From positions 620,001 to 684,000 of the forward strand of contig JAUFOQ010000001.1 in the NCBI GenBank assembly GCA_040285855.1: 64,000 bases of DNA. The letters are read 5' to 3'. This document shows, in pieces, positions 1 through 64,000 of the stretch. Under the pieces are notes generated by a model that saw nothing but the letters and a program-made list of their open reading frames with translations, did no database searches and was not told the origin of the DNA. This stretch comes from Eukaryota sp. GEM-RC1 (lineage: Eukaryota). The translations under genes and the position numbers were made by a program. Position 1 is the first letter of the stretch. Every line of letters begins with the position of its first letter.

Positions 1-954
1 TTGATATGTCTTTATCAACCATCACTTGTTTATTTTTTTCTGGTCCGTGGTTTCTATTGTTCATTCGTTTCTTGCACTTCTAGTCTTCATATACGCAGCT
101 TTTCTGACATTAAGGGCGGTCCTCGAACCCTTGTCTTCTTCTAATTCCGTTTCAACTCTTTCTCCTCCAAGGGAGAACAAGTGTTGATCTTAATTACTAC
201 AACTATCTTTTCTGTTTCTTTAAAGATTCCTTTGCTCATCAACATGGACTTGAATCTCGTCTTCTTGACCTTCACCTCTCTCAACCTATCTAGGGAACAT
301 TATGTACGACGACGATCTTGCGAACCGTCCGCTGAGTCTCGGTTGGACAGTAAACTCCTATTTCCTGTATTTTCTCCCGATCATTTTCTGCCTCATTTAT
401 TGCTCTTTTAATGTCTTCTTCCACTTCTCCACCACGATCATCACCTTTATCAGCTTTGATTAACGGCAGGGATTCCTTCCCTCTCTCAATCACTTGTCAT
501 TTGATTTCGTTATGATCTCTACTATGACGTCATTACCTTCTTCATTGACTGAACATACAGTTTCTCTTGCATTGTAGTCATCTCAAATGATTCTACTCAC
601 TTCCTTAGGAAGAAGTGTTTCTAAACAGAACACGTATTCTGAGGCTATTTCTGACGGACTCTAGGTTTAAAAGAAGAAGATCTGTTACAAGACATTAGTT
701 TACTGAAGAGACACGTAGAAGCAGAAATGAAGTTTATTTACTTGTCCAATGTGTAGTTCTTTTTAATGGAAGAAGAAAATTGCCCCCATTGAGGACTTCG
801 AATTTTCAAGTAATTGTTGAATATTAAAATATTTAAAGCGCGATAACCATCATAATTAGTTAATTTACGCCTAATATTTTCAATCCATTTTTGACTAGAA
901 TGAACATATGAGTGATCCACTTGTTCACAAGAATATATTGTGACATATTCTATT

Positions 955-1400
955 TCAACTAGTCTTAATTGTAGTTTTAGCAGAAGCTTGCAACTGTTTT
1001 ACTTCCTTAACGAAACACGTGACCAAAGTCGTTGTAATGGACATGAGCTTCGGAACAAAGAATACGTGTCGAACAGTAAGGTTGTGATTCGATAAAAGTA
1101 AAGTGTTGGTTTGTTCCGGCATACTTAGATTACTTGAAATTCCGTAAAAATTCAAATTCTCAAGTATATCAACTGATATAAGACCTAAAGCAGTAAGGAA
1201 GCCAATTTCAACATCTGAAGCAGCAGGACGGGACAAGGCTTCGGATGCTCGCATGGCGGACCCGTAGCCTTGGACGTCTTTCAAGAACTTACAGGTCTTT
1301 AGACGCAGGTTCCTTTCAAGAGTGGATCTGAAAGTGAGTAATGTGAATTGGGGTTGCTCACAGTAATTACTGTTGGTCTTTGTGCACTATAATGATACAT
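955..1400 (-). mobile_element. Degenerate gag-like retroelement fragment
   Basis: KTCKFLKDVQGYGSAMRASE resembles ETSRFLAELQAYVSRVRVSE at 5264+. The DNA CACAGTAATTACTGTTGG is shared in inverted orientation with ~5190-5207. Confidence 0.3.
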
Positions 1401-2493
1401 ACTATAAGAGGAGAACCTTTATAGGAAAGAACCTCTATGAATGTAAGTGGAGATAAAAACCTAACATGAAATTACACAATTCTACAACTACAACACATAT
1501 ATGCTTTTCCTCTATTAACCACTGTATTGTTAACGATTATTTTTGTTAGCAGTCTAAAGCCCTTTTCTAAACGATGAATTAGTTCTAGGTTTGTCCACAA
1601 CTTATCCAGAATACTGAGTGGAAAGCGTTTTCAGGGAAACTCCTGAATCCTGGAAACAGTACTTTATGGCTGAGTCAATTCTAGATCACAAATAAGGTAT
1701 ACAAAACTGTCTGAAGACGAAATGCTAAGCACAAAACCCAGATTAAAAGCCCACAAACGCTAAATGCACTTAAAGGATGCTCAAACATGAGTAGGTTCTA
1801 CTCTAGAGAAGGTGTATATTTCGAGATACAGTAACTGAACAATATTTTCAGCCAGGCAGATGTTGTGGTTTACGTAGTTCATTAGAATGTAGAATTGAGA
1901 TTAAGGTTTCCGCTATCCTAATTCTCGTATGCGGGTGACTGAAATGGTGGAGATCTAAGATAAACTTCTGAACAGTTCACATTTAACAAAGTTGCTTCCT
2001 TTTGAGTATTATAATCAACGTCCTTCACTTTTGTGACTTTTCTTATGTTGCTATCAGATTTTGTGACTCCAATAATATCTAAATATAGGAAGACAAGCGG
2101 GTTCGTGAAATAACAAGACTTTGACTACTCTTCAGCTTGGATCATTTTAACTTCGTGCTTTCTTTTCTGTGGATAATTAGAATTGATAAAACAAAGTTGC
2201 TTTTTGAATGCATATGGTTGTTCTGGTGGACCGACTTGGATCTTTCTAATACTGTTTATCCTTTTCAACTGAAGCAATGAATTCTTCCAGTTGTTTAAGT
2301 CCCTTGCAACCTCAGATGTTTTTTAGTACTCTACAGCAAGCAATGCAAACATGTTTTGTGGTGTTTTTGTACCAAACACAAGAACGTGAATGGTTTTGTA
2401 CCTGCAGTTAAATGAAAGAACATGATAATTTCGTTTACCAAGAATAACAGAATCTTTCGTAAGTGGAGAATTGTATCTGCCGTTTGAGGTATT

Positions 2494-2709
2494 TTAGGAG
2501 AGCTTCATAAGAAGCTTCAAGGTCAAGTTCGGAGAGATGGAGCGACATGAGCAATTGCAGTTCCAGGTTAAGCCTCTGGATTGCCTGATGTTTCTTGGCT
2601 GTGATCGACTTATTGACATCAACTGCCTCAAGGAAAGTTTGAAATCGTTCCTTGTGAAGGTTGCAAGCTTTGGTGGGACAAAGTGGGTGAGGTTATGGAA
2701 CTTTCTCAA
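2494..2709 (-). mobile_element. gag-like N-terminal fragment
   Basis: RKFHNLTHFVPPKLATFTRND is nearly identical to the ORF at 21487, which abuts an integrase-chromodomain remnant. Confidence 0.35.
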
Positions 2710-3268
2710 GTCAGTATTTGTTCACACTTGTATGGTAAATGTGCAAGATCTTATAGCTCGCTTCAACAGATTATTTTTTGATTCGTGTTCTAATTTATAT
2801 ATTGTTCAAATTAACCAATAAATCTTACTAATATATGAATGGAAGATTGTTTTAAATTTACCGCGGATCAGACATTCAATCTACACTTTCGTCCTTGCGC
2901 GTTGCTTGCAGAGACATATGAGAAATTTCTTTTTTTTAATTGCTCGGAAGGTCCAGGAGAATGCATCGCCATGCTGTCTACGTTCTTGAAGATGTGCCAT
3001 AAACAAAGAAAGTGGACAACTCATCAGTTCAGTTTAATTCAGTTACTATCTAAGAACGAAGGTTTTAATATGGGTTGCAATTCAGCAAGAAAATAGAATA
3101 TGTGTACATAATGTGGTGAATTTTCCCAACTGTAGCCTTGATTTACTATCTCAACACTACTTGTACTCAATACAGTATAAAACAAGCACTTTATTACAAT
3201 ATAAACAATTATACAAAACACTTAGACACTGTTGTTCACGTCATCACAGGATTCCAATGGTTTTTAAT

Positions 3269-3768
3269 CATACCTGGGCATGACAACAAATTGAATTTTG
3301 TCATGACGTCATGACACTCCATGACATGACAGTATGACAAGCAACCACTATTTCCAATATTTATTGATAGTTATTCAACAATAGTCTACATGTATGAATA
3401 ATCTTTTAATTCTTCATTTCCACAATTTTTCAGTTCTTATACCGCTAAGGTCCCCACTGAATAATCTTTTGCACCAGCACGAGTTTGTGGCTCATTTGTT
3501 GTGATATAATTACATCATCATCATTTTATATGTCATTTAAACTAAACATTTTGCATATAAACTAGGAATGTCAGATAATGTCAGAATGGAACTGTATTAA
3601 GGAAGAGAGGATGTTTGGACAATGTCGGGCGACAAAGGATTCATTTGTTTCAGGTGTATTCGCAGCAATTAATTATCATTAAATGATATGTCATAATACT
3701 TCACCAAAAAACACAATGGCGTCATGACACAATTTTGTCATGACGTCATGATGTCATGCCCAGGTATG
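3269..3768. mobile_element. Non-autonomous hAT-type element (500 bp)
   Basis: Perfect 17-bp TIR CATACCTGGGCATGACA, subterminal GTCATGAC repeats, flanks TTTTTAAT/GTTCTAAT. Paralogous empty sites at ~19500-19530 and ~44945-44975 carry a single GTTCTAAT. Confidence 0.85.
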
Positions 3769-4689
3769 GTTCTAATTGAAAAGGTACATGCACGAAAAAT
3801 GGACCACTATAGTTTCTTCCAATTGACTCCAATTCACAAACACGATCGTGTTTGAAATTCTATTCAACATCATGAGATTGTAAATTCTTTTTTTGAATAA
3901 CATCCCAAAGTGACGTTGCTGAAGTGTTTTGGGTCCACCAAACAATCATCTCCAAATTTTCAAGAAACTCTTCCAAACGGATGTGCAATCGCTACCTTCT
4001 CCTGAAATCTTTACGGATGATGATGGAGGTTTTATCTAAAACGTCATTACTGACCGTCAACTGTTGTTTTTACGGGAAATATAGTCTCTGATTGCTGAAC
4101 ACTTGCAAAAGATGTCTTTGTGCCATCAATACATCACTACTTACACCGTTCACCGTAACTAACGTCACTTCACAATTAACGTCACTGACGTAAATCACTG
4201 CATGTCCCGATTTTTGGCTTGGATGACGTTAATTGTGAACAGTTTCTTGAGCGACTATAAATAAAATATTAATATGTATTTCATGTTTTTGATGTAACAA
4301 CAAGAACAGAAGGTAACCAGAAATTTTCTTTTAATCTTTTCTATGTCAATACACTCGTCTTCCGAAATTGTGGCTTCTCTTGCAAGGGCTCGATCCCTTC
4401 CAAATCAATCTCCTGCTGCTGAACTAGAACACATCAACATTCATGCCTCTTCAGAGTCAGAAATTGAGCTTGAACTAAACGAAGTTAATCCGGAGATTAG
4501 TGAGGTCGAAGTTAAGAGCCGTTCCACTGCACGTCACGTTTAGACTAAGTCTAAGAGACGTGAGGTCATGCAATGGATGGATGATGAGTATCAGAAGAAG
4601 ATGATACTCCATTCCGAGAAATCTGGACATCACTTTGGGAAAAGGAAAAGATGCAGTTGATGGCTAACGAACTGGCAGGCCAATGCACG

Positions 4690-4900
4690 GAAGACGATTG
4701 ATAGGTGGACATCAAATACAATCACGCATTTTATTAGGGTAACAGTTCAGTGTATTGAAGACTGAAAATTAAACACCTACGTCCTTGATTTTAAGCACTT
4801 AAAAGAAACCACTCTGCCATCAACATTTGCCGATGGCAAGGAAGAAATTGATACTGAATTTGGTACGAAACAAAAGACGTTGTATTAAACTACTGATAAT
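4690..4900 (+). mobile_element. hAT transposase catalytic-core remnant
   Basis: Manual translation TIDRWTSNTITHFIRVTVQCIED*KLNTYVLDFKHL...EFGTKQKTLY*TTDN matches the hAT DxWTS and TTDN motifs, with stops. Confidence 0.7.
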
Positions 4901-4934
4901 AAATACAGAATTAGAGCTTAGAAAGGAAGATACG

Positions 4935-5600
4935 GGAAGTAAGAACCGTTCTGAAGAAATTTCTTCTCATCTCGAAAGACTATTTTAAGTGGTCGCAACT
5001 CTTACCTCTTATCCCATTGGCATTAAACTCGTCCATCTGTAGCTCTGTACCTAACTTGAGACTGTAACGGATCTGGAATAGTATTCCTCATCATTTGTTT
5101 GAATGGTATTGAGGATTTAACAAAATTCAGAGGTAATCGGTTTATACAACACCTCAAGCCTCTTAGGTATGTACCTAACGTACAGAACCCAACAGTAATT
5201 ACTGTGGCCCAAGAAAGCCACCTCAATTCATCTAAACAACTCCTCGCAGGACAACCCATTTAATTGAATGGAACTGGCTGCCTAGAAACCAGTAGATTCC
5301 TTGCGGAACTACAGGCTTATGTTTCCCGAGTTCGAGTCTCCGAACGCCGCCGCCAAGCTGAGTACGCTGAAGAGTTTCACGAAATTGCTGAATCCGAATA
5401 TCCTGAACCCTCCCTTAGCCCTCGTCTTTTATCCGCCTTGCCTTCACTGTGTCCCAGTAATCATCTCTAACGCCGACGTTAGAGATGATGACGAACTCCT
5501 GGCTTGGATCTTCACGAACTCACTCATCCATGACGAAGCCCTCGCAGAAAACTCTCCAGCATATCCATGATCTCAAGTATCAAAGATCCCACGTTAAAGC
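4935..5600 (+). mobile_element. Ty3/gypsy integrase C-terminal fragment followed by a gag-like fragment
   Basis: EVRTVLKKFLL...KWSQLLPLIPLALNSS fits the WxxxLPxxxxAxN motif after the integrase catalytic E. A gag-like FLAELQAY segment follows. Confidence 0.5.
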
Positions 5601-5799
5601 TAGCCGACTACATTCTCCACATAATTTTTTCTGTAAAACAGGACGATTTGAATACTTTAACGTCCTTTTTACAACAATCAAACATCAGGTCATGGTAGAA
5701 GTAATATTTCTTAGTCTAACTGCTAAGTAGACTTGGACTGCCCACAAAGCTGGAGGATGATAATGTATCTTGAAAGAAAATCCAATTCATGAGTTGAAA

Positions 5800-7200
5800 A
5801 GGAACAACCATCGAAAAAAATGAGAGTGATCAAACAGTTTTCAGAGTTTGAAGTCAGGCACTCACAATTCACTTTATATTGGACAAAGTACATCTTTCAG
5901 AAATTGAGAATGCTACAAACAAACAATTGTTCAAATTTAATAACAAAAATTACTTTCATTATTGTGGTTAAAACAGAAGTATAACTTGCAATTATAGACA
6001 CACCATTACAATTAAAGAGAAGTTGACTAAACTTACCATCTATGAACAGCGAGAAGACCAGATAACTTTCAAACAAGTTCAAAAGAGAAACCGTTAAGGA
6101 GACCAATTAGGTCGAATGTAGGATATCAGATAGAAGTTAACAAATCGAAGATCATACGAGACGGATCCATCACGTCATCATTCATCACGTGATAAGGCCA
6201 AGGAGAGAAATCAAGGAAGGTGAGTTTCAAGGCTAAGTAAAAACACCCACATTGAGAAGAACATCCATTAACCATAAAAGGAAAGGTTGGCACGATTGTG
6301 AGGGGCAGAGACAAAGTAAAGAGTGAGTGATACTTCAAGTGAGAACACAGAGAGAACAAGAAGAGGATGATGTAGATCAACTGGGGCTACGAAAAGACGT
6401 CACTTACCAAAGGGATTGGATCAAGAGTAGACGTCTGTGATGAAAGAGATCTCCACAAATGTACCAACATCAACGTTTCCTGCTCTCTGATCGTCGAATC
6501 ATGTTTATTCCCTGAGTCTCTGTTGTTCTTGAATCTGTATCTCATCTCCTCATCGCCCCCTCTTGTTCATATCACTCCGTTACCATTGTTTGGTCCACGT
6601 ATTGTTTCGATCCTTCCCTCTCCGTACTTCTCGTCTACCCAGTTGTTTCTTGCAATAGTACGTGATCCGCAAACCCTTGTCTTTTTGTTCTTTCTTGTAC
6701 TTCCATTACCACTTGTTCTCCCTCAAGGTTCGCTCCTAGTTGAGTTACATCAACAACATCTTCTGAATATCACTTCTTCTTCCACTTACTCCGACTTATC
6801 TTCATCTTTCTCGTCAACGACACTTGAAACTCGTCTTGACCTTGATCTTCCTCAACCTAACTCGTCACTATGTTCGTTGTTGTTCCTTGTTTGTAGATCT
6901 ATCAATATTTAAACATGTCTTCTATCTGATCACCTTAGCTTGTAGATCTGTACTCATGAGCTCTATACACGTGATGGGAGAAACTTGATCACGTCATTTC
7001 TTGTTGTTTTTTGAATGAGGAATGCCACGTGGGTGACGTCGTCATGTACATTTTTGAAATGTTGTTGTTATTCTTCGATACTTTTTCAATAACTCTGTTT
7101 ACAATCAATTTGTTAGTGGTTTCTATTGTTTTTTTACATTTAATTGGGTTCTACCGTTGTTTCTACCAACGAAATCAATTCTTTTTGTGAGTAGATTTTA
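5800..7200. repeat. Dispersed ~2-kb repeat, copy 1 (degenerate divergent gene pair, possibly LRR-type family)
   Basis: Reverse-complement similarity to 46330-48400 and 21680-23009; direct similarity to 33500-34250 and weakly to 1-330. Purine/pyrimidine skew flips at ~6450. Confidence 0.75.
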
Positions 7201-7865
7201 TCCAACTCTTGTAAGATGATTTCTTTCAGTAAAAGTATTGGGTATCAATTCTAGGTGATAAACTCTTGGTGAAAGTAAGGTTTTTATAAGTCGAAAGTTA
7301 GCTATAGGAGTAGTTGTTTATTCGTTAGTATCGGAATTGTTTCAATGAGCAACCATTGTTGGTCATCAGTTCTAAAAGACTGATTCAATGGAGCGACCCC
7401 ACAGAAATTCTCTCATGGTCTTCTTTTTGATTGGAAAACTGTTGATGTAGCGTTAATTGCGGACGTGAGGAATACTCACTTCATTCAAGGAAATCCGTTT
7501 AAGATGTAGTACTTTAAGCAGTTTCAGTATTTAATTTCTCTTGGTGGAGGAAGTAATTTCCATCACTTTTGATATGTTTTAAGACTTTTGACCAATTTTT
7601 CTCATCGTAAGGTACAATATATATTTTGAACTTCTGGATTTTCAAACACATTTGATGTGAGATGCTCAATCGAGTTCCAATGTGATTTGATTCGGCATTA
7701 GACTGGGGTCCATGATTGCCCTCACCTTCTCCATCAGAAGGTAGATCAGTCTTGAATTGGAATCCACAATCAGAACTGATGGCAACTTTCCAAATTCTCA
7801 ACTCTTTGAACTCTTTGAAAAAGAGAACACCACTGCTTTTAAAGTGTCCCCTTCTTGAAACTTAG

Positions 7866-9707
7866 ACCCCAACGGCTCCTTTTGCTAGGTATCCTCGTCT
7901 CAGCTTGATCTCCACTGGTAGCCACCCTTCGTCAGATAGGAGATACATATCAGGACCAACAAAATTTCCACCGCAAAAGGCAATCGTTCTGGATACAGTG
8001 GGAGCCTGAGAATGAAGATCACGTGAAATCTTTTCAACTGAACATTAGGTGCATGACCTGTGACTGCATTGAGCTCTCATCAACAATTGAAGATTCTTCC
8101 TGATATTAAAAAGCTCAAGAGCAGTCATTTTGTCACTTGAAACCCGAACAATTACCATGGATAGAGCAACAAAAGTTCAAGAAATCCGCTAGAACTCTGT
8201 CTGTCACAATGGGAAACGGTTTTGTAATGAGAGAAGTTGTTCAGGCAGGGCCGTAGTCTTTTGGATTTTAGATGGCTGTAGAATCACTATTTCTCAAGAT
8301 CTGATTGAGGGCCTTAGAAAAACTGGAACTTTTTACTATTTCTAAGAGCTTGATGGAAAGACTGAATTTTTTACGAATCTGTTTGTATTTTTGGACTCGA
8401 AGTCAAGTTCTTAGTCAAAATTTTGAATAAACGCCCTTATTCTTTTTTATTGATTTAACTATAAACTTCCATCAATACAAATCAGTTTTTTACACCAGAA
8501 CCACCAATTGGTGGTTGATAGGGCCATAAAACACCTGAAAAACACACCCTCTTCGGTTGATGTTTCCAATGAACATATGGAGTCAGGGTTGGCTTGGCAA
8601 AGGAGTCGGAAGTACTTTGGTAAGAAAGAAAAAGAAAGGTCTACGTCTCCAAACAGTTGAAATTGAGCATCTGCAACACTTCTGAAGGTCTGCATGTAGG
8701 AGATGTGTTCAATTGTTTAGATACAGTAACAGCTGTTCTTTCAAAGAACTTAAGTGGTTGACAGTACTTGCACTTTCAGTTGTCAGAATAGATTACTTTG
8801 GGATGTAAGTGGTTAGAGACTGGTGCAAGAGTTTTGAGTTTGAGCAAGTATGTTCAAGATTAACAGAGTGAATCATGAAGGGGCATCCAACATTCAGGGC
8901 ATATGCAGTTAGTGTCCAGGTACATACGTCGTCTTGACAACAGATCTCGATGGTCTAGCATAGTCCTTTGGAATTTGCTTGGCAATACTGTAGGTAACTA
9001 AACTGTTGACACAGTCTTTAAATAAAGTCTTCTTCACACTGTGATGAGCAACTCCTGTAGAAGCCAATAGCAAGGTTCACTTCTTTCCAATAATACCAGT
9101 AATAGACTTGGTAGGAATGCTGTTTTTGAGCAATCTTTGACCTTTAGGAATGGGTGTCTTAGAAGTAGGAGATACTAAAGCATCAATAGTGCTAACTTCA
9201 ACACGCACAGCTTCTTTTTTCATCTTCTTACGTTCTTCTATTCTTGCGTCTGATGCTTGGATTGCCACAAGCTCTTCAGTGTTCTTTAAGGACTGACACA
9301 ATGATATATGTTCTTTTTTCCAGCGGGTACAGTGAGTAATGTCCACGAACTTGCCACACGCTGCACTACCAAATCCCCCCTTTTGAGTAAAAGTGTCAAA
9401 GTCCTTCACTTTTGTGACTTTCCAAATGGGGTTATCAAATTTAGTTGCTCTCCAATCGTATACTAAAGGAAGTTCGACAGAAAGACCTGTGGATGTAAGC
9501 AAGATATGTTCTTCCATGGTGTAGATGGGGGAATATTGTACCAATTTGTAAGTCATTTATTGCTTCCTATGTTGAATATACATACATACTGTAATATTAA
9601 TAGTATACTTCTTTTTTAATAGTTGAACCCAACCCTCGTCCTTAACAATGATTATGATAGCAATAAACACAAGGTAATGTGAAATCTTAATAATTGAATA
9701 TCACAAC
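7866..9707 (-). mobile_element. Duplicated chimeric transposase remnant, copy A: BED-finger ORF (9077-9556) plus MuDR/MULE core (8459-8960)
   Basis: PIWK...CGKFV...TRWKKEHISLC is BED-like. CTWTLTA...FMIHSVNLEHTC and FGDVDLSFSFLPKY...NPDS...FFRCFMA...CKKLICIDG are MuDR-like. Direct repeat of 16416-18236. Confidence 0.75.
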
Positions 9708-10399
9708 GTCTTTCTCTTTCAAATCTAGAAGCAACTGACAATTTTTATCTAATATCATCAATTAGATTGAGGTATAGTCTAGATCAATACTGTCTTATTC
9801 ACTTTCAATTACGGTACGCAAACAAGCACTTTGCCAAATTGAAAAGGATGTTACACATGTTTGACACATGCAAGAATCAACAAGTCAAATTTCATTATTA
9901 GCGTCAGATTATTTTTGGTTGGGCTGATAGAATTCTAGACAATTCCACCCTCTCATCAAGTTCCCGTAAATGATTTTTTTTAAAATTATTATGAACAGTC
10001 AAAATACATTTTATCATCTGAGGAAGAATACCATTATATTAAGGAGAATGAAGACTTTAAAAGATACTATCCAATTTTCAGTGTTATTTATAGATCGTTG
10101 TGAAAGTTTGTGCAACGTAAATTGTACTTTATAGATATAGTTGTATTTTTTGTTGAATGTTTGTAACGACTGATAATGCAGGATGCCGAAAAATATATTG
10201 CAATCTACATTAAACGTTTTCAATATTACAGAAAATATATTGGATATTGTTGCTCATTACAATAAGTATACTGCACTATATTGCAATATTTGCTACACTC
10301 TACAGAGATAATAAATTGACGTACTGCAGGTAGCAATGTTCCTGTGAGTGCATTGAGTGTGATCTTATATCATTAATTAAGCAGGAAGAATTATTGTGG

Positions 10400-11400
10400 G
10401 GTGAAACAAATTTTACAGCAAAGTCGGTCCCTTTATGAAGATAAAACTGGGAATTCTTTTCACTTAACCTACCAAAAACAGAAATAGCAACTGGAACAAA
10501 TAAAAATTTTCATGAAGTTCAGCAACATCTTTAAAATACAAATCAATTTGACGTTTTTCAGCCGTTTCTAGGTGATTGAAACCTGTTGAATTTAAGCCAT
10601 TAACATAAGTTTGAGCACATGGTTTCGTCTGTTGTAAGATCAAGGATAATTTTACTAGAGTATTATCAATTAAATCAAGACCCATCTTACTAAACAAGGG
10701 TTCAACTTTGGCATGAAATTCATGACCTTTGAACATTTGAAATGTCCCATCTCTGGCAGAATTATGAAGAAGAACAAAACAAAACTGAAGACAAGTTGGG
10801 GTAATTAATTACATCTCTAAAAGTTGCAATACGACGATGACTACAAAAACATTTAGAATTGCCGAGCAATTCAGCAGCAAACAAACCTAAGCATAAACGC
10901 ATATCAAATGTCCAAGTCTCATCAGAGAAATGCACAACAAAAAACCCAGTTTTTGAGTGATCAAACAAAAAATTATATCAAACAACAGTAAGAAAGCCGT
11001 AAGAACCGGATTGTGTATTTTTGTAACACTAAAACGATTTTCGAAATGTAAGTTTACAAATACTTGTAAAAGCTTTCTTTCAAGTTTAACCACATACAAC
11101 TGGAGACAACCAATAGAGACATTTAAGGAAAACTTTGTAAGTGAGAAGAACAACAGGTCTTCCAAATATAGACTGTAAATATCTGAGACTTACAAACGTA
11201 GTCAAGCAGTAGGATGAACAAGATTTTCGTTGAACATCAAATTGTATTTGGATATAACTTGACTTCACTGCACTCTCTGTTGGAAACTTAGCTTGTCGCA
11301 ACTCAGATGAATTATCAAGAATCATCAGTGGTTCAGTGGCACAGATTTGATGTAAAATGAGCAATTAAGATAAATATAGTCGTACTTTTTTTGGTTTGGG
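10400..11400 (-). mobile_element. CRE-clade non-LTR retrotransposon 3' remnant (restriction-like endonuclease)
   Basis: Frameshifted homologue of 51352-52425 (SVTKIHNP, MRLCLGLF, CFC, KVEPL, HLETAEKRQ). Confidence 0.75.
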
Positions 11401-11673
11401 AGATCTGAAAAACTTGTATGAGTAGCTCAGTTCTTAAGGGTTTGATCTTCTTGCTAATTAGTCATGCTGATGACTTAAAGTTCCAACCATAATTTCCTTC
11501 ATATACATTTAGTTCTGAGCTATTAACAAATTCAATTTGTTCATCACATACGTGCTGGTGTCAACTTCCAGTAGTTGATGTCTTCTACTCGAATTAGCGT
11601 CAGAATTCATAAATTAATTTGAATCAATGTTTTAATAGACAACCCATCGACCAACACAATACTATCAACTTTA

Positions 11674-13211
11674 TTAAACGATTTCCAGAACATGATCACT
11701 ACAAAGTAACAAAGCATATGGAAAGTAATTACCACTACATAATCTGGGAAGAATTCCAGTAAGACTAATTGATGCATTACTCACGGATTTGATTGTTAAA
11801 GTGTGGTGAATTAGATTTGTAGTGATTTCAAGTAATTCACCAGGATTCCACTTAGTCCTGTTTCCTGAGAGACAACCACGAATGATGCCACCACTATTTG
11901 AACGACAGTGAGCATGCATTTCACAATCCCTAAAATGAAACTTTGACTCGTCAATGACTCCAACATAAAGACCACCTGTATACCCCTGGTACCTCAACTT
12001 CCAAGTATATACATTACCTGGAAGAAGTGGATCTTCTCCCAAAATATTTCTATACACATTACCATCACTTCCAACAACAACAACTCTCTTTCTATCCTCA
12101 CTAACTTGTAACTGAGAATGTTTCCTAGTTTGAGAGAATCTAATGACTTTTGATTGAAGAACAGATTGAGATATTAGTTGAGTTTCAGTGGTTGTCTTAA
12201 TTAGTTGTTCGATTTCTTGTTGTAATTTCATAATTTCAGTAAGAGAGTTGGAATTTGTGGCATTTAAATTCTGAATTCGCACGGGCGGAGCAGAACTTTC
12301 TATCTTCAAAACTTGAACATCTGTTGCTAAATCAGTAGTAATTGAGTTCATCTCAGAATTGTGACTTTCTACATCAGCAATTTGGTTGTTGAATTCAGAT
12401 ACTTTGGTGATGAAGTTAAAAGTTTCTTTCTTCAAATCAGAATTTTCCTTCACCAAAGAGTCAAAATAAAGATTCTTAACTCTTGTAAACAAAAACTTCA
12501 TCAAATCGGCTTCCAATTCTTCAACATCTTTTAAAGTAACAAACAGAAACTCATCCCATTGTTGAAAAAAAAAGGCTTCAATTGAACATGAATTTAAAAT
12601 ATGTAAAAACTCATTCAAATTGATCCTTTGACTTATAATTGATTCCACCATTGATTTGATGAACCACGACTGTGATTGAGTGGAAGTACAGTAATTTACA
12701 AGCGTTTTAAACCCTTCAGTTGTGATTGCCATCACGTCATCAATTAACAGGTCGTCAATCTTGGAAAGAAAGGACCAACGAATTCCAGAGCTCTCAAGTC
12801 ATTTCTTTCATCGGCTTCTTTAATGAACGGTTTTAACCAAGCCCATGTTACAAGATGAGTGTGTAGGTGGTTTTCCACGTGGTGAATGAGTTTATCCACT
12901 TGGAAGTAGTGGACGAGGTAAAAGAAGTCGTAGGCGTTGTCCTCGTTGAGGGTGAATGACTTTCCAAAGAAGGACTTGAGGAAAGCGAAGAAGTTGTCAG
13001 AATCGACGGGAAGATGGGAGAAGTCGATGGGGTTCTCGAGTTTATCCCCAAACTCCAAAAACCAGAGGGATCGGAAGTACGTTGAGTGCGCAGCAAGGAC
13101 AGATTTGTTCACCTCGATGGATTCCCCACCGAATGAAATGGTTTGGTTACACAAAGAGGGTTCATCGAGAATGATGGAAAGAGTTTCTGCTGGGGGAAGA
13201 GAGAATGACAT
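11674..13211 (-). CDS. BTB/POZ - coiled coil - SPRY/B30.2-like protein with one frameshift at ~12765
   Basis: BTB motif NKSVLAAHSTYFRSL...HYFQVDKL and SPRY-like LGEDPLLPGNVYTWKL...VGV...FPY. The paralogue at 63751 shows one base missing here in TTCTTT-CC; restoring it joins the two ORFs. ATG (MSFSLPP) at 13211. Confidence 0.85.
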
Positions 13212-13385
13212 TAGAAGCAATAGAGAAGGAGATAAGTAACTGAGACCAAAACGGGAGACCAATGTTCTTGTGGCCTTTTAACAAAACTACACGTACATGT
13301 ATGAACCTCCACTGAAGAGTGGTCGTTCATTTGATGGTAATGTAACACTTCTACTGTAGTATCTCCTCCCCGCAACCTAACTCGG

Positions 13386-13760
13386 ATGCACTGTCTGCTT
13401 CGTTCTCATTGCTTACTTCTTCCTCCAAGTACTTACGTTTTCAGCAGTCTTTATTGATCTTGATCAGTCTTGTTTGTTTGAAGTCATTTCTCAAAACTTC
13501 AATAATGGAGACATTCGTCATCCTTTCCGTCGTTTGAAACAAGAATTTCCCTCATCATTGAAACCGTTGGCTATGTAAAGCCACCCTTGCGTCTTTGAAT
13601 CAGCTCATCAATCAGTCAACGTGTTTCTTCAATCAAACACGTTTCATGTGGTTAATAAGACCTTCCTCAACTACATTCATTTGCTCATCTCTTTGGAGCA
13701 GAGGTACGGTCTGTTTTCTTGCACTTGATTGGGAAATTTAGAGTCGAAGCAGTTCTTTGT
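13386..13760 (+). pseudogene. Decayed gene head divergent from the BTB-SPRY gene
   Basis: FESAHQSVNVFLQSNTF...DLPQLHSFAHLFGAEVRSVFLHLIGKF is conserved with ORF 32764-32946(-). Contains stops and frameshifts. Confidence 0.55.
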
Positions 13761-14149
13761 TTTTTCACTTAATTAGAGGATTAGAATTAAGGTTGCTTAA
13801 TCACAATGATTTGGACAAATCTTTCTGTCTCTTTTCAAGTCTTTTAGTTATTCATGTGCGTTCAACTTTATATGTTAGTTTTGGTGGTAATACATGATAA
13901 TGAAAGTATATTTCATTACTAGTTTCCTCCCAAAATTCACCAGTAAATTAAGGGTATAATTTGTGCAATCTGATTCACCACATCAATATTTCACACCCAC
14001 TCAAATTTATTTTGAATATATACATACCGATCAAATTTCCACATCTATCACTGTTTTACCAATCAACCTATGGAAATCCATAGGTGGACCTGACAGTGTT
14101 TAATTGTGACAACATCTTAATCTACTTGTACTCATGCTGGTGAATACCC

Positions 14150-14581
14150 CTGAGAACGTTCAAAGTCTTCTGTTTTTAAACTCTGTTGATAAAAACTAAT
14201 TGAACAATACCTATTTGGTGGCTTTATATACTCTAAAACCGTGTAATCAAACAACTGTATACGAGCTCTTTGAACAAGATCCCTACAACATTACCTTGTA
14301 CACCTATATCATAGAGACGGTATAGCTCTATGTACTGTTGATTCAGAAACATTTATATTACAGTGCAAAGCTACGAGATATAAAATTTCTCTAAGATATA
14401 ACAGTGGATCTGACTCCAAAACTGATTTAACGAAGGCCTTATCTTCAGAGGTAAGTACTCCTAAATTGGCAACAAAGCTGTAAGTGTCCTTATATCCAGC
14501 GTCAGGATTTATCCACTGAGATATGGTAGATTGGTTCATAGTGAAGAAGAATGCAACTTCAGCTTGAGTTTTGTTCAACAA
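14150..14581 (-). mobile_element. IS630/Tc1-family transposase N-terminal remnant
   Basis: HTH segments QSTISQWI and DPLLYLREI...VSESTVHRAI, with a degenerate LVFI(N) downstream. Confidence 0.6.
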
Positions 14582-14619
14582 AATTTCAAACCTTTTTTCT
14601 TCCTACTATTTCAATTTTC

Positions 14620-15490
14620 CACATTTCCAGCATTGTTTTCACACACCAAAAGAATGTAGAATTGAGAATAATAATAGCATTGGCAAAATCGATAAAGTCT
14701 AGTAGATAAGAATTCTTTTCAACTGTGTATGCAAAGATTGCAAGATATTAAACAGTTTCTGTCCAACCATTGATAACTATAGCAAATTCGATTCCAAGAG
14801 ACTAAATACTGAATGATATTTCTTAAATGTTTTTTTAGAGATTTTCCATCGTCTACAAGTGTTCTACAATTGGTCAACGAAAGAGCCGTCTATGACTGAA
14901 TCGAAACTATTTTCAAACCGAAGCTTATTCTCAAATAGAAAGTTCTTCAAACCACCAACGAAAGCACTTTTACCTAACTACTCAGCTCTTGAAAAACCAA
15001 CACTCCCAAGTTTTGGACTGAAAAAGGAATTTTGGAACTATTGATTTGATTTCAACCAAATTCCTAAAAATTGAGTTCTCAAAGAGTTGAACTCAGCAAA
15101 ATCAAGAGAAAGCTCACGTGGTAAAGATCTAAGAAGATGATTGATTTTCGATCCAAAACAGACCGAAAGTACTGAAAAAGCCAAGTTGTATCGATTTTAA
15201 GATCTTGTATCGCCTGTAGTTGAACTTTGATTTTATGAAGATAATTCTTGGGCACACTCTCAATCTGCAAAGGATTGTAACCCAAACAACCGACTGCTTT
15301 CACCTCTGTTTTACATTGACATGACGTAGAAGGATTACATTTCTATGGGTTTGTCGTTCAAGGATGGTATAGTTTACATCAAACTCTTTCATCATTTTTT
15401 TTAAAGGAAGCTTTATCAACAATACACAGAGGTTGTTTAGTTTCGAGAATGAAGCCTATTATGATGTTCAGTTTTCCTTCAGCAGATGAA
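14620..15490 (-). mobile_element. CRE-clade RT thumb-region fragment (inverted duplicate of 28880-29757)
   Basis: Homologous to 50980-51420 and shares both flanks with the 28880-29757 copy. Confidence 0.7.
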
Positions 15491-16415
15491 CTCGTTTTCT
15501 CAAATTTTTCTCTGATGAAGCGAAACACTTCATCAAACATGAGCTGATTTCAAGTCTTAAGTCAATAAAATCTTTGGCTTTTGATGGTGTGAAATCAAAA
15601 AACGGATGTGCATGAAAAAACAGTATACGTAATTTCTTTGAACACGTGACGATCACTACTGGTTTTAAAGTGTCCCCTTCTTGAAACTCTTCTTTGAATG
15701 TTTTATATGGGCCCAATCAATATTTCAATGTTATATATTGGTTCAAATGATGTTGCAATGTTTGATACTGATCCAATGTTTCCTGTATGGCTATTATTAT
15801 AGCCGCTACTACTACTGGTAGAACAGGGAAATCATAAAAGTTATTTATTTAGTTCATAAAGGACAAGTTGAAACGATTATCTACATCTAATGTTTCTAAT
15901 AACTCATCATCCACTTCTACTGGTTCCTTGTTCAGTACATCTCTCAACAACGATTCAGTAAAAAAGTGTTCATTGAACAGTAGGAAGAGCTACAACTCAA
16001 GTGAATCACAAGACATACTATGACGAAGATACCCTAAAAGTAGCAGAGCTCGAGAAAAAAGTCTTTCAACAATATTGGAAGTTGCAGGAATGAAGTTCAA
16101 GTCTCAGTATTGCTTAAACTGTGAGTTCTCGATTGCACAGCTCTGTTCTTTGGCTTCACACCATGTTCTTTTGGCTTCAGCATCCCCAATCTCAACAACT
16201 TCTCCAACCACCACTTCAGCTTTTTCATTCTCTTCAACCTCTTCAACATTATCGTACTTGAACTGCAACAAGGAAGTTTCTTCGAGAGGAGACAATGAGG
16301 TTTCTGATAGTACTTTGACATCAGCAGATTCAAACTGGGGGGAATGTTTGATTGAGGCTTCAACAGATGTATAATTAGTCAATCCAGAAAAGAATTTATG
16401 GAACGTCCTGAAAAT

Positions 16416-18284
16416 GACCCAACGGCTCCTTTTGCTAGGTATCTCAGTCTCAGCTTGATCTCCACTGGTAGCCACCCTTCGTCAGATGCGAGATACATAC
16501 CAGAACCAACAAAATTTCGACCGCAAAAGGCAATGAATCGTCCTGGAGACAGTGGTAGCCTGAGAATGAAGATCACGTGAAACAAATCTATTCAAGTGAA
16601 ATTAGGTGTATGACCTGTGACTGCTTGAGCTCTTCATATGATTAAAAAGCTCACGAGCAGTCATGTTGTCACTTGAAACCAAGCACCAGTATCATGGATA
16701 GAGCAACAACAAGTTCAAGAAGTCCGCTGGAACTCTGTCTGTCACAATGGGAAATGGTTTTGTAATGAGAGAAGTTGTCCAGGCAGGGCCACAGTCTTTT
16801 GGATTTTAGATGGTTGTAGAATCCATATTTCTCAAGATCTACCTTAGAAATACTGGCACTTGTTACTTTATCTCAGTGCTTGGTGTAAAGACTGAATTTT
16901 TTACGAATCTGTTTGTATTTTTGGACTCGAAGTCAAGTTCTTAGTCAAAATTTTGAATAAACGCCCTTATTCTTTTTTATTGATTTAACTATAAACTTCC
17001 ATCAATACAAATCAGTTTTTTACACCAGAACCACCAATTGGTGGTTGATAAGGCCATAAAACACCTGAAAAACACACCCTCTTCGGTTGATGTTTCCAAT
17101 GAACATATGGAGTCAGGGTTGGCTTGGCAAAGGAGTCGGAAGTACTTTGGTAAGAAAGAAAAAGAAAGGTCTACGTCTCCAAACAGTTGAAATTGAGCAT
17201 CTGCAACACTTCTGAAGGTCTGCATGTAGGAGATGTGTTCAATTGTTTAGATACAGTAACAGCTGTTCTTTCAAAGAACTTAAGTGGTTGACAGTACTTG
17301 CACTTTCAGTTGTCAGAATAGATTACTTTGGGATGTAAGTGGTTAGAGACTGGTGCAAGAGTTTTGAGTTTGAGCAAGTATGTTCAAGATTAACAGAGTG
17401 AATCATGAAGGGGCATCCAACATTCAGGGCATATGCAGTTAGTGTCCAGGTACATACGTCTTCTTGACAACGGATTTCGATGGTCCAGTAAATAGTCCTT
17501 TGGAATTTGCTTGGCAATACTGTAGGTAACTAAACTGTTGACACAGTCTTTAAATAAAGTCTTCTCCACAATGAGAAGACTGTAATGAGCAAACCAATAG
17601 CAAGGTTAACTTCTTTCCAATAATATCAGTAATAGACTTGGTAGGAATGCTGTCTTTGAGCAATCTTTGACCTTTAGGAATGGGTGTCTTAGAAGTAGGA
17701 GATACTAAAGCATCAATAGTGTTAACTTCAACACGCACAGCTTCTTTTTTCATCTTCTTACGTTCTTCTATTCTTGCGTCTGATGCTTGGATTGCCACAA
17801 GCTCTTCAGTGTTCTTTAAGGACTGACACAATGATATATGTTCTTTTTCCAGCGGGTACAGTGAGTAATGTCCACGAACTTGCCACACGCTGCACTACCA
17901 AATCCCCCCTTTTGAGTAAAAGTGTCAAAGTCCTTCACTTTTGTGACTTTCCAAATGGGGTTATCAAATTTAGTTGCTCTCCAATCGTATACTAAAGGAA
18001 GTTCGACAGAAAGACCTGTGGATGTAAGCAAGATATGTTCTTCCATGGTGTAGATGGGGGAATATTGTACCAATTTGTAAGTCATTTATTGCTTCCTATG
18101 TTGAATATACATACATACTGTAATATTAATAGTATACTTCTTTTTTAATAGTTGAACCCAACCCTCGTCCTTAACAATGATTATGATAGCAATAAACACA
18201 AGGTAATGTGAAATCTTAATAATTGAATATCACAACAATCACATCACAAAATCACATCACAACCATTTGTGATTCGCAACTATG
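16416..18284 (-). mobile_element. Duplicated chimeric transposase remnant, copy B, with a hAT-type CATAG terminus
   Basis: Direct repeat of 7866-9707. It extends into ATCAC subterminal repeats ending GCAACTATG at 18284; a similar end lies at 44629. Confidence 0.75.
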
Positions 18285-19701
18285 CTGACAACATACTTTT
18301 ATTCTCTTCATTGAAAGCAGTGATTCAAATAAATTTATGAATGTCTTTGTCTACTACATTGAATTCATATCCTGTTGTGATGGTTGAATATGTATATTCG
18401 TTGATGTGAAGTTGTTGGATATCTCACCTGACTTGAAACCTGACGTGAGGGATCTCGCCCTTGCCCTAACCGTGACACTGCTGAGTTGAGTTCTGGCGAC
18501 CTCGTGCGAACTTTTTGACAGCCTAAATCTACAGCCTTTCAAAGACATTCTAAAGTGCTGATCTTCATTTCTTGCTTGTATTCTATAGATGTTTCTTGTG
18601 TGTGTATAAAGAAAGTGTAGAATATTGTATAAGTAAGTTTTATGGGGTACGTTCATTATAGTCTTGAATGTAGATTCGCTTTACGTCAGAATAAAAGACT
18701 TTAGACGATCTTACATATTCACTGTACTTGAGATGCAAATCATAATGCTGGTAGTTGGAATCATCTTCCCAAGACCATACATCACTTGGTTGAACGGTTA
18801 GAAGTGGCTGCTTAAGTGCTGGTCCAAAGTGATCCGTCATTTATGTAAGATGAAAATTGTGCAGGCAAATTTTACAACTATCATAAGTTTCAATGTTCTC
18901 AGTAATTGATATGATGAAACTAGACCTTAGAGATAAAACGCGAGGCTGTACAGGAGAGATGTAAAGACAGAAGAATATATGATTTATATAGGATACGAGA
19001 CATGATGAATGACGTGTTATTTGAGGATTGAACTGAACATAGTAATCCAACAGCAGTGCACTTTGCGGTTGACGAATCGGTAGACAAGAGTTCTCGATCT
19101 TCAAGATTGAAAGAACAATGTGAGGTCCACACAAGTTTATAACCAGAAAACAACTAGGGAACAGATCTAAGAAAACCAGCGATAACGACAACCACTTTCA
19201 AGAAGGAGCTGAATAGTTGGATCATGTCATTGAAAGGGCAAAATGAATGGGGTATGGATTTGGATATGGATTTATTTTGAACATCACTGATTGATATCTG
19301 TAAATTTATAATCTCATGCTGTTGATTACAGTTTCAACCACGATAGCAACTTGTCAATTGGAGTCAATGTACTAGAAATAGAACAAAGTGATTTTGATGA
19401 TTTTGATCCATCTCATGAAACCTACTGTGACCTTGAAGTCGACATAGGACTGGAACAAAAACGATCAAGGAAATTCTAGAGTGTTCCATTTTTTGTTCAT
19501 GTACCTTTTCAATTAGAACCATTGGAGGAACCCTGTGATAACGTGAACAACAGTGTCTAAGTGATTTGTATCATCTTGTATATTGTACCTAGTGCTAGTT
19601 CTAACTGTATTTTGTGAATACCACTCCAAATTCCCTTTTCCAACATTTCTCATCTACATAGATATCACGACTGTTCATTACCAACTTATCTATAAACTAC
19701 G

Positions 19702-20650
19702 ATGGCATTTACTTACAACACGCTACTGAATCCTGACATTGACTTTCGCACCAAGTGTACCAGTGCATCTTAAGATACAATCTGTAGAGCTGTCTGGCCG
19801 TACTTTGTCTTAGACATCTCTCAAGAACAAATTACACACCATTACTGTGTATCACAGAGCACCATCTCCAAATGGATCAGGAAAGTAGTGTTGAGATGGT
19901 AAATTAAGGCTACTTACATGGACTTTGGGTACACAATATGTTCCAGATATTCTGATGTTTTCCAGAATAAACGTATTTCAACAATGAGGCTTTGGTTATG
20001 AATTAGTCTCACTGAGACTAATTGTTGTGACCAGTGTAGCTTTTGAACAACATATTAATCTACAATTGGAAGAATTTTAATCGAACTGCTTGTGTTTATT
20101 GATGAAATAAGCTTCCGAAACGAACATTTTATGAACACCCATGGTTGGTCATTGAAAGGAACTCCGGCTATTGTAAAAGAACACGTTCCAATCATTCATG
20201 TATTGGTGTTGTTGCAGCCATAGATTACCGTGGATATGTGTTTTGCCATTTGAGGAAAGGTCACTACTGCCGAACGGAATTTGTGGATTTTTTGATAGAC
20301 CTTTGACATCAGGAAACGTGTGCAGGTATCATGATAAACGCTCTATTTTTATTATGGACGGATGTAGAATTCATGTTTCTGCTGAAATCAAGGAAACCAT
20401 GCGGAAGGTGGGCATATATTACAAAATCTTACCCCCTTATTCACCAGAAACGAATCCCATCGTATGCTTTTTTTTGGTGTTTTACGACGAAAAGTGAGGG
20501 ATCTTTCTAAAGTCTTTGACTGCCGGTGTACTGTCATCCAACAGTCTCTTTTGAGTTTAAGGGGATATAATTGTGAAAGGATAATGTCTCATTCTGGATG
20601 TCGTGATAGAGAATATTTTAGATCACCTTATCTAAGACCAAATCGATGAT
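19702..20650 (+). mobile_element. IS630/Tc1 (DDE_3-type) transposase pseudogene
   Basis: VSQSTISKWI HTH, LVFIDE, GWSLKG, IMDGCRIH and LPPYSPETNPI motifs spread across frameshifts. Confidence 0.8.
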
Positions 20651-20709
20651 ACATATACTTCATTTGAAACACTAGAACATGAAGATAGATAAAGTTGTTT
20701 ATTAAGATT

Positions 20710-21399
20710 CTTCACTACTATGAGGATCATCAGCTTGTGGTAATTGCTCCAAGTTTTGAAGTGAAGAGTCAGGGAGATGATTTAAAGGCTGCTGGAACTC
20801 GAAAGTGTTGAGATGGGAGATATAGTTGCCCAGTTCTACCTCAGCCTCAAGTCTTGGACTTGCTAAAGATGACTCGCCCCTCCGCCATCTCTTCTCAACC
20901 TGACCTATGGGAATACCTGACTCATATCCCTGACTTTCTGTTCTTCTGCATCAGAAGCTTGTTCGATTAGATTCGCTGGCCCAATTCTCAGCCTTTCTGC
21001 TTGAAAGGTGGAAAAAGGCAGCGTAATCAGCTCTCTTATGTATCTAAACTCAAGCAGTCAAAGGCTGTTCAAAGAAACCCTTCAGAGTTGGCGATCTTGT
21101 CCTCAGGCCAACCGAGAACCCCAAACGCGAGGCTTCCAACAAATCATCAACAGTAAAAATCCTCATCATTAGTGGCATCCCGACTAAATGCTCTACTCGC
21201 CTTCTGAGACACTTTCATTCCGCCAGCTCAGATCCTACGTACCTCAAAGCTATAGCAGCTCTTGACAATGAAGAATCCATCATAGATACCATTGAATGAT
21301 GATGACGTCATCGTGAAATGGACCGATGGCTCAACCACTGTAGATCCGCTCAATGTAATCCGCAAAACCGAAGCTTTTAGAAGCTATCGTAAGGCTTAG
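20710..21399 (+). mobile_element. Ty3/gypsy integrase C-terminus with chromodomain-like tail (remnant)
   Basis: Manual translation RLLRHF...AIAALDNEESIIDTI / VIVKWTDGSTTVDPLNVIRKTEAFRSYRKA*. Confidence 0.6.
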
Positions 21400-21486
21400 T
21401 CACTTAGTCTTAAGGAGTTCTTTATACAATAAGCACTTCTTTCTTCTTATCAACGTTGACCTTACGGCAACAATAATTATTGGACT

Positions 21487-21663
21487 ATGACTGTCTCATC
21501 TACTAACCCTAGAAAGTTCCGTGATCTTGCTTTCTTTGTCCCGCCAAAGCTTGCAACCTTCACAAGGAACGAGATTCAAACCTTCCTCGAGGAAGTTGAT
21601 GTGTATATGTCCAGCTTAATTGTATGTAGTTGTGCTTCTACTCGTATTTCTACTTTATCTTAA
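21487..21663 (+). mobile_element. Truncated gag-like ORF
   Basis: MTVSSTNPRKFRDLAFFVPPKLATFTRNEIQTFLEEVDVY; second copy at 2494-2709(-). Confidence 0.4.
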
Positions 21664-21679
21664 AGACTTGGTAGTGTTG

Positions 21680-23009
21680 AAGAAAAATTCAAAAGTTAAT
21701 ATTTTAATTAGATATTAAAAGAAAAAACGTATTAGAGAATATCTCTTAATGTCTTTAAAGAAACAATAATGATGAAAGTTTCTCTCACCATATCAACACA
21801 ACGAATTAAAATAATAAAGTGATTAATAAAATTGACAGTAAAAAATGCAAACTAATCAAAAACTTAATTAATATCATAAGTAGAAACATCAATCGAATAG
21901 ATTTAATCAAAAACTCATTAGAAAACATTAAAAATTGATTAACTACTGAAAAAATTGAAGAAACATCCACTCAAAGTAACGATACTTCCAAGTGCTTGTA
22001 GTGACGTCACCAACTTGACTTTACTCTAAATATATATTAAAAACAAGAGATTGTAATCAAGTTTCTCTCATCACCATCAACAGTCAGCATAGAAAACGTA
22101 TTTAAGATCAGAAGATATACTTCAAACCCAATCAACCCGAAGGTTATAACGCCAAAACATTGAAAGGGGGTGTCGTATGCGTTATTCATCGATTCGAGAC
22201 TAAGAGTCTTTTAATTTCAAACACTGTAAACAGCGTCTAAAAAGGATTTAAATTATATAATAAATGAATTGGTTCGTTATTAAGGTTAAGTTATAGTGAA
22301 GCTCAACTTGCATCAAGCAACACGTCGACAATGAACCATCCGCAGGTTCACATACGGATACCTTGTTACAACTTCTCCTTCCTCTAAATAGTAAGATTCA
22401 CCCAATTTTCCCACCAGACCTTGCTTTGCAGCTTGATCCAGCGAGTCCAAAGGTTTCACCTCACCATTCAATCGGTAGGAGCGACGGGCGGTTTGTACAA
22501 AGGGCAGGGACGTATTCAGTACTGCCAAAGGTCTATCCCAGTCAAGACAGACATTCTCAAGAAATCATGAGAAATGAAGTGCAGAGCGAAAGTTGCCAGG
22601 TTCAGGAACCATAAGTGGTAGATCTGCTACTTATGAAGAAAACCATTGGAACGATCTTGGTAATGAGTGAGGTTGAGAGAGGAAGATGAAGAAGTGGCAG
22701 CAGCAGTGATATTCAGAAGACATTGTTGAAGTAACTCAACTGGGAGCGAACCTTGAGGGAGAACAAGTGGTAACGGAAGGACAAGAAAGAACAAAAAGAC
22801 AAGGGTTTGCGGATCACGTACCATTGCAAGAAACAACTGGGTAGACGAGAAGTACGGAGAGGGAAGGATCGAAACAATAGGTGGACCAAACAGTGGTAAC
22901 GGAGTGATATGAACAAGGGCGATGAAGGAGATGATATATAGATGCAAGAACAGGAGAGACTCAGGAGGTAGACATGGTTGGACGATCAGAGAGCAGAACG
23001 TTGATGTTA
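21680..23009. repeat. Dispersed ~2-kb repeat, copy 2
   Basis: High-identity direct repeat of 46330-47710, cut at 23009 by a TA|CAGTCAACCCTGTCTATAGCG pogo-like end. Confidence 0.85.
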
Positions 23010-23755
23010 CAGTCAACCCTGTCTATAGCGTAACCCTCTACTAGTATATACATTGTAAAACTCTTTATAGCGTTATTTTTCACCCACGCGACATTTTTTC
23101 CAGAACGACAATCTGTTTGTCTCTGTTACGAGTGTAGTATGAAGTGATAAAGTACCTCTAGCTAAACATTCCATTCTATTCATCATATACAACAACTTGA
23201 TGATGCTTTGACAGCCGTTGTCTCACATCATTGTTCTGTTGTAGTTTCTCATCTTCCTTCAAGGTCTACATCGCTTTACGAAGCAACCCCAGTTCACACA
23301 CGTAGAAAACATTCTTCAACATCTACATTTCTCTAAATACAGACATCTCTTGTGAATAGAGTCAACAGAGTAAAGATATAACGTCGAAGGCGCACCATCC
23401 TCAAAACGAAGGTGTTTAGGTCTATCACCTCTCAGACTTGAAAGACTTCTTCCCTTGTATCGCCATCACCTCTCTGCTGAACCAATACTATAACCTTAAG
23501 ATACGAAGACGAAGAGTTTATCGTGTTGTAAGAACAAATACCAGCGCAGAAATGATAAAATGTGTACTATGTGACATAGGTATCCCACCTACATGCAGAA
23601 GAAGACGGTAGAGGAAGGGTGGATCGAACATAGATCATGATGTGAAGACATCATCATTCATCCTTCCTCCCATATACAAATATGGTTTATGTGAAGCTAC
23701 AACATAAAAATATCTTCAGTTGAACTCTTCGTTCAATTTCATTGGTCAAAATTTG

Positions 23756-24548
23756 GGTTTTGACTTATCCTGTACCATAAATTTTGACTTATCCTGTACC
23801 TGTTGACTTAGACTAATTTCAATACCCAATATCTTACACAAACAAACATCTTAAACAATGATTTCTATCTAGTCTACGTTTCTGAACAAAACTTGAGCTT
23901 GTGATCTTTCTTTCCACACTTCCCTCATAAGCTCAAATACTTTACACCGTGTCATTCTTTCTTGCAGTTACCGCACTTATGTCTTCCGGGTCCTGATCTT
24001 CCATAATAAGAATTATTTGCCATTACATTCATACATTTTCGATTGACTGAAGTGAACTGCCTGGAAACGTATGTCTCACTTGGTGACAATCAAGTGAGAC
24101 TTGATCTTCCAGTTTAGCACAACGTTGTTCATGTTAGAAACTTCAAACAATGTCTTTCTTATCATTCATTCCCTCCTCCTGATTCTTGGATGGAATTGAC
24201 TCCCCATTTTTCTGATAGATTGACAGTGTGTGAACTTTTACGATTGTAAAACACAACCATTTATGTTTCAAATAAAGTTTATTGTTCTCATTGCACTATT
24301 GCTCGACTACGGATAAGATGTGACTGTCAAACTCTGATTGTTGAAGAACAATATCGTTTGTGGGTGCTCAATCCAGTACTCAAACATAATCTCTAGAGAT
24401 GGTCTTCGAATAATTCAAAAGTTTGAGCATCCATAAGATTAGCTGGAGGTATATAATCGATTTCATCAAACATCTACATGCACGAAATCGATCTAAGTCA
24501 AAAAGTACAGGATAAGTCAACATTTATGGTACAGGATAAGTCAAAACC
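23756..24548. mobile_element. Non-autonomous Mutator-like element (793 bp)
   Basis: TIR GGTTTTGACTTATCCTGTACCATAAA with internal TTGACTTATCCTGTAC repeats. Perfect 9-bp TSD CAAAATTTG (23747-23755 and 24549-24557). Confidence 0.9.
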
Positions 24549-26789
24549 CAAAATTTGACATCACAACATTTTGGTCTTGACCGCTGATCTCATCATTGAC
24601 GTGGTTGTTGCATCTACTTTGGCGATGAACGAATGGCCCACTTCTAGTTCTCTTCATTTGCTTTGTATATAAAGACTCAACTCAATTTGTAAAACTACAC
24701 AGGGTGTTTATTGGATATAGCGTAAAACTGGTTATAGCCAATATCTCAACTCATGACTCTTTCACTTATCAATTCTTATAAATAATAAATGTGCGTGTAC
24801 GAGTTGAAGATGCTTCACATACCTCCAGTTATTGTAGGAATTACAATAATCCATGAATTCTTGTAATTACTGTAGTAATCGTAATTGTAGGAATTCTAGG
24901 AATTCCTGGGACATGAAGCCAGTGATTGAAAAGTATGGTTAGTACAAATGCGGAGATATCTTCCGTTTCATGTTCGATAATGAAAGTCATTCTTGTTATT
25001 AAAGTGGGCAATATGTCAATTTCAGCATTTTACACTTTCTTAACATTGCACTACATCAAGAACTACCCTTTTTATTGTGTGTTGCTAACTTCAAACTCTT
25101 CACACTGTTTGATCACTCTAACTTTTTAGTATTTCTGTTTTCTATTCAACACGCTAGTTTGATTTTCTTCTAAAACGTATTAACTTCTTTCAACTTTGCA
25201 GTCAAAACGCAACTTAAAACAGAATTTTTTACGAATACTTTTTCAACCGTCATTGTTTTATTGCTCCTTGTATGTTGTCAGCATCTCTTTGCGTTTTATA
25301 AGATGACTTAATGTGGTAATTATCACAATGATCGGATACTGCTACTCCATCTAACGACCTTTTCATGGTAAATAGTCCCTCAATTCTAATATTTCAGGTC
25401 ATCTACAAAGCCATACACAAGATCTTTATCAATTCCTCAGCGTTCTGGATCCCACTGTCTAGCAGGTTTTTGAGTAACTTTTGTCGAATCTCTTAGTGTG
25501 ACAAACAAAGAACAGAAGCTACTCTCCTGAGCTTCCGTATCCCATGTCTTGATGTTTTCAGAAGTACCAAATGAGGTGAGAAAATATGCTCCATCCATTG
25601 AGACACTCATAAGATTGATTAAGGTCTTGATCTCACATCATTACACCCATCAAAAATTACGGTCATGACGTTTATCTGGAAACTTTGTTGAAGAGCTTGC
25701 TCACTTTGCTTTTCATATCAGCCTCTACCTTTGGCAACAGTGGTCATGTTTTCGTAAGATTATCATGTAAGTGGTGGAACTCATACCCCCAGATTTTATG
25801 ATAAATGACATTTACAGTGCCACGTGGCACCGTAAATTCAACCTTGGAACCCCATCACTGGGCCTAGTCACTTGTATAGTTTATGCCTCCTTCATTCTCT
25901 CGATCTCAACCCTCTTGCCTAACGGAATGAGGAGCACGTTTTCTTATTTCATCTTCGTAATTTTCCATGAATTGAATGCTTTCTATTTCCAAAAAGTTCG
26001 TAATCTTCTTTACTTTCCTGGTAATGGTCAAGGTGGAAATTTTGAAAGTATTGTTGGTCGATCTATGGCCAGATGCTACTCTCTGTATCGACTGACCGCA
26101 CCTTTCTCTTATAAAATGAAATCTTCCCTTCAAAGTCATCACATGTCCTTCATCACTGATGAGTTGATAGTAGGCATTTAAGAACATATCTTTCTTTCAG
26201 TAAAATTGGAGCAAAACCTTTTAAACTCCATAAAAAAACTGTGATTTTATTGGGTTCTACTGTACGGGTGTTACTTTGCGCCAGTTTTGTTAAAGATGTA
26301 CTGAAAGTTGTAATAATCCTAGAAGTTAAGAGTGGGAATCGGGTGATCACGATACGTTTTGAATACATCCTTTATTTGACTTTGTATGTGGTTGATAAGT
26401 ATTGTGTAATATACAGTGGAGTTGATGGGAAAATTAGAAGAATATTGTGTGAATATATATATATTATGAACAGTAACTGAAATTGGTTTGCTCTTTTGCA
26501 CACTTATATCAATATATTACAATTAGTTTTTATCAACCCCAAAAGTCTGAACAACTTCGCTGGTCCATTGTTTCATGTAGGTCTCAATAACTTGGCTCTC
26601 TATAGTTTGTTGGTGTTCAAAAGATGGATACTCAAACAATTGCATCTACTGCTAGACATCTTCTATTTCATACAGGGATTCCGTTTTGTTGTGTTGTATT
26701 GTATTGTGTTGACGTTTCAAATTTTCGGACAATAAATTTGTGCAATAATTGCAAATAATATTTCTTTGAACTTCAGTTATCAGTGACTT

Positions 26790-27480
26790 ATCACATTCTG
26801 AGCTAGAAATGTGAATGGAACAAAGCAACAATCAAACGGTCATCCAAATTGATAAGTTGAATCTCTTATTCTGAGACTTACACATAGATCCAAAATCAGT
26901 TAAAAACTGAGAAGCCTTTTCACCAGTATTACCAAAAGTAGAAATAGCAAATTGCACAAATACAAATTTTGATTGAGTTGAGCAACTCCTTTGAAATACA
27001 AATCAATTTTACGTTTTTCGGCTGTTTTTAGGTCATTGAAACCTTTTGAATCTTTGCCATTAACTTACTTTTGAGCACATAGATCTACTGTTGTCCCATC
27101 AAGGATAATTTGAATAGCATCAATAAAGGACCGTGTAAGTCACCTTGACAAGAATTATTCATTATATCAAGACCAACTTACTAAATATAGGTTCAACTTT
27201 GGCATGAAATCCATGAGCTTTAAACATTTCAAATGTAACATCTCTTACAGCGTTATGAAGAACTGAGCGAAATTGAATAAATTTGGGGCAATTAATTACA
27301 TGTCTAAAAGTTGTAATGCGACGATGACTACAAACACATTCAGAATTGTCGAGCAATTCAGCAAGAAACAAACCTAATCGCAATCGCATACTTAATTACC
27401 AAGATTCATCAGACAAATGCAAACCAAAAGAACGTGCCAAGCAAGTTCAATTCTGAATATCATTAAAGAAAGCAGGAAAA
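26790..27480 (-). mobile_element. CRE-clade endonuclease remnant
   Basis: MRLRLGLF...CVC...FRHVINC...RSVLHNAVRDVTFEMFK...KVEP, homologous to 51352-52425. Confidence 0.8.
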
Positions 27481-28102
27481 ACGGGGTATTAATCTTATTA
27501 AAACTTACCAATTGTTCAATGTTTCCATCCCATTTGCTACATTCAACAAATCTTGATTGTCCTGGAGCCTCTACTGTAAGGATATATTGACAGACCCAAA
27601 AACAGCACGGTCTTGCATGAGCCATCGTGCTCTTGGAAACAATCATTCAGTAAGAGAGAAAGCATTTTTTTACTTATTGTATGGCAATTATAATGTATTG
27701 CGAATCCCTGCAATACGATCAGGAATGATCTTGCGTTGTGAGTTGTGAACGATACAACCCAAAAATCTGTATACTTCTTTTGTAAGTGATAGTTGACACT
27801 TGTCTCTTCTCTATTGTTTCCAAAATCTACCTTTGTATCTGAACACTGGACTATAAGCAACTTTAAGGAGTACAAACGGTGAAGTGTCTACTTTTTTCAG
27901 TTTTCTGCTTTGACGGAGTCTGGAGCATTATTATCATTATTATTCATAACAAACTACTAAATTGTTTGACCACTACGCTACGTGAACGGCACCATGTGTA
28001 TTTCGAATTGGTCTTCATTATTTCTTGGAAAAACAGCGTATTTCATCATAATTCAATTTATAAAACCGCAATTCATCATCTACATCTCTTATAACTTACT
28101 TA

Positions 28103-28489
28103 ATGAAAAACACTCTCTCTGCATTGGCTAATGCATTCTATCCTGGAAACATGCAACTTCAAGTGGGTGAGATTCTTGGAAAGAATCAGCTTGATGCTTC
28201 GACCTTTCTTCACGTTTACTCTCTAAAGACAGATAAAGAAATCTTCTGCAGTCAGTCGAACAATAGAAGACTAGATTTTGCTTGCAGTTCCGAAGAATGC
28301 TCCTTTCATGTCCATTGCACTTCACATGCAGAGGAACATCCATTTACACTTAAAACTTTGAGAGGTCACCATCCATTTTGCAAGGCACTGTCAAAACAAA
28401 AAGTCACCGAACCTGTAGTTGGTAGACTTTTAAGGGATCTCCTTCGACACGAAAAGCTCTCTCCTACGAAAAATCTTCCACGATCTTGA
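28103..28489 (+). mobile_element. MuDR-type (WRKY-like) zinc-finger transposase N-terminal fragment
   Basis: CSSEECSFHVHC...FTLKTLRGHHPFC fits the Cx4C...HxxC pattern. Confidence 0.5.
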
Positions 28490-28879
28490 TCGGCAAATGT
28501 CCAAGAACTCAGTAGCAAGAGCCTGTCAAAAAGCACAGGAAATTGAACAAAAACTCGTGCTTGTTCCACAAGATTTATTCAATGAAATAGCGGTATAAGA
28601 ACTGAAAAACTTGAGGAATAGAAGAAAAAGATTATTCACAGATACTTGTTGAATAGCCATCAATAAATATAGGAAATAATGATTGTTTTTCCTACTGTCA
28701 TGTCACGACGTCATGACAGAATTCATTTTGTTGTCAGGCCTAGGTACGCTTATTGAAACAAATACGTGTCTGATGGAAATAGTAGTTGACTATTCTAATT
28801 AGTTTCACAGCAGCTCATTCATCAATGACCAGATCAAAGTGGGAAAAACACGATTGGAACTGTAACTTAAGCCCAAAGA

Positions 28880-29757
28880 ATCATCTGCTGAAGGAAAACT
28901 GAACATCCTAATAGGCTACATTCTCGAAACTAAACAACCTCTATGTATTGTTGATAAAGCTTCCTTTAAGAGAATGATGAAAGAGTTTGATGAAAACTAT
29001 ACCATCCTTGAACGACAAACCCATAGAAATGTAATCCTTCTACGTCATGTCAATGTAAAACAGCAGGTGAAAGCAGTCCGTTGTTTGGGTTACAATCTGT
29101 TGCAGATTGAGAGTGAGCTCAAGAATTATCTTCATAAAATCAAAGTTCAATTACAGGCGATGCAAGATCTCAAGATAACCACTTGGCTTTTTCAGTACTT
29201 TCGGTCTGTTTTGGATCGAAAATCAATCATCCACTTAGATCTTTACCACGTGAGCTTTCTCTTGGTTTTTCTCGTGAGTTCAACTCTTTGAGAACTCAAC
29301 TTTTGGGGAATTTGGTTGAAATCAAATCAATAGTTCTAAAATTGCTTATCAAGCCTTTTTCAGTCCATAATTTGGCGGTGTTGGTTTTTCAAGAGCTGAG
29401 TATTTAGGTAAAAGTGCTTTCGCTGGTGGTTTGAAGAACTTTCTATTTGAGAATAAGCTTCGGTTCGAAAATAGTTTCGATTCAGTCGTAAACGGCTCTT
29501 TCGTTGACCAACTTGTAGAACACTTGTAGACGTTGGAAAATCTCTAAAATAACATTTAAGAAATGTCATTCATTGTTTAGTCTCTTGGAACCGAATTTGC
29601 TATAGTTATCAATGGTTGGACAGAAACTGTTCAATATCTTGCAGTGCTTACACAATTGAAAAGAATTCTTATCTACTAGACTTTGTCGATTTTGCCAACT
29701 CTATTATTATTCTCAATTCTACATTCTTTTGGTGTGAAAAACAATGCTGGAAATGTT
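28880..29757 (+). mobile_element. CRE-clade RT thumb-region fragment
   Basis: CFGSKINHPLRSLP and FGGVG motifs; inverted duplicate of 14620-15490. Confidence 0.7.
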
Positions 29758-31149
29758 GGAGTGTGAACTAATCAAATTGTTTCTTTGATATAAAAACAAC
29801 AAGAAGACAAAAAAAGGAAAAGAAAAGAAATTGAGCCTCTACTTGAAGGGGAGATGTTAAGCAGTTTGTTCAACAATCAGTTATTGGAGGTCGTGTTATG
29901 ACCAATGAGTACCAAGAACAATTTTACAAACCTGCTAGATACTCAACCCGTAGGTACATAAATCCGTACTATCAACCAGATAGGGTCCAACGTTGTAGAA
30001 TCTTCAACAGGATTGTATATAGAAGATTTTTATAGAAGATTTAATATGCTTGTTTCCGAACACGATAAGAACGTGTCGAGCGACGGGCAGCATTGGTCGG
30101 TTGGGGTTGGAGTTGAGGAACATCCGAACTAGGCTGTTCAGACATGAGACAGAAGAGGTAAAAGAAATTCCACTGAAAAGGGTATAGTAAACAAAATCAC
30201 GTTTAACCCTTAAGGATGATTTTTTATCGCTAACACTTTTTCTTTACCAGACAACACGCCACATGATCGTGATCATACATGTGCATCCAGATGACTGTTA
30301 GTCGTTGTTTACTCTTACAACTCACCAGTTGTTTACTTATAATTTGATAGTTTTACCTGGTTGAACCAGAACTATTAGCGAATCAATTTCTTGCTTAACC
30401 ATTTGCATACACATCTCCCAACTTCTGATCATTTTAATGACGTTAACATTGTTGAGGTGGCTGATTGTGATATACATGAAAAGTTTCAGATGTATGAGTT
30501 ATGACCTTGACATTAGGGTCACTGATCAAAATCATCGTTCCTTCACTCTGACATGTGTTTTTCACAATTAACATACTTAGACATGAGTTTTATATAAATA
30601 TGCAAAAGGTGATATAACAAAAACTTAAGATTCTGTTAAATGTCTCTCTTTACTATATGGACTGAATATAAAATACAGAAAGACTAAATGAGAACATCAG
30701 ATATAACACCAATTCTTAAGTTCCTCAACTATCAGCTTTCAACAACTTACTACAGACTGGTTTTAGATGTCCCTTGTATCAAAGATTTGGTTAAACAAGT
30801 CAATTTTAGTTGAAAAACGAGTTTCTTCAGTCGTGATCTATGAGGGAAAAATAGAGGATGTAAAATAAGATTCAACACCAACATCCACTTCGTTCTGTAT
30901 TTTTAATCAAAATCCACAAAGATTCAAGAAAAAATTCAAAATCCACATTATCTCAACCCAATGTTGAAAAACCACAAATGACTTGATGACGTATGATGTG
31001 ATTGTTCGACTTAATTCCATTTCATACACCGTTTCTCCTTCCCAAACAGTACTTCATTTTGCATCAGCTTTTATATACTTTAGTGTCTTACTGACTGAAA
31101 TATAAACTACAGGCACATTTATGTAGTAACTAGGACAAGATGTCTTGCT

Positions 31150-31560
31150 TTGACCTCTTCCTCCACATATGTTAAATGTATAAGTTCGTTTTAGTCGATG
31201 TTGGTCAGAAGACTTGTGATCTTTGCGAGATTTTCCAGCACATGTCGCATCGGATTTTTCTTCATTCGTACAACCTTCGGTCTACCAAGATCATATCCTT
31301 AATTTTTTATTGGTTTTCTTTAAGGGTGTCTATTTTCTAGAAAGTACTAATTGTAAAGGAATCGTATAGACCGTTGAATACATATTTAGTCAGACCAAGA
31401 GAGTCCTATAGTCCATTAAAGCCACGAAAGTAACACAGATCATCACGGACAATTCAGCCAATTGTTCTAGTGCTTGTCGCCTCTTTTTTTGTTTCCAAAT
31501 TTATTTGACTCAATAGGTTCTTTCGATGACTTGTATATGCTGCCAATAGAACACTAAAGT
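31150..31560 (+). mobile_element. hAT (DUF659-type) transposase remnant
   Basis: Manual translation HILNFLLVFFKGVYFLES...YIFSQ...KVTQIITDNSANCSSACR. Confidence 0.6.
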
Positions 31561-32599
31561 TACCATCAAAAAATCAAATACTAGACAACATAATCTCAAC
31601 ATACGAAACCAGAAATCATAAAAATGTTTACTGCTGTTAATTCAGAGTTGAGTTTTACCACTTATGAATGGACGTCTTATAGTTGTATTTTGTTTATCAC
31701 AGTGACTAGACATGGGATATACCACGATCTCAAGTTCAACAGTGCAATCGTAGTCATTTCTCAGGAACCACCATTCCACAAAGAGTCCGTCGTTGTCTTG
31801 CGTCATCAGAACAATTTGAAAAAACATCAAATGACAGTGATGGTAATCATATCGCTCTTCCTCTTACATATCCTCAATAAACTACGTTTGTTTCGATACC
31901 TATTCTTTGAGTTCCTCTTATACAGCTACACTTTGGAACGCTATTTCGACAGTAACTGCAAACGTGGAAGATGGAGATAAGAAGGAATCCCAAGTGTCCC
32001 CCTGTTACGTGGTTGTATATGGGTTTCGGGTGTTTCTTACTTTAGGATGCCTCAGTGGAATTCTCTTTGCAAGTGAGGCGTAAGCTAGGGGAATCAAAAA
32101 TAGAAAGATGAAAATCATCAGCATTCAGAGGAGTGTCATGGATAGAGAAAGAGTTTGACATCAGTTAGAATATTGCTCAGTGTGGCATACATGTAGTGCA
32201 TTCATGGAAAGCAAATGGTGAAAGAAAGTAGACTGAACTGACACTTGATCATTGCATTAGGGAGGGTTCTTCATCTCCTTTAACCAAGGGCTAGCTAACC
32301 ATGCCTACATTTGTTTGTACACATCAGAGCTCTTTGCTTGTTGCCACGGATGAAATTCACTTTCGTAGATTAGTTACGTCAGTTTAAGTGTCTATTTTAC
32401 TAACAGAAGGATGATTCGGGAACTCCACACTGAAGAACTATTGAAGCTGCAATTAAGATACTCGATGCGTCTTGTTCAGGGCTTTACTAGTGCCTGCATT
32501 GGGATTTAATCTGAGTATCGAATACAAGATGGTTTGTTGGTTGAAAAGTAAATTTTGTTCATTTAATAGTGGATTTCGGAGAAACTCAAATAACGAAAT

Positions 32600-33497
32600 T
32601 TGCTTTCATTATCGTGTTTTGATATCAAAACTAAGATAAAAATACTGATGAATAGAAATACGAAATCAAAAAGACACGGACATATGCAGAAATGATGTGT
32701 TCAGGAGTTCCAAGTCATTGTCATTAATCAAATGTAATTCCAATCCTCTAATCATGTTAAAAATCAAAGAAAGTATTCAACTCTAAATTTCCCAATCAAG
32801 TACAAGAAAACAGACTGTACCTCTGCTCCAAAGAGATGATCAAATGAATGTAGTTGAGGAAGGTCTTTATAAACCATAGAAAACGTGTTTGATTGAAGAA
32901 ACACGTTGACTGATTGATGAGCAGATTCAAAGAAACGACGGATCACATAGCATCTGTTTTAGCGAATGAGAAAACTCTTACTTCAAATGACGGAGCGCAA
33001 GACGATGGTCTCTATGATTGACGTTGAGAGGACTTTAAAATACAAACAAGTGAAGAGTGATCAAGATCACTAAAGACTGCTGAAGAGGTAAGCAATGAGA
33101 ACGAAGCAGTTAGTGTATCAGAGTTAGGTTGCGGGGAGGAGATACTAGAAGAGGAGGAAACATTGAACACTTAACTGCTAGTCAGTGTTACATTATCATC
33201 AAATAAACGACTACTCTTCAGTGGAGGTTCAGGATTAGACATGTAGTTTTGTTAAAAGGCCACAAGAACATTGGTATGCTGATTTGGTCTCATTTACTTA
33301 TCTCCTTCTCTATTACTTCAAATGTCATTCTCTCTTTCCCCAGCAGAAACTCTTTCCATAATTCTCGATGAACCCTCTTTATGCAACCAAACCATTTCAT
33401 TCGGCGGGGAATCCATCGAGGTAAACAAATCTGTCCTTGCTGCTCACTCAACGTACTTCCGATCCCTCTGGTTCTTAGAGTTTGGGGATAAACTTGA
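32600..33497 (+). pseudogene. Inverted duplicate of the BTB gene head plus its divergent partner; BTB truncated after ~58 codons
   Basis: ORF 33322 MSFSLSPAET...FGDKL; reverse complement of ~13040-13920. Confidence 0.85.
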
Positions 33498-33499
33498 CA

Positions 33500-34250
33500 T
33501 GTCTATCTCCTGAGTCTCTGTTGTTCTTGAATCTATATCTCATCTTCTTCATCGCATCCTCTTGATCATATCACTCCGTTTCCATTGTTTGGACCACGTA
33601 TTGATTCGATCCTTCCCTCTCAACTCTTACAATCGTCCGCGGTCCTCGTTCCTGTGTCTTCTTGTGTTTCCGTTATCACTTGTTCTCCACCGCGGTTTGC
33701 TTTCAGTTGTGGTACAGCAACCATATCTTCCTCAATATCACTTCTTCTTCCACTTACTCTGACTTCTCTTCATCTTCCTCGTCAACAAGAGATGAAACTC
33801 GTCTTGACCTTGATCTCTCTCAGCCTAACTCATCTAACTCGCCTCTGTGATCGTTTCCAAATTCCTTGTTTGTAAATCTATCATCGTTTACACATGTTTT
33901 CTATCTTACTGCATTCTGTAACTCATGAGCTCTGTACACGTGATGAGAGAAACTTGATCACGTCATTCCTGTTTTTTAAAAAATTCAGAGAATTGTTTCG
34001 TTGAAGTCATCATTATGTTATAAGAAACTGCTCTTTGTTGACTCTTCAATCAATTATCGAGATTTATCCTTTATCAAATTGACTTTAAATATTGTTTACT
34101 AATGCACTGACTTTCACTGTTTCCAGTTATTTATGGCATCTACTATTATTGAATTGATTAATTGAAGAGTGTTTTTCCATAAAGTCTATATGATGAGAGA
34201 AACTTTCATCATTGTTGATTGTTGTAAAATTGACAGTAAAAAGTCAAATG
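33500..34250. repeat. Dispersed ~2-kb repeat, copy 3, fused to the truncated BTB gene
   Basis: CCTGAGTCTCTGTTGTTCTTGAATC and GTGATGAGAGAAACTTGATCACGTCAT match 6510-7000. Confidence 0.8.
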
Positions 34251-35203
34251 ACATTACTTTACCATTTCCAAACATTATTCTTGGACCAATTGTGTATCTT
34301 TAACTTGGCTATCGACGTAACTACGGATTGAAATTACACGATTGTCCATTCATCAAACAAAGGAGTCTGGTAATCCAATACCGCAAGCTCTGCTACGTAC
34401 TTGTAGGAACAGTCTAAGGTAACGGAAACTCGTTCACCGGGATTACCTATTCAAACACCCAGCTTCAGTTTATCAGTGGCTGCCACGAATTCCTCATGAA
34501 TTGAATGCTTTTTCTTTTCAAAAAGTTCTTCTGTACTGTCCTGGTAACAGTCAAGGTTCAAATTGTTAAAGTTCTTTTCATCGATCTATGACCAGATTCT
34601 ACTCTAGATGATGTTAATTGATTCCGGTGAATAACACAATTCTACCAATTGGTTCATCTGTGTTTAGTGGTAATGCCTAGTTAAGGCTTGAACGAGAAAG
34701 GATGGTACCTTCATAGGGAAAAATAAAAGACTACAGTTCACTTATAGAACACGTGTTAACACTTGCTGTGCTAACAATGCTCTTCTCTCTTAAAACCTCT
34801 CATGGCTTGAGAGCAGCGAGTGTTTTTCAAGCAAACCTCGTGGAGGTGCTTGGCCTTGGACCATGTGGTCGTATTTAGTCGTATTTGATGTATTCACATC
34901 CTCAACATCAATGACCGATAAATCGTAGTAATCGGGATTAGTTATTGCTGTGGGACTGGTTTCGACTTGATAGCGTGTCCAAGTGTTCAATTAAATGACT
35001 CAATACATGGCAATAAACAGAACGAAATTTGAGTTTGTACATGGACTGGTTTTGATCGAAAACTGCTTTTGTACATCGCTTGAACATGAGTGTATCTGCG
35101 GGGAGAAATTGAATTTCTCACTGAAGTAAAGATATGGTAGACCGTGGCGATTCTAAGTAGTATAGATCAATAAGTCTTGGAACTTTGGTACAGAAGCCAA
35201 TAA

Positions 35204-35901
35204 TAGGGCTCCCAATTCACCCGGGGTGACCCCGAACCTATTACTGGGTGAAGTCACCCGTTTCACCCAGCTCACACATGAAAAGTAGAAACTTGTGCAT
35301 GTAATAAATTACTTGAAATAAGAAATACTTTATCTATTCAAACAACTAACACAAGTCCTCATAGATGAAGAGTTTATTCACAAAAAGAATGAACAAGGAA
35401 TTGATTTTTAGATTTGGTTGAATCGTATTGTCTTTACAATACTTAACTTAATTCGTAGTTTGGTTTCCAAAAGCTCTATTAGCTCTCAGTATTTTTTATG
35501 AAGCAAAAGCTGATGTGAGTTTTAATGACAATGAATGTTGCTGTAATTATATTGAGTTCTAGTTTTTGTATTTATCCTATTGTTTTTGTTCCATAAACAA
35601 TTCACAACAAAACTGTTGTATAAAAATCATTTCTTGACCTTAATTTTATACATTGATAAAAAAGGAGAATATAATTGGATAAAAATATATAATTATGTAT
35701 ATATAGCCAAAAATACAACATGAAGCACACATGTATGAAATCATGTTTCAACAAAACGGGAGATCACCTGGGTCACCCCACCCCAAGGCTAAATCGACCC
35801 CGGGTCACCCCAGACCTCTTTGATGGGTGACATCACCCGGTGGGGTGAACCCGACCCGGGTGAATATTTTGTCACACGGGTGGGGTGAATTGGGAGCCGT
35901 A
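35204..35901. mobile_element. Non-autonomous hAT-type element (698 bp)
   Basis: TIR TAGGGCTCCCAATTCACCC (1 mismatch), GGGTGA/TCACCC subterminal repeats, TSD GCCAATAA/GCCAAGAA. Confidence 0.9.
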
Positions 35902-35923
35902 GCCAAGAACAAGAAGAGGTCTT

Positions 35924-36343
35924 TCAAAAATTGAATGCATTTGACCAATTAAATAAAGATCGCAAAAAGGATTGAATTGAATTGAATAGGAGAACAAATA
36001 GAACAGATCTGGCAGATTCAATGTCCTTCGCCTTAATAAAAGATAAAAATAGCATCACATAACGAGAGATCATTGAAAGAGGCATGGAAGAGTTAGGGAA
36101 CCAAGTTGGAGCGTTAATAGGAGGAAACATTTCGAAATATATGTCAGCCAAGAACTCTCGAGTTGATTCATTGTTTCTTCTAGAGAGATGTAGAGGAACA
36201 TCTTGCAGACGATGAAACTTAAAAAATTCATCAAATTTTTGCTTAGAGAACTGGTCATTGGGTAGATTATGGAGACTAATTGCAACAGAAAGACAACGGA
36301 ATTCATAAGATCGTTTCACCCTGGGGAGATCACCGCGGAACAT
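35924..36343 (-). CDS. Hypothetical protein, possibly truncated
   Basis: Open frame of ~140 aa with protein-like composition; no family recognised. Confidence 0.35.
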   Translation of the reverse strand: MFRGDLPRVKRSYEFRCLSVAISLHNLPNDQFSKQKFDEFFKFHRLQDVPLHLSRRNNESTREFLADIYFEMFPPINAPTWFPNSSMPLSMISRYVMLFLSFIKAKDIESARSVLFVLLFNSIQSFLRSLFNWSNAFNF

Positions 36344-36392
36344 AAGATAAACAGTCAAAACATGGGATGTTTGTCTAAGTCAAAAACATGTA

Positions 36393-37874
36393 CACTCTTC
36401 ACAACAATTAGTCTGAATCCGACTAATTATGAACATACCTAGGAAATACAGATACACTGTATCCTGTATTTGTATCTGTATCCTAACATTGATCTGTATC
36501 GTGTATTCTGTATCTTGTGTATTTTGTGTATTTTCTTACAAACCCTTCAATTGAAACTGACAATGAAGCGCATACCAGTCTACTGCATTAATAACCAGTG
36601 TCCACAAATTGGCTTCAAGGAACAAAAGTCATCAAATGTATATACAACTCGAAATTGTTGGATGGACACACACAATAGCATTTGTTATTTTTCCTTATTC
36701 CTCAATGTATGTATGTTCTGTCCAATCATCTCTCTGATGTTAAAGCAACATCTCATTTCGGTGTACCGAAGAATATTTTAAAGAGAGAGGGAAACCTCAT
36801 TATAGAGGGAAAAGAAGTTTTTCAAATAACAGTCACACTGATGATAACTGAATTTTGAAGTAATTTACATCCTTAGACTTTAACTGACATCAAAATAGAT
36901 GTATCTGTGATACCTGTTGATGCAACGGGAAAAGAAATGATTTTTATAAGCATAATATCAGGACTTCAAAGCTGTCCCACCATATGTTTAACTAGTCGAG
37001 AGAAATAAAAGGCATATTCCTATAAATGGAAAACACTCTACGGTTTTTCCATTCAGACATTCTAAACTTATGCTTCTTTTCTTAACACAGCTTTTCGAAA
37101 TCCTTGAAAAATTGATCACCAGCATGACTAATCGATCCAAAAAGAGAAACAACAAAAGGTTGGAACACAAATTTGGAATACATGTGATCCAATATATGTT
37201 TAACTCTGTTTATGATGCAAACTTGTCTAACAACAACCAGAAGTACATTGCCACGTCAACAGAAGAACCTTGTGACTAATGATGTCTTTATATCTGTATC
37301 TGTATTTTTGTATTTGTATCTGTATTTGTATCTGTATTTGGAAATGTTTTCGTGTATTTCCTAGGTATGATTATGAATGTTCATTGAAACAGTTCCAAAC
37401 ATTAATTACTCTGATTCAGAGTAATTTATGATTCAGACAAATTAATGACTGGGAAAATTAGTTTGGGAGAGTAATTTTGATTATTCATATTTAGACTGAA
37501 CAAATATCCCAAACATAAAAACTATCTAGATCATCAACTCTTGTTATGTTTTCAAAACTGTTATCTTGTACATTAAAATCTTTGTTGACACCTTTAATAG
37601 AGGTATACGACCGATGAAATTCAGAAACAGGACGGATCCGCTATCGAATTACCTCTTCAAAATTGATCAATGACCGGATTTTCTTTCCAGCAAGTGCTGT
37701 ATACATGTATTCAACCGCAGTGTCTGGGAAGGATACTGAAAGAAAGGGCTATACAACACAATTTGAATGAAAAATATTGGACACTCCTAAAGCGGTCAAA
37801 CAATAACAAGTCTAAATCAGACTAATAAGTGATTCAGACTAATTATGAATTCGGTCTAATTGTTGTGAATAGTG
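36393..37874. mobile_element. Tc1/mariner-type non-autonomous element hosting a nested hAT element
   Basis: TIR CACT(C/A)TTCACAACAATTAG flanked by TA on both sides; CAGACTAAT subterminal repeats. Confidence 0.8.
36434..37369. mobile_element. Nested non-autonomous hAT-type element (936 bp)
   Basis: TIR CATACCTAGGAAATAC, perfect TSD ATTATGAA, TGTAT subterminal repeats. Confidence 0.92.
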
Positions 37875-37886
37875 TAGTATTATGGA

Positions 37887-39250
37887 TAGTGTTGCACGAA
37901 ACGTTTCGGCGTTTCCCACGTTTCCGTTTCCGAAATGTTTCCGAAACGTTAATGACTCCAAGGAAACGCATCCGAAACGTCACTAACTGTTTTCAAAACT
38001 TGATGATTACCGAAAATTTCTTCAAACAATTTGTTCCGTCTGTTGTACTTTATTGGTATTTATATGATTGTTACGAATAAAATTGGATACACAGTAGCAG
38101 ACCGCTAAAACGAAAACACTTGCTGGTATAACTGTAGTTTGTGATCCAATTCTATCTCTAAATTTCATAACATTGGGAAGTACAATCCATAACAACATTG
38201 ATGTATGACACCTGTACCAGTCAACCGGAATTTTGGCGAAGAGAGAAAGTTGGTGGAGAAAAATGGAGATGTAGAACCATAGAATGTAGACCTTGGAATC
38301 GGATTTTTTATCCCAAATCCGATCCGATCTGAATCTGACTGATCGAGATCTGAATTCGATCCAATCCTGGTGTTCAATATCCGAATCCAATCCGAAAGAT
38401 CCGATCGGATTCAGCTTTTTTATCTAATACATTTCTTTGATTGTGTTTTAGTTGTTGCATTCATCTTACTGTTTTAGTTCCATAAAGAAATGACTTCCTT
38501 TGAACTGGTTGTTTGTCAAATAGAAGGATAACAAAATACTATTAACATTCATTAGTCAAAAAGTAACATTAATTATCAACGAAAAGTCCATCATCGGCCA
38601 TAAATCAATCCAAGTTTTGTTCATGAATTGAGTAAAACCAATAATGTACTTGAAATGTGTCACATTTGTAAGATGCTCTATTTTGAGACACAGCTAACCC
38701 ATCACGGGAAAAGAGTCTTTCACAATGGTACAGACGATACCTGTATTGAACAATAATCCAAGAAGATTATCAGAATCCCAGAGGACGTCTACATCCGAAT
38801 AGTAAGACTTTTGAAACAGATGTAGTTTCTGAATTTACTTAGGGAGGAGTCATGTTCAATAGTCATATTTTCATATCAATCGTTTTAAATAACGTGTATT
38901 ATTAGTAAAGAAACGGGGTCAATGATCAATACAGTTAATTACAGGAATTACTTTTGTAAAAATAATAACTCAAAGACATCAACTAATGAATCTATATTAG
39001 TATTAGTTAAGTAATCAAATGTATTTTGCGTCCACAACAATATAAAAAAACATCATTAGAAATCCGATCGGATATTTCGGATCTGGTAGGATAAATCCGA
39101 TCCGAATCCGAATCCTAGCAAAACCAAGAAAATCGCTCCGATCCGAAGTTGATCCGATTCCAGGGTCTAATAAAATGACGTTTCGGAAAACGGAAATGCC
39201 ATTCCGAAATGAATTTCCTCAAGAATTTTCACAGGTTTCATGCAACACTA
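37887..39250. mobile_element. Non-autonomous hAT-type element hosting a nested element
   Basis: TIR TAGTGTTGCA(C/T)GAAAC, perfect TSD ATTATGGA, CGAAAC/GTTTCC repeats. Confidence 0.92.
38287..39169. mobile_element. Nested non-autonomous hAT-type element (883 bp)
   Basis: TIR TAGACC(T/C)TGGAATCGGAT, TSD ATAGAATG/ATAAAATG, ATCCGA repeats. Confidence 0.9.
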
Positions 39251-39253
39251 ATT

Positions 39254-40091
39254 ATGGAATCTGAAATGTGTCAATGTACACAAACCCTTGGACCTGACAG
39301 CATCTGTTGGCATAGGTTCTGTCACAAGTCTGTTCTCAATTACGAAGCAAAGTCTGCAGTTGATAGCTATCAAAACTTCATGAAAACCCGTCTGTTTGCA
39401 GATAGAGATCTCGCTTTCACTCCCCCTGTTTATATGCCATCGTCTCCCTTTCTTCCACCGCAACTCAAAATCTTGGGTTGCATGTCTGTTGGATCTTCCT
39501 CGAGCATTCTGTTTAGGATCTTCCTTTCAATACTCAACTCTATATCGAAAGTCTTGGTTCGGTTTTCGTCGTTTCTTTAGTCCTTCTGATGTATCCAATA
39601 CTACCAGCCAAATCTTGTCACAGTACCCAGGCGACTCTGTTGGACACTTCCTTCAAAGACTTTACGATACTACCCCTACTTGTGAACTCTGTCTTGACTT
39701 GATATTCCGATGGCTTTTCTCTGATAGAAACATCACCAGAAGACCAGCAGAACTTCCAGCAGTTAACAATCTACTGTATACTATTAAAGGAAGGAAGGTA
39801 CGTCATTTTGAAGAAAGAATTGATGCTTTTGTCACTGCTTTCATTCATCTCTGCAATGAACTACCAAACGATATCATTCCTACTCGAGATGAAACCTCTC
39901 CATCTTGGGTCAAGACCATCATAGATTTAAGGACTACTGGTGATCAGTCTCACACACGCAAACTGAATTTTATTGAACAGATAAAGATTTATCTTAAAGC
40001 CAGCACGTTTGAAGAATTGACTAAGTCAGATGCTTTTGTTATTATGTCCAATTCTTTTGGATTTATGAAGGAACATCTGCAAAATCGTTGA
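39254..40091 (+). pseudogene. Hypothetical gene with an N-terminal CxC...CxH cluster; one frameshift at ~39575, 5' end disrupted by insertions
   Basis: ORFs 39209-39580 and 39396-40091 overlap in different frames; CQCTQTLGPDSICWH has SWIM-like spacing. Confidence 0.45.
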
Positions 40092-40271
40092 ATTTCACAA
40101 TTCAATCTGTGTATTTTAAATCTATTTGTGTAAATTATCTGAGAAACTTTTTCCAATATATCTCAGGGAAGATGATGTTTACTAATTAATTCTTGGTCCT
40201 AGTAGCACCACACTTTCCTTTCCAATATTTTCTAATTGTTTTGGTTACTGTGGGATTTTTAAAATATAGAG

Positions 40272-40600
40272 CAGTGATGCGAAAAAATTAATTTAATTAT
40301 AATTAATTGAATGAATTCCCTGAGAATTATTTAATTCTAGCCGCTTAGAATTTTAATTAATTAATTGTTACACCTTAGAATTATAATTCATTAACGGCAA
40401 TTACTAGAATTAATTTTATAATTCCCTTTTCTTCACCTTATGTCGTCTTCTCCAACTCCCAAAGAGATAGCCTTGTTCTTTTTTACCTTTGTTGAACCAC
40501 AACCCGATGTTCCTGATGGAAAGTCTAATACCTCATGTCTTTATCAATGTAAAGGTGCGACTTTACAACCTGGATTGCTGAAGGCTATCAAAACCTATAT
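40272..40600 (+). mobile_element. hAT left end plus BED-like transposase start
   Basis: CAGTGATG terminus, AATT-rich subterminal repeats, then MSSSPTPKEIALFFFT...YQCK...GYQNL. Confidence 0.55.
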
Positions 40601-40801
40601 TATAGAGTCAGTATAAATTTTATTAATCAAATCATATTCTATTGTCCTTAAATTACACGAATATCGTCTTGAACTAAGCTTTTTTAGAACTGATAATGAA
40701 AATGATACTTTCTAGAAAAGAACAATTTGAAGTGAGCACAGTGGTTCAGTTGAAGATCACTGCAATTGATGGAAATTGAAAATCCAAAGTTCGTTCATAA
40801 A

Positions 40802-42238
40802 CATAGATGGGAAATACAACTTGATGCCTCTGTATTAATACAAATACAAATACAAATACAAATACGACGAATACAAATACACTATTTCTATCACGTGAGT
40901 GTATTTCAATTGTATTTCAGGTGGAAACATATGTGTTACTTTGATAAGACCATTTAAATAATCAACTATACAATGAAGTGGTATTGCGAAAAACTTTCTA
41001 CGTTTCTTCGTTTTCACGCCGAAAGTAGTTGAACTGTGGTTTTCCACTATAGAAACCACTAGCAGGGAACGCTAATAAGTATGTTATGAGAAACACGTGT
41101 TATAAGTGGCTTTAGTTTCATTTTGACCTAACCTTTTCTTGGTTACATAAACCTATCTTTGCTATAACTGGCATCAAGTACATATGTATTGGACTATTTC
41201 AGAGGTGCATCATTTATTGGCTGACATTATTTAAATATATATGATTTGAAGTCACACATTCAGCTGAGAGTACAATACATACAAAATTGTCCTGAAATGC
41301 AGCTGTTCATCGACATTAGGTTGTTCCTTATTTATCAATTGTTTCGATGTCACATTGCTGTCAGCCAAAGACAATAAAAAGTAAGGTAAAATAACAAGTA
41401 TCTCGACCGTACTTCGGTAAATCTTTCCATGAACCTATGACAGCGACATTACTGTGCAGTACAGCTGAACTGACCTTAGAAACCAATCGTCGTCCTTCTG
41501 TTAAGCCACAAAGTCTTTATAATCATCTGTATCTCCTTGAAAACCGTGAGTATTGGGACTTTACCTTTAGTTAAATACAGCGTTAACACAAGAAGAGATA
41601 AAGGCGATGATGGTGAAGTCGTAGACATTGATGTTGATGAGTTAAGTTTGTTTCAATTAGTATTGTTGTCTTACAAAATGGCATCACAACTAAGGTTCAT
41701 ATTTATTGCAAAATAAGGAATCTGAATAAATATGTATTTTCATCCAATCACAATATCATTTTTATTTAACTATTTATTAGTCCTCCCTGATAGAAACTGA
41801 CCAAAAATCAATATTATGATAGAGAGTGGGTCAACACTCAAGATAATTATGAATTAAAAAGTATAGAACTTCATCTACTGGTAGATTCAACTTCTAAGGT
41901 CTTGAGCTGTAAACATCATAGTGGGAGAGGATGCAAGTGTTTTTGAATCAGTAGAAGTCATAACATAATTGATGAATTGGACTCTCCTGTTCACACACAA
42001 CTTCACACTACAATTGTACGTACTTTTGCAGAAGAAACATTGTATTTGGTACTCAAACAGTATTTTTGTCACATGAATCTGCATTGAATATGCAAATAAT
42101 TAGAATGAATAAAACTAAATAAGAAATAATGATACTAAAAATACCAAAAAAATACAAATAATGGCTCTGTATTAATACAAATACAAATACAAAATACAAA
42201 ATACACAGAATACATGTATTCTGTATTTCCCATCTATG
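40802..42238. mobile_element. Non-autonomous hAT-type element (1437 bp) with a dimerisation-domain remnant
   Basis: TIR CATAGATGGGAAATAC, perfect TSD TTCATAAA, AAATAC repeats, internal AELTLETNRRPSVKPQSLYNHLYLLENREYW. Confidence 0.92.
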
Positions 42239-44783
42239 TTCATAAACATTTGCCTTACTTACTTTGCAAGATTTTTTTGTTCTACTAGATAACATCAGTG
42301 GTCTCAATTGCCGATCTACACTGAACTTAATCTTGCTCTGATTACTAGACTTGACTAAACATCCAGATCCAAGATTACATAATCTTCTGCATGAATTGAG
42401 TTCTCACTCTACAACCTAGAGTCTACTCTCCCATTACGGTTTCCCTACCCACTTTTTGTCGTGTCACTTTCGATTCCCGCCCTTACCATTGCAATACAGT
42501 TCTTAACATAAACTTTGTTGTTATTCTGTTTTCCATATTACATCATTACATACCTAATTTTCATGACACTTTCAACCAGGTCAACAGTTACAAGCGTCTG
42601 GATCCGTTACTTCGGTGTTTTGTTGGGAAGACCAGATCTATCGGACTTCATCCCATCAGTTCTCTGGTCTTTGATCATGACGAATGCATCGTTGATGATG
42701 ATGATGTACTGATCCATGAAGAAGAAGAGGAACTCCTTGACAGTGTTCTAAAGTTGTTTCTTGTTGATGGTCTTGATAAGGAAGATCTTCTTGTGAACAT
42801 CTCCCCTGCCGATGCCGGCATTTGAAGTTGTAGCCTTTCTCCTTTCCAATATTGGTACTTTCAGGTCCGTCCTTGACCTTTCTCGCTCTTATATCGCCCT
42901 CCTCGTTAGCACTAGTTCTCTCATTCTCTCCCTCAACCATTTAGCAGAGACCTGAGAGATTTTTGTTATTGGTTGTCATCACCAAATGATACACAATAGT
43001 CATAGTTTGTTGGTTTATTTATCATAAATGCTTGTCGTCTGCTGTTCTTGTCTGTACAAACAAAACCTCCGATTAAAGAAAAACTCCCGCCCAAAGGCTT
43101 GCTGTTCCGAGAAAATTTGGTATTTTTATCAGACAAGTTTATCTCAGATACAGATTTTGAGGTTGGGTACTTGACTTCAGTGAACGCTAACATGTGTTAA
43201 CACGTGTTAGGAATTTTCGCTGATTAATAAGTCACAAATATTTCTTACTATTTTCGGTCTGAATGATGTGAAAATTTCTTTTGTTGCTAAAAGAATGAAA
43301 TACGACGTTTTAGAAGTCCCCTACAGGTAGGTAGAGTATCGTAGGGATGAATGTGTAGAACAAATGAATTTAACGTTGAACAAGAAACCAGGAAAAAAAT
43401 CTTGTAATGCAAAGTTTTGCGCTTGTCACTTGATAAAAAACGTTTAAAACGTATTTTGGAAACAAACGATCTTTTTTATTATTGTCAACGGTTTTTGAAT
43501 GTCTCAATTTTCATGTCTCAATTTGACAACCGTTATTTCAAGGATGTTGTTTCTGACCAATCAAGACTGAAACAATATCAGAGTATTTGTTGGTGACACA
43601 AAAACTGGTACATTATATGTTCTTTGGTTCTGTTCCTGAGTGAAACAACATCTAAGTACACTCAAACAGTGTTCTTGTTGCATATACCTTGTTATCATCC
43701 CGTCTTGTCCACGGGATCATCGTTAGATGAGCACTGTACTTCATCTACGTGGTGTTTTTGTTCTCCTTACAATTTCCAAAGAAAACAGCTGTAATGACCG
43801 AACTATGTAAGGCTTGGTTGATGAAAAACGAATAAAAGTGAACAGTTCAAAAACTTGAACTACTCTTTTTGAAATTTAATAAATTTTACGTTGAACTCCT
43901 ACATCACACTTCTTGCTGCTAAAACTACCCTGATCTGTGACCAGCAACGCTTTCTTTGCCCCTTGAAGTTGTCTCGTCGAGCTAAACACGGTGTTTCAAG
44001 CGGTGTAAGGATGTACTGATATGTAGTTGAGTAATTCTAGTTTCAGATAGCATAGATTTATTGGTATTTACCACTATAGAAGATAAAGAAGTTAGCAACA
44101 CTGATGTGGGGTGTAGGAGTGGCAGAAAGAGAGGCAATTCTATAAGTTCACACCCCCTAACGTGTACACTTATAGAGAGGTGACTGTATTACTAACAACT
44201 TGCAAATGCATTGATCGTTCTGGTAGACTTGACTTGATCAAGATAAAAGTTCCGCTTTTACAAATGTTTTCACTGATATTTATAATGGTTTTGCTTCAGC
44301 TCTCATTATTCAAAATGTCTTTTACTCAAATCTATATTCGACAACTGTTTGTTTAATTTTAGAACTTATATGTATCAGTTGGACTGAAGATATGTTTTAC
44401 TATATTCAGATTACAACATGTCATAGTTAAACGCTGTTTCCTTTTCTCATAGATTTGGCGACCGGTTTGCTAGCATTCAAGAAGGGCTTTGCTGCCTTGT
44501 ACAGATGAAACATGATATCAATCAAACATGAGTTAATGCCGTGTTATGCAATTGTAACTCAGTTGGATGAAGGTATGATATAGCATTAGTGATGTCAATA
44601 ATATCTAAATAATTGTATGTGATAAATGCATAGTTTCAAATCTCAAATTTTGTGATGTGATTGTTGTGACTCACAAAATCATAAAGACATCAATTTGTGA
44701 CTTACAATTATAGATAAAAGTGAAAACGACTGTTGATCATCTGTCGAACTTTTTTGTCTATTGGAGTTACCAGAAGCAAACTG

Positions 44784-44813
44784 GAAATGAAATGAAATGA
44801 AATGAAATGAAAT
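44784..44813. repeat. (GAAAT)6 microsatellite
   Basis: Read directly from the sequence. Confidence 0.95.
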
Positions 44814-46329
44814 ACGGCGATTGTGAACATTCTAAAGCTGGTGATCTAATCATTCTGATGAAACTAACTGACACCTTGAAACCAAAGTTGAGGACTTAAA
44901 CGAAAAGATCTAGGAAAAAACTATAGTGGTCCATTTTTCGTTCATGTACCTTTTCAATTAGAACCATTGAAATCCTGTGATGACGTGAACAGTACTGGCT
45001 AAGTGTTTTGTATCATAGTGTATATTGTAATAAAGTGCTAGTTCTATACTGTATTGTGTACAAGTAATGTTGAGATGGTAAATCAAGGCTACATACATTG
45101 ACTCAGGGTAAATTCACCCCAATATGGTCCAGATATTCTATTTTTTCTAAAATGCACCAACGCACCACATATTATGTTCTTAATTTTAAACTAAACTGTA
45201 CGGATCAAATAAATGAAGATGGTTGTCATTACAATACGTTCATAGTATTTAATGTATTTGTTGCCAATAAACTACAGTAGCATTAATTAAACCTTCTAAC
45301 AAACTTTGTTTTATTCTCAAACACATTGTTCCCGAAAAGAACAATTGATTATGACAATGTTTTGGCTCAAGATGTCGTTGAAGCCAGGAACGCACAACAA
45401 TGGTGATCTTGGTTTGGCCGAGATGACATTGCTGCACTTCAAACTCTAGCAGCAAGAGTTTTGAACATTGTGAACACAGCATCTCCATGACCCTCCTCCT
45501 TATCCTGTAGACGTCACCGCACTTGCTCTTTTCAAGACTTAGCTTTGGTCTTTAATCGTGAAAACTGAATCTTTGCAACAATCATGAACTCGATGATGTT
45601 AAACTAGCACCGTTTGTTTCCTGTGATTTGCGCAAAAACTGCCATGCTAAGGTTGCTGAAGCATTTACGTGTTTATTCACAATATTCAAAGAAATAAGAT
45701 AGCTCCTGAAAAAGCAAACGATTTGGTTTTTGTATAAATGTATTCGAAGCCTTTGAAGAAACGCTTTCACGATGATGAGGGCTATTTAGCTCAGTCTGAG
45801 GAAATAAGGTGGAACTTGATGAAAGTACAGACAAATCAAAGCTTGAGACAAGGTCAAGGACATTTGCTAACCACTGTTGCAGCCTCTGTTCCCTTGTAAA
45901 GGTAATGTTGCTTGGATCAAGTTTGAAGCTCATTGTTGAACAAGTGCCAGATATACTAGACTCGCTTGAAGAAACTCAAATGATCGTACCTCTGCTTCCG
46001 AGTGTAATCCCTTACTCAGCAAGTATACGAGCTGCTCAGACTTTGACAGACAACGCTGAACTGGTTCGTCGAACTGCACATGTATTCGATTTGATGATGA
46101 ATGGCGATTCTCAGGAAGTTTTCGTTCACTCCATTAAGCCAGAACTGAATTACAGACATTGACAGAATTTCTGCACTTGAGATTGTCATGGCCTATTGAC
46201 TATGAGTGACTTCTTTAGTGATTTCTGAGTGGACTAAGTGGTGTCCTAGTTAACATGGATTCTACATCTAGAACAATACAAGTTCAGAAATACAGAATCT
46301 ATAAACAAAAATCAAATTTCAAGATGTTC

Positions 46330-47107
46330 TAGAAATCCAAAAGTTAATATTTGAAGTAGATATGAAAAGAAAAAACATATTTGTGGATGTCTCCTATTGT
46401 ATTTAAAGAAACAATAATGATGAAAGTTTCTCTCACCATATAAACACAACGAATTAAGATAATAAAGTGATTAACAAAATTGACAGTAAAAAATGCAAAC
46501 TAATCAAAAACTTAATTAATATCATAAGTAGAAACATCAATCGAATAGATTTAATCAAAAACTCATTAGAAAACTTTAAAAATTGATTAACTACTGTAAC
46601 AATTGGAGAAACCGCCACTCAAAGTAACGATACTTCCAAGTGCTGGTAGTGACGTCACCAACTTGACTTTACTCTAAATAATTAAAAAAACAAGAAATTG
46701 TGATCAAGTTTCTCTCATCACCATCAACAGTCTGTACAGAAAATGTATTTAAGATCAGAAGATGCACTTCAAACCCAATCAATCCGAAGGTTATAACGCC
46801 GAAGCATTGAAAGGGTGTCGTGTGCGTTCTTCATCGATCCGAGACTAAGAGACTTACAATTTCAAACACTGTAAACAGCGTCTAAAAAGGTTTTTAATTT
46901 TATAATAAATGAATTGGTTCATTATAAAGGTTAAGTTATAGTGAAGCTCAACTTGCGTCAAGCAACACGCCGACAATGATCCATCCGCAGGTTCACCTAC
47001 GGATACCTTGTTACGACTTCTCCTTCCTCTAAAAAGTAAGATTCACCCAATTTTCCCACCAGACCTTGCTTTGCAGCTTGATCCAGCGAGTCCAAAGGTT
47101 TCACCTC

Positions 47108-47155
<48 letters not shown>

Positions 47156-48400
47156 GGTATTCAGTGCATGCTGATGACATGCACTTATAAGTAATTCCTC
47201 GTTCAAGACCCATAATTGCAAGGGTCTATCCCAGTCAAGACAGACATTCTTCATGAGAAATGAATTGCAGAGCGAAAGTTGCCAGGTTCAGGAACCATAA
47301 GCGGTAGATCTGCTACTTATGAGGAAAACCATTGAAACGATCTTAGTAAAGCGTTAGGTTGAGAGAGAGGAAGATGAAGAAGTGGAAGAAGTGGCAGCAT
47401 AAGTGATATTCAGAAGATGTTGTTGATGTAACTCAACTAGGAGCGAACCTTGAGGGAGAACAAGTGGCAACTGAAGCATGAGTAGTAACAAGAGGAGAAG
47501 GGTTCGCGGATCGCGTATCATTGTAAGAAACAACTGGGTAGACGAGAAGTACGGAGAAGGAAGGATCGAAACAATACGCGGACCAAACAGTGGCAACGGA
47601 GTGATATGAACAAGAGGGGGCGATGAAGGAGATGATATACAGATTCAAGAACAACAGAGACTCAGGGAATAAACATGATTCGACGTCAGAGAGCAGCAAA
47701 CGTTGATGTTGGTACATATGTGGAGATGTCTTTCATGTGTACAGACTTCTACTCTTGATCTAATCCCTTCGATAAGTGACGTCTTTTCGTCCCAGTTGAT
47801 CTACATCATCCGTTCTCTTGTTCTCTCTTTGTCCTCACTTGAAGTATCACTCACTCTTTACTTCTGAACCTTCTTTCCATTGTATCTTTACGTCTTTTAC
47901 AACCTTTCCAACTGTTCCTTCTAGTGGATGTTCTACTCAATGAATGTGTTCTTTCTTTGCCTTAAATTTTTTGCCCTCATCTTTCATGATTTGTCTCGTC
48001 ACAGCATCACGTGATCAATGATGACGTGTTGGATTTTTCTCGTACTGTCCAGTCTCCTGTTTGTCAACATCTCTCTGTTTTCCTTATATTAGATATGTTG
48101 GAGCTCGTGTAGGATTCTTTTATTGGAGGTCTTTGTTGATCATTTTCTAGTCCCATGTTTGTATGAATTTGGTCAATTTAGTTCATTCATTCGTTTGAAA
48201 TCTGACTAGTAGTTTGTCAATCTCAAATATCAAACCGCGATAATGAAAGTAAGTTTTATTATTTAATTCAAAAACAATAGCCATTTTCTACATTCTATAA
48301 TTGCTTTTACAATTCGGTTTTACTGTACTTAAAGATCATTATTGTAATCTCAACTCCACACTTCTAAAACTATTTACCTACTCTTCACATACTCTTTTTA
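46330..48400. repeat. Dispersed ~2-kb repeat, longest copy
   Basis: Matches 21680-23009 directly and 5800-7000 in inverted orientation. Confidence 0.85.
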
Positions 48401-48999
48401 TCTATGAGATCGATTTCCTACTAGATCTACCCCAACACATCAGCTAACTTGCCAGTTTTCTGTTGAAAACACGTTCTAACATGATGTGAATTTTTTAAAG
48501 CTTCAGAATCGCTACTCTTTGGGAAGTGAAGATGGTCACGATGAAAGTTTGAGATTTTCTGCGTATTTAGGAGCTTTTACAACGAATTTCTTAGCTAATC
48601 GAATGAGAAGTGCAAATTGCTTTAAATATTGAGTGCCGATCTGAGTTACAATCAGATTTACAGCGCGTGAAGCTAGGAGAGAGAATGCACTTGCTGCCTC
48701 AGAATTGAACTCAACTAAAATGGCATCGACATCAATTTCGGCGGACAGCTGGACTATGGACTCAAGTTGGAATTCGACGAGAAATGGCGAAAGGACTGTT
48801 GATAACTGGCATTAGGTTATAGGAGATTCATACATTCGTTGTCATTATACAATGAAGAGAGAAAAGGATTGTGCAGGGAAAATTCTTTTGTTCACCATGA
48901 TAGACATTGTTCTTGAGTTTCACTGAAGTTAAGTTTAAGTTTGTCTATTATTACTTAATCTAAAACTTTTGATTTGACCCCCCAAGAGAGGGGTCAAGT

Positions 49000-49799
49000 T
49001 TAGTTATAAACTTAGATGAATGGTGAACTTCTGAAAGTACTGCCCTACAGAGAGCACTTTTTGTCTAGAAAAGGAGTCACGTTTAGCAGTACCTGGTTCT
49101 GGGCAGACGTTTTCAACAATGTGTCTTGTCAAACCTTTGGAGAGATCACGTTATCGAACCAGGCGTTTACTTTGTTTGACATTCTTGTTAAATGATGGAG
49201 TAGGAGGTTTGTGAACTTGAGAAGGGAAGATGATGTACTCAGTATCATTAATGTATGAAGATAAGATGAAAAGTAGCGACATGAACATTGGTTAAGATAG
49301 TTTTAAAGCAGTTTTGCTTTAGGAGATAAGATAGAGATAAGAAATAGCAAAGTTGTGAGTTGAAATCAATATTAGCAATCATAATTGATTGGCTAGAAGC
49401 TTTAAGGATATGATTGCGTGACTCTGCAATGTTGGGCGAGGATCGGATTTTTTTCCTTCCTTCCTTCATTCTTTCCCAGAGACAGGAAAAGAGTTCTTTA
49501 GAGAACATGGGAATGGGAATGTATGAAGCTAGTTGGCAGGATGAGAGATGTATCTTGTATCCCCTACGAGATACAAATTTCTGACAATGAACACGTTTCA
49601 GTAATTCATTGTTGGTCAAAACAGTTGAGCAGATATTTTCGTGGTATGTACTCAAGTTGGCGATCAATTTTGATCGATTTTGGAAAAATCGGTCACATCC
49701 TTGAATAATACAGTGTACCCGTTTGGATTTGTTAGTTGATGTACCTTCTGTACGTTCAGAATCTTCTGTTTGTTGGGAATTCATATTTTCAGTTGGCAA
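49000..49799 (-). mobile_element. Probable CRE-type retrotransposon N-terminus with two decayed zinc fingers
   Basis: CIIQGCDRFFQNRSKLIANLSTYH and HCQKFVSRRGYKIHLSSC, then a frameshifted KRLVR*RDLSKGL resembling the pre-RT helix. Confidence 0.5.
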
Positions 49800-50979
49800 A
49801 AAGAGTGTCAGCCATGGACTTCAAGATCAGCCTGACGATTTTTCAAAACGACTTTTTTTATAACAACAAAACCGAACAGGAAACTCTCTATCTATTCCAA
49901 AAGATCGAAGTTCATTACTGGTACTCAACAATTTGTCTCACTTAAATCTACTACTTATTGAATTTGTTCACAATAGTATTTTTAAATTCAGCAACTACTC
50001 TAGCATCTAGTGGAAAACAGAGGTGTTTGGAGGTAAGAACTATATTTCAAAGTGTTCAGGCTCAAAATTGAACTGGGCGTGTGATCTATGATTGTCCATC
50101 AATAACAAGTACTTGACGTCATTGGGCAGTAGTCCGCTTTTCTATCAGACAGATGTTGGTCAAAATCTATCATCATCTCTTCAAATAACCACTGGTTTAC
50201 ACTTGGAATTGATCCTTGGTAATATTTATGTTATTAACAGTCAAAACGATTGACTTTTGTTCTATTTCTTTTGAATGATCTAGGGTCATTGACGATATTA
50301 ACTTATTGATGGTATTGAAGGAAATTCCGGTCAGTGCAAAAGCCAGACAAGCGTTCTTACCTAACTTAGAGTGAGCGTCTTCTTCTGGAAATAAATCGTT
50401 TCGTTTCGGCTGTAGTACAAGAAAGGACTGTTTTCACAGAGAAAGTCTCATTTCCTTTTTTGTGAGTGTGTTTTTCACTGGCCTTTTTGTCTTTGAGTTC
50501 TTCCAGGAATGAAGAAAGAGTTCTTTTGTATTACACCATGCAGAGCATGAAGGGAGATGCAGAAGTCCCCAACGAGCGAGAGCTCCACACTAGTATTTGT
50601 AGAATTCCATATTTGTAGAATTGGTATTGTTGGTGATTTTGACCATTCTTCAAATTACCTAGTTTATTGTTAATAATGTTAGTATGATCATTCGCAGGAG
50701 GCTTTAGTTTAGGAGACTCCTGATAGTGAGAGTAAAATGTCGAACTCATTGTGACAGTATACTTTCCTAACTTCTGAAATGATTTATCTCCACCTATTGG
50801 AGTTTGAACGGGATTATTTTAATTGACGCAGAAATGGATGGATCAAGGACAAACTTTTTTTTGTATGTTGTATGTGCTATAAAGGGCCAAAGGGCGAGTT
50901 TCATTTTAAGACTTTAGAACAAATACAGAAAACACAGATACAAGGTCACAACAATACCATTGCAAAAGTATAAACAGAT

Positions 50980-52425
50980 ACATGTATTTAGTCCGTTTTT
51001 GGGTTCCTATTTTGGCAATCCTTTGCAGATTGAGAATGTGCTCAAGAATTACCTTCAGAAAATCACAGTTCAATTGCAGGCTATACAAGATCTCAAGATC
51101 GATAACCACTTGGCTTTTTCAGTACTTTTGGTCTGTTTTGGATCGAAAATCAATCATCTTTTTAGATCTTTACCACCTGAGCTTTCTCTTGGTTTTGCTC
51201 GTGAGTTCAAGTCTTTGAGAACTCAATTTTTAGGGAATTTGGTTGAAATCAATAGTTCCAAAATTCCTTATCATGCCTTTTCAGTTCAAAATTTGGTGGT
51301 GTAGGTTTTTCAAGAGCCGCGTATCTATGTAAAAGTGCTTTCCCTGGTGGTATGAAGAACTTTCTTTTTGAGAGTAAGCTTCGGTTCGAAAATATTTTCG
51401 ATTCAGTTGTAGACGGCTGTTACGCTTTATTGAACTCTTTGGAGGAGTTAGTTCAAGGTTTGCCTATTGAAGTTTGGAACAAAAGTTTCCCGAAAAGTGT
51501 TTCCTCTATTCCTGATCGGTCAATTGAATTTCTACCTTTTGCTGTAGTTAAGTTACAGACTGCAACATTACTTGGGTTGGAAGACTTGGATTTTAGTAAA
51601 AGACTTAGTGTGACTAAGATTGATAATCCCGTCTTTGCAGCTTTTTTATGTGACATTCAACAGTGTTCTAGCTTCATCACTCAACAACCTAGACTCTTTG
51701 GTTTACATTTGAACAATGATGCTTGGAAGCAAAATATGCGTCTTCGATTAGGTTTATTCCCTAGTGGCTTGCTAAATAATTCAATCTGTGTTTGCGATAA
51801 CCGATCTACAGCCACGTTTCGTCATGTTGTTAGTTGCAAGAAATTTCTGCAATTTCGATCTGTTCTACATAACGCTGTTCGTGACGTTACTTATGAAATG
51901 TTCAAATCCTACAATTATAGTTGTAAAATTGAACCTCTTCTGAAACATTATAGTGACAATAACGTGTTTGATTCTCGGCGTGGTGACTTAATTGCTCCTT
52001 TCCTGGATTCATCTCAAGTTGTGGTTGATTTTACTACAGTTGACCCGTTTGCAAAGGTCTACCAAGACTCCATATTGAATGATTCGAATGGTCATCTGGA
52101 AAAAGCTGAACACCGAAAGTGTTCAAATTATGCGGATGCTTTGCAGAAGCTTAATGAAAATCTATATTCTAAGTTTTCATTTGTTCCATTTGCCATTTCA
52201 ATTTTTGGTAATATTGGTCCAGCCAGTTTAAAGTTTTTCAGTGATTTTAGTCTTTTATGTCGTTCTAATGGCAAGGTGTTTAATAGCGCTGTATGGATCA
52301 ATCGAATTATGTTCGCTCTTTACAGAAGCATTCCCAAATATCTACTAGTATGTTCTATTTATTCGAAGTTGCATAAGGACAATTCTCGTGTTGATGTGGA
52401 GAATTTGACTTCTTTCATTTTCTGA
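50980..52425 (+). mobile_element. 5'-truncated CRE-clade non-LTR retrotransposon: RT thumb plus CCHC finger and PD-(D/E)xK restriction-like endonuclease
   Basis: GSYFG, KINHLFRSLPP and FGGVG (after a frameshift), then RLRLGL, CVC..H..C, HNAVRD, EP, RGDL, DFT, EHRK..Y and FVPFAISIFGNIG. The RT palm is absent. Confidence 0.88.
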
Positions 52426-53089
52426 ATTAGTATGTATTAATTTATTGTTGCAAATAAACTCCTATAATAAGTATTTTCCAAGTATGTTATTAAGTATCAA
52501 CACTTTATACTGGGCAGACCCGTCTTTATTGATTGTTTGGCTGATTGCGACCTTTAGTAGTGCTTTCAAGGGGTCTGTTGAATAGACTTTTGGAAGGCAA
52601 AAGCCACCAAGATTCCTTAAAATTATATACGTACTGAAAGTTGTAAACGTGCAAGAAGAAAAGTCTTCAATAGTGAGATAGTGGGATTTACAATCCTGCT
52701 TTTGTTATTGACTTTTGATGTTTTTGTTAAGTTTTCTGTAAGGCATATTGAAGTTACTGATATGAGATAAATTCGAACAAATGTGATATGAACTTCCCAA
52801 CCTCAATCGTGGTTCATCAAGTATATGGCAATCATTGTTTCTATTTGAACAAATTCTTCTGGTGGACACACAGTTACACAATATAGAGCTTCTCTGTCTG
52901 ATGACAGTATCCAAGCACTTGTCAGTCTTAATTATTGGAGACGATTATTTGAAAAAGTAAAATAGCACTACTAATAGTTGTTTGTGATACTCAAGCAATG
53001 ATTTAATAAAGCTTTTCTAAAACCATTATTGGAAAAAATGTATTTTGATAGTATTCCAAAACTACAGTGTATATTCAATTAATAATATC

Positions 53090-53940
53090 CAGTCTTCCCT
53101 CGGTTTAGTGCCGCTGTTTGGACCGGTACTAAACCGAAGTCGGCACTAAATCGAGGGTTTGTTCCGTGCAGTGTGAACAGACGATGATGGATGTTTACTG
53201 TTATGTGAAATAAAAGCTATGACTGACGTGCATCTACTGATAATACCAGTGGGATACCATTGGCAATCAAGCAGGAGAGAAAGGGTTTCAAGTAAAAGGG
53301 AGTGACACATTGAGAAATTTGACATCATTCATGATGTTTTAGCGAACAACGAAGAGCTAGGAATGAAGTTTACCAGACAGCAAGTACATCCAAGATCACT
53401 GAAGAAGTATCAACCCAGAAACAGAAAGCTTGGAGAAGACAAAATCTCCTCCCAAAGAAAGAATTTGAAAGGAGAAATCAGATGAGAACGTTGTGTAGAA
53501 AGCGTTTGAAGGATTGAAGACGGAGATAGACCTGCGAAATCCGTCAACGAAGAGGAAGAACACGTGGTTGTCTTCAAGACGAAGGATATTCTAACCCCTG
53601 AACGGGTATATGGGCTCATTCAACGTTCTTGGTGCCTTCTTCCTCCAGCAAACGTCTCTAATAAAGTCGTCATCCAGTCACGTCGGAAAATGTTCTCGTT
53701 GAGTCCTAATTGTAAACACTCCCAATTCTTCCCTTATATATATCAAAACATAGGATGAGAACAGAAGAAGACATGTTGGTGTTGGGCTCCAAATGTGAAG
53801 TCAAAGACTAAAGAATGTAAGCGTGTTTATTGTACATATAGATAGATATGAGATCGATCGAGGACAGGTCGATAGAGAAGGAAAGATCGATCGACAAATG
53901 TTTGGAAGCGACAATTTGACACCAAACTGATGGAAGACTG
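53090..53940. mobile_element. Possible pogo/Tc1-type TIR element
   Basis: Imperfect 19-bp TIR CAGTCTTCCmTCrGTTTrG (16/19). TA is present only on the right flank. Confidence 0.45.
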
Positions 53941-54035
53941 TACCAGGCTTGACTGGGTTTGAACCTAAACCTTCTTTAACAAACCGAGCTGAACCTAAAC
54001 CTAAAACTTGAAAACCGGTGGGAATCTAAACCTTT

Positions 54036-54518
54036 TTAATATAACCAAACCACACCTCCACTAGGGAAATAGTGGATCTTGAACTGTTCATTTACAAAGA
54101 GATGAGCCTGATCACGTGACCACTTTGAACATTGGCTCAAAGATCCTCTATAACCATCTTCACACCGTCCAGGACATTTACATCTGTGTAGGGGGAAGAT
54201 GAGATCTGTATTAGCATCAACAATGGGAAGAATTGCTTCAGATAAGGATCGTTCAAAAGCTTCGGCGACACTGGTGCTATCGTCAGCATGAGGGGCGATA
54301 TAGACGTCACAGAGGCTACAGCCTCCACGAACGAAGTGGGCATGGGCGATGTAGGTACAGCGAGCATTGGGAGAAACATCGAGTTCTTTGGCGGTTTCTT
54401 GACAATATCAGTAACACTGGGCAGCGGTACCTCTAAAAGGATCACCACATCTACCTGGGCAACGGCAATCAGCCCAAACAATGGTCAGAACAAGAAGAAA
54501 TATCACGATAAGTTTCAT
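54036..54518 (-). pseudogene. Secreted cysteine-rich protein with two internal repeats and one in-frame TGA (not in the ORF track)
   Basis: MKLIVIFLLVLTIVWA signal peptide, then DCRCPGRCGDPFRGTAAQCY*YC and HRCKCPGRCEDGYRGSLSQCSKWS. TGA at 54408-54410. Confidence 0.8.
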
Positions 54519-54578
54519 GATTGAAGAGAAATAGGTAAGAGGAATATGACAACGTTGTCAAATCGATCTAAGTCCACT

Positions 54579-54826
54579 TGTTACCACTAAGCTAATAGCG
54601 CTATTAGCTTAGTGGTAACAAAAGGTTTGCTGGTGCCCTTCGTCGGGTCTTTCTTACGCTACCAGCTTAGCAGTACCTCCAGGAAATAGCTCACCTCTGT
54701 GTGGTCCATGTTTTAGGACATACCATTACTTGTTCGACCTCACCCGGACTCGAACCTTCGACCTTCGAAGAGCAGCAAACCTTTTGTTACCACTAAGCTA
54801 ATAGCGCTATTAGCTTAGTGGTAACA
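54579..54826. mobile_element. 248-bp TGT...ACA element with palindromic 54-bp TIRs and a 4-bp TSD
   Basis: CACT on both flanks (54575-54578 and 54827-54830). Each TIR is a 42-bp perfect palindrome plus AAAGGTTTGCTG. Confidence 0.9.
54620..54807 (-). ncRNA. Predicted tRNA-derived Pol III transcript (~188 nt)
   Basis: A box TAGCTTAGTGG (54800-54790) and B box GGTTCGAGTCC (54756-54746) at tRNA spacing. The first TTTT is at 54623-54620. The cloverleaf stems do not pair. Confidence 0.6.
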
Positions 54827-55494
54827 CACTCTTAGAAATCCGTTCTCCTTAGAACTACATGTAGTTGTTGGACGTACAAGAAATCGATTCACAAAGGTCA
54901 AATGATAGTGATTCGGACTTTTGATGTATATATTCTGTCTACTATTGTTCCTGCAAAATGAAAAATTTATGGCGTTGTGTATAATGTGGTACATCTACCC
55001 ATAGTCTACATATTTAATTGTGAGCTTGACGTATTGTTGACAGTCCCTGTACGTCGCTATACCAAGTATGAGTAAAATACGACAACTGTAAAAATTGGAA
55101 AAGGATTTACAGCAAATGTATCCAAAAGTGAAACCTCAAGGGGCTCTTTTTCATCCCTTGTAAATAGAAACATCAAACCACTATTGATTCCTTTTAAGAG
55201 AAAATAACTAGTGTTGATGCCCCCGAGAGTACGCTACAGACTTTCAACCGTTTCAAGTTCAAGGGTAAAACATGTCCAAGGTTGCGTTGTGTGGGATGTG
55301 AAGAACTAATATTGTCAGCAATCGATGTATCATATCCAGTAATTTAGGCTATTTTTCGTTGGTGGAATTCGTTGGAGGCCAGATTTTCGGCGTGAGTCTT
55401 CTCAAGTCAAGTTTGACCTGACTTGACTCATCTCACTTCATCACGTAAACGCGTTTTCAACAGAATTTCCTTTTGGAACGTGCCCATTTGGAAT

Positions 55495-56203
55495 CAGGAA
55501 TGTAAAATAAACAAATATATTGTACAATAACAATCAATATATTTATTGTTATCTTATTGTGGACATATCTCTCAACAATATATTTATCTTCAAAACTCAA
55601 CAATATACGATATATTTCAATAAGATAAGATAATTCAAGAACGTTCTTTTTGTTGTTGTAGCCTGATTTTTTCTTGATGTCAATTTAGAATAAAGTAGGA
55701 TTGTGTTGAAACATTGGAACTCCAAGGTAACAGAGAACCATGCAGTCACGGTGGCTCAAATAAAAGATTGAACAAACGTAAACAGCAACGAACTAATCAA
55801 GATCTACAGTATATAGATTTAAGTTGGATACCTGCAACTAGAAATGAAGATGGGATGCTTTTCAGTCTAGCTCAGAAGGACTTCAGGAAACACTAAACCA
55901 AATCTGAACTCAAAAGCGTTAGGAAAGCAACTGTTCTTGTTGTACAATGTTGATCTGTGGGATCAAACTTCTATTGGAAAATTTTAATAAAGTATCTCAC
56001 ACCTCAGTCTAATCGGGCTACAATTGATGAATGTGATCAAATTCTTGTTCTTAGTGATTTGTTTACTGTCGTTATTGAAGATATATTTATTGTTTTGACT
56101 CAAGATAACCAATAAATAAGATAAGATATCAATCCAGACAATATATTTATTGTTGGATGTCAGAAAAACAATAAGATAACAATAAGATATTTTTACATTG
56201 CTG
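55495..56203. mobile_element. Non-autonomous hAT-type element (709 bp)
   Basis: TIR CAG(G/C)AATGTAAAA, perfect TSD TTTGGAAT, AATATATT/ATAAGAT subterminal repeats. Confidence 0.88.
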
Positions 56204-56211
56204 TTTGGAAT

Positions 56212-56799
56212 ATGTTTAAAACATGTCAAGAAATGCAAACCTGTCAAAATTGGATCGAAGAGGCTTGTGTTGTTCTAGAAGTTCCTTCTGCTCTAGCAAT
56301 TGGATACTTAGAGTGTTTAACTGCAGATGATCTAGGATTTCCATCACTTTCTCCAGCTGTGGTCTTTCTTGCTTCCCGAGCATTGAATTGTTGCCATTGC
56401 TTCGACATCGACTGTCTATCCCTAATGACACACTACTCTGTTTCTACTGAGTCCATTAGCAACGCTGTAAGTGTTTTGCTTCCTTATGCACAACAGTTTC
56501 CTCATCCATCAATGTTCTATTGTCAATTGTTTTCCAATTGGTTGTTTGATGATGGAATCTGTACACATACACAGTCCAAACAATTGTCTCAAAAATGTCT
56601 AAAGACTATAAGTACAATCAACTTCGAGGTTTTGAGTCAACTTCCACCTCTAGAGCTTTCATGGTATCTGATCAAAGGTTATTGTGATAATTTGGTTATT
56701 CCTGAAGCAACGAAGTGTATGTCCGAAAATCTTGGTTTTGAACCTTGCAATGTAGAAAATGTTGTTCTGTATTCATTTTTACAGAACTTGATAATGTAA
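56212..56799 (+). CDS. Hypothetical protein, possible cyclin/TFIIB-like fold
   Basis: Intact 195-aa ORF. WIEEAC..L....A..YL and AVVFLASRA resemble cyclin-box helices. Confidence 0.45.
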   Translation: MFKTCQEMQTCQNWIEEACVVLEVPSALAIGYLECLTADDLGFPSLSPAVVFLASRALNCCHCFDIDCLSLMTHYSVSTESISNAVSVLLPYAQQFPHPSMFYCQLFSNWLFDDGICTHTQSKQLSQKCLKTISTINFEVLSQLPPLELSWYLIKGYCDNLVIPEATKCMSENLGFEPCNVENVVLYSFLQNLIM

Positions 56800-57596
56800 A
56801 ATATGTAAAAACAATCTTTGTCACAACAGAAATACAATTAAAAATACTACATGTAGTGGTGTTTAGGAATTGGGTAGAACATCTTCATCTACCTCCTACT
56901 CTGTGTAGATGACAATAAGCACATTCGTATGTTGTCTACCTACCACGACGCTAATCGATCTTGGTGAGGATTAATTTACTCGCTCAGTCATCGGATGACT
57001 TCTCGTGCGGTGAACATTATCGGGTTGTACTTTCTCACTGAATAGTCATAGATGACAAGATGTCATTTGACGTATTTCACACCAGACGAACAGTTGTGTT
57101 TGTATTCATCGTTGTTTTATTGAAATAACAATTGTAGGTTATTAAGTTATAACAGGTGACAATTGAAATGTCTAGAATAATGTTGATTTATTTAAGTAAC
57201 AGTGTGACTGCGGAAGATGGCGAACTGTAGCAATTCCCTACCCATGGGAGTAAAGCTTTCGTGTTGGTTGGATCGCACCTATTGGAGGATGTGTATGTTT
57301 GTTTTGGGATGAAGACTGATTACAAGATTTACGACAGTTAGGTCGTTCGACAACGAGAAAGAAGTCTATGTAGAATAGATACTGCAACTTTAAGCCCTCC
57401 GGATGTAAAAATTGCAGTATGTGTGTTGAAGAAGAAGCGAATGCGTAACGTGTACGAGCTTTAGTTTGGAAATGAGATGATCTTAAATACAGAAAGAAGG
57501 CACATCAGGAAGGTTCTTGTTTCATTGTGGTAGGTATTTTCGAAAATCGAAACGTTGAACCAGTGCCAGTGACTCACTAATTACTAACACTAATTA

Positions 57597-58028
57597 CTAT
57601 TTTATTTGCCTTATCAGAGATGGAATGAATCTATGATAATTGCTCGGAATTAACATTTTTAATTCTTTCCTCAATCTTATATATTCATATTCATCTGTAC
57701 ATTTTTCAATCCAAGAAAATTCCTCCAGTAAATGTCCAGAAACAGAAGATTTGCCAATCAATTCAGTGTATACCTTCATCACATTTGTATTTGTTTGTTT
57801 ATGATATAAGGATTTTCTAAAGGCACTTGCTAAACGTGCTGTGAATAAATGAGCATTCGAAGTGTATTTCCCCTTAATCGAGAAATCACCATTCAGATAA
57901 ATGAATTCATTTGCTAATAATAATTCATCATCACTTGATACTGTATCAGTATTTAATAAACAAAGATTTGGATATTTTTCTTTCCAATATTTTATTTTAC
58001 TTCCTTGTGTCTCACAATATTGATAGGG
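57597..58028 (-). CDS. Start-less 143-codon open frame (terminal exon or foreign fragment)
   Basis: The frame stays open 82 codons upstream of the called ORF and is preceded by TCTTATTAG. Confidence 0.4.
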   Translation of the reverse strand, partial: PYQYCETQGSKIKYWKEKYPNLCLLNTDTVSSDDELLLANEFIYLNGDFSIKGKYTSNAHLFTARLASAFRKSLYHKQTNTNVMKVYTELIGKSSVSGHLLEEFSWIEKCTDEYEYIRLRKELKMLIPSNYHRFIPSLIRQIK

Positions 58029-58510
58029 CTAATAAGACGAACACTTTACTAATGTGAGGTGGAACAGTAGCAAAGTATAAAGTTATTTAAAATTGAACAT
58101 TATTGTAGAACAACGCAAAAAGTGATAGACAAACAACGGACATGTAGAAAAATGTACTTCTAATAGAAATCCAAAATCTGAGTTTATAGTAATCAGGCTT
58201 GGGGCGGCTGAACCAGTTTTACAGCTCTAAGTGTTGATTGTAGTTGGTGATCGTTGACTCTCATATTCTCTTGATTCAGTATATTCATTAACTTTTAGAT
58301 TGAAATGGGACATTTTAAAGTTTTTTATTATTTCATTAAAACACTGGATGAACAGAAGTTCAAACGAACTGTGTTTAAAACCACAATCCTTAGCGGACTT
58401 AACCTAGAGTTGAACGACTGTAGATATAGTCCAGGTTTCGACTCTAATTGACCAAAGTCAACGACGGAGCTGTGATTCACCTAATTAAATACGGTACCGA
58501 ATGTCTTCTC

Positions 58511-59974
58511 CTAACCTAGAATAGTAATAGTACCATAAGGTAGAGTGAAATAAGGGTAAACAGTCTCATTTTGATTTACAGTAAGTTCACCAGTTAGATA
58601 TTTCTTCAATGAACAAATGTCTTTGAAAGAGATACAATTATTGACTAAATCAACAGTAACTTCAAGAATATCACCTGAAACAAACTGCTGATCCGTCCCT
58701 GACAAACCAGTTGACCCATCAGCGTTGGAATTACACGTGATCACTTGCAACTCAGAGGAATCAGAGGTGACACGTGCTACTCCAATTGAGAAGGGGTACC
58801 TAATGGAATAAGAGCTAGTATGAACAAGTCTTACCCTCCATTGGTAAATTCTGCCAGGCTCAAGAGGAGTATCGCCCAGAACATAATGTTTTGGTGAACT
58901 AGAAGATTGTTGAGATGAAGCAGTTTTAGAGTTTGAACTTATAGTAATACTACTAGACTTGTTAGTAGTTGAGAATTGAAATGTAAGTTGACACGGTGTA
59001 GCTTGAATAATTCGTCGTAAGTCAATTAGTTCTTTTCCAATATTTCTGCTCTTGATTTGCACTGTTCATTAGTAGTAATGGTTTCAAAGACAGGCGATCT
59101 TAAACGATCGAAATGGAATTCCATAAGAAAGTTCTTGAGTCCAGTAAACTTATCTAATGGTCTTAATAACAATTCGTTCCAATCAGAAACTGAGAGTAGC
59201 TCAACATTCATAGAATTTAAAAATTCGTAAAGTCTTTCCTTATCTAATTGGTTCTCAACGTAAGACATAACGAGACATTTAACATAGAACCGATGTGAAA
59301 CTGACGTAGAACAGAAAGGCAGAAGTACAGAGAGAGAAGAAGGAGAAAGAAGAGGAAGTTCATAGTCACAGTCAGTTTTAAACTCATTTAAGTGAGGACC
59401 AACGTATTCTAGTGCTCTCTTATCTTCAAGTTTGTCAGCTCCAACAATGAAGTTAACCACCCAATCCCAGGATTGGAACTTCTTCTTCAAAACAGAACAT
59501 AGAAGTTCGGGAATCTTGTCAGCTTGGAAGTAGTGAGAGAGATAAAATAGATCGTAAGCGTTGACTTTAGTCACTGTGAAAGGAAGATCGTAGAATCCAC
59601 GGAGGATGGAGGTGAGGGAATCGATGGTGACCGGGAGATCGGACAAGTCCAGAGGGTTTTCATCTTTGTCTTTGAATTCTAAGTACCAAAGGTTTGCGAA
59701 GAACTTGGAGTTTGTTGCAAGGATACCTTTCATTACGGGGAACGTGGAATCCTTGAAGACGAGTTGTTGATCGGAGAACTGTTCATTTAGGAGAAGAGAA
59801 GATAGAGTACCATTAGCGCAGATTTCTTCATCTCCATCATGAATACTGTCAGAAAGATTGGTCTCAGAGTGTGGTGTGTTGGTGGTTTCTTCAATATTTC
59901 CATCTACAACAGGTAGAGTTTTGAGAGCAAATGGTGATTCCACATCGTTTGGAACACCAAATGAGAAAAGACAT
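58511..59974 (-). CDS. Divergent BTB/POZ - SPRY-like protein with two homopolymer frameshifts
   Basis: BTB motif KGILATNSKFFANLW...HYFQADK and SPRY-like LGDTPLEPGRIYQWRV...IGV...VYPYF. Adding one A at ~59035 joins the ORFs; removing one T at ~59967 gives an MSFSFGVP start. Confidence 0.8.
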
Positions 59975-60289
59975 TAGAGTTAAGGGATTTCAAACGCACT
60001 CCATATTTGGGTATCGACACTTTTTGTGATGTGATATTTGTGAGTGATTTTTGTGATATTTGCGATGCTTGTGGTGGTCCAAATAAACAAAATATGGTGA
60101 TATAAACTAATTGAAGAGTATACTCGATCAATTTTTGCTTTTGTGTGTGTATTTTTGTTCGATTTAGAATACTCTATCGGAATGAATGCAAGAGATCACA
60201 CTTACATTCTGTCCTATTTGTCACACAACCACCAAAAGGAACTCACTGATCACTGATAGTGATAGTGACGATTTAGCGACGATGCAGGG

Positions 60290-60840
60290 AATTGTTTTAC
60301 AAACAGAACAACTTAACAAGAGAGCTGCAGAATCTCAAATGATGTCTCAATCAGTTTCTCAATCAAAAATGATTAAAGTCTCTCAAACTAAGAAACTTTA
60401 TCAGTTTCAAGTTTGTGGGAATAGAAACAGAGTTGTTGGAACTTGTGGTAATAGTGTGTGTAGAAGTAGCTTGGGACAAAATCCACTTCTTCTAAGTAAT
60501 GTGTATACTTGGAAGTTGAGATACCAAGGGAATCCTGATGGTCTTTTTGTTGGAGTCATTGACAATTCAATGTTTGATGTTGATGGAGATTTTATCAGAA
60601 TGATCACTGTTTTCAAAGTAGTGATCGCGTTTATGGTTGTCTCTCAGGAAACAAGACCGAATGGAATCCTGGTGAATTACTCGAGATCAATGCAAATTTT
60701 ATGAATTACACTTTAACAATCAAATCCGTTTGTAATTTTTCGATTTATCTTAATGGACCTCTTCCCAGAATTAAGTAGTGGTAATTTTTATTCGTACGCT
60801 TTCTTATATCATAGTAATCATGTAATCTGTAATCGTTAAA
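60290..60840 (+). pseudogene. SPRY-only decayed paralogue
   Basis: LGQNPLLLSNVYTWKLRYQG...VGVID, then a frameshifted GCLSGNKTEWNPGELLEI. The 3' flank 60890-60960 matches 11555-11625 inverted. Confidence 0.85.
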
Positions 60841-61669
60841 TACAGCTGGTAACATTGTTAAAGCGGGTAGGTCTCCTCATTTAAAGAAGTGATTCAAATT
60901 AATTTATGAATTCTGAAGTCAATTTCAGTGGAAGACATCAACCACTGGAAGTTGACACCATGATGAGTTACTTGCTTTAAATAAAGAAATTGATTGACGA
61001 GACTGCTTATATTGCTACTCGGAAACAACGTGTGGATCCATTTGCAAGAGGGGCTTATTAAGCACTTCAACCACCAAAAAACCGATTTGTCGTGCTTAGC
61101 TGATGACAACACACGATTTCGGTCATTACCATCAGTTGAAGTGTGAACTTATATGTGTGAGCTTATGAAAGATAGTCGCTGACAGTGATTAAAAAAGTCG
61201 ATCATAAAGAAACTTCATGTACATGTATCAAATTGTGGTTTTTCAATGTATGGGTTGTCTATTTTGCTGATATTGAGAAGAATTGTGAGAATCACCACTT
61301 CTCAGCGAGTGGTGGGCTTTTATTGTGTTTGAGGTCCTTCAGAACTTTGTACGCACCGCTTACTGTCGTAGATTACTGGACAACTACGCTTGTGAGGTTT
61401 TGTGGTCCATCTGACCTTTTCACAACTTTAATCTTATCTTCCTCATGTTGAATTGGAAGAGAACTAAGTGTTTCTTAGTCAATTGATTAGGAATCTGGAT
61501 GTACACACTTTCACCGCAAACCACACCCACAAAATTGCATGAGCACTACTCCCGGTCTTCAGCTGTTTTGGCATCGTGACCTTGCTCATCTTCTAGACAA
61601 ACGTACTGAGAACCTAGTTTATTACCAATAAAGACCATAGATACCACGATCATCGTGCACATTCATTTT

Positions 61670-61736
61670 ACTCTATATAGTGCGCTTCTGGATATAGTGC
61701 GTACCAAAATGAGCGCACTATATCCAGGGTAGACTG
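61670..61736. mobile_element. Solo pogo/Tigger-like terminus
   Basis: Three ATATAGTGCG motifs (one inverted) ending CAGGGTAGACTG|TA; no partner end was found. Confidence 0.5.
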
Positions 61737-63315
61737 TACTAACATTACTACAGTGAAGTTGCTTCGATAGTAGACTTTTCATTTTAGATTTTTTTATAGT
61801 GAATTGTGGCTTTTGTTTCCAATGGTCTATATTGTGTTTAGTTTTTTTGTGGGTTCTATGTTTGAGTACATAAATCCGCTTTGTTTTAGTTGTGGAATAC
61901 GCAAGTACTGCCATCTTCCGAATAGAGATAAGTTATGATGTTCAGTAATTTCAAACGATCCAGTTTATGAACAAAAATCCCCACAACTATTATCACTGAA
62001 GTATATTCGCCCTGTCGATGCAATGTCTAAACACTAAAAATACAGTCTAAACTAAAAGTATTACTTTTATTAATTTCATTGTGGACGACATCTCTGTTCC
62101 TAAATATTGATGCTACTGTTCCATCTCTCATTCGCCAACGTTTGTGAAGAAAACTTTTCTGAGTCCCTGAATTATATCAATGGTGGTCAATGCTTCTATG
62201 ATTACACAGTAGACATCTTCATCATCCTGACCCTAGCAAGGTGCAGTTTATTGATTGAATGTGACAACAATCGACCTCTTGTAGCAATGTCCGAGTTGAT
62301 CTTGGAATACTAAACTGCCGCTAACGTTTCTTATAAACATAACCTAACCACTAAACTAGTTGACAAGTTTTTGAATGACCCTGCTAGTTTCTTCTCATCT
62401 CCTGCTTTCTATATACAAATCTCACACAGAAATCTCAACCATTCAGTCTTTAACAAAATAGGTTTAGAACACGACCGACAACAGGCTGTCTCCATTACTT
62501 TAGAAGACTTGTAGGCTGTCAATACTGGTGTGGTTGCTGTAAACGCGTCCCGGCGCTCGAGTAAATCGTTATACGAGTCGGGGACATCAACCATGTGATC
62601 TATTCCGTATTCTATTGAAAGACTGCTGTTTACTCCCAAAGCTACCCAGCCAGTACAGCAAATGACTGAAGATGACCGGTTGGCAAAGGACGATGCATCT
62701 TTTGTAGTTCAAGGTCTCCTCACTGTGATTGCCTTAAAGCGAAATCCACGTGAGAATCTTGAAAAACAGATCTTTGTCGGAGAAATCCACACCTCATTGG
62801 AGATCCAGCTAAGCAGAATTCACGAACACCTTTCATGGCTACCAGGCAATCATACTGATTAGTGGAGTAATTTGTTAAAGGCAATAATGATATTTGTATT
62901 CTTCATAAATATCGCCCTTCAAGGTCGCTCAAATTGGTCAACATACTAGTTCATCCATATCACTCAGTTGATAGTCAAAACGAGAACTGATTGAATTAAT
63001 GGTGTTGATACCGATAATGTGTGATGACGTACCTCATGTATCGTATAGTCTGCTGTGTTTTCTTGTAGGGCCTTCGTAACAAATACCAATTTTCTCACAC
63101 ACCTCAATCACAAATACCACTTTTCTGAATAACATCTTTTATAAATACCAAACAACACAGAAAGTCTAAACCTCTTCTTCACAGCCTGAGCTACTATATA
63201 TTTCGTATTCATCTTGCCAAATTTGATCGTCTTCATCACTAAGTGAATCAGTGCCACAAGAACATTAGTTTCCAGTTTTGGTCTCGTTTACTTATCTCAT
63301 TTCCTATTGCTTCTA

Positions 63316-64000
63316 ACGTCATTCTCTCTTCCCCCAGCAGAAACTCTTGCCATCATTCTTGATGAACCCTCTCTATGTAACCAAACCATTTCATTCGGCG
63401 GTGAATCCATCGATGTAAACAAATCTGTCCTTGCTGCACACTCCATATACTTCCGATCCCTCTGGTTCTTAGAGTTTGGGGATAAACTCGAGAACTCCAT
63501 CGACTTCTCCCATCTTCCCGTCGATTCCGACAACTTCTTAGCTTACCTCAAGTCCTTCTTCGGAAAGTCATTCACCCTCAATGAAAGCAACGCCTACAAC
63601 TTCTTTTACCTCGTCCACTACTTCCAAGTGGACAAACTCATTCACCACGTTGAAAACCACCTAAACACTCATCTCGTAACCTGGGCTTGGTTAAAACCGT
63701 TCATTAAAGAAGCAAATGAAAGAAATGACTTGAGAGCCCTGGAATTCTTTGGTCCTTTCTCTTCCAAGATTGATGACCTTGTGATTGATGACGTGATGAC
63801 AATCACTACTGAAGGCTCAAAAATACTTTCCAAGTTCTGCCTTTCCACTCATCAATTGTCTTAGTTCTTCCCATCGATGGAAATCTATTGTGAATCGTTT
63901 TTGATTCAGTTTTTGAATATTTCAAATTTTTCAATTGGGTTTCTTTCTTTTCAACAATGGGAAGAGTTTCTGTTTGTTCCTATAAACGATGCTTCTTTAA
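63316..64000 (+). pseudogene. BTB(-SPRY) paralogue, runs off the window
   Basis: Near-identical BTB to 12744-13211. The start ATG is replaced by ACG (63316), and TGG has become TAG at 63862-63864. Confidence 0.85.

Follow-up and report, generated by a model that had tools for sequence, protein, structure and literature searches.

The Locus and Its Surroundings

The window (the whole 64-kb stretch of DNA that was analysed) is repeat-rich eukaryotic DNA with a GC content of 32–40%, and it carries BTB-domain genes and transposon debris. The BTB-domain genes lie at 11674–13277, 33283–33510, 58511–59973 and 60186–63864, some of them followed by SPRY-like pieces, and they belong to a lineage-specific expanded family. 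Relatives of a BTB protein of the window made up four of 1,117 candidates, namely three Eukaryota sp. GEM-RC1 proteins and the protein itself, and the RT-encoding relatives of the RT-element fragment in the window (6 of 3,628 candidates, all with PF00078 only) come from Eukaryota sp. TZLM1-RC. Together, these two sets of relatives place the window in the Skoliomonas lineage, and we infer that it derives from these free-living metamonads (PMC11316075). In the available text of the genome paper and its searchable supplements, we found no characterization of the repeats of this lineage (PMC11316075).

Several other mobile or repetitive sequences are found in the window. Fragments of a DDE_3 (IS630/Tc1-type) transposase, together with a weak transposase HTH, occur at 20177–20497 and 14312–14602. 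The RT-element fragment (51256–52425, plus strand) is the 3′ part of a non-LTR retroelement that has six longer PF00078 relatives with 62–70% identity; its C terminus presumably resembles the restriction-like endonuclease of CRE-type elements, and related pieces are present at 14621–15489 and 28881–29756. A TIR element of about 1.44 kb with broken frames (40802–42238) is flanked by an 8-bp duplication, as in hAT elements, and an element of about 0.8 kb (about 23745–24559) has 76-bp inverted ends that are 91% identical and contain internal repeats. A 1.85-kb dispersed repeat is present twice (7868–9707 and 16418–18236; 94% identical) with an 18-bp perfect palindrome in each copy, and its frames match no Pfam family. 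Finally, a segment of about 0.5 kb (about 3265–3770), whose imperfect inverted ends hold many short palindromic repeats, may be a MITE, and within it lies an 18-bp TGT…ACA palindrome (3299–3316).

The element described here lies at 54579–54826 (Table 1). To its left, a small gene on the minus strand (54518 to 54036) has a signal-peptide-like start, two cysteine-rich repeats and one in-frame stop; it matches no Pfam family, and its Atlas matches reach at most 0.81. About 60 bp separate its ATG from the element, and the ATG lies downstream of the Pol III transcript predicted below. Three 13-bp repeats with a spacing of 30–31 bp (53960–54033) lie about 550 bp to the left of the element.

Table 1. 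Features of the Element in Window Coordinates, with RNA Nucleotides Counted along the Minus Strand from 54807
Feature	Positions	Strand	Remarks
Target-site duplication CACT, left copy	54575..54578		
Whole element	54579..54826		248 bp, TGT...ACA, no notable ATG-initiated ORF
Left TIR	54579..54632	+	54 bp, perfect; 100% complementary to right TIR over 54 nt
Left perfect palindrome	54579..54620		42 bp, itself TGT...ACA; identical direct repeat of right palindrome
First minus-strand T4	54620..54623	-	Predicted to end Pol III transcription and to give the primer 3′ end
Predicted Pol III transcript	54620..54807	-	About 188 nt
S2 3′ strand	54620..54632	-	RNA nt 176-188; predicted priming helix of 13 bp; duplex -17.2 kcal/mol
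PBS-like 18-mer	54631..54648	+	Minus strand fits tRNA 3′ end with CCA; post hoc
S2 extension beyond TIR	54634..54642	-	RNA nt 166-174 with nt 34-42, one G·U
Internal antisense stretch	54656..54675	-	RNA nt 133-152; pairs with nt 1-20 (helix S1)
tRNA-derived head	54735..54807	-	RNA nt 1-73; letters of D-loop, variable loop and T-arm keep tRNA register
B box, strict consensus	54746..54756	-	Single copy, outside TIR
S2 5′ strand	54773..54785	-	RNA nt 23-35; candidate priming site for the RNA's own 3′ end
Right TIR	54773..54826	-	54 bp, perfect
Right perfect palindrome	54785..54826		42 bp; axis 54805/54806, two bases inside tRNA +1
A box, strict consensus	54790..54800	-	44 nt from B box
Target-site duplication CACT, right copy	54827..54830		

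Element Ends Are Inverted Repeats Built from Palindromes

An earlier note, made from the sequence alone, had described a 248-bp element with TGT…ACA ends, CACT on both flanks and perfect 54-bp TIRs, each holding a perfect palindrome. All of these are present, and the palindromes are each 42 bp long. Since they have 21-nt arms and no spacer, they also give a 43-nt direct repeat. No other perfect palindrome in the window is as long (the two measure 44 and 42 nt in this comparison, and the next reaches 20 nt), and among TG..CA pairs in the window with a 4–6 bp flank repeat and a perfect TIR of at least 7 bp, the element ranks first by perfect TIR length (54, with 29 and 14 next). A 4-bp flank match is expected by chance with a probability of about 0.005 at the composition of the window, and the insertion target at this one site reads C-CACT-C. 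As DNA, each palindrome is predicted to fold into a hairpin of −18 kcal/mol with TGT/ACA at its base. No polypurine tract was found beside a terminal repeat, CCTTT preceding the repeat on both strands, and when the flanks were joined in silico, no open frame was regained at the insertion site. Ends of the form TGTNR, together with a 4-bp TSD, are a hallmark of Ginger and Gypsy-type integrases, according to the available part of the Ginger description (PMC2836005). We conclude that the element is a real, young-looking, integrase-type insertion, and insertion of this type is very probable.

No sibling copy of the element was found in the window, where no match longer than 15 nt exists elsewhere, the RT-element fragment included, and the RT relatives of that fragment share no tail with the element. 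Among the 150 longest of the 161 open frames in the window there is no integrase, Ginger or IS481EU transposase or other matching partner for it, and its own longest open frame (60 aa) has no longer protein among 34 candidates. BLAST of the element against phages and plasmids returned pieces at E values of 3–10 only, none covering 80%. A 20-base arm has no match in viral contigs and one in metagenomes (stretch L001), and a degenerate palindromic A-box pattern was found in neither viral nor prokaryote genome contigs; the viral and prokaryote collections are not eukaryotic genomes, so blanks there say little. L001 was rejected as a sibling: it has no palindrome, TIR or core match, and the identity is to the A-box end of an unrelated tRNA-head-like repeat (2441–2624 of L001, minus strand) that shares 20 identical bases of the A-box region, has its A and B boxes 94 nt apart and looks like an animal SINE.

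A Putative tRNA-Type Promoter Is Aligned with the Palindromes

On the minus strand, half of the palindrome had been read as a tRNA A box followed by a B box at tRNA spacing, and this pair is indeed the only strict one in the window. The strict A box is found at six places in the window, four of which are the palindromes of the element, and the strict B box at one (54756, minus strand); requiring both at a spacing of 25–70 nt leaves one pair, or two with one looser pattern pair. The chance of a B box at tRNA spacing is about 2e-4 for the strict pattern and 9e-3 for the loose one. Counting from 54807 as +1, the T-loop letters fall on canonical tRNA numbers 53–58.

The position of this promoter relative to the ends is precise. 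The tRNA +1, which the earlier note placed on the palindrome axis, lies two bases from it, and the first T4 on the minus strand is found, as described there, at the inner edge of the far palindrome: it runs from 54623 to 54620 and ends on the first base of the left palindrome met in this direction. Apart from this base, which is the last of the palindrome in window coordinates, the left palindrome stays outside the predicted RNA. The coincidence of the tRNA +1, the palindrome axis and the boundary of helix S1 (see below), and the placement of the terminator at the palindrome edge, are non-circular facts. The plus strand has a mirror A box, no B box and an internal T4 at 54711. In the literature searched, we found no direct evidence for T4 ending Pol III transcription in this lineage.

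The likeness to a tRNA lies in the letters of the head. Its top place in phage BLAST is the 3′ half of a tRNA-Asp in the same orientation and register, a weak match of 84% over 32 nt with an E value of about 10. A check for a tRNA gene or a known RNA family, proposed together with the first description of the element, returned neither: no cloverleaf was found in the head, ARAGORN reported 0 genes and none at 75% of its threshold or above, and two Rfam searches each gave 8 matches at E up to 10, none of them a tRNA and all far below the gathering score. A telomerase-RNA reading was also rejected, as the predicted RNA carries no template for TTAGGG.

The Predicted Minus-Strand RNA Can Form Two Competing Helices

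Folding of the 188-nt RNA reveals that its first 20 nt (54807–54788) can pair with nt 133–152 in a helix, S1, which the earlier note does not mention and in which 20 of 20 positions are paired, five of them as G·U, with no mismatch. As DNA, the internal stretch is identical to the palindrome arm at 15 of 20 positions. In the plus-strand version, the five differences become A·C mismatches, and the mirror gives 9; the RNA duplex is predicted at −27.6 kcal/mol for the minus strand versus −17.4 kcal/mol for the plus strand. The 20 pairs of S1 were reached in none of 20,000 core shuffles (maximum 18), none of 1,000 any-versus-any shuffles (maximum 16) and none of 1,812 background windows (maximum 15). 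Were the stretch simply a third copy of the arm in decay, that five out of five changes should be wobble-compatible has a probability of about 0.001–0.003 at the transition fraction of the window (0.53), and of 0.03–0.08 if every change is assumed to be a transition. Furthermore, the differences mix A-to-G and C-to-U on one strand, which a single mutational process would probably not give. S1 begins exactly at the +1 of the tRNA numbering and spans 20 of the 22 nt due for first copying. Its strand specificity, its wobble-only differences and its absence from 20,000 shuffles support selection on an RNA, and S1 is an independent pointer to a functional minus-strand RNA that starts at about 54807. 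Together, these observations are good evidence, drawn from a single copy, for RNA-level constraint on the promoter strand, S1 having been found post hoc.

The pairing of the RNA 3′ end near its own 5′ end, proposed before, is borne out by computation, with nt 23–35 as its partner. This helix, S2, follows from the TIR. Beyond the TIR, it is lengthened by 7 pairs on the minus strand only, the plus strand giving 1 pair, and an extension of at least 7 pairs arises in 1.2% of 20,000 core shuffles. S2 competes with S1: for a start at +1, the folds with S1 and S2 are predicted at −63.0 versus −62.2 kcal/mol, with probabilities of 0.65 versus 0.35 in the nested ensemble, and because the two helices cross, the folding program cannot show both together. 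General stability is not unusual, as 105 of 500 shuffles of the 140-nt core are as good and 70 of 500 whole RNAs with a shuffled core are as stable; the folding z of −2.9 takes in the TIR helix and is not independent.

Simulated Self-Priming Needs a Further Step after One Fold-Back

The earlier note held that extension of the RNA 3′ end by RT, followed by fold-back at GCGC and copying of the whole RNA, would yield exactly the plus strand with both palindromes. In our simulation, the U4 end primes a cDNA of 22 nt, and the product of priming plus one fold-back measures 228 nt (54580–54807), the right palindrome being left without its outer arm. This arm can be supplied by folding back once more or by a panhandle step, the new 3′ end re-pairing on its own TIR; provided that one nucleotide of the primer is retained, the result is identical to the element. 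The cDNA starts at 54579 from a U3 end and at 54580 from a U4 end, and RNA starts downstream of 54806 fail to reproduce the element. The match between product and element is partly circular, since any palindrome would be restored by fold-back and S2 is itself a consequence of the TIR. The promoter geometry and the 3′-end pairing of the original interpretation stand, and the single fold-back that yields both palindromes does not; the self-priming route as first drawn is plausible but overstated.

The snap-back would be the weakest step. For a cDNA ending in GCGC, no stable snap-back hairpin is predicted with 5′ leaders of 0–4 nt; at 7 nt it would reach −4.0 kcal/mol, and leaders of at least 11 nt are predicted to abolish S1. 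The hairpin needs about 7 extra 5′ nt, so transcription could start only within a narrow stretch if both structures are to form. Enzyme-assisted pairing or pairing between two molecules would probably be needed. In vitro, RT has been documented to prime by snap-back where complementarity is short (10.1101/2023.09.01.555893), and a 3′ RNA hairpin has been proposed as the DIRS-1 primer (PMC7192593, in its available part). A Tf1-type cut-and-prime route was tried by hand and rejected, since a cut after nt 20 gives a cDNA without a complementary acceptor at the RNA 3′ end.

A Model for the Element and Its Alternatives

The explanation we prefer, tentatively and at somewhat below an even chance for the route as a whole, is that the element is a non-autonomous, self-priming Pol III retroelement inserted by a retrovirus-type integrase. 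Among its parts, a functional minus-strand RNA, now or in an ancestor, is likely. Pol III would produce an RNA of roughly 188 nt, from about 54807–54811 to the T4 at 54620, as the promoter geometry suggests. In this RNA, the 5′ 20 nt would pair with the internal antisense stretch (S1) and the 3′ U-tail with nt 23–35 (S2); the two folds are predicted to lie within 1 kcal/mol of each other and may alternate or form a pseudoknot. An RT acting in trans would extend the 3′ end across nt 22 to 1; RT genes do occur in this lineage, those found carrying PF00078 only. S1 would then re-form and release the short cDNA, so that S1 may be a switch that reclaims the template and frees the first cDNA. The freed cDNA would fold back, or pair with a second molecule, at GCGC and be extended through the whole RNA, this release and transfer being the most vulnerable part of the scheme. 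A second fold-back or panhandle step would restore the other palindrome, consistent with the computed outcome. Finally, a DDE integrase of the Gypsy/Ginger/IS481EU type would join the CA ends to a 4-bp staggered cut, a step suggested by the ends and the TSD.

The main rival is that the element is a Ginger2- or IS481EU-type MITE that moves as DNA by cut-and-paste. The tRNA head and S1 would then be cargo, or remnants of a SINE or structured Pol III RNA that had been captured. This reading, which we consider unlikely but of appreciable weight, requires no unproven RT steps. TGTTA fits TGTNR, the 54-bp TIR and the 4-bp TSD fit Ginger2, and Ginger2-1N1_NV, for example, is 252 bp long with 52-bp TIRs (PMC2836005, available part), while IS481EU elements of parabasalids combine TGT…ACA ends with short TIRs and, in some cases, 4-bp TSDs, and include non-autonomous families (PMC10045372, available part). 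However, it leaves unexplained why each TIR is a perfect palindrome whose centre lies two bases away from the tRNA +1, why the outer end of the TIR is the reverse complement of the A box, why a T4 sits at the palindrome edge, and why S1 exists. The target is neither RTATAY, favored by Ginger2, nor CCGG/CCGT, favored by Ginger1, although this is one site and the sequence a preference of Ginger rather than a rule, and a palindromic TIR goes unmentioned for Ginger2 (PMC2836005) and IS481EU (PMC10045372) in the available text of both papers.

An RT could also have acted only once, on a structured host Pol III RNA or SINE transcript whose cDNA folded back at both ends and was captured by an integrase, leaving no family, which we judge improbable. 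S1 resembles the terminal stems of many Pol III RNAs, and the element is present as a single copy within the window. Snap-back is moreover generic RT behavior (10.1101/2023.09.01.555893). Against this, the fold-back product would have to end in an integrase-compatible TGT…ACA by chance, a 3′ end complementary to nt 23–35 would have to pre-exist in the RNA, and no Rfam family approaches the gathering score. Very unlikely, in our view, is a tRNA-primed TRIM of the Helenus kind, with 42-bp palindromic micro-LTRs, the plus strand as its sense and the PBS-like 18-mer as its primer site. Identical 43-nt direct repeats with TG…CA and a 4-bp TSD as in animal Helenus (PMC10886601, available part) would suit it, and the 18-mer fits a loose tRNA 3′-end register (about 0.01 expected in 30 end-proximal positions, post hoc). 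But the 18-mer sits 10 nt inside the left palindrome rather than adjacent to the repeat, no polypurine tract abuts the other repeat, the plus strand has an A box but no B box and carries a T4 at 54711, S1 can form on the minus strand only, and Helenus has both boxes inside each LTR (PMC10886601, available part).

To two further readings we give hardly any credence. The palindromes might be extruded and resolved into a dumbbell whose 21-bp stems serve as integrase ends, the RNA being regulatory only; their predicted DNA hairpins of −18 kcal/mol with TGT/ACA at the base would allow this, and repair after insertion would restore perfect palindromes, but it offers no reason for an axis at the tRNA +1 or for S1, and no resolving enzyme was identified for it. 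The sequence might instead be an artefact of assembly or sequencing, a fold-back chimera, as fold-back reads can create perfect palindromes. Chimeras, however, do not make two symmetric 42-bp palindromes with a TSD (chance 0.005), and neither a B box in register nor a wobble-only third copy is a chimera product.

A bolder claim, that the self-priming retroelement represents an undescribed eukaryotic retroelement order that uses no tRNA primer, PPT or LTR strand transfer, we regard as doubtful. If it were true, the RNA 3′ end would prime, fold-back would make the hairpin ends, the wobble antisense would act as the switch and insertion would fall to a DDE integrase; this protist lineage would then also have an autonomous partner that encodes RT and integrase and carries the same 42-bp ends. 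Such elements would be a living link between LTR retrotransposons and DNA transposons of the Ginger type. The union of an RT element with a DNA transposon of the integrase type has been proposed as the origin of LTR retrotransposons (PMC2836005, available part), and the element would be a minimal, testable answer to the question of how priming and end restoration worked in an ancestor that had no LTRs, PBS or PPT. The route would also add a way for genomes to gain perfect palindromes. Should the element be a Ginger2 or IS481EU MITE instead, its TIRs, built out of a tRNA promoter, would still be unusual.

Comparison with Known Systems

The earlier note knew of no described class with this layout. 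This holds in part: Pol III promoters in integrase-inserted mini-retroelements are known from TRIMp3, namely Helenus with a tRNA promoter and Cassandra and Ajax with a 5S promoter (PMC10886601, available part), whereas the palindromic layout was not found in the literature searched. The prior description of TRIMp3, with A/B boxes, integrase-type ends and 4-bp TSDs, thus lowers the claim to novelty. In that literature, to which subscription journals and Repbase did not belong, we likewise found no description of palindromic TIRs made from a tRNA head.

As far as the available text describes it, Helenus is, like the element, short and non-coding, with tRNA-type A/B boxes, TG…CA terminal direct repeats, a 4-bp TSD in animals, and RT and integrase supplied in trans (PMC10886601). 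It differs in its length of 311–1263 bp and in having a PPT, a PBS for a tRNA and direct LTRs that each contain the two boxes, and no self-priming was found in the same text (PMC10886601). The identical TG…CA terminal repeats of the element and its 4-bp TSD agree with TRIMs, whose TSDs measure 4–5 bp. The element instead has 42-bp palindromic repeats within TIRs, an A box per repeat and a single internal B box, and its direct repeat is a by-product of the palindromic TIRs. The RNA predicted for it reaches only one base into the far repeat and so would lack an R repeat, and the candidate primer is its own 3′ end. The TRIM features it lacks are thus boxes in each LTR, a PPT and an R repeat; there is no PBS on the promoter strand, the PBS-like 18-mer lying on the other strand only and 10 nt inside.

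In its ends, the element resembles two groups of DNA transposons. Members of Ginger2/Tdd can be of about 250 bp with TIRs of about 50 bp, TGTNR and a 4-bp TSD (PMC2836005, available part), and the element falls within the end definition of the group (TGTNR, TIRs of 40–270 bp, 4-bp TSD) with TGTTA, 54 bp and CACT. The available text describes no promoter, palindrome or RNA structure for Ginger2/Tdd, and the element does not follow the RTATAY preference (PMC2836005). IS481EU elements, from parabasalids, which are metamonad relatives, have TGT…ACA ends, TIRs mostly below 50 bp, 4-bp TSDs in several families and non-autonomous members (PMC10045372, available part), and the element agrees with their ends as defined (TNT…AYA, short TIRs and TSDs of 4, 15 or 25 bp). 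They are DNA transposons, however, and the available text describes no Pol III promoter or palindromic ends for them (PMC10045372).

DIRS-1, in the available part of its description, shares inverted terminal repeats, a transcript without the ends, an internal region complementary to a terminus, and ends rebuilt by self-templated synthesis with a proposed 3′ hairpin primer (PMC7192593). Yet DIRS-1 is 4.8 kb long and coding, uses a tyrosine recombinase and a circular junction, and its ICR is an exact complement that acts after first-strand synthesis (PMC7192593). In the element, the 20-nt internal complement matches one inner arm by wobble rather than both extremities exactly, and as RNA only; in place of the trinucleotide junction of DIRS-type tyrosine recombinases, it has TG…CA ends with a 4-bp duplication outside the element. 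Tf1 and the fungal GalEa hairpin sites are also comparable, being integrase elements that prime, or may prime, without tRNA through RNA structure beside a terminal repeat (PMC5445492, available part). In Tf1, the first nucleotides of the RNA pair with the PBS and the LTRs are ordinary (PMC5445492, available part), whereas in the element the 3′ end is the candidate primer. With SINE2, the element shares a tRNA-derived head with A/B boxes that opens a short RNA made by Pol III, predicted in the case of the element; SINE2 elements insert by target priming and carry a LINE-like tail (PMC10886601, available part), whereas the element has TIRs and TG…CA ends and no tail in common with the RT-element fragment of the window. 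Together, these comparisons suggest that the element, although a member of none of the classes tested, would work like a TRIMp3 with DIRS-like end repair.
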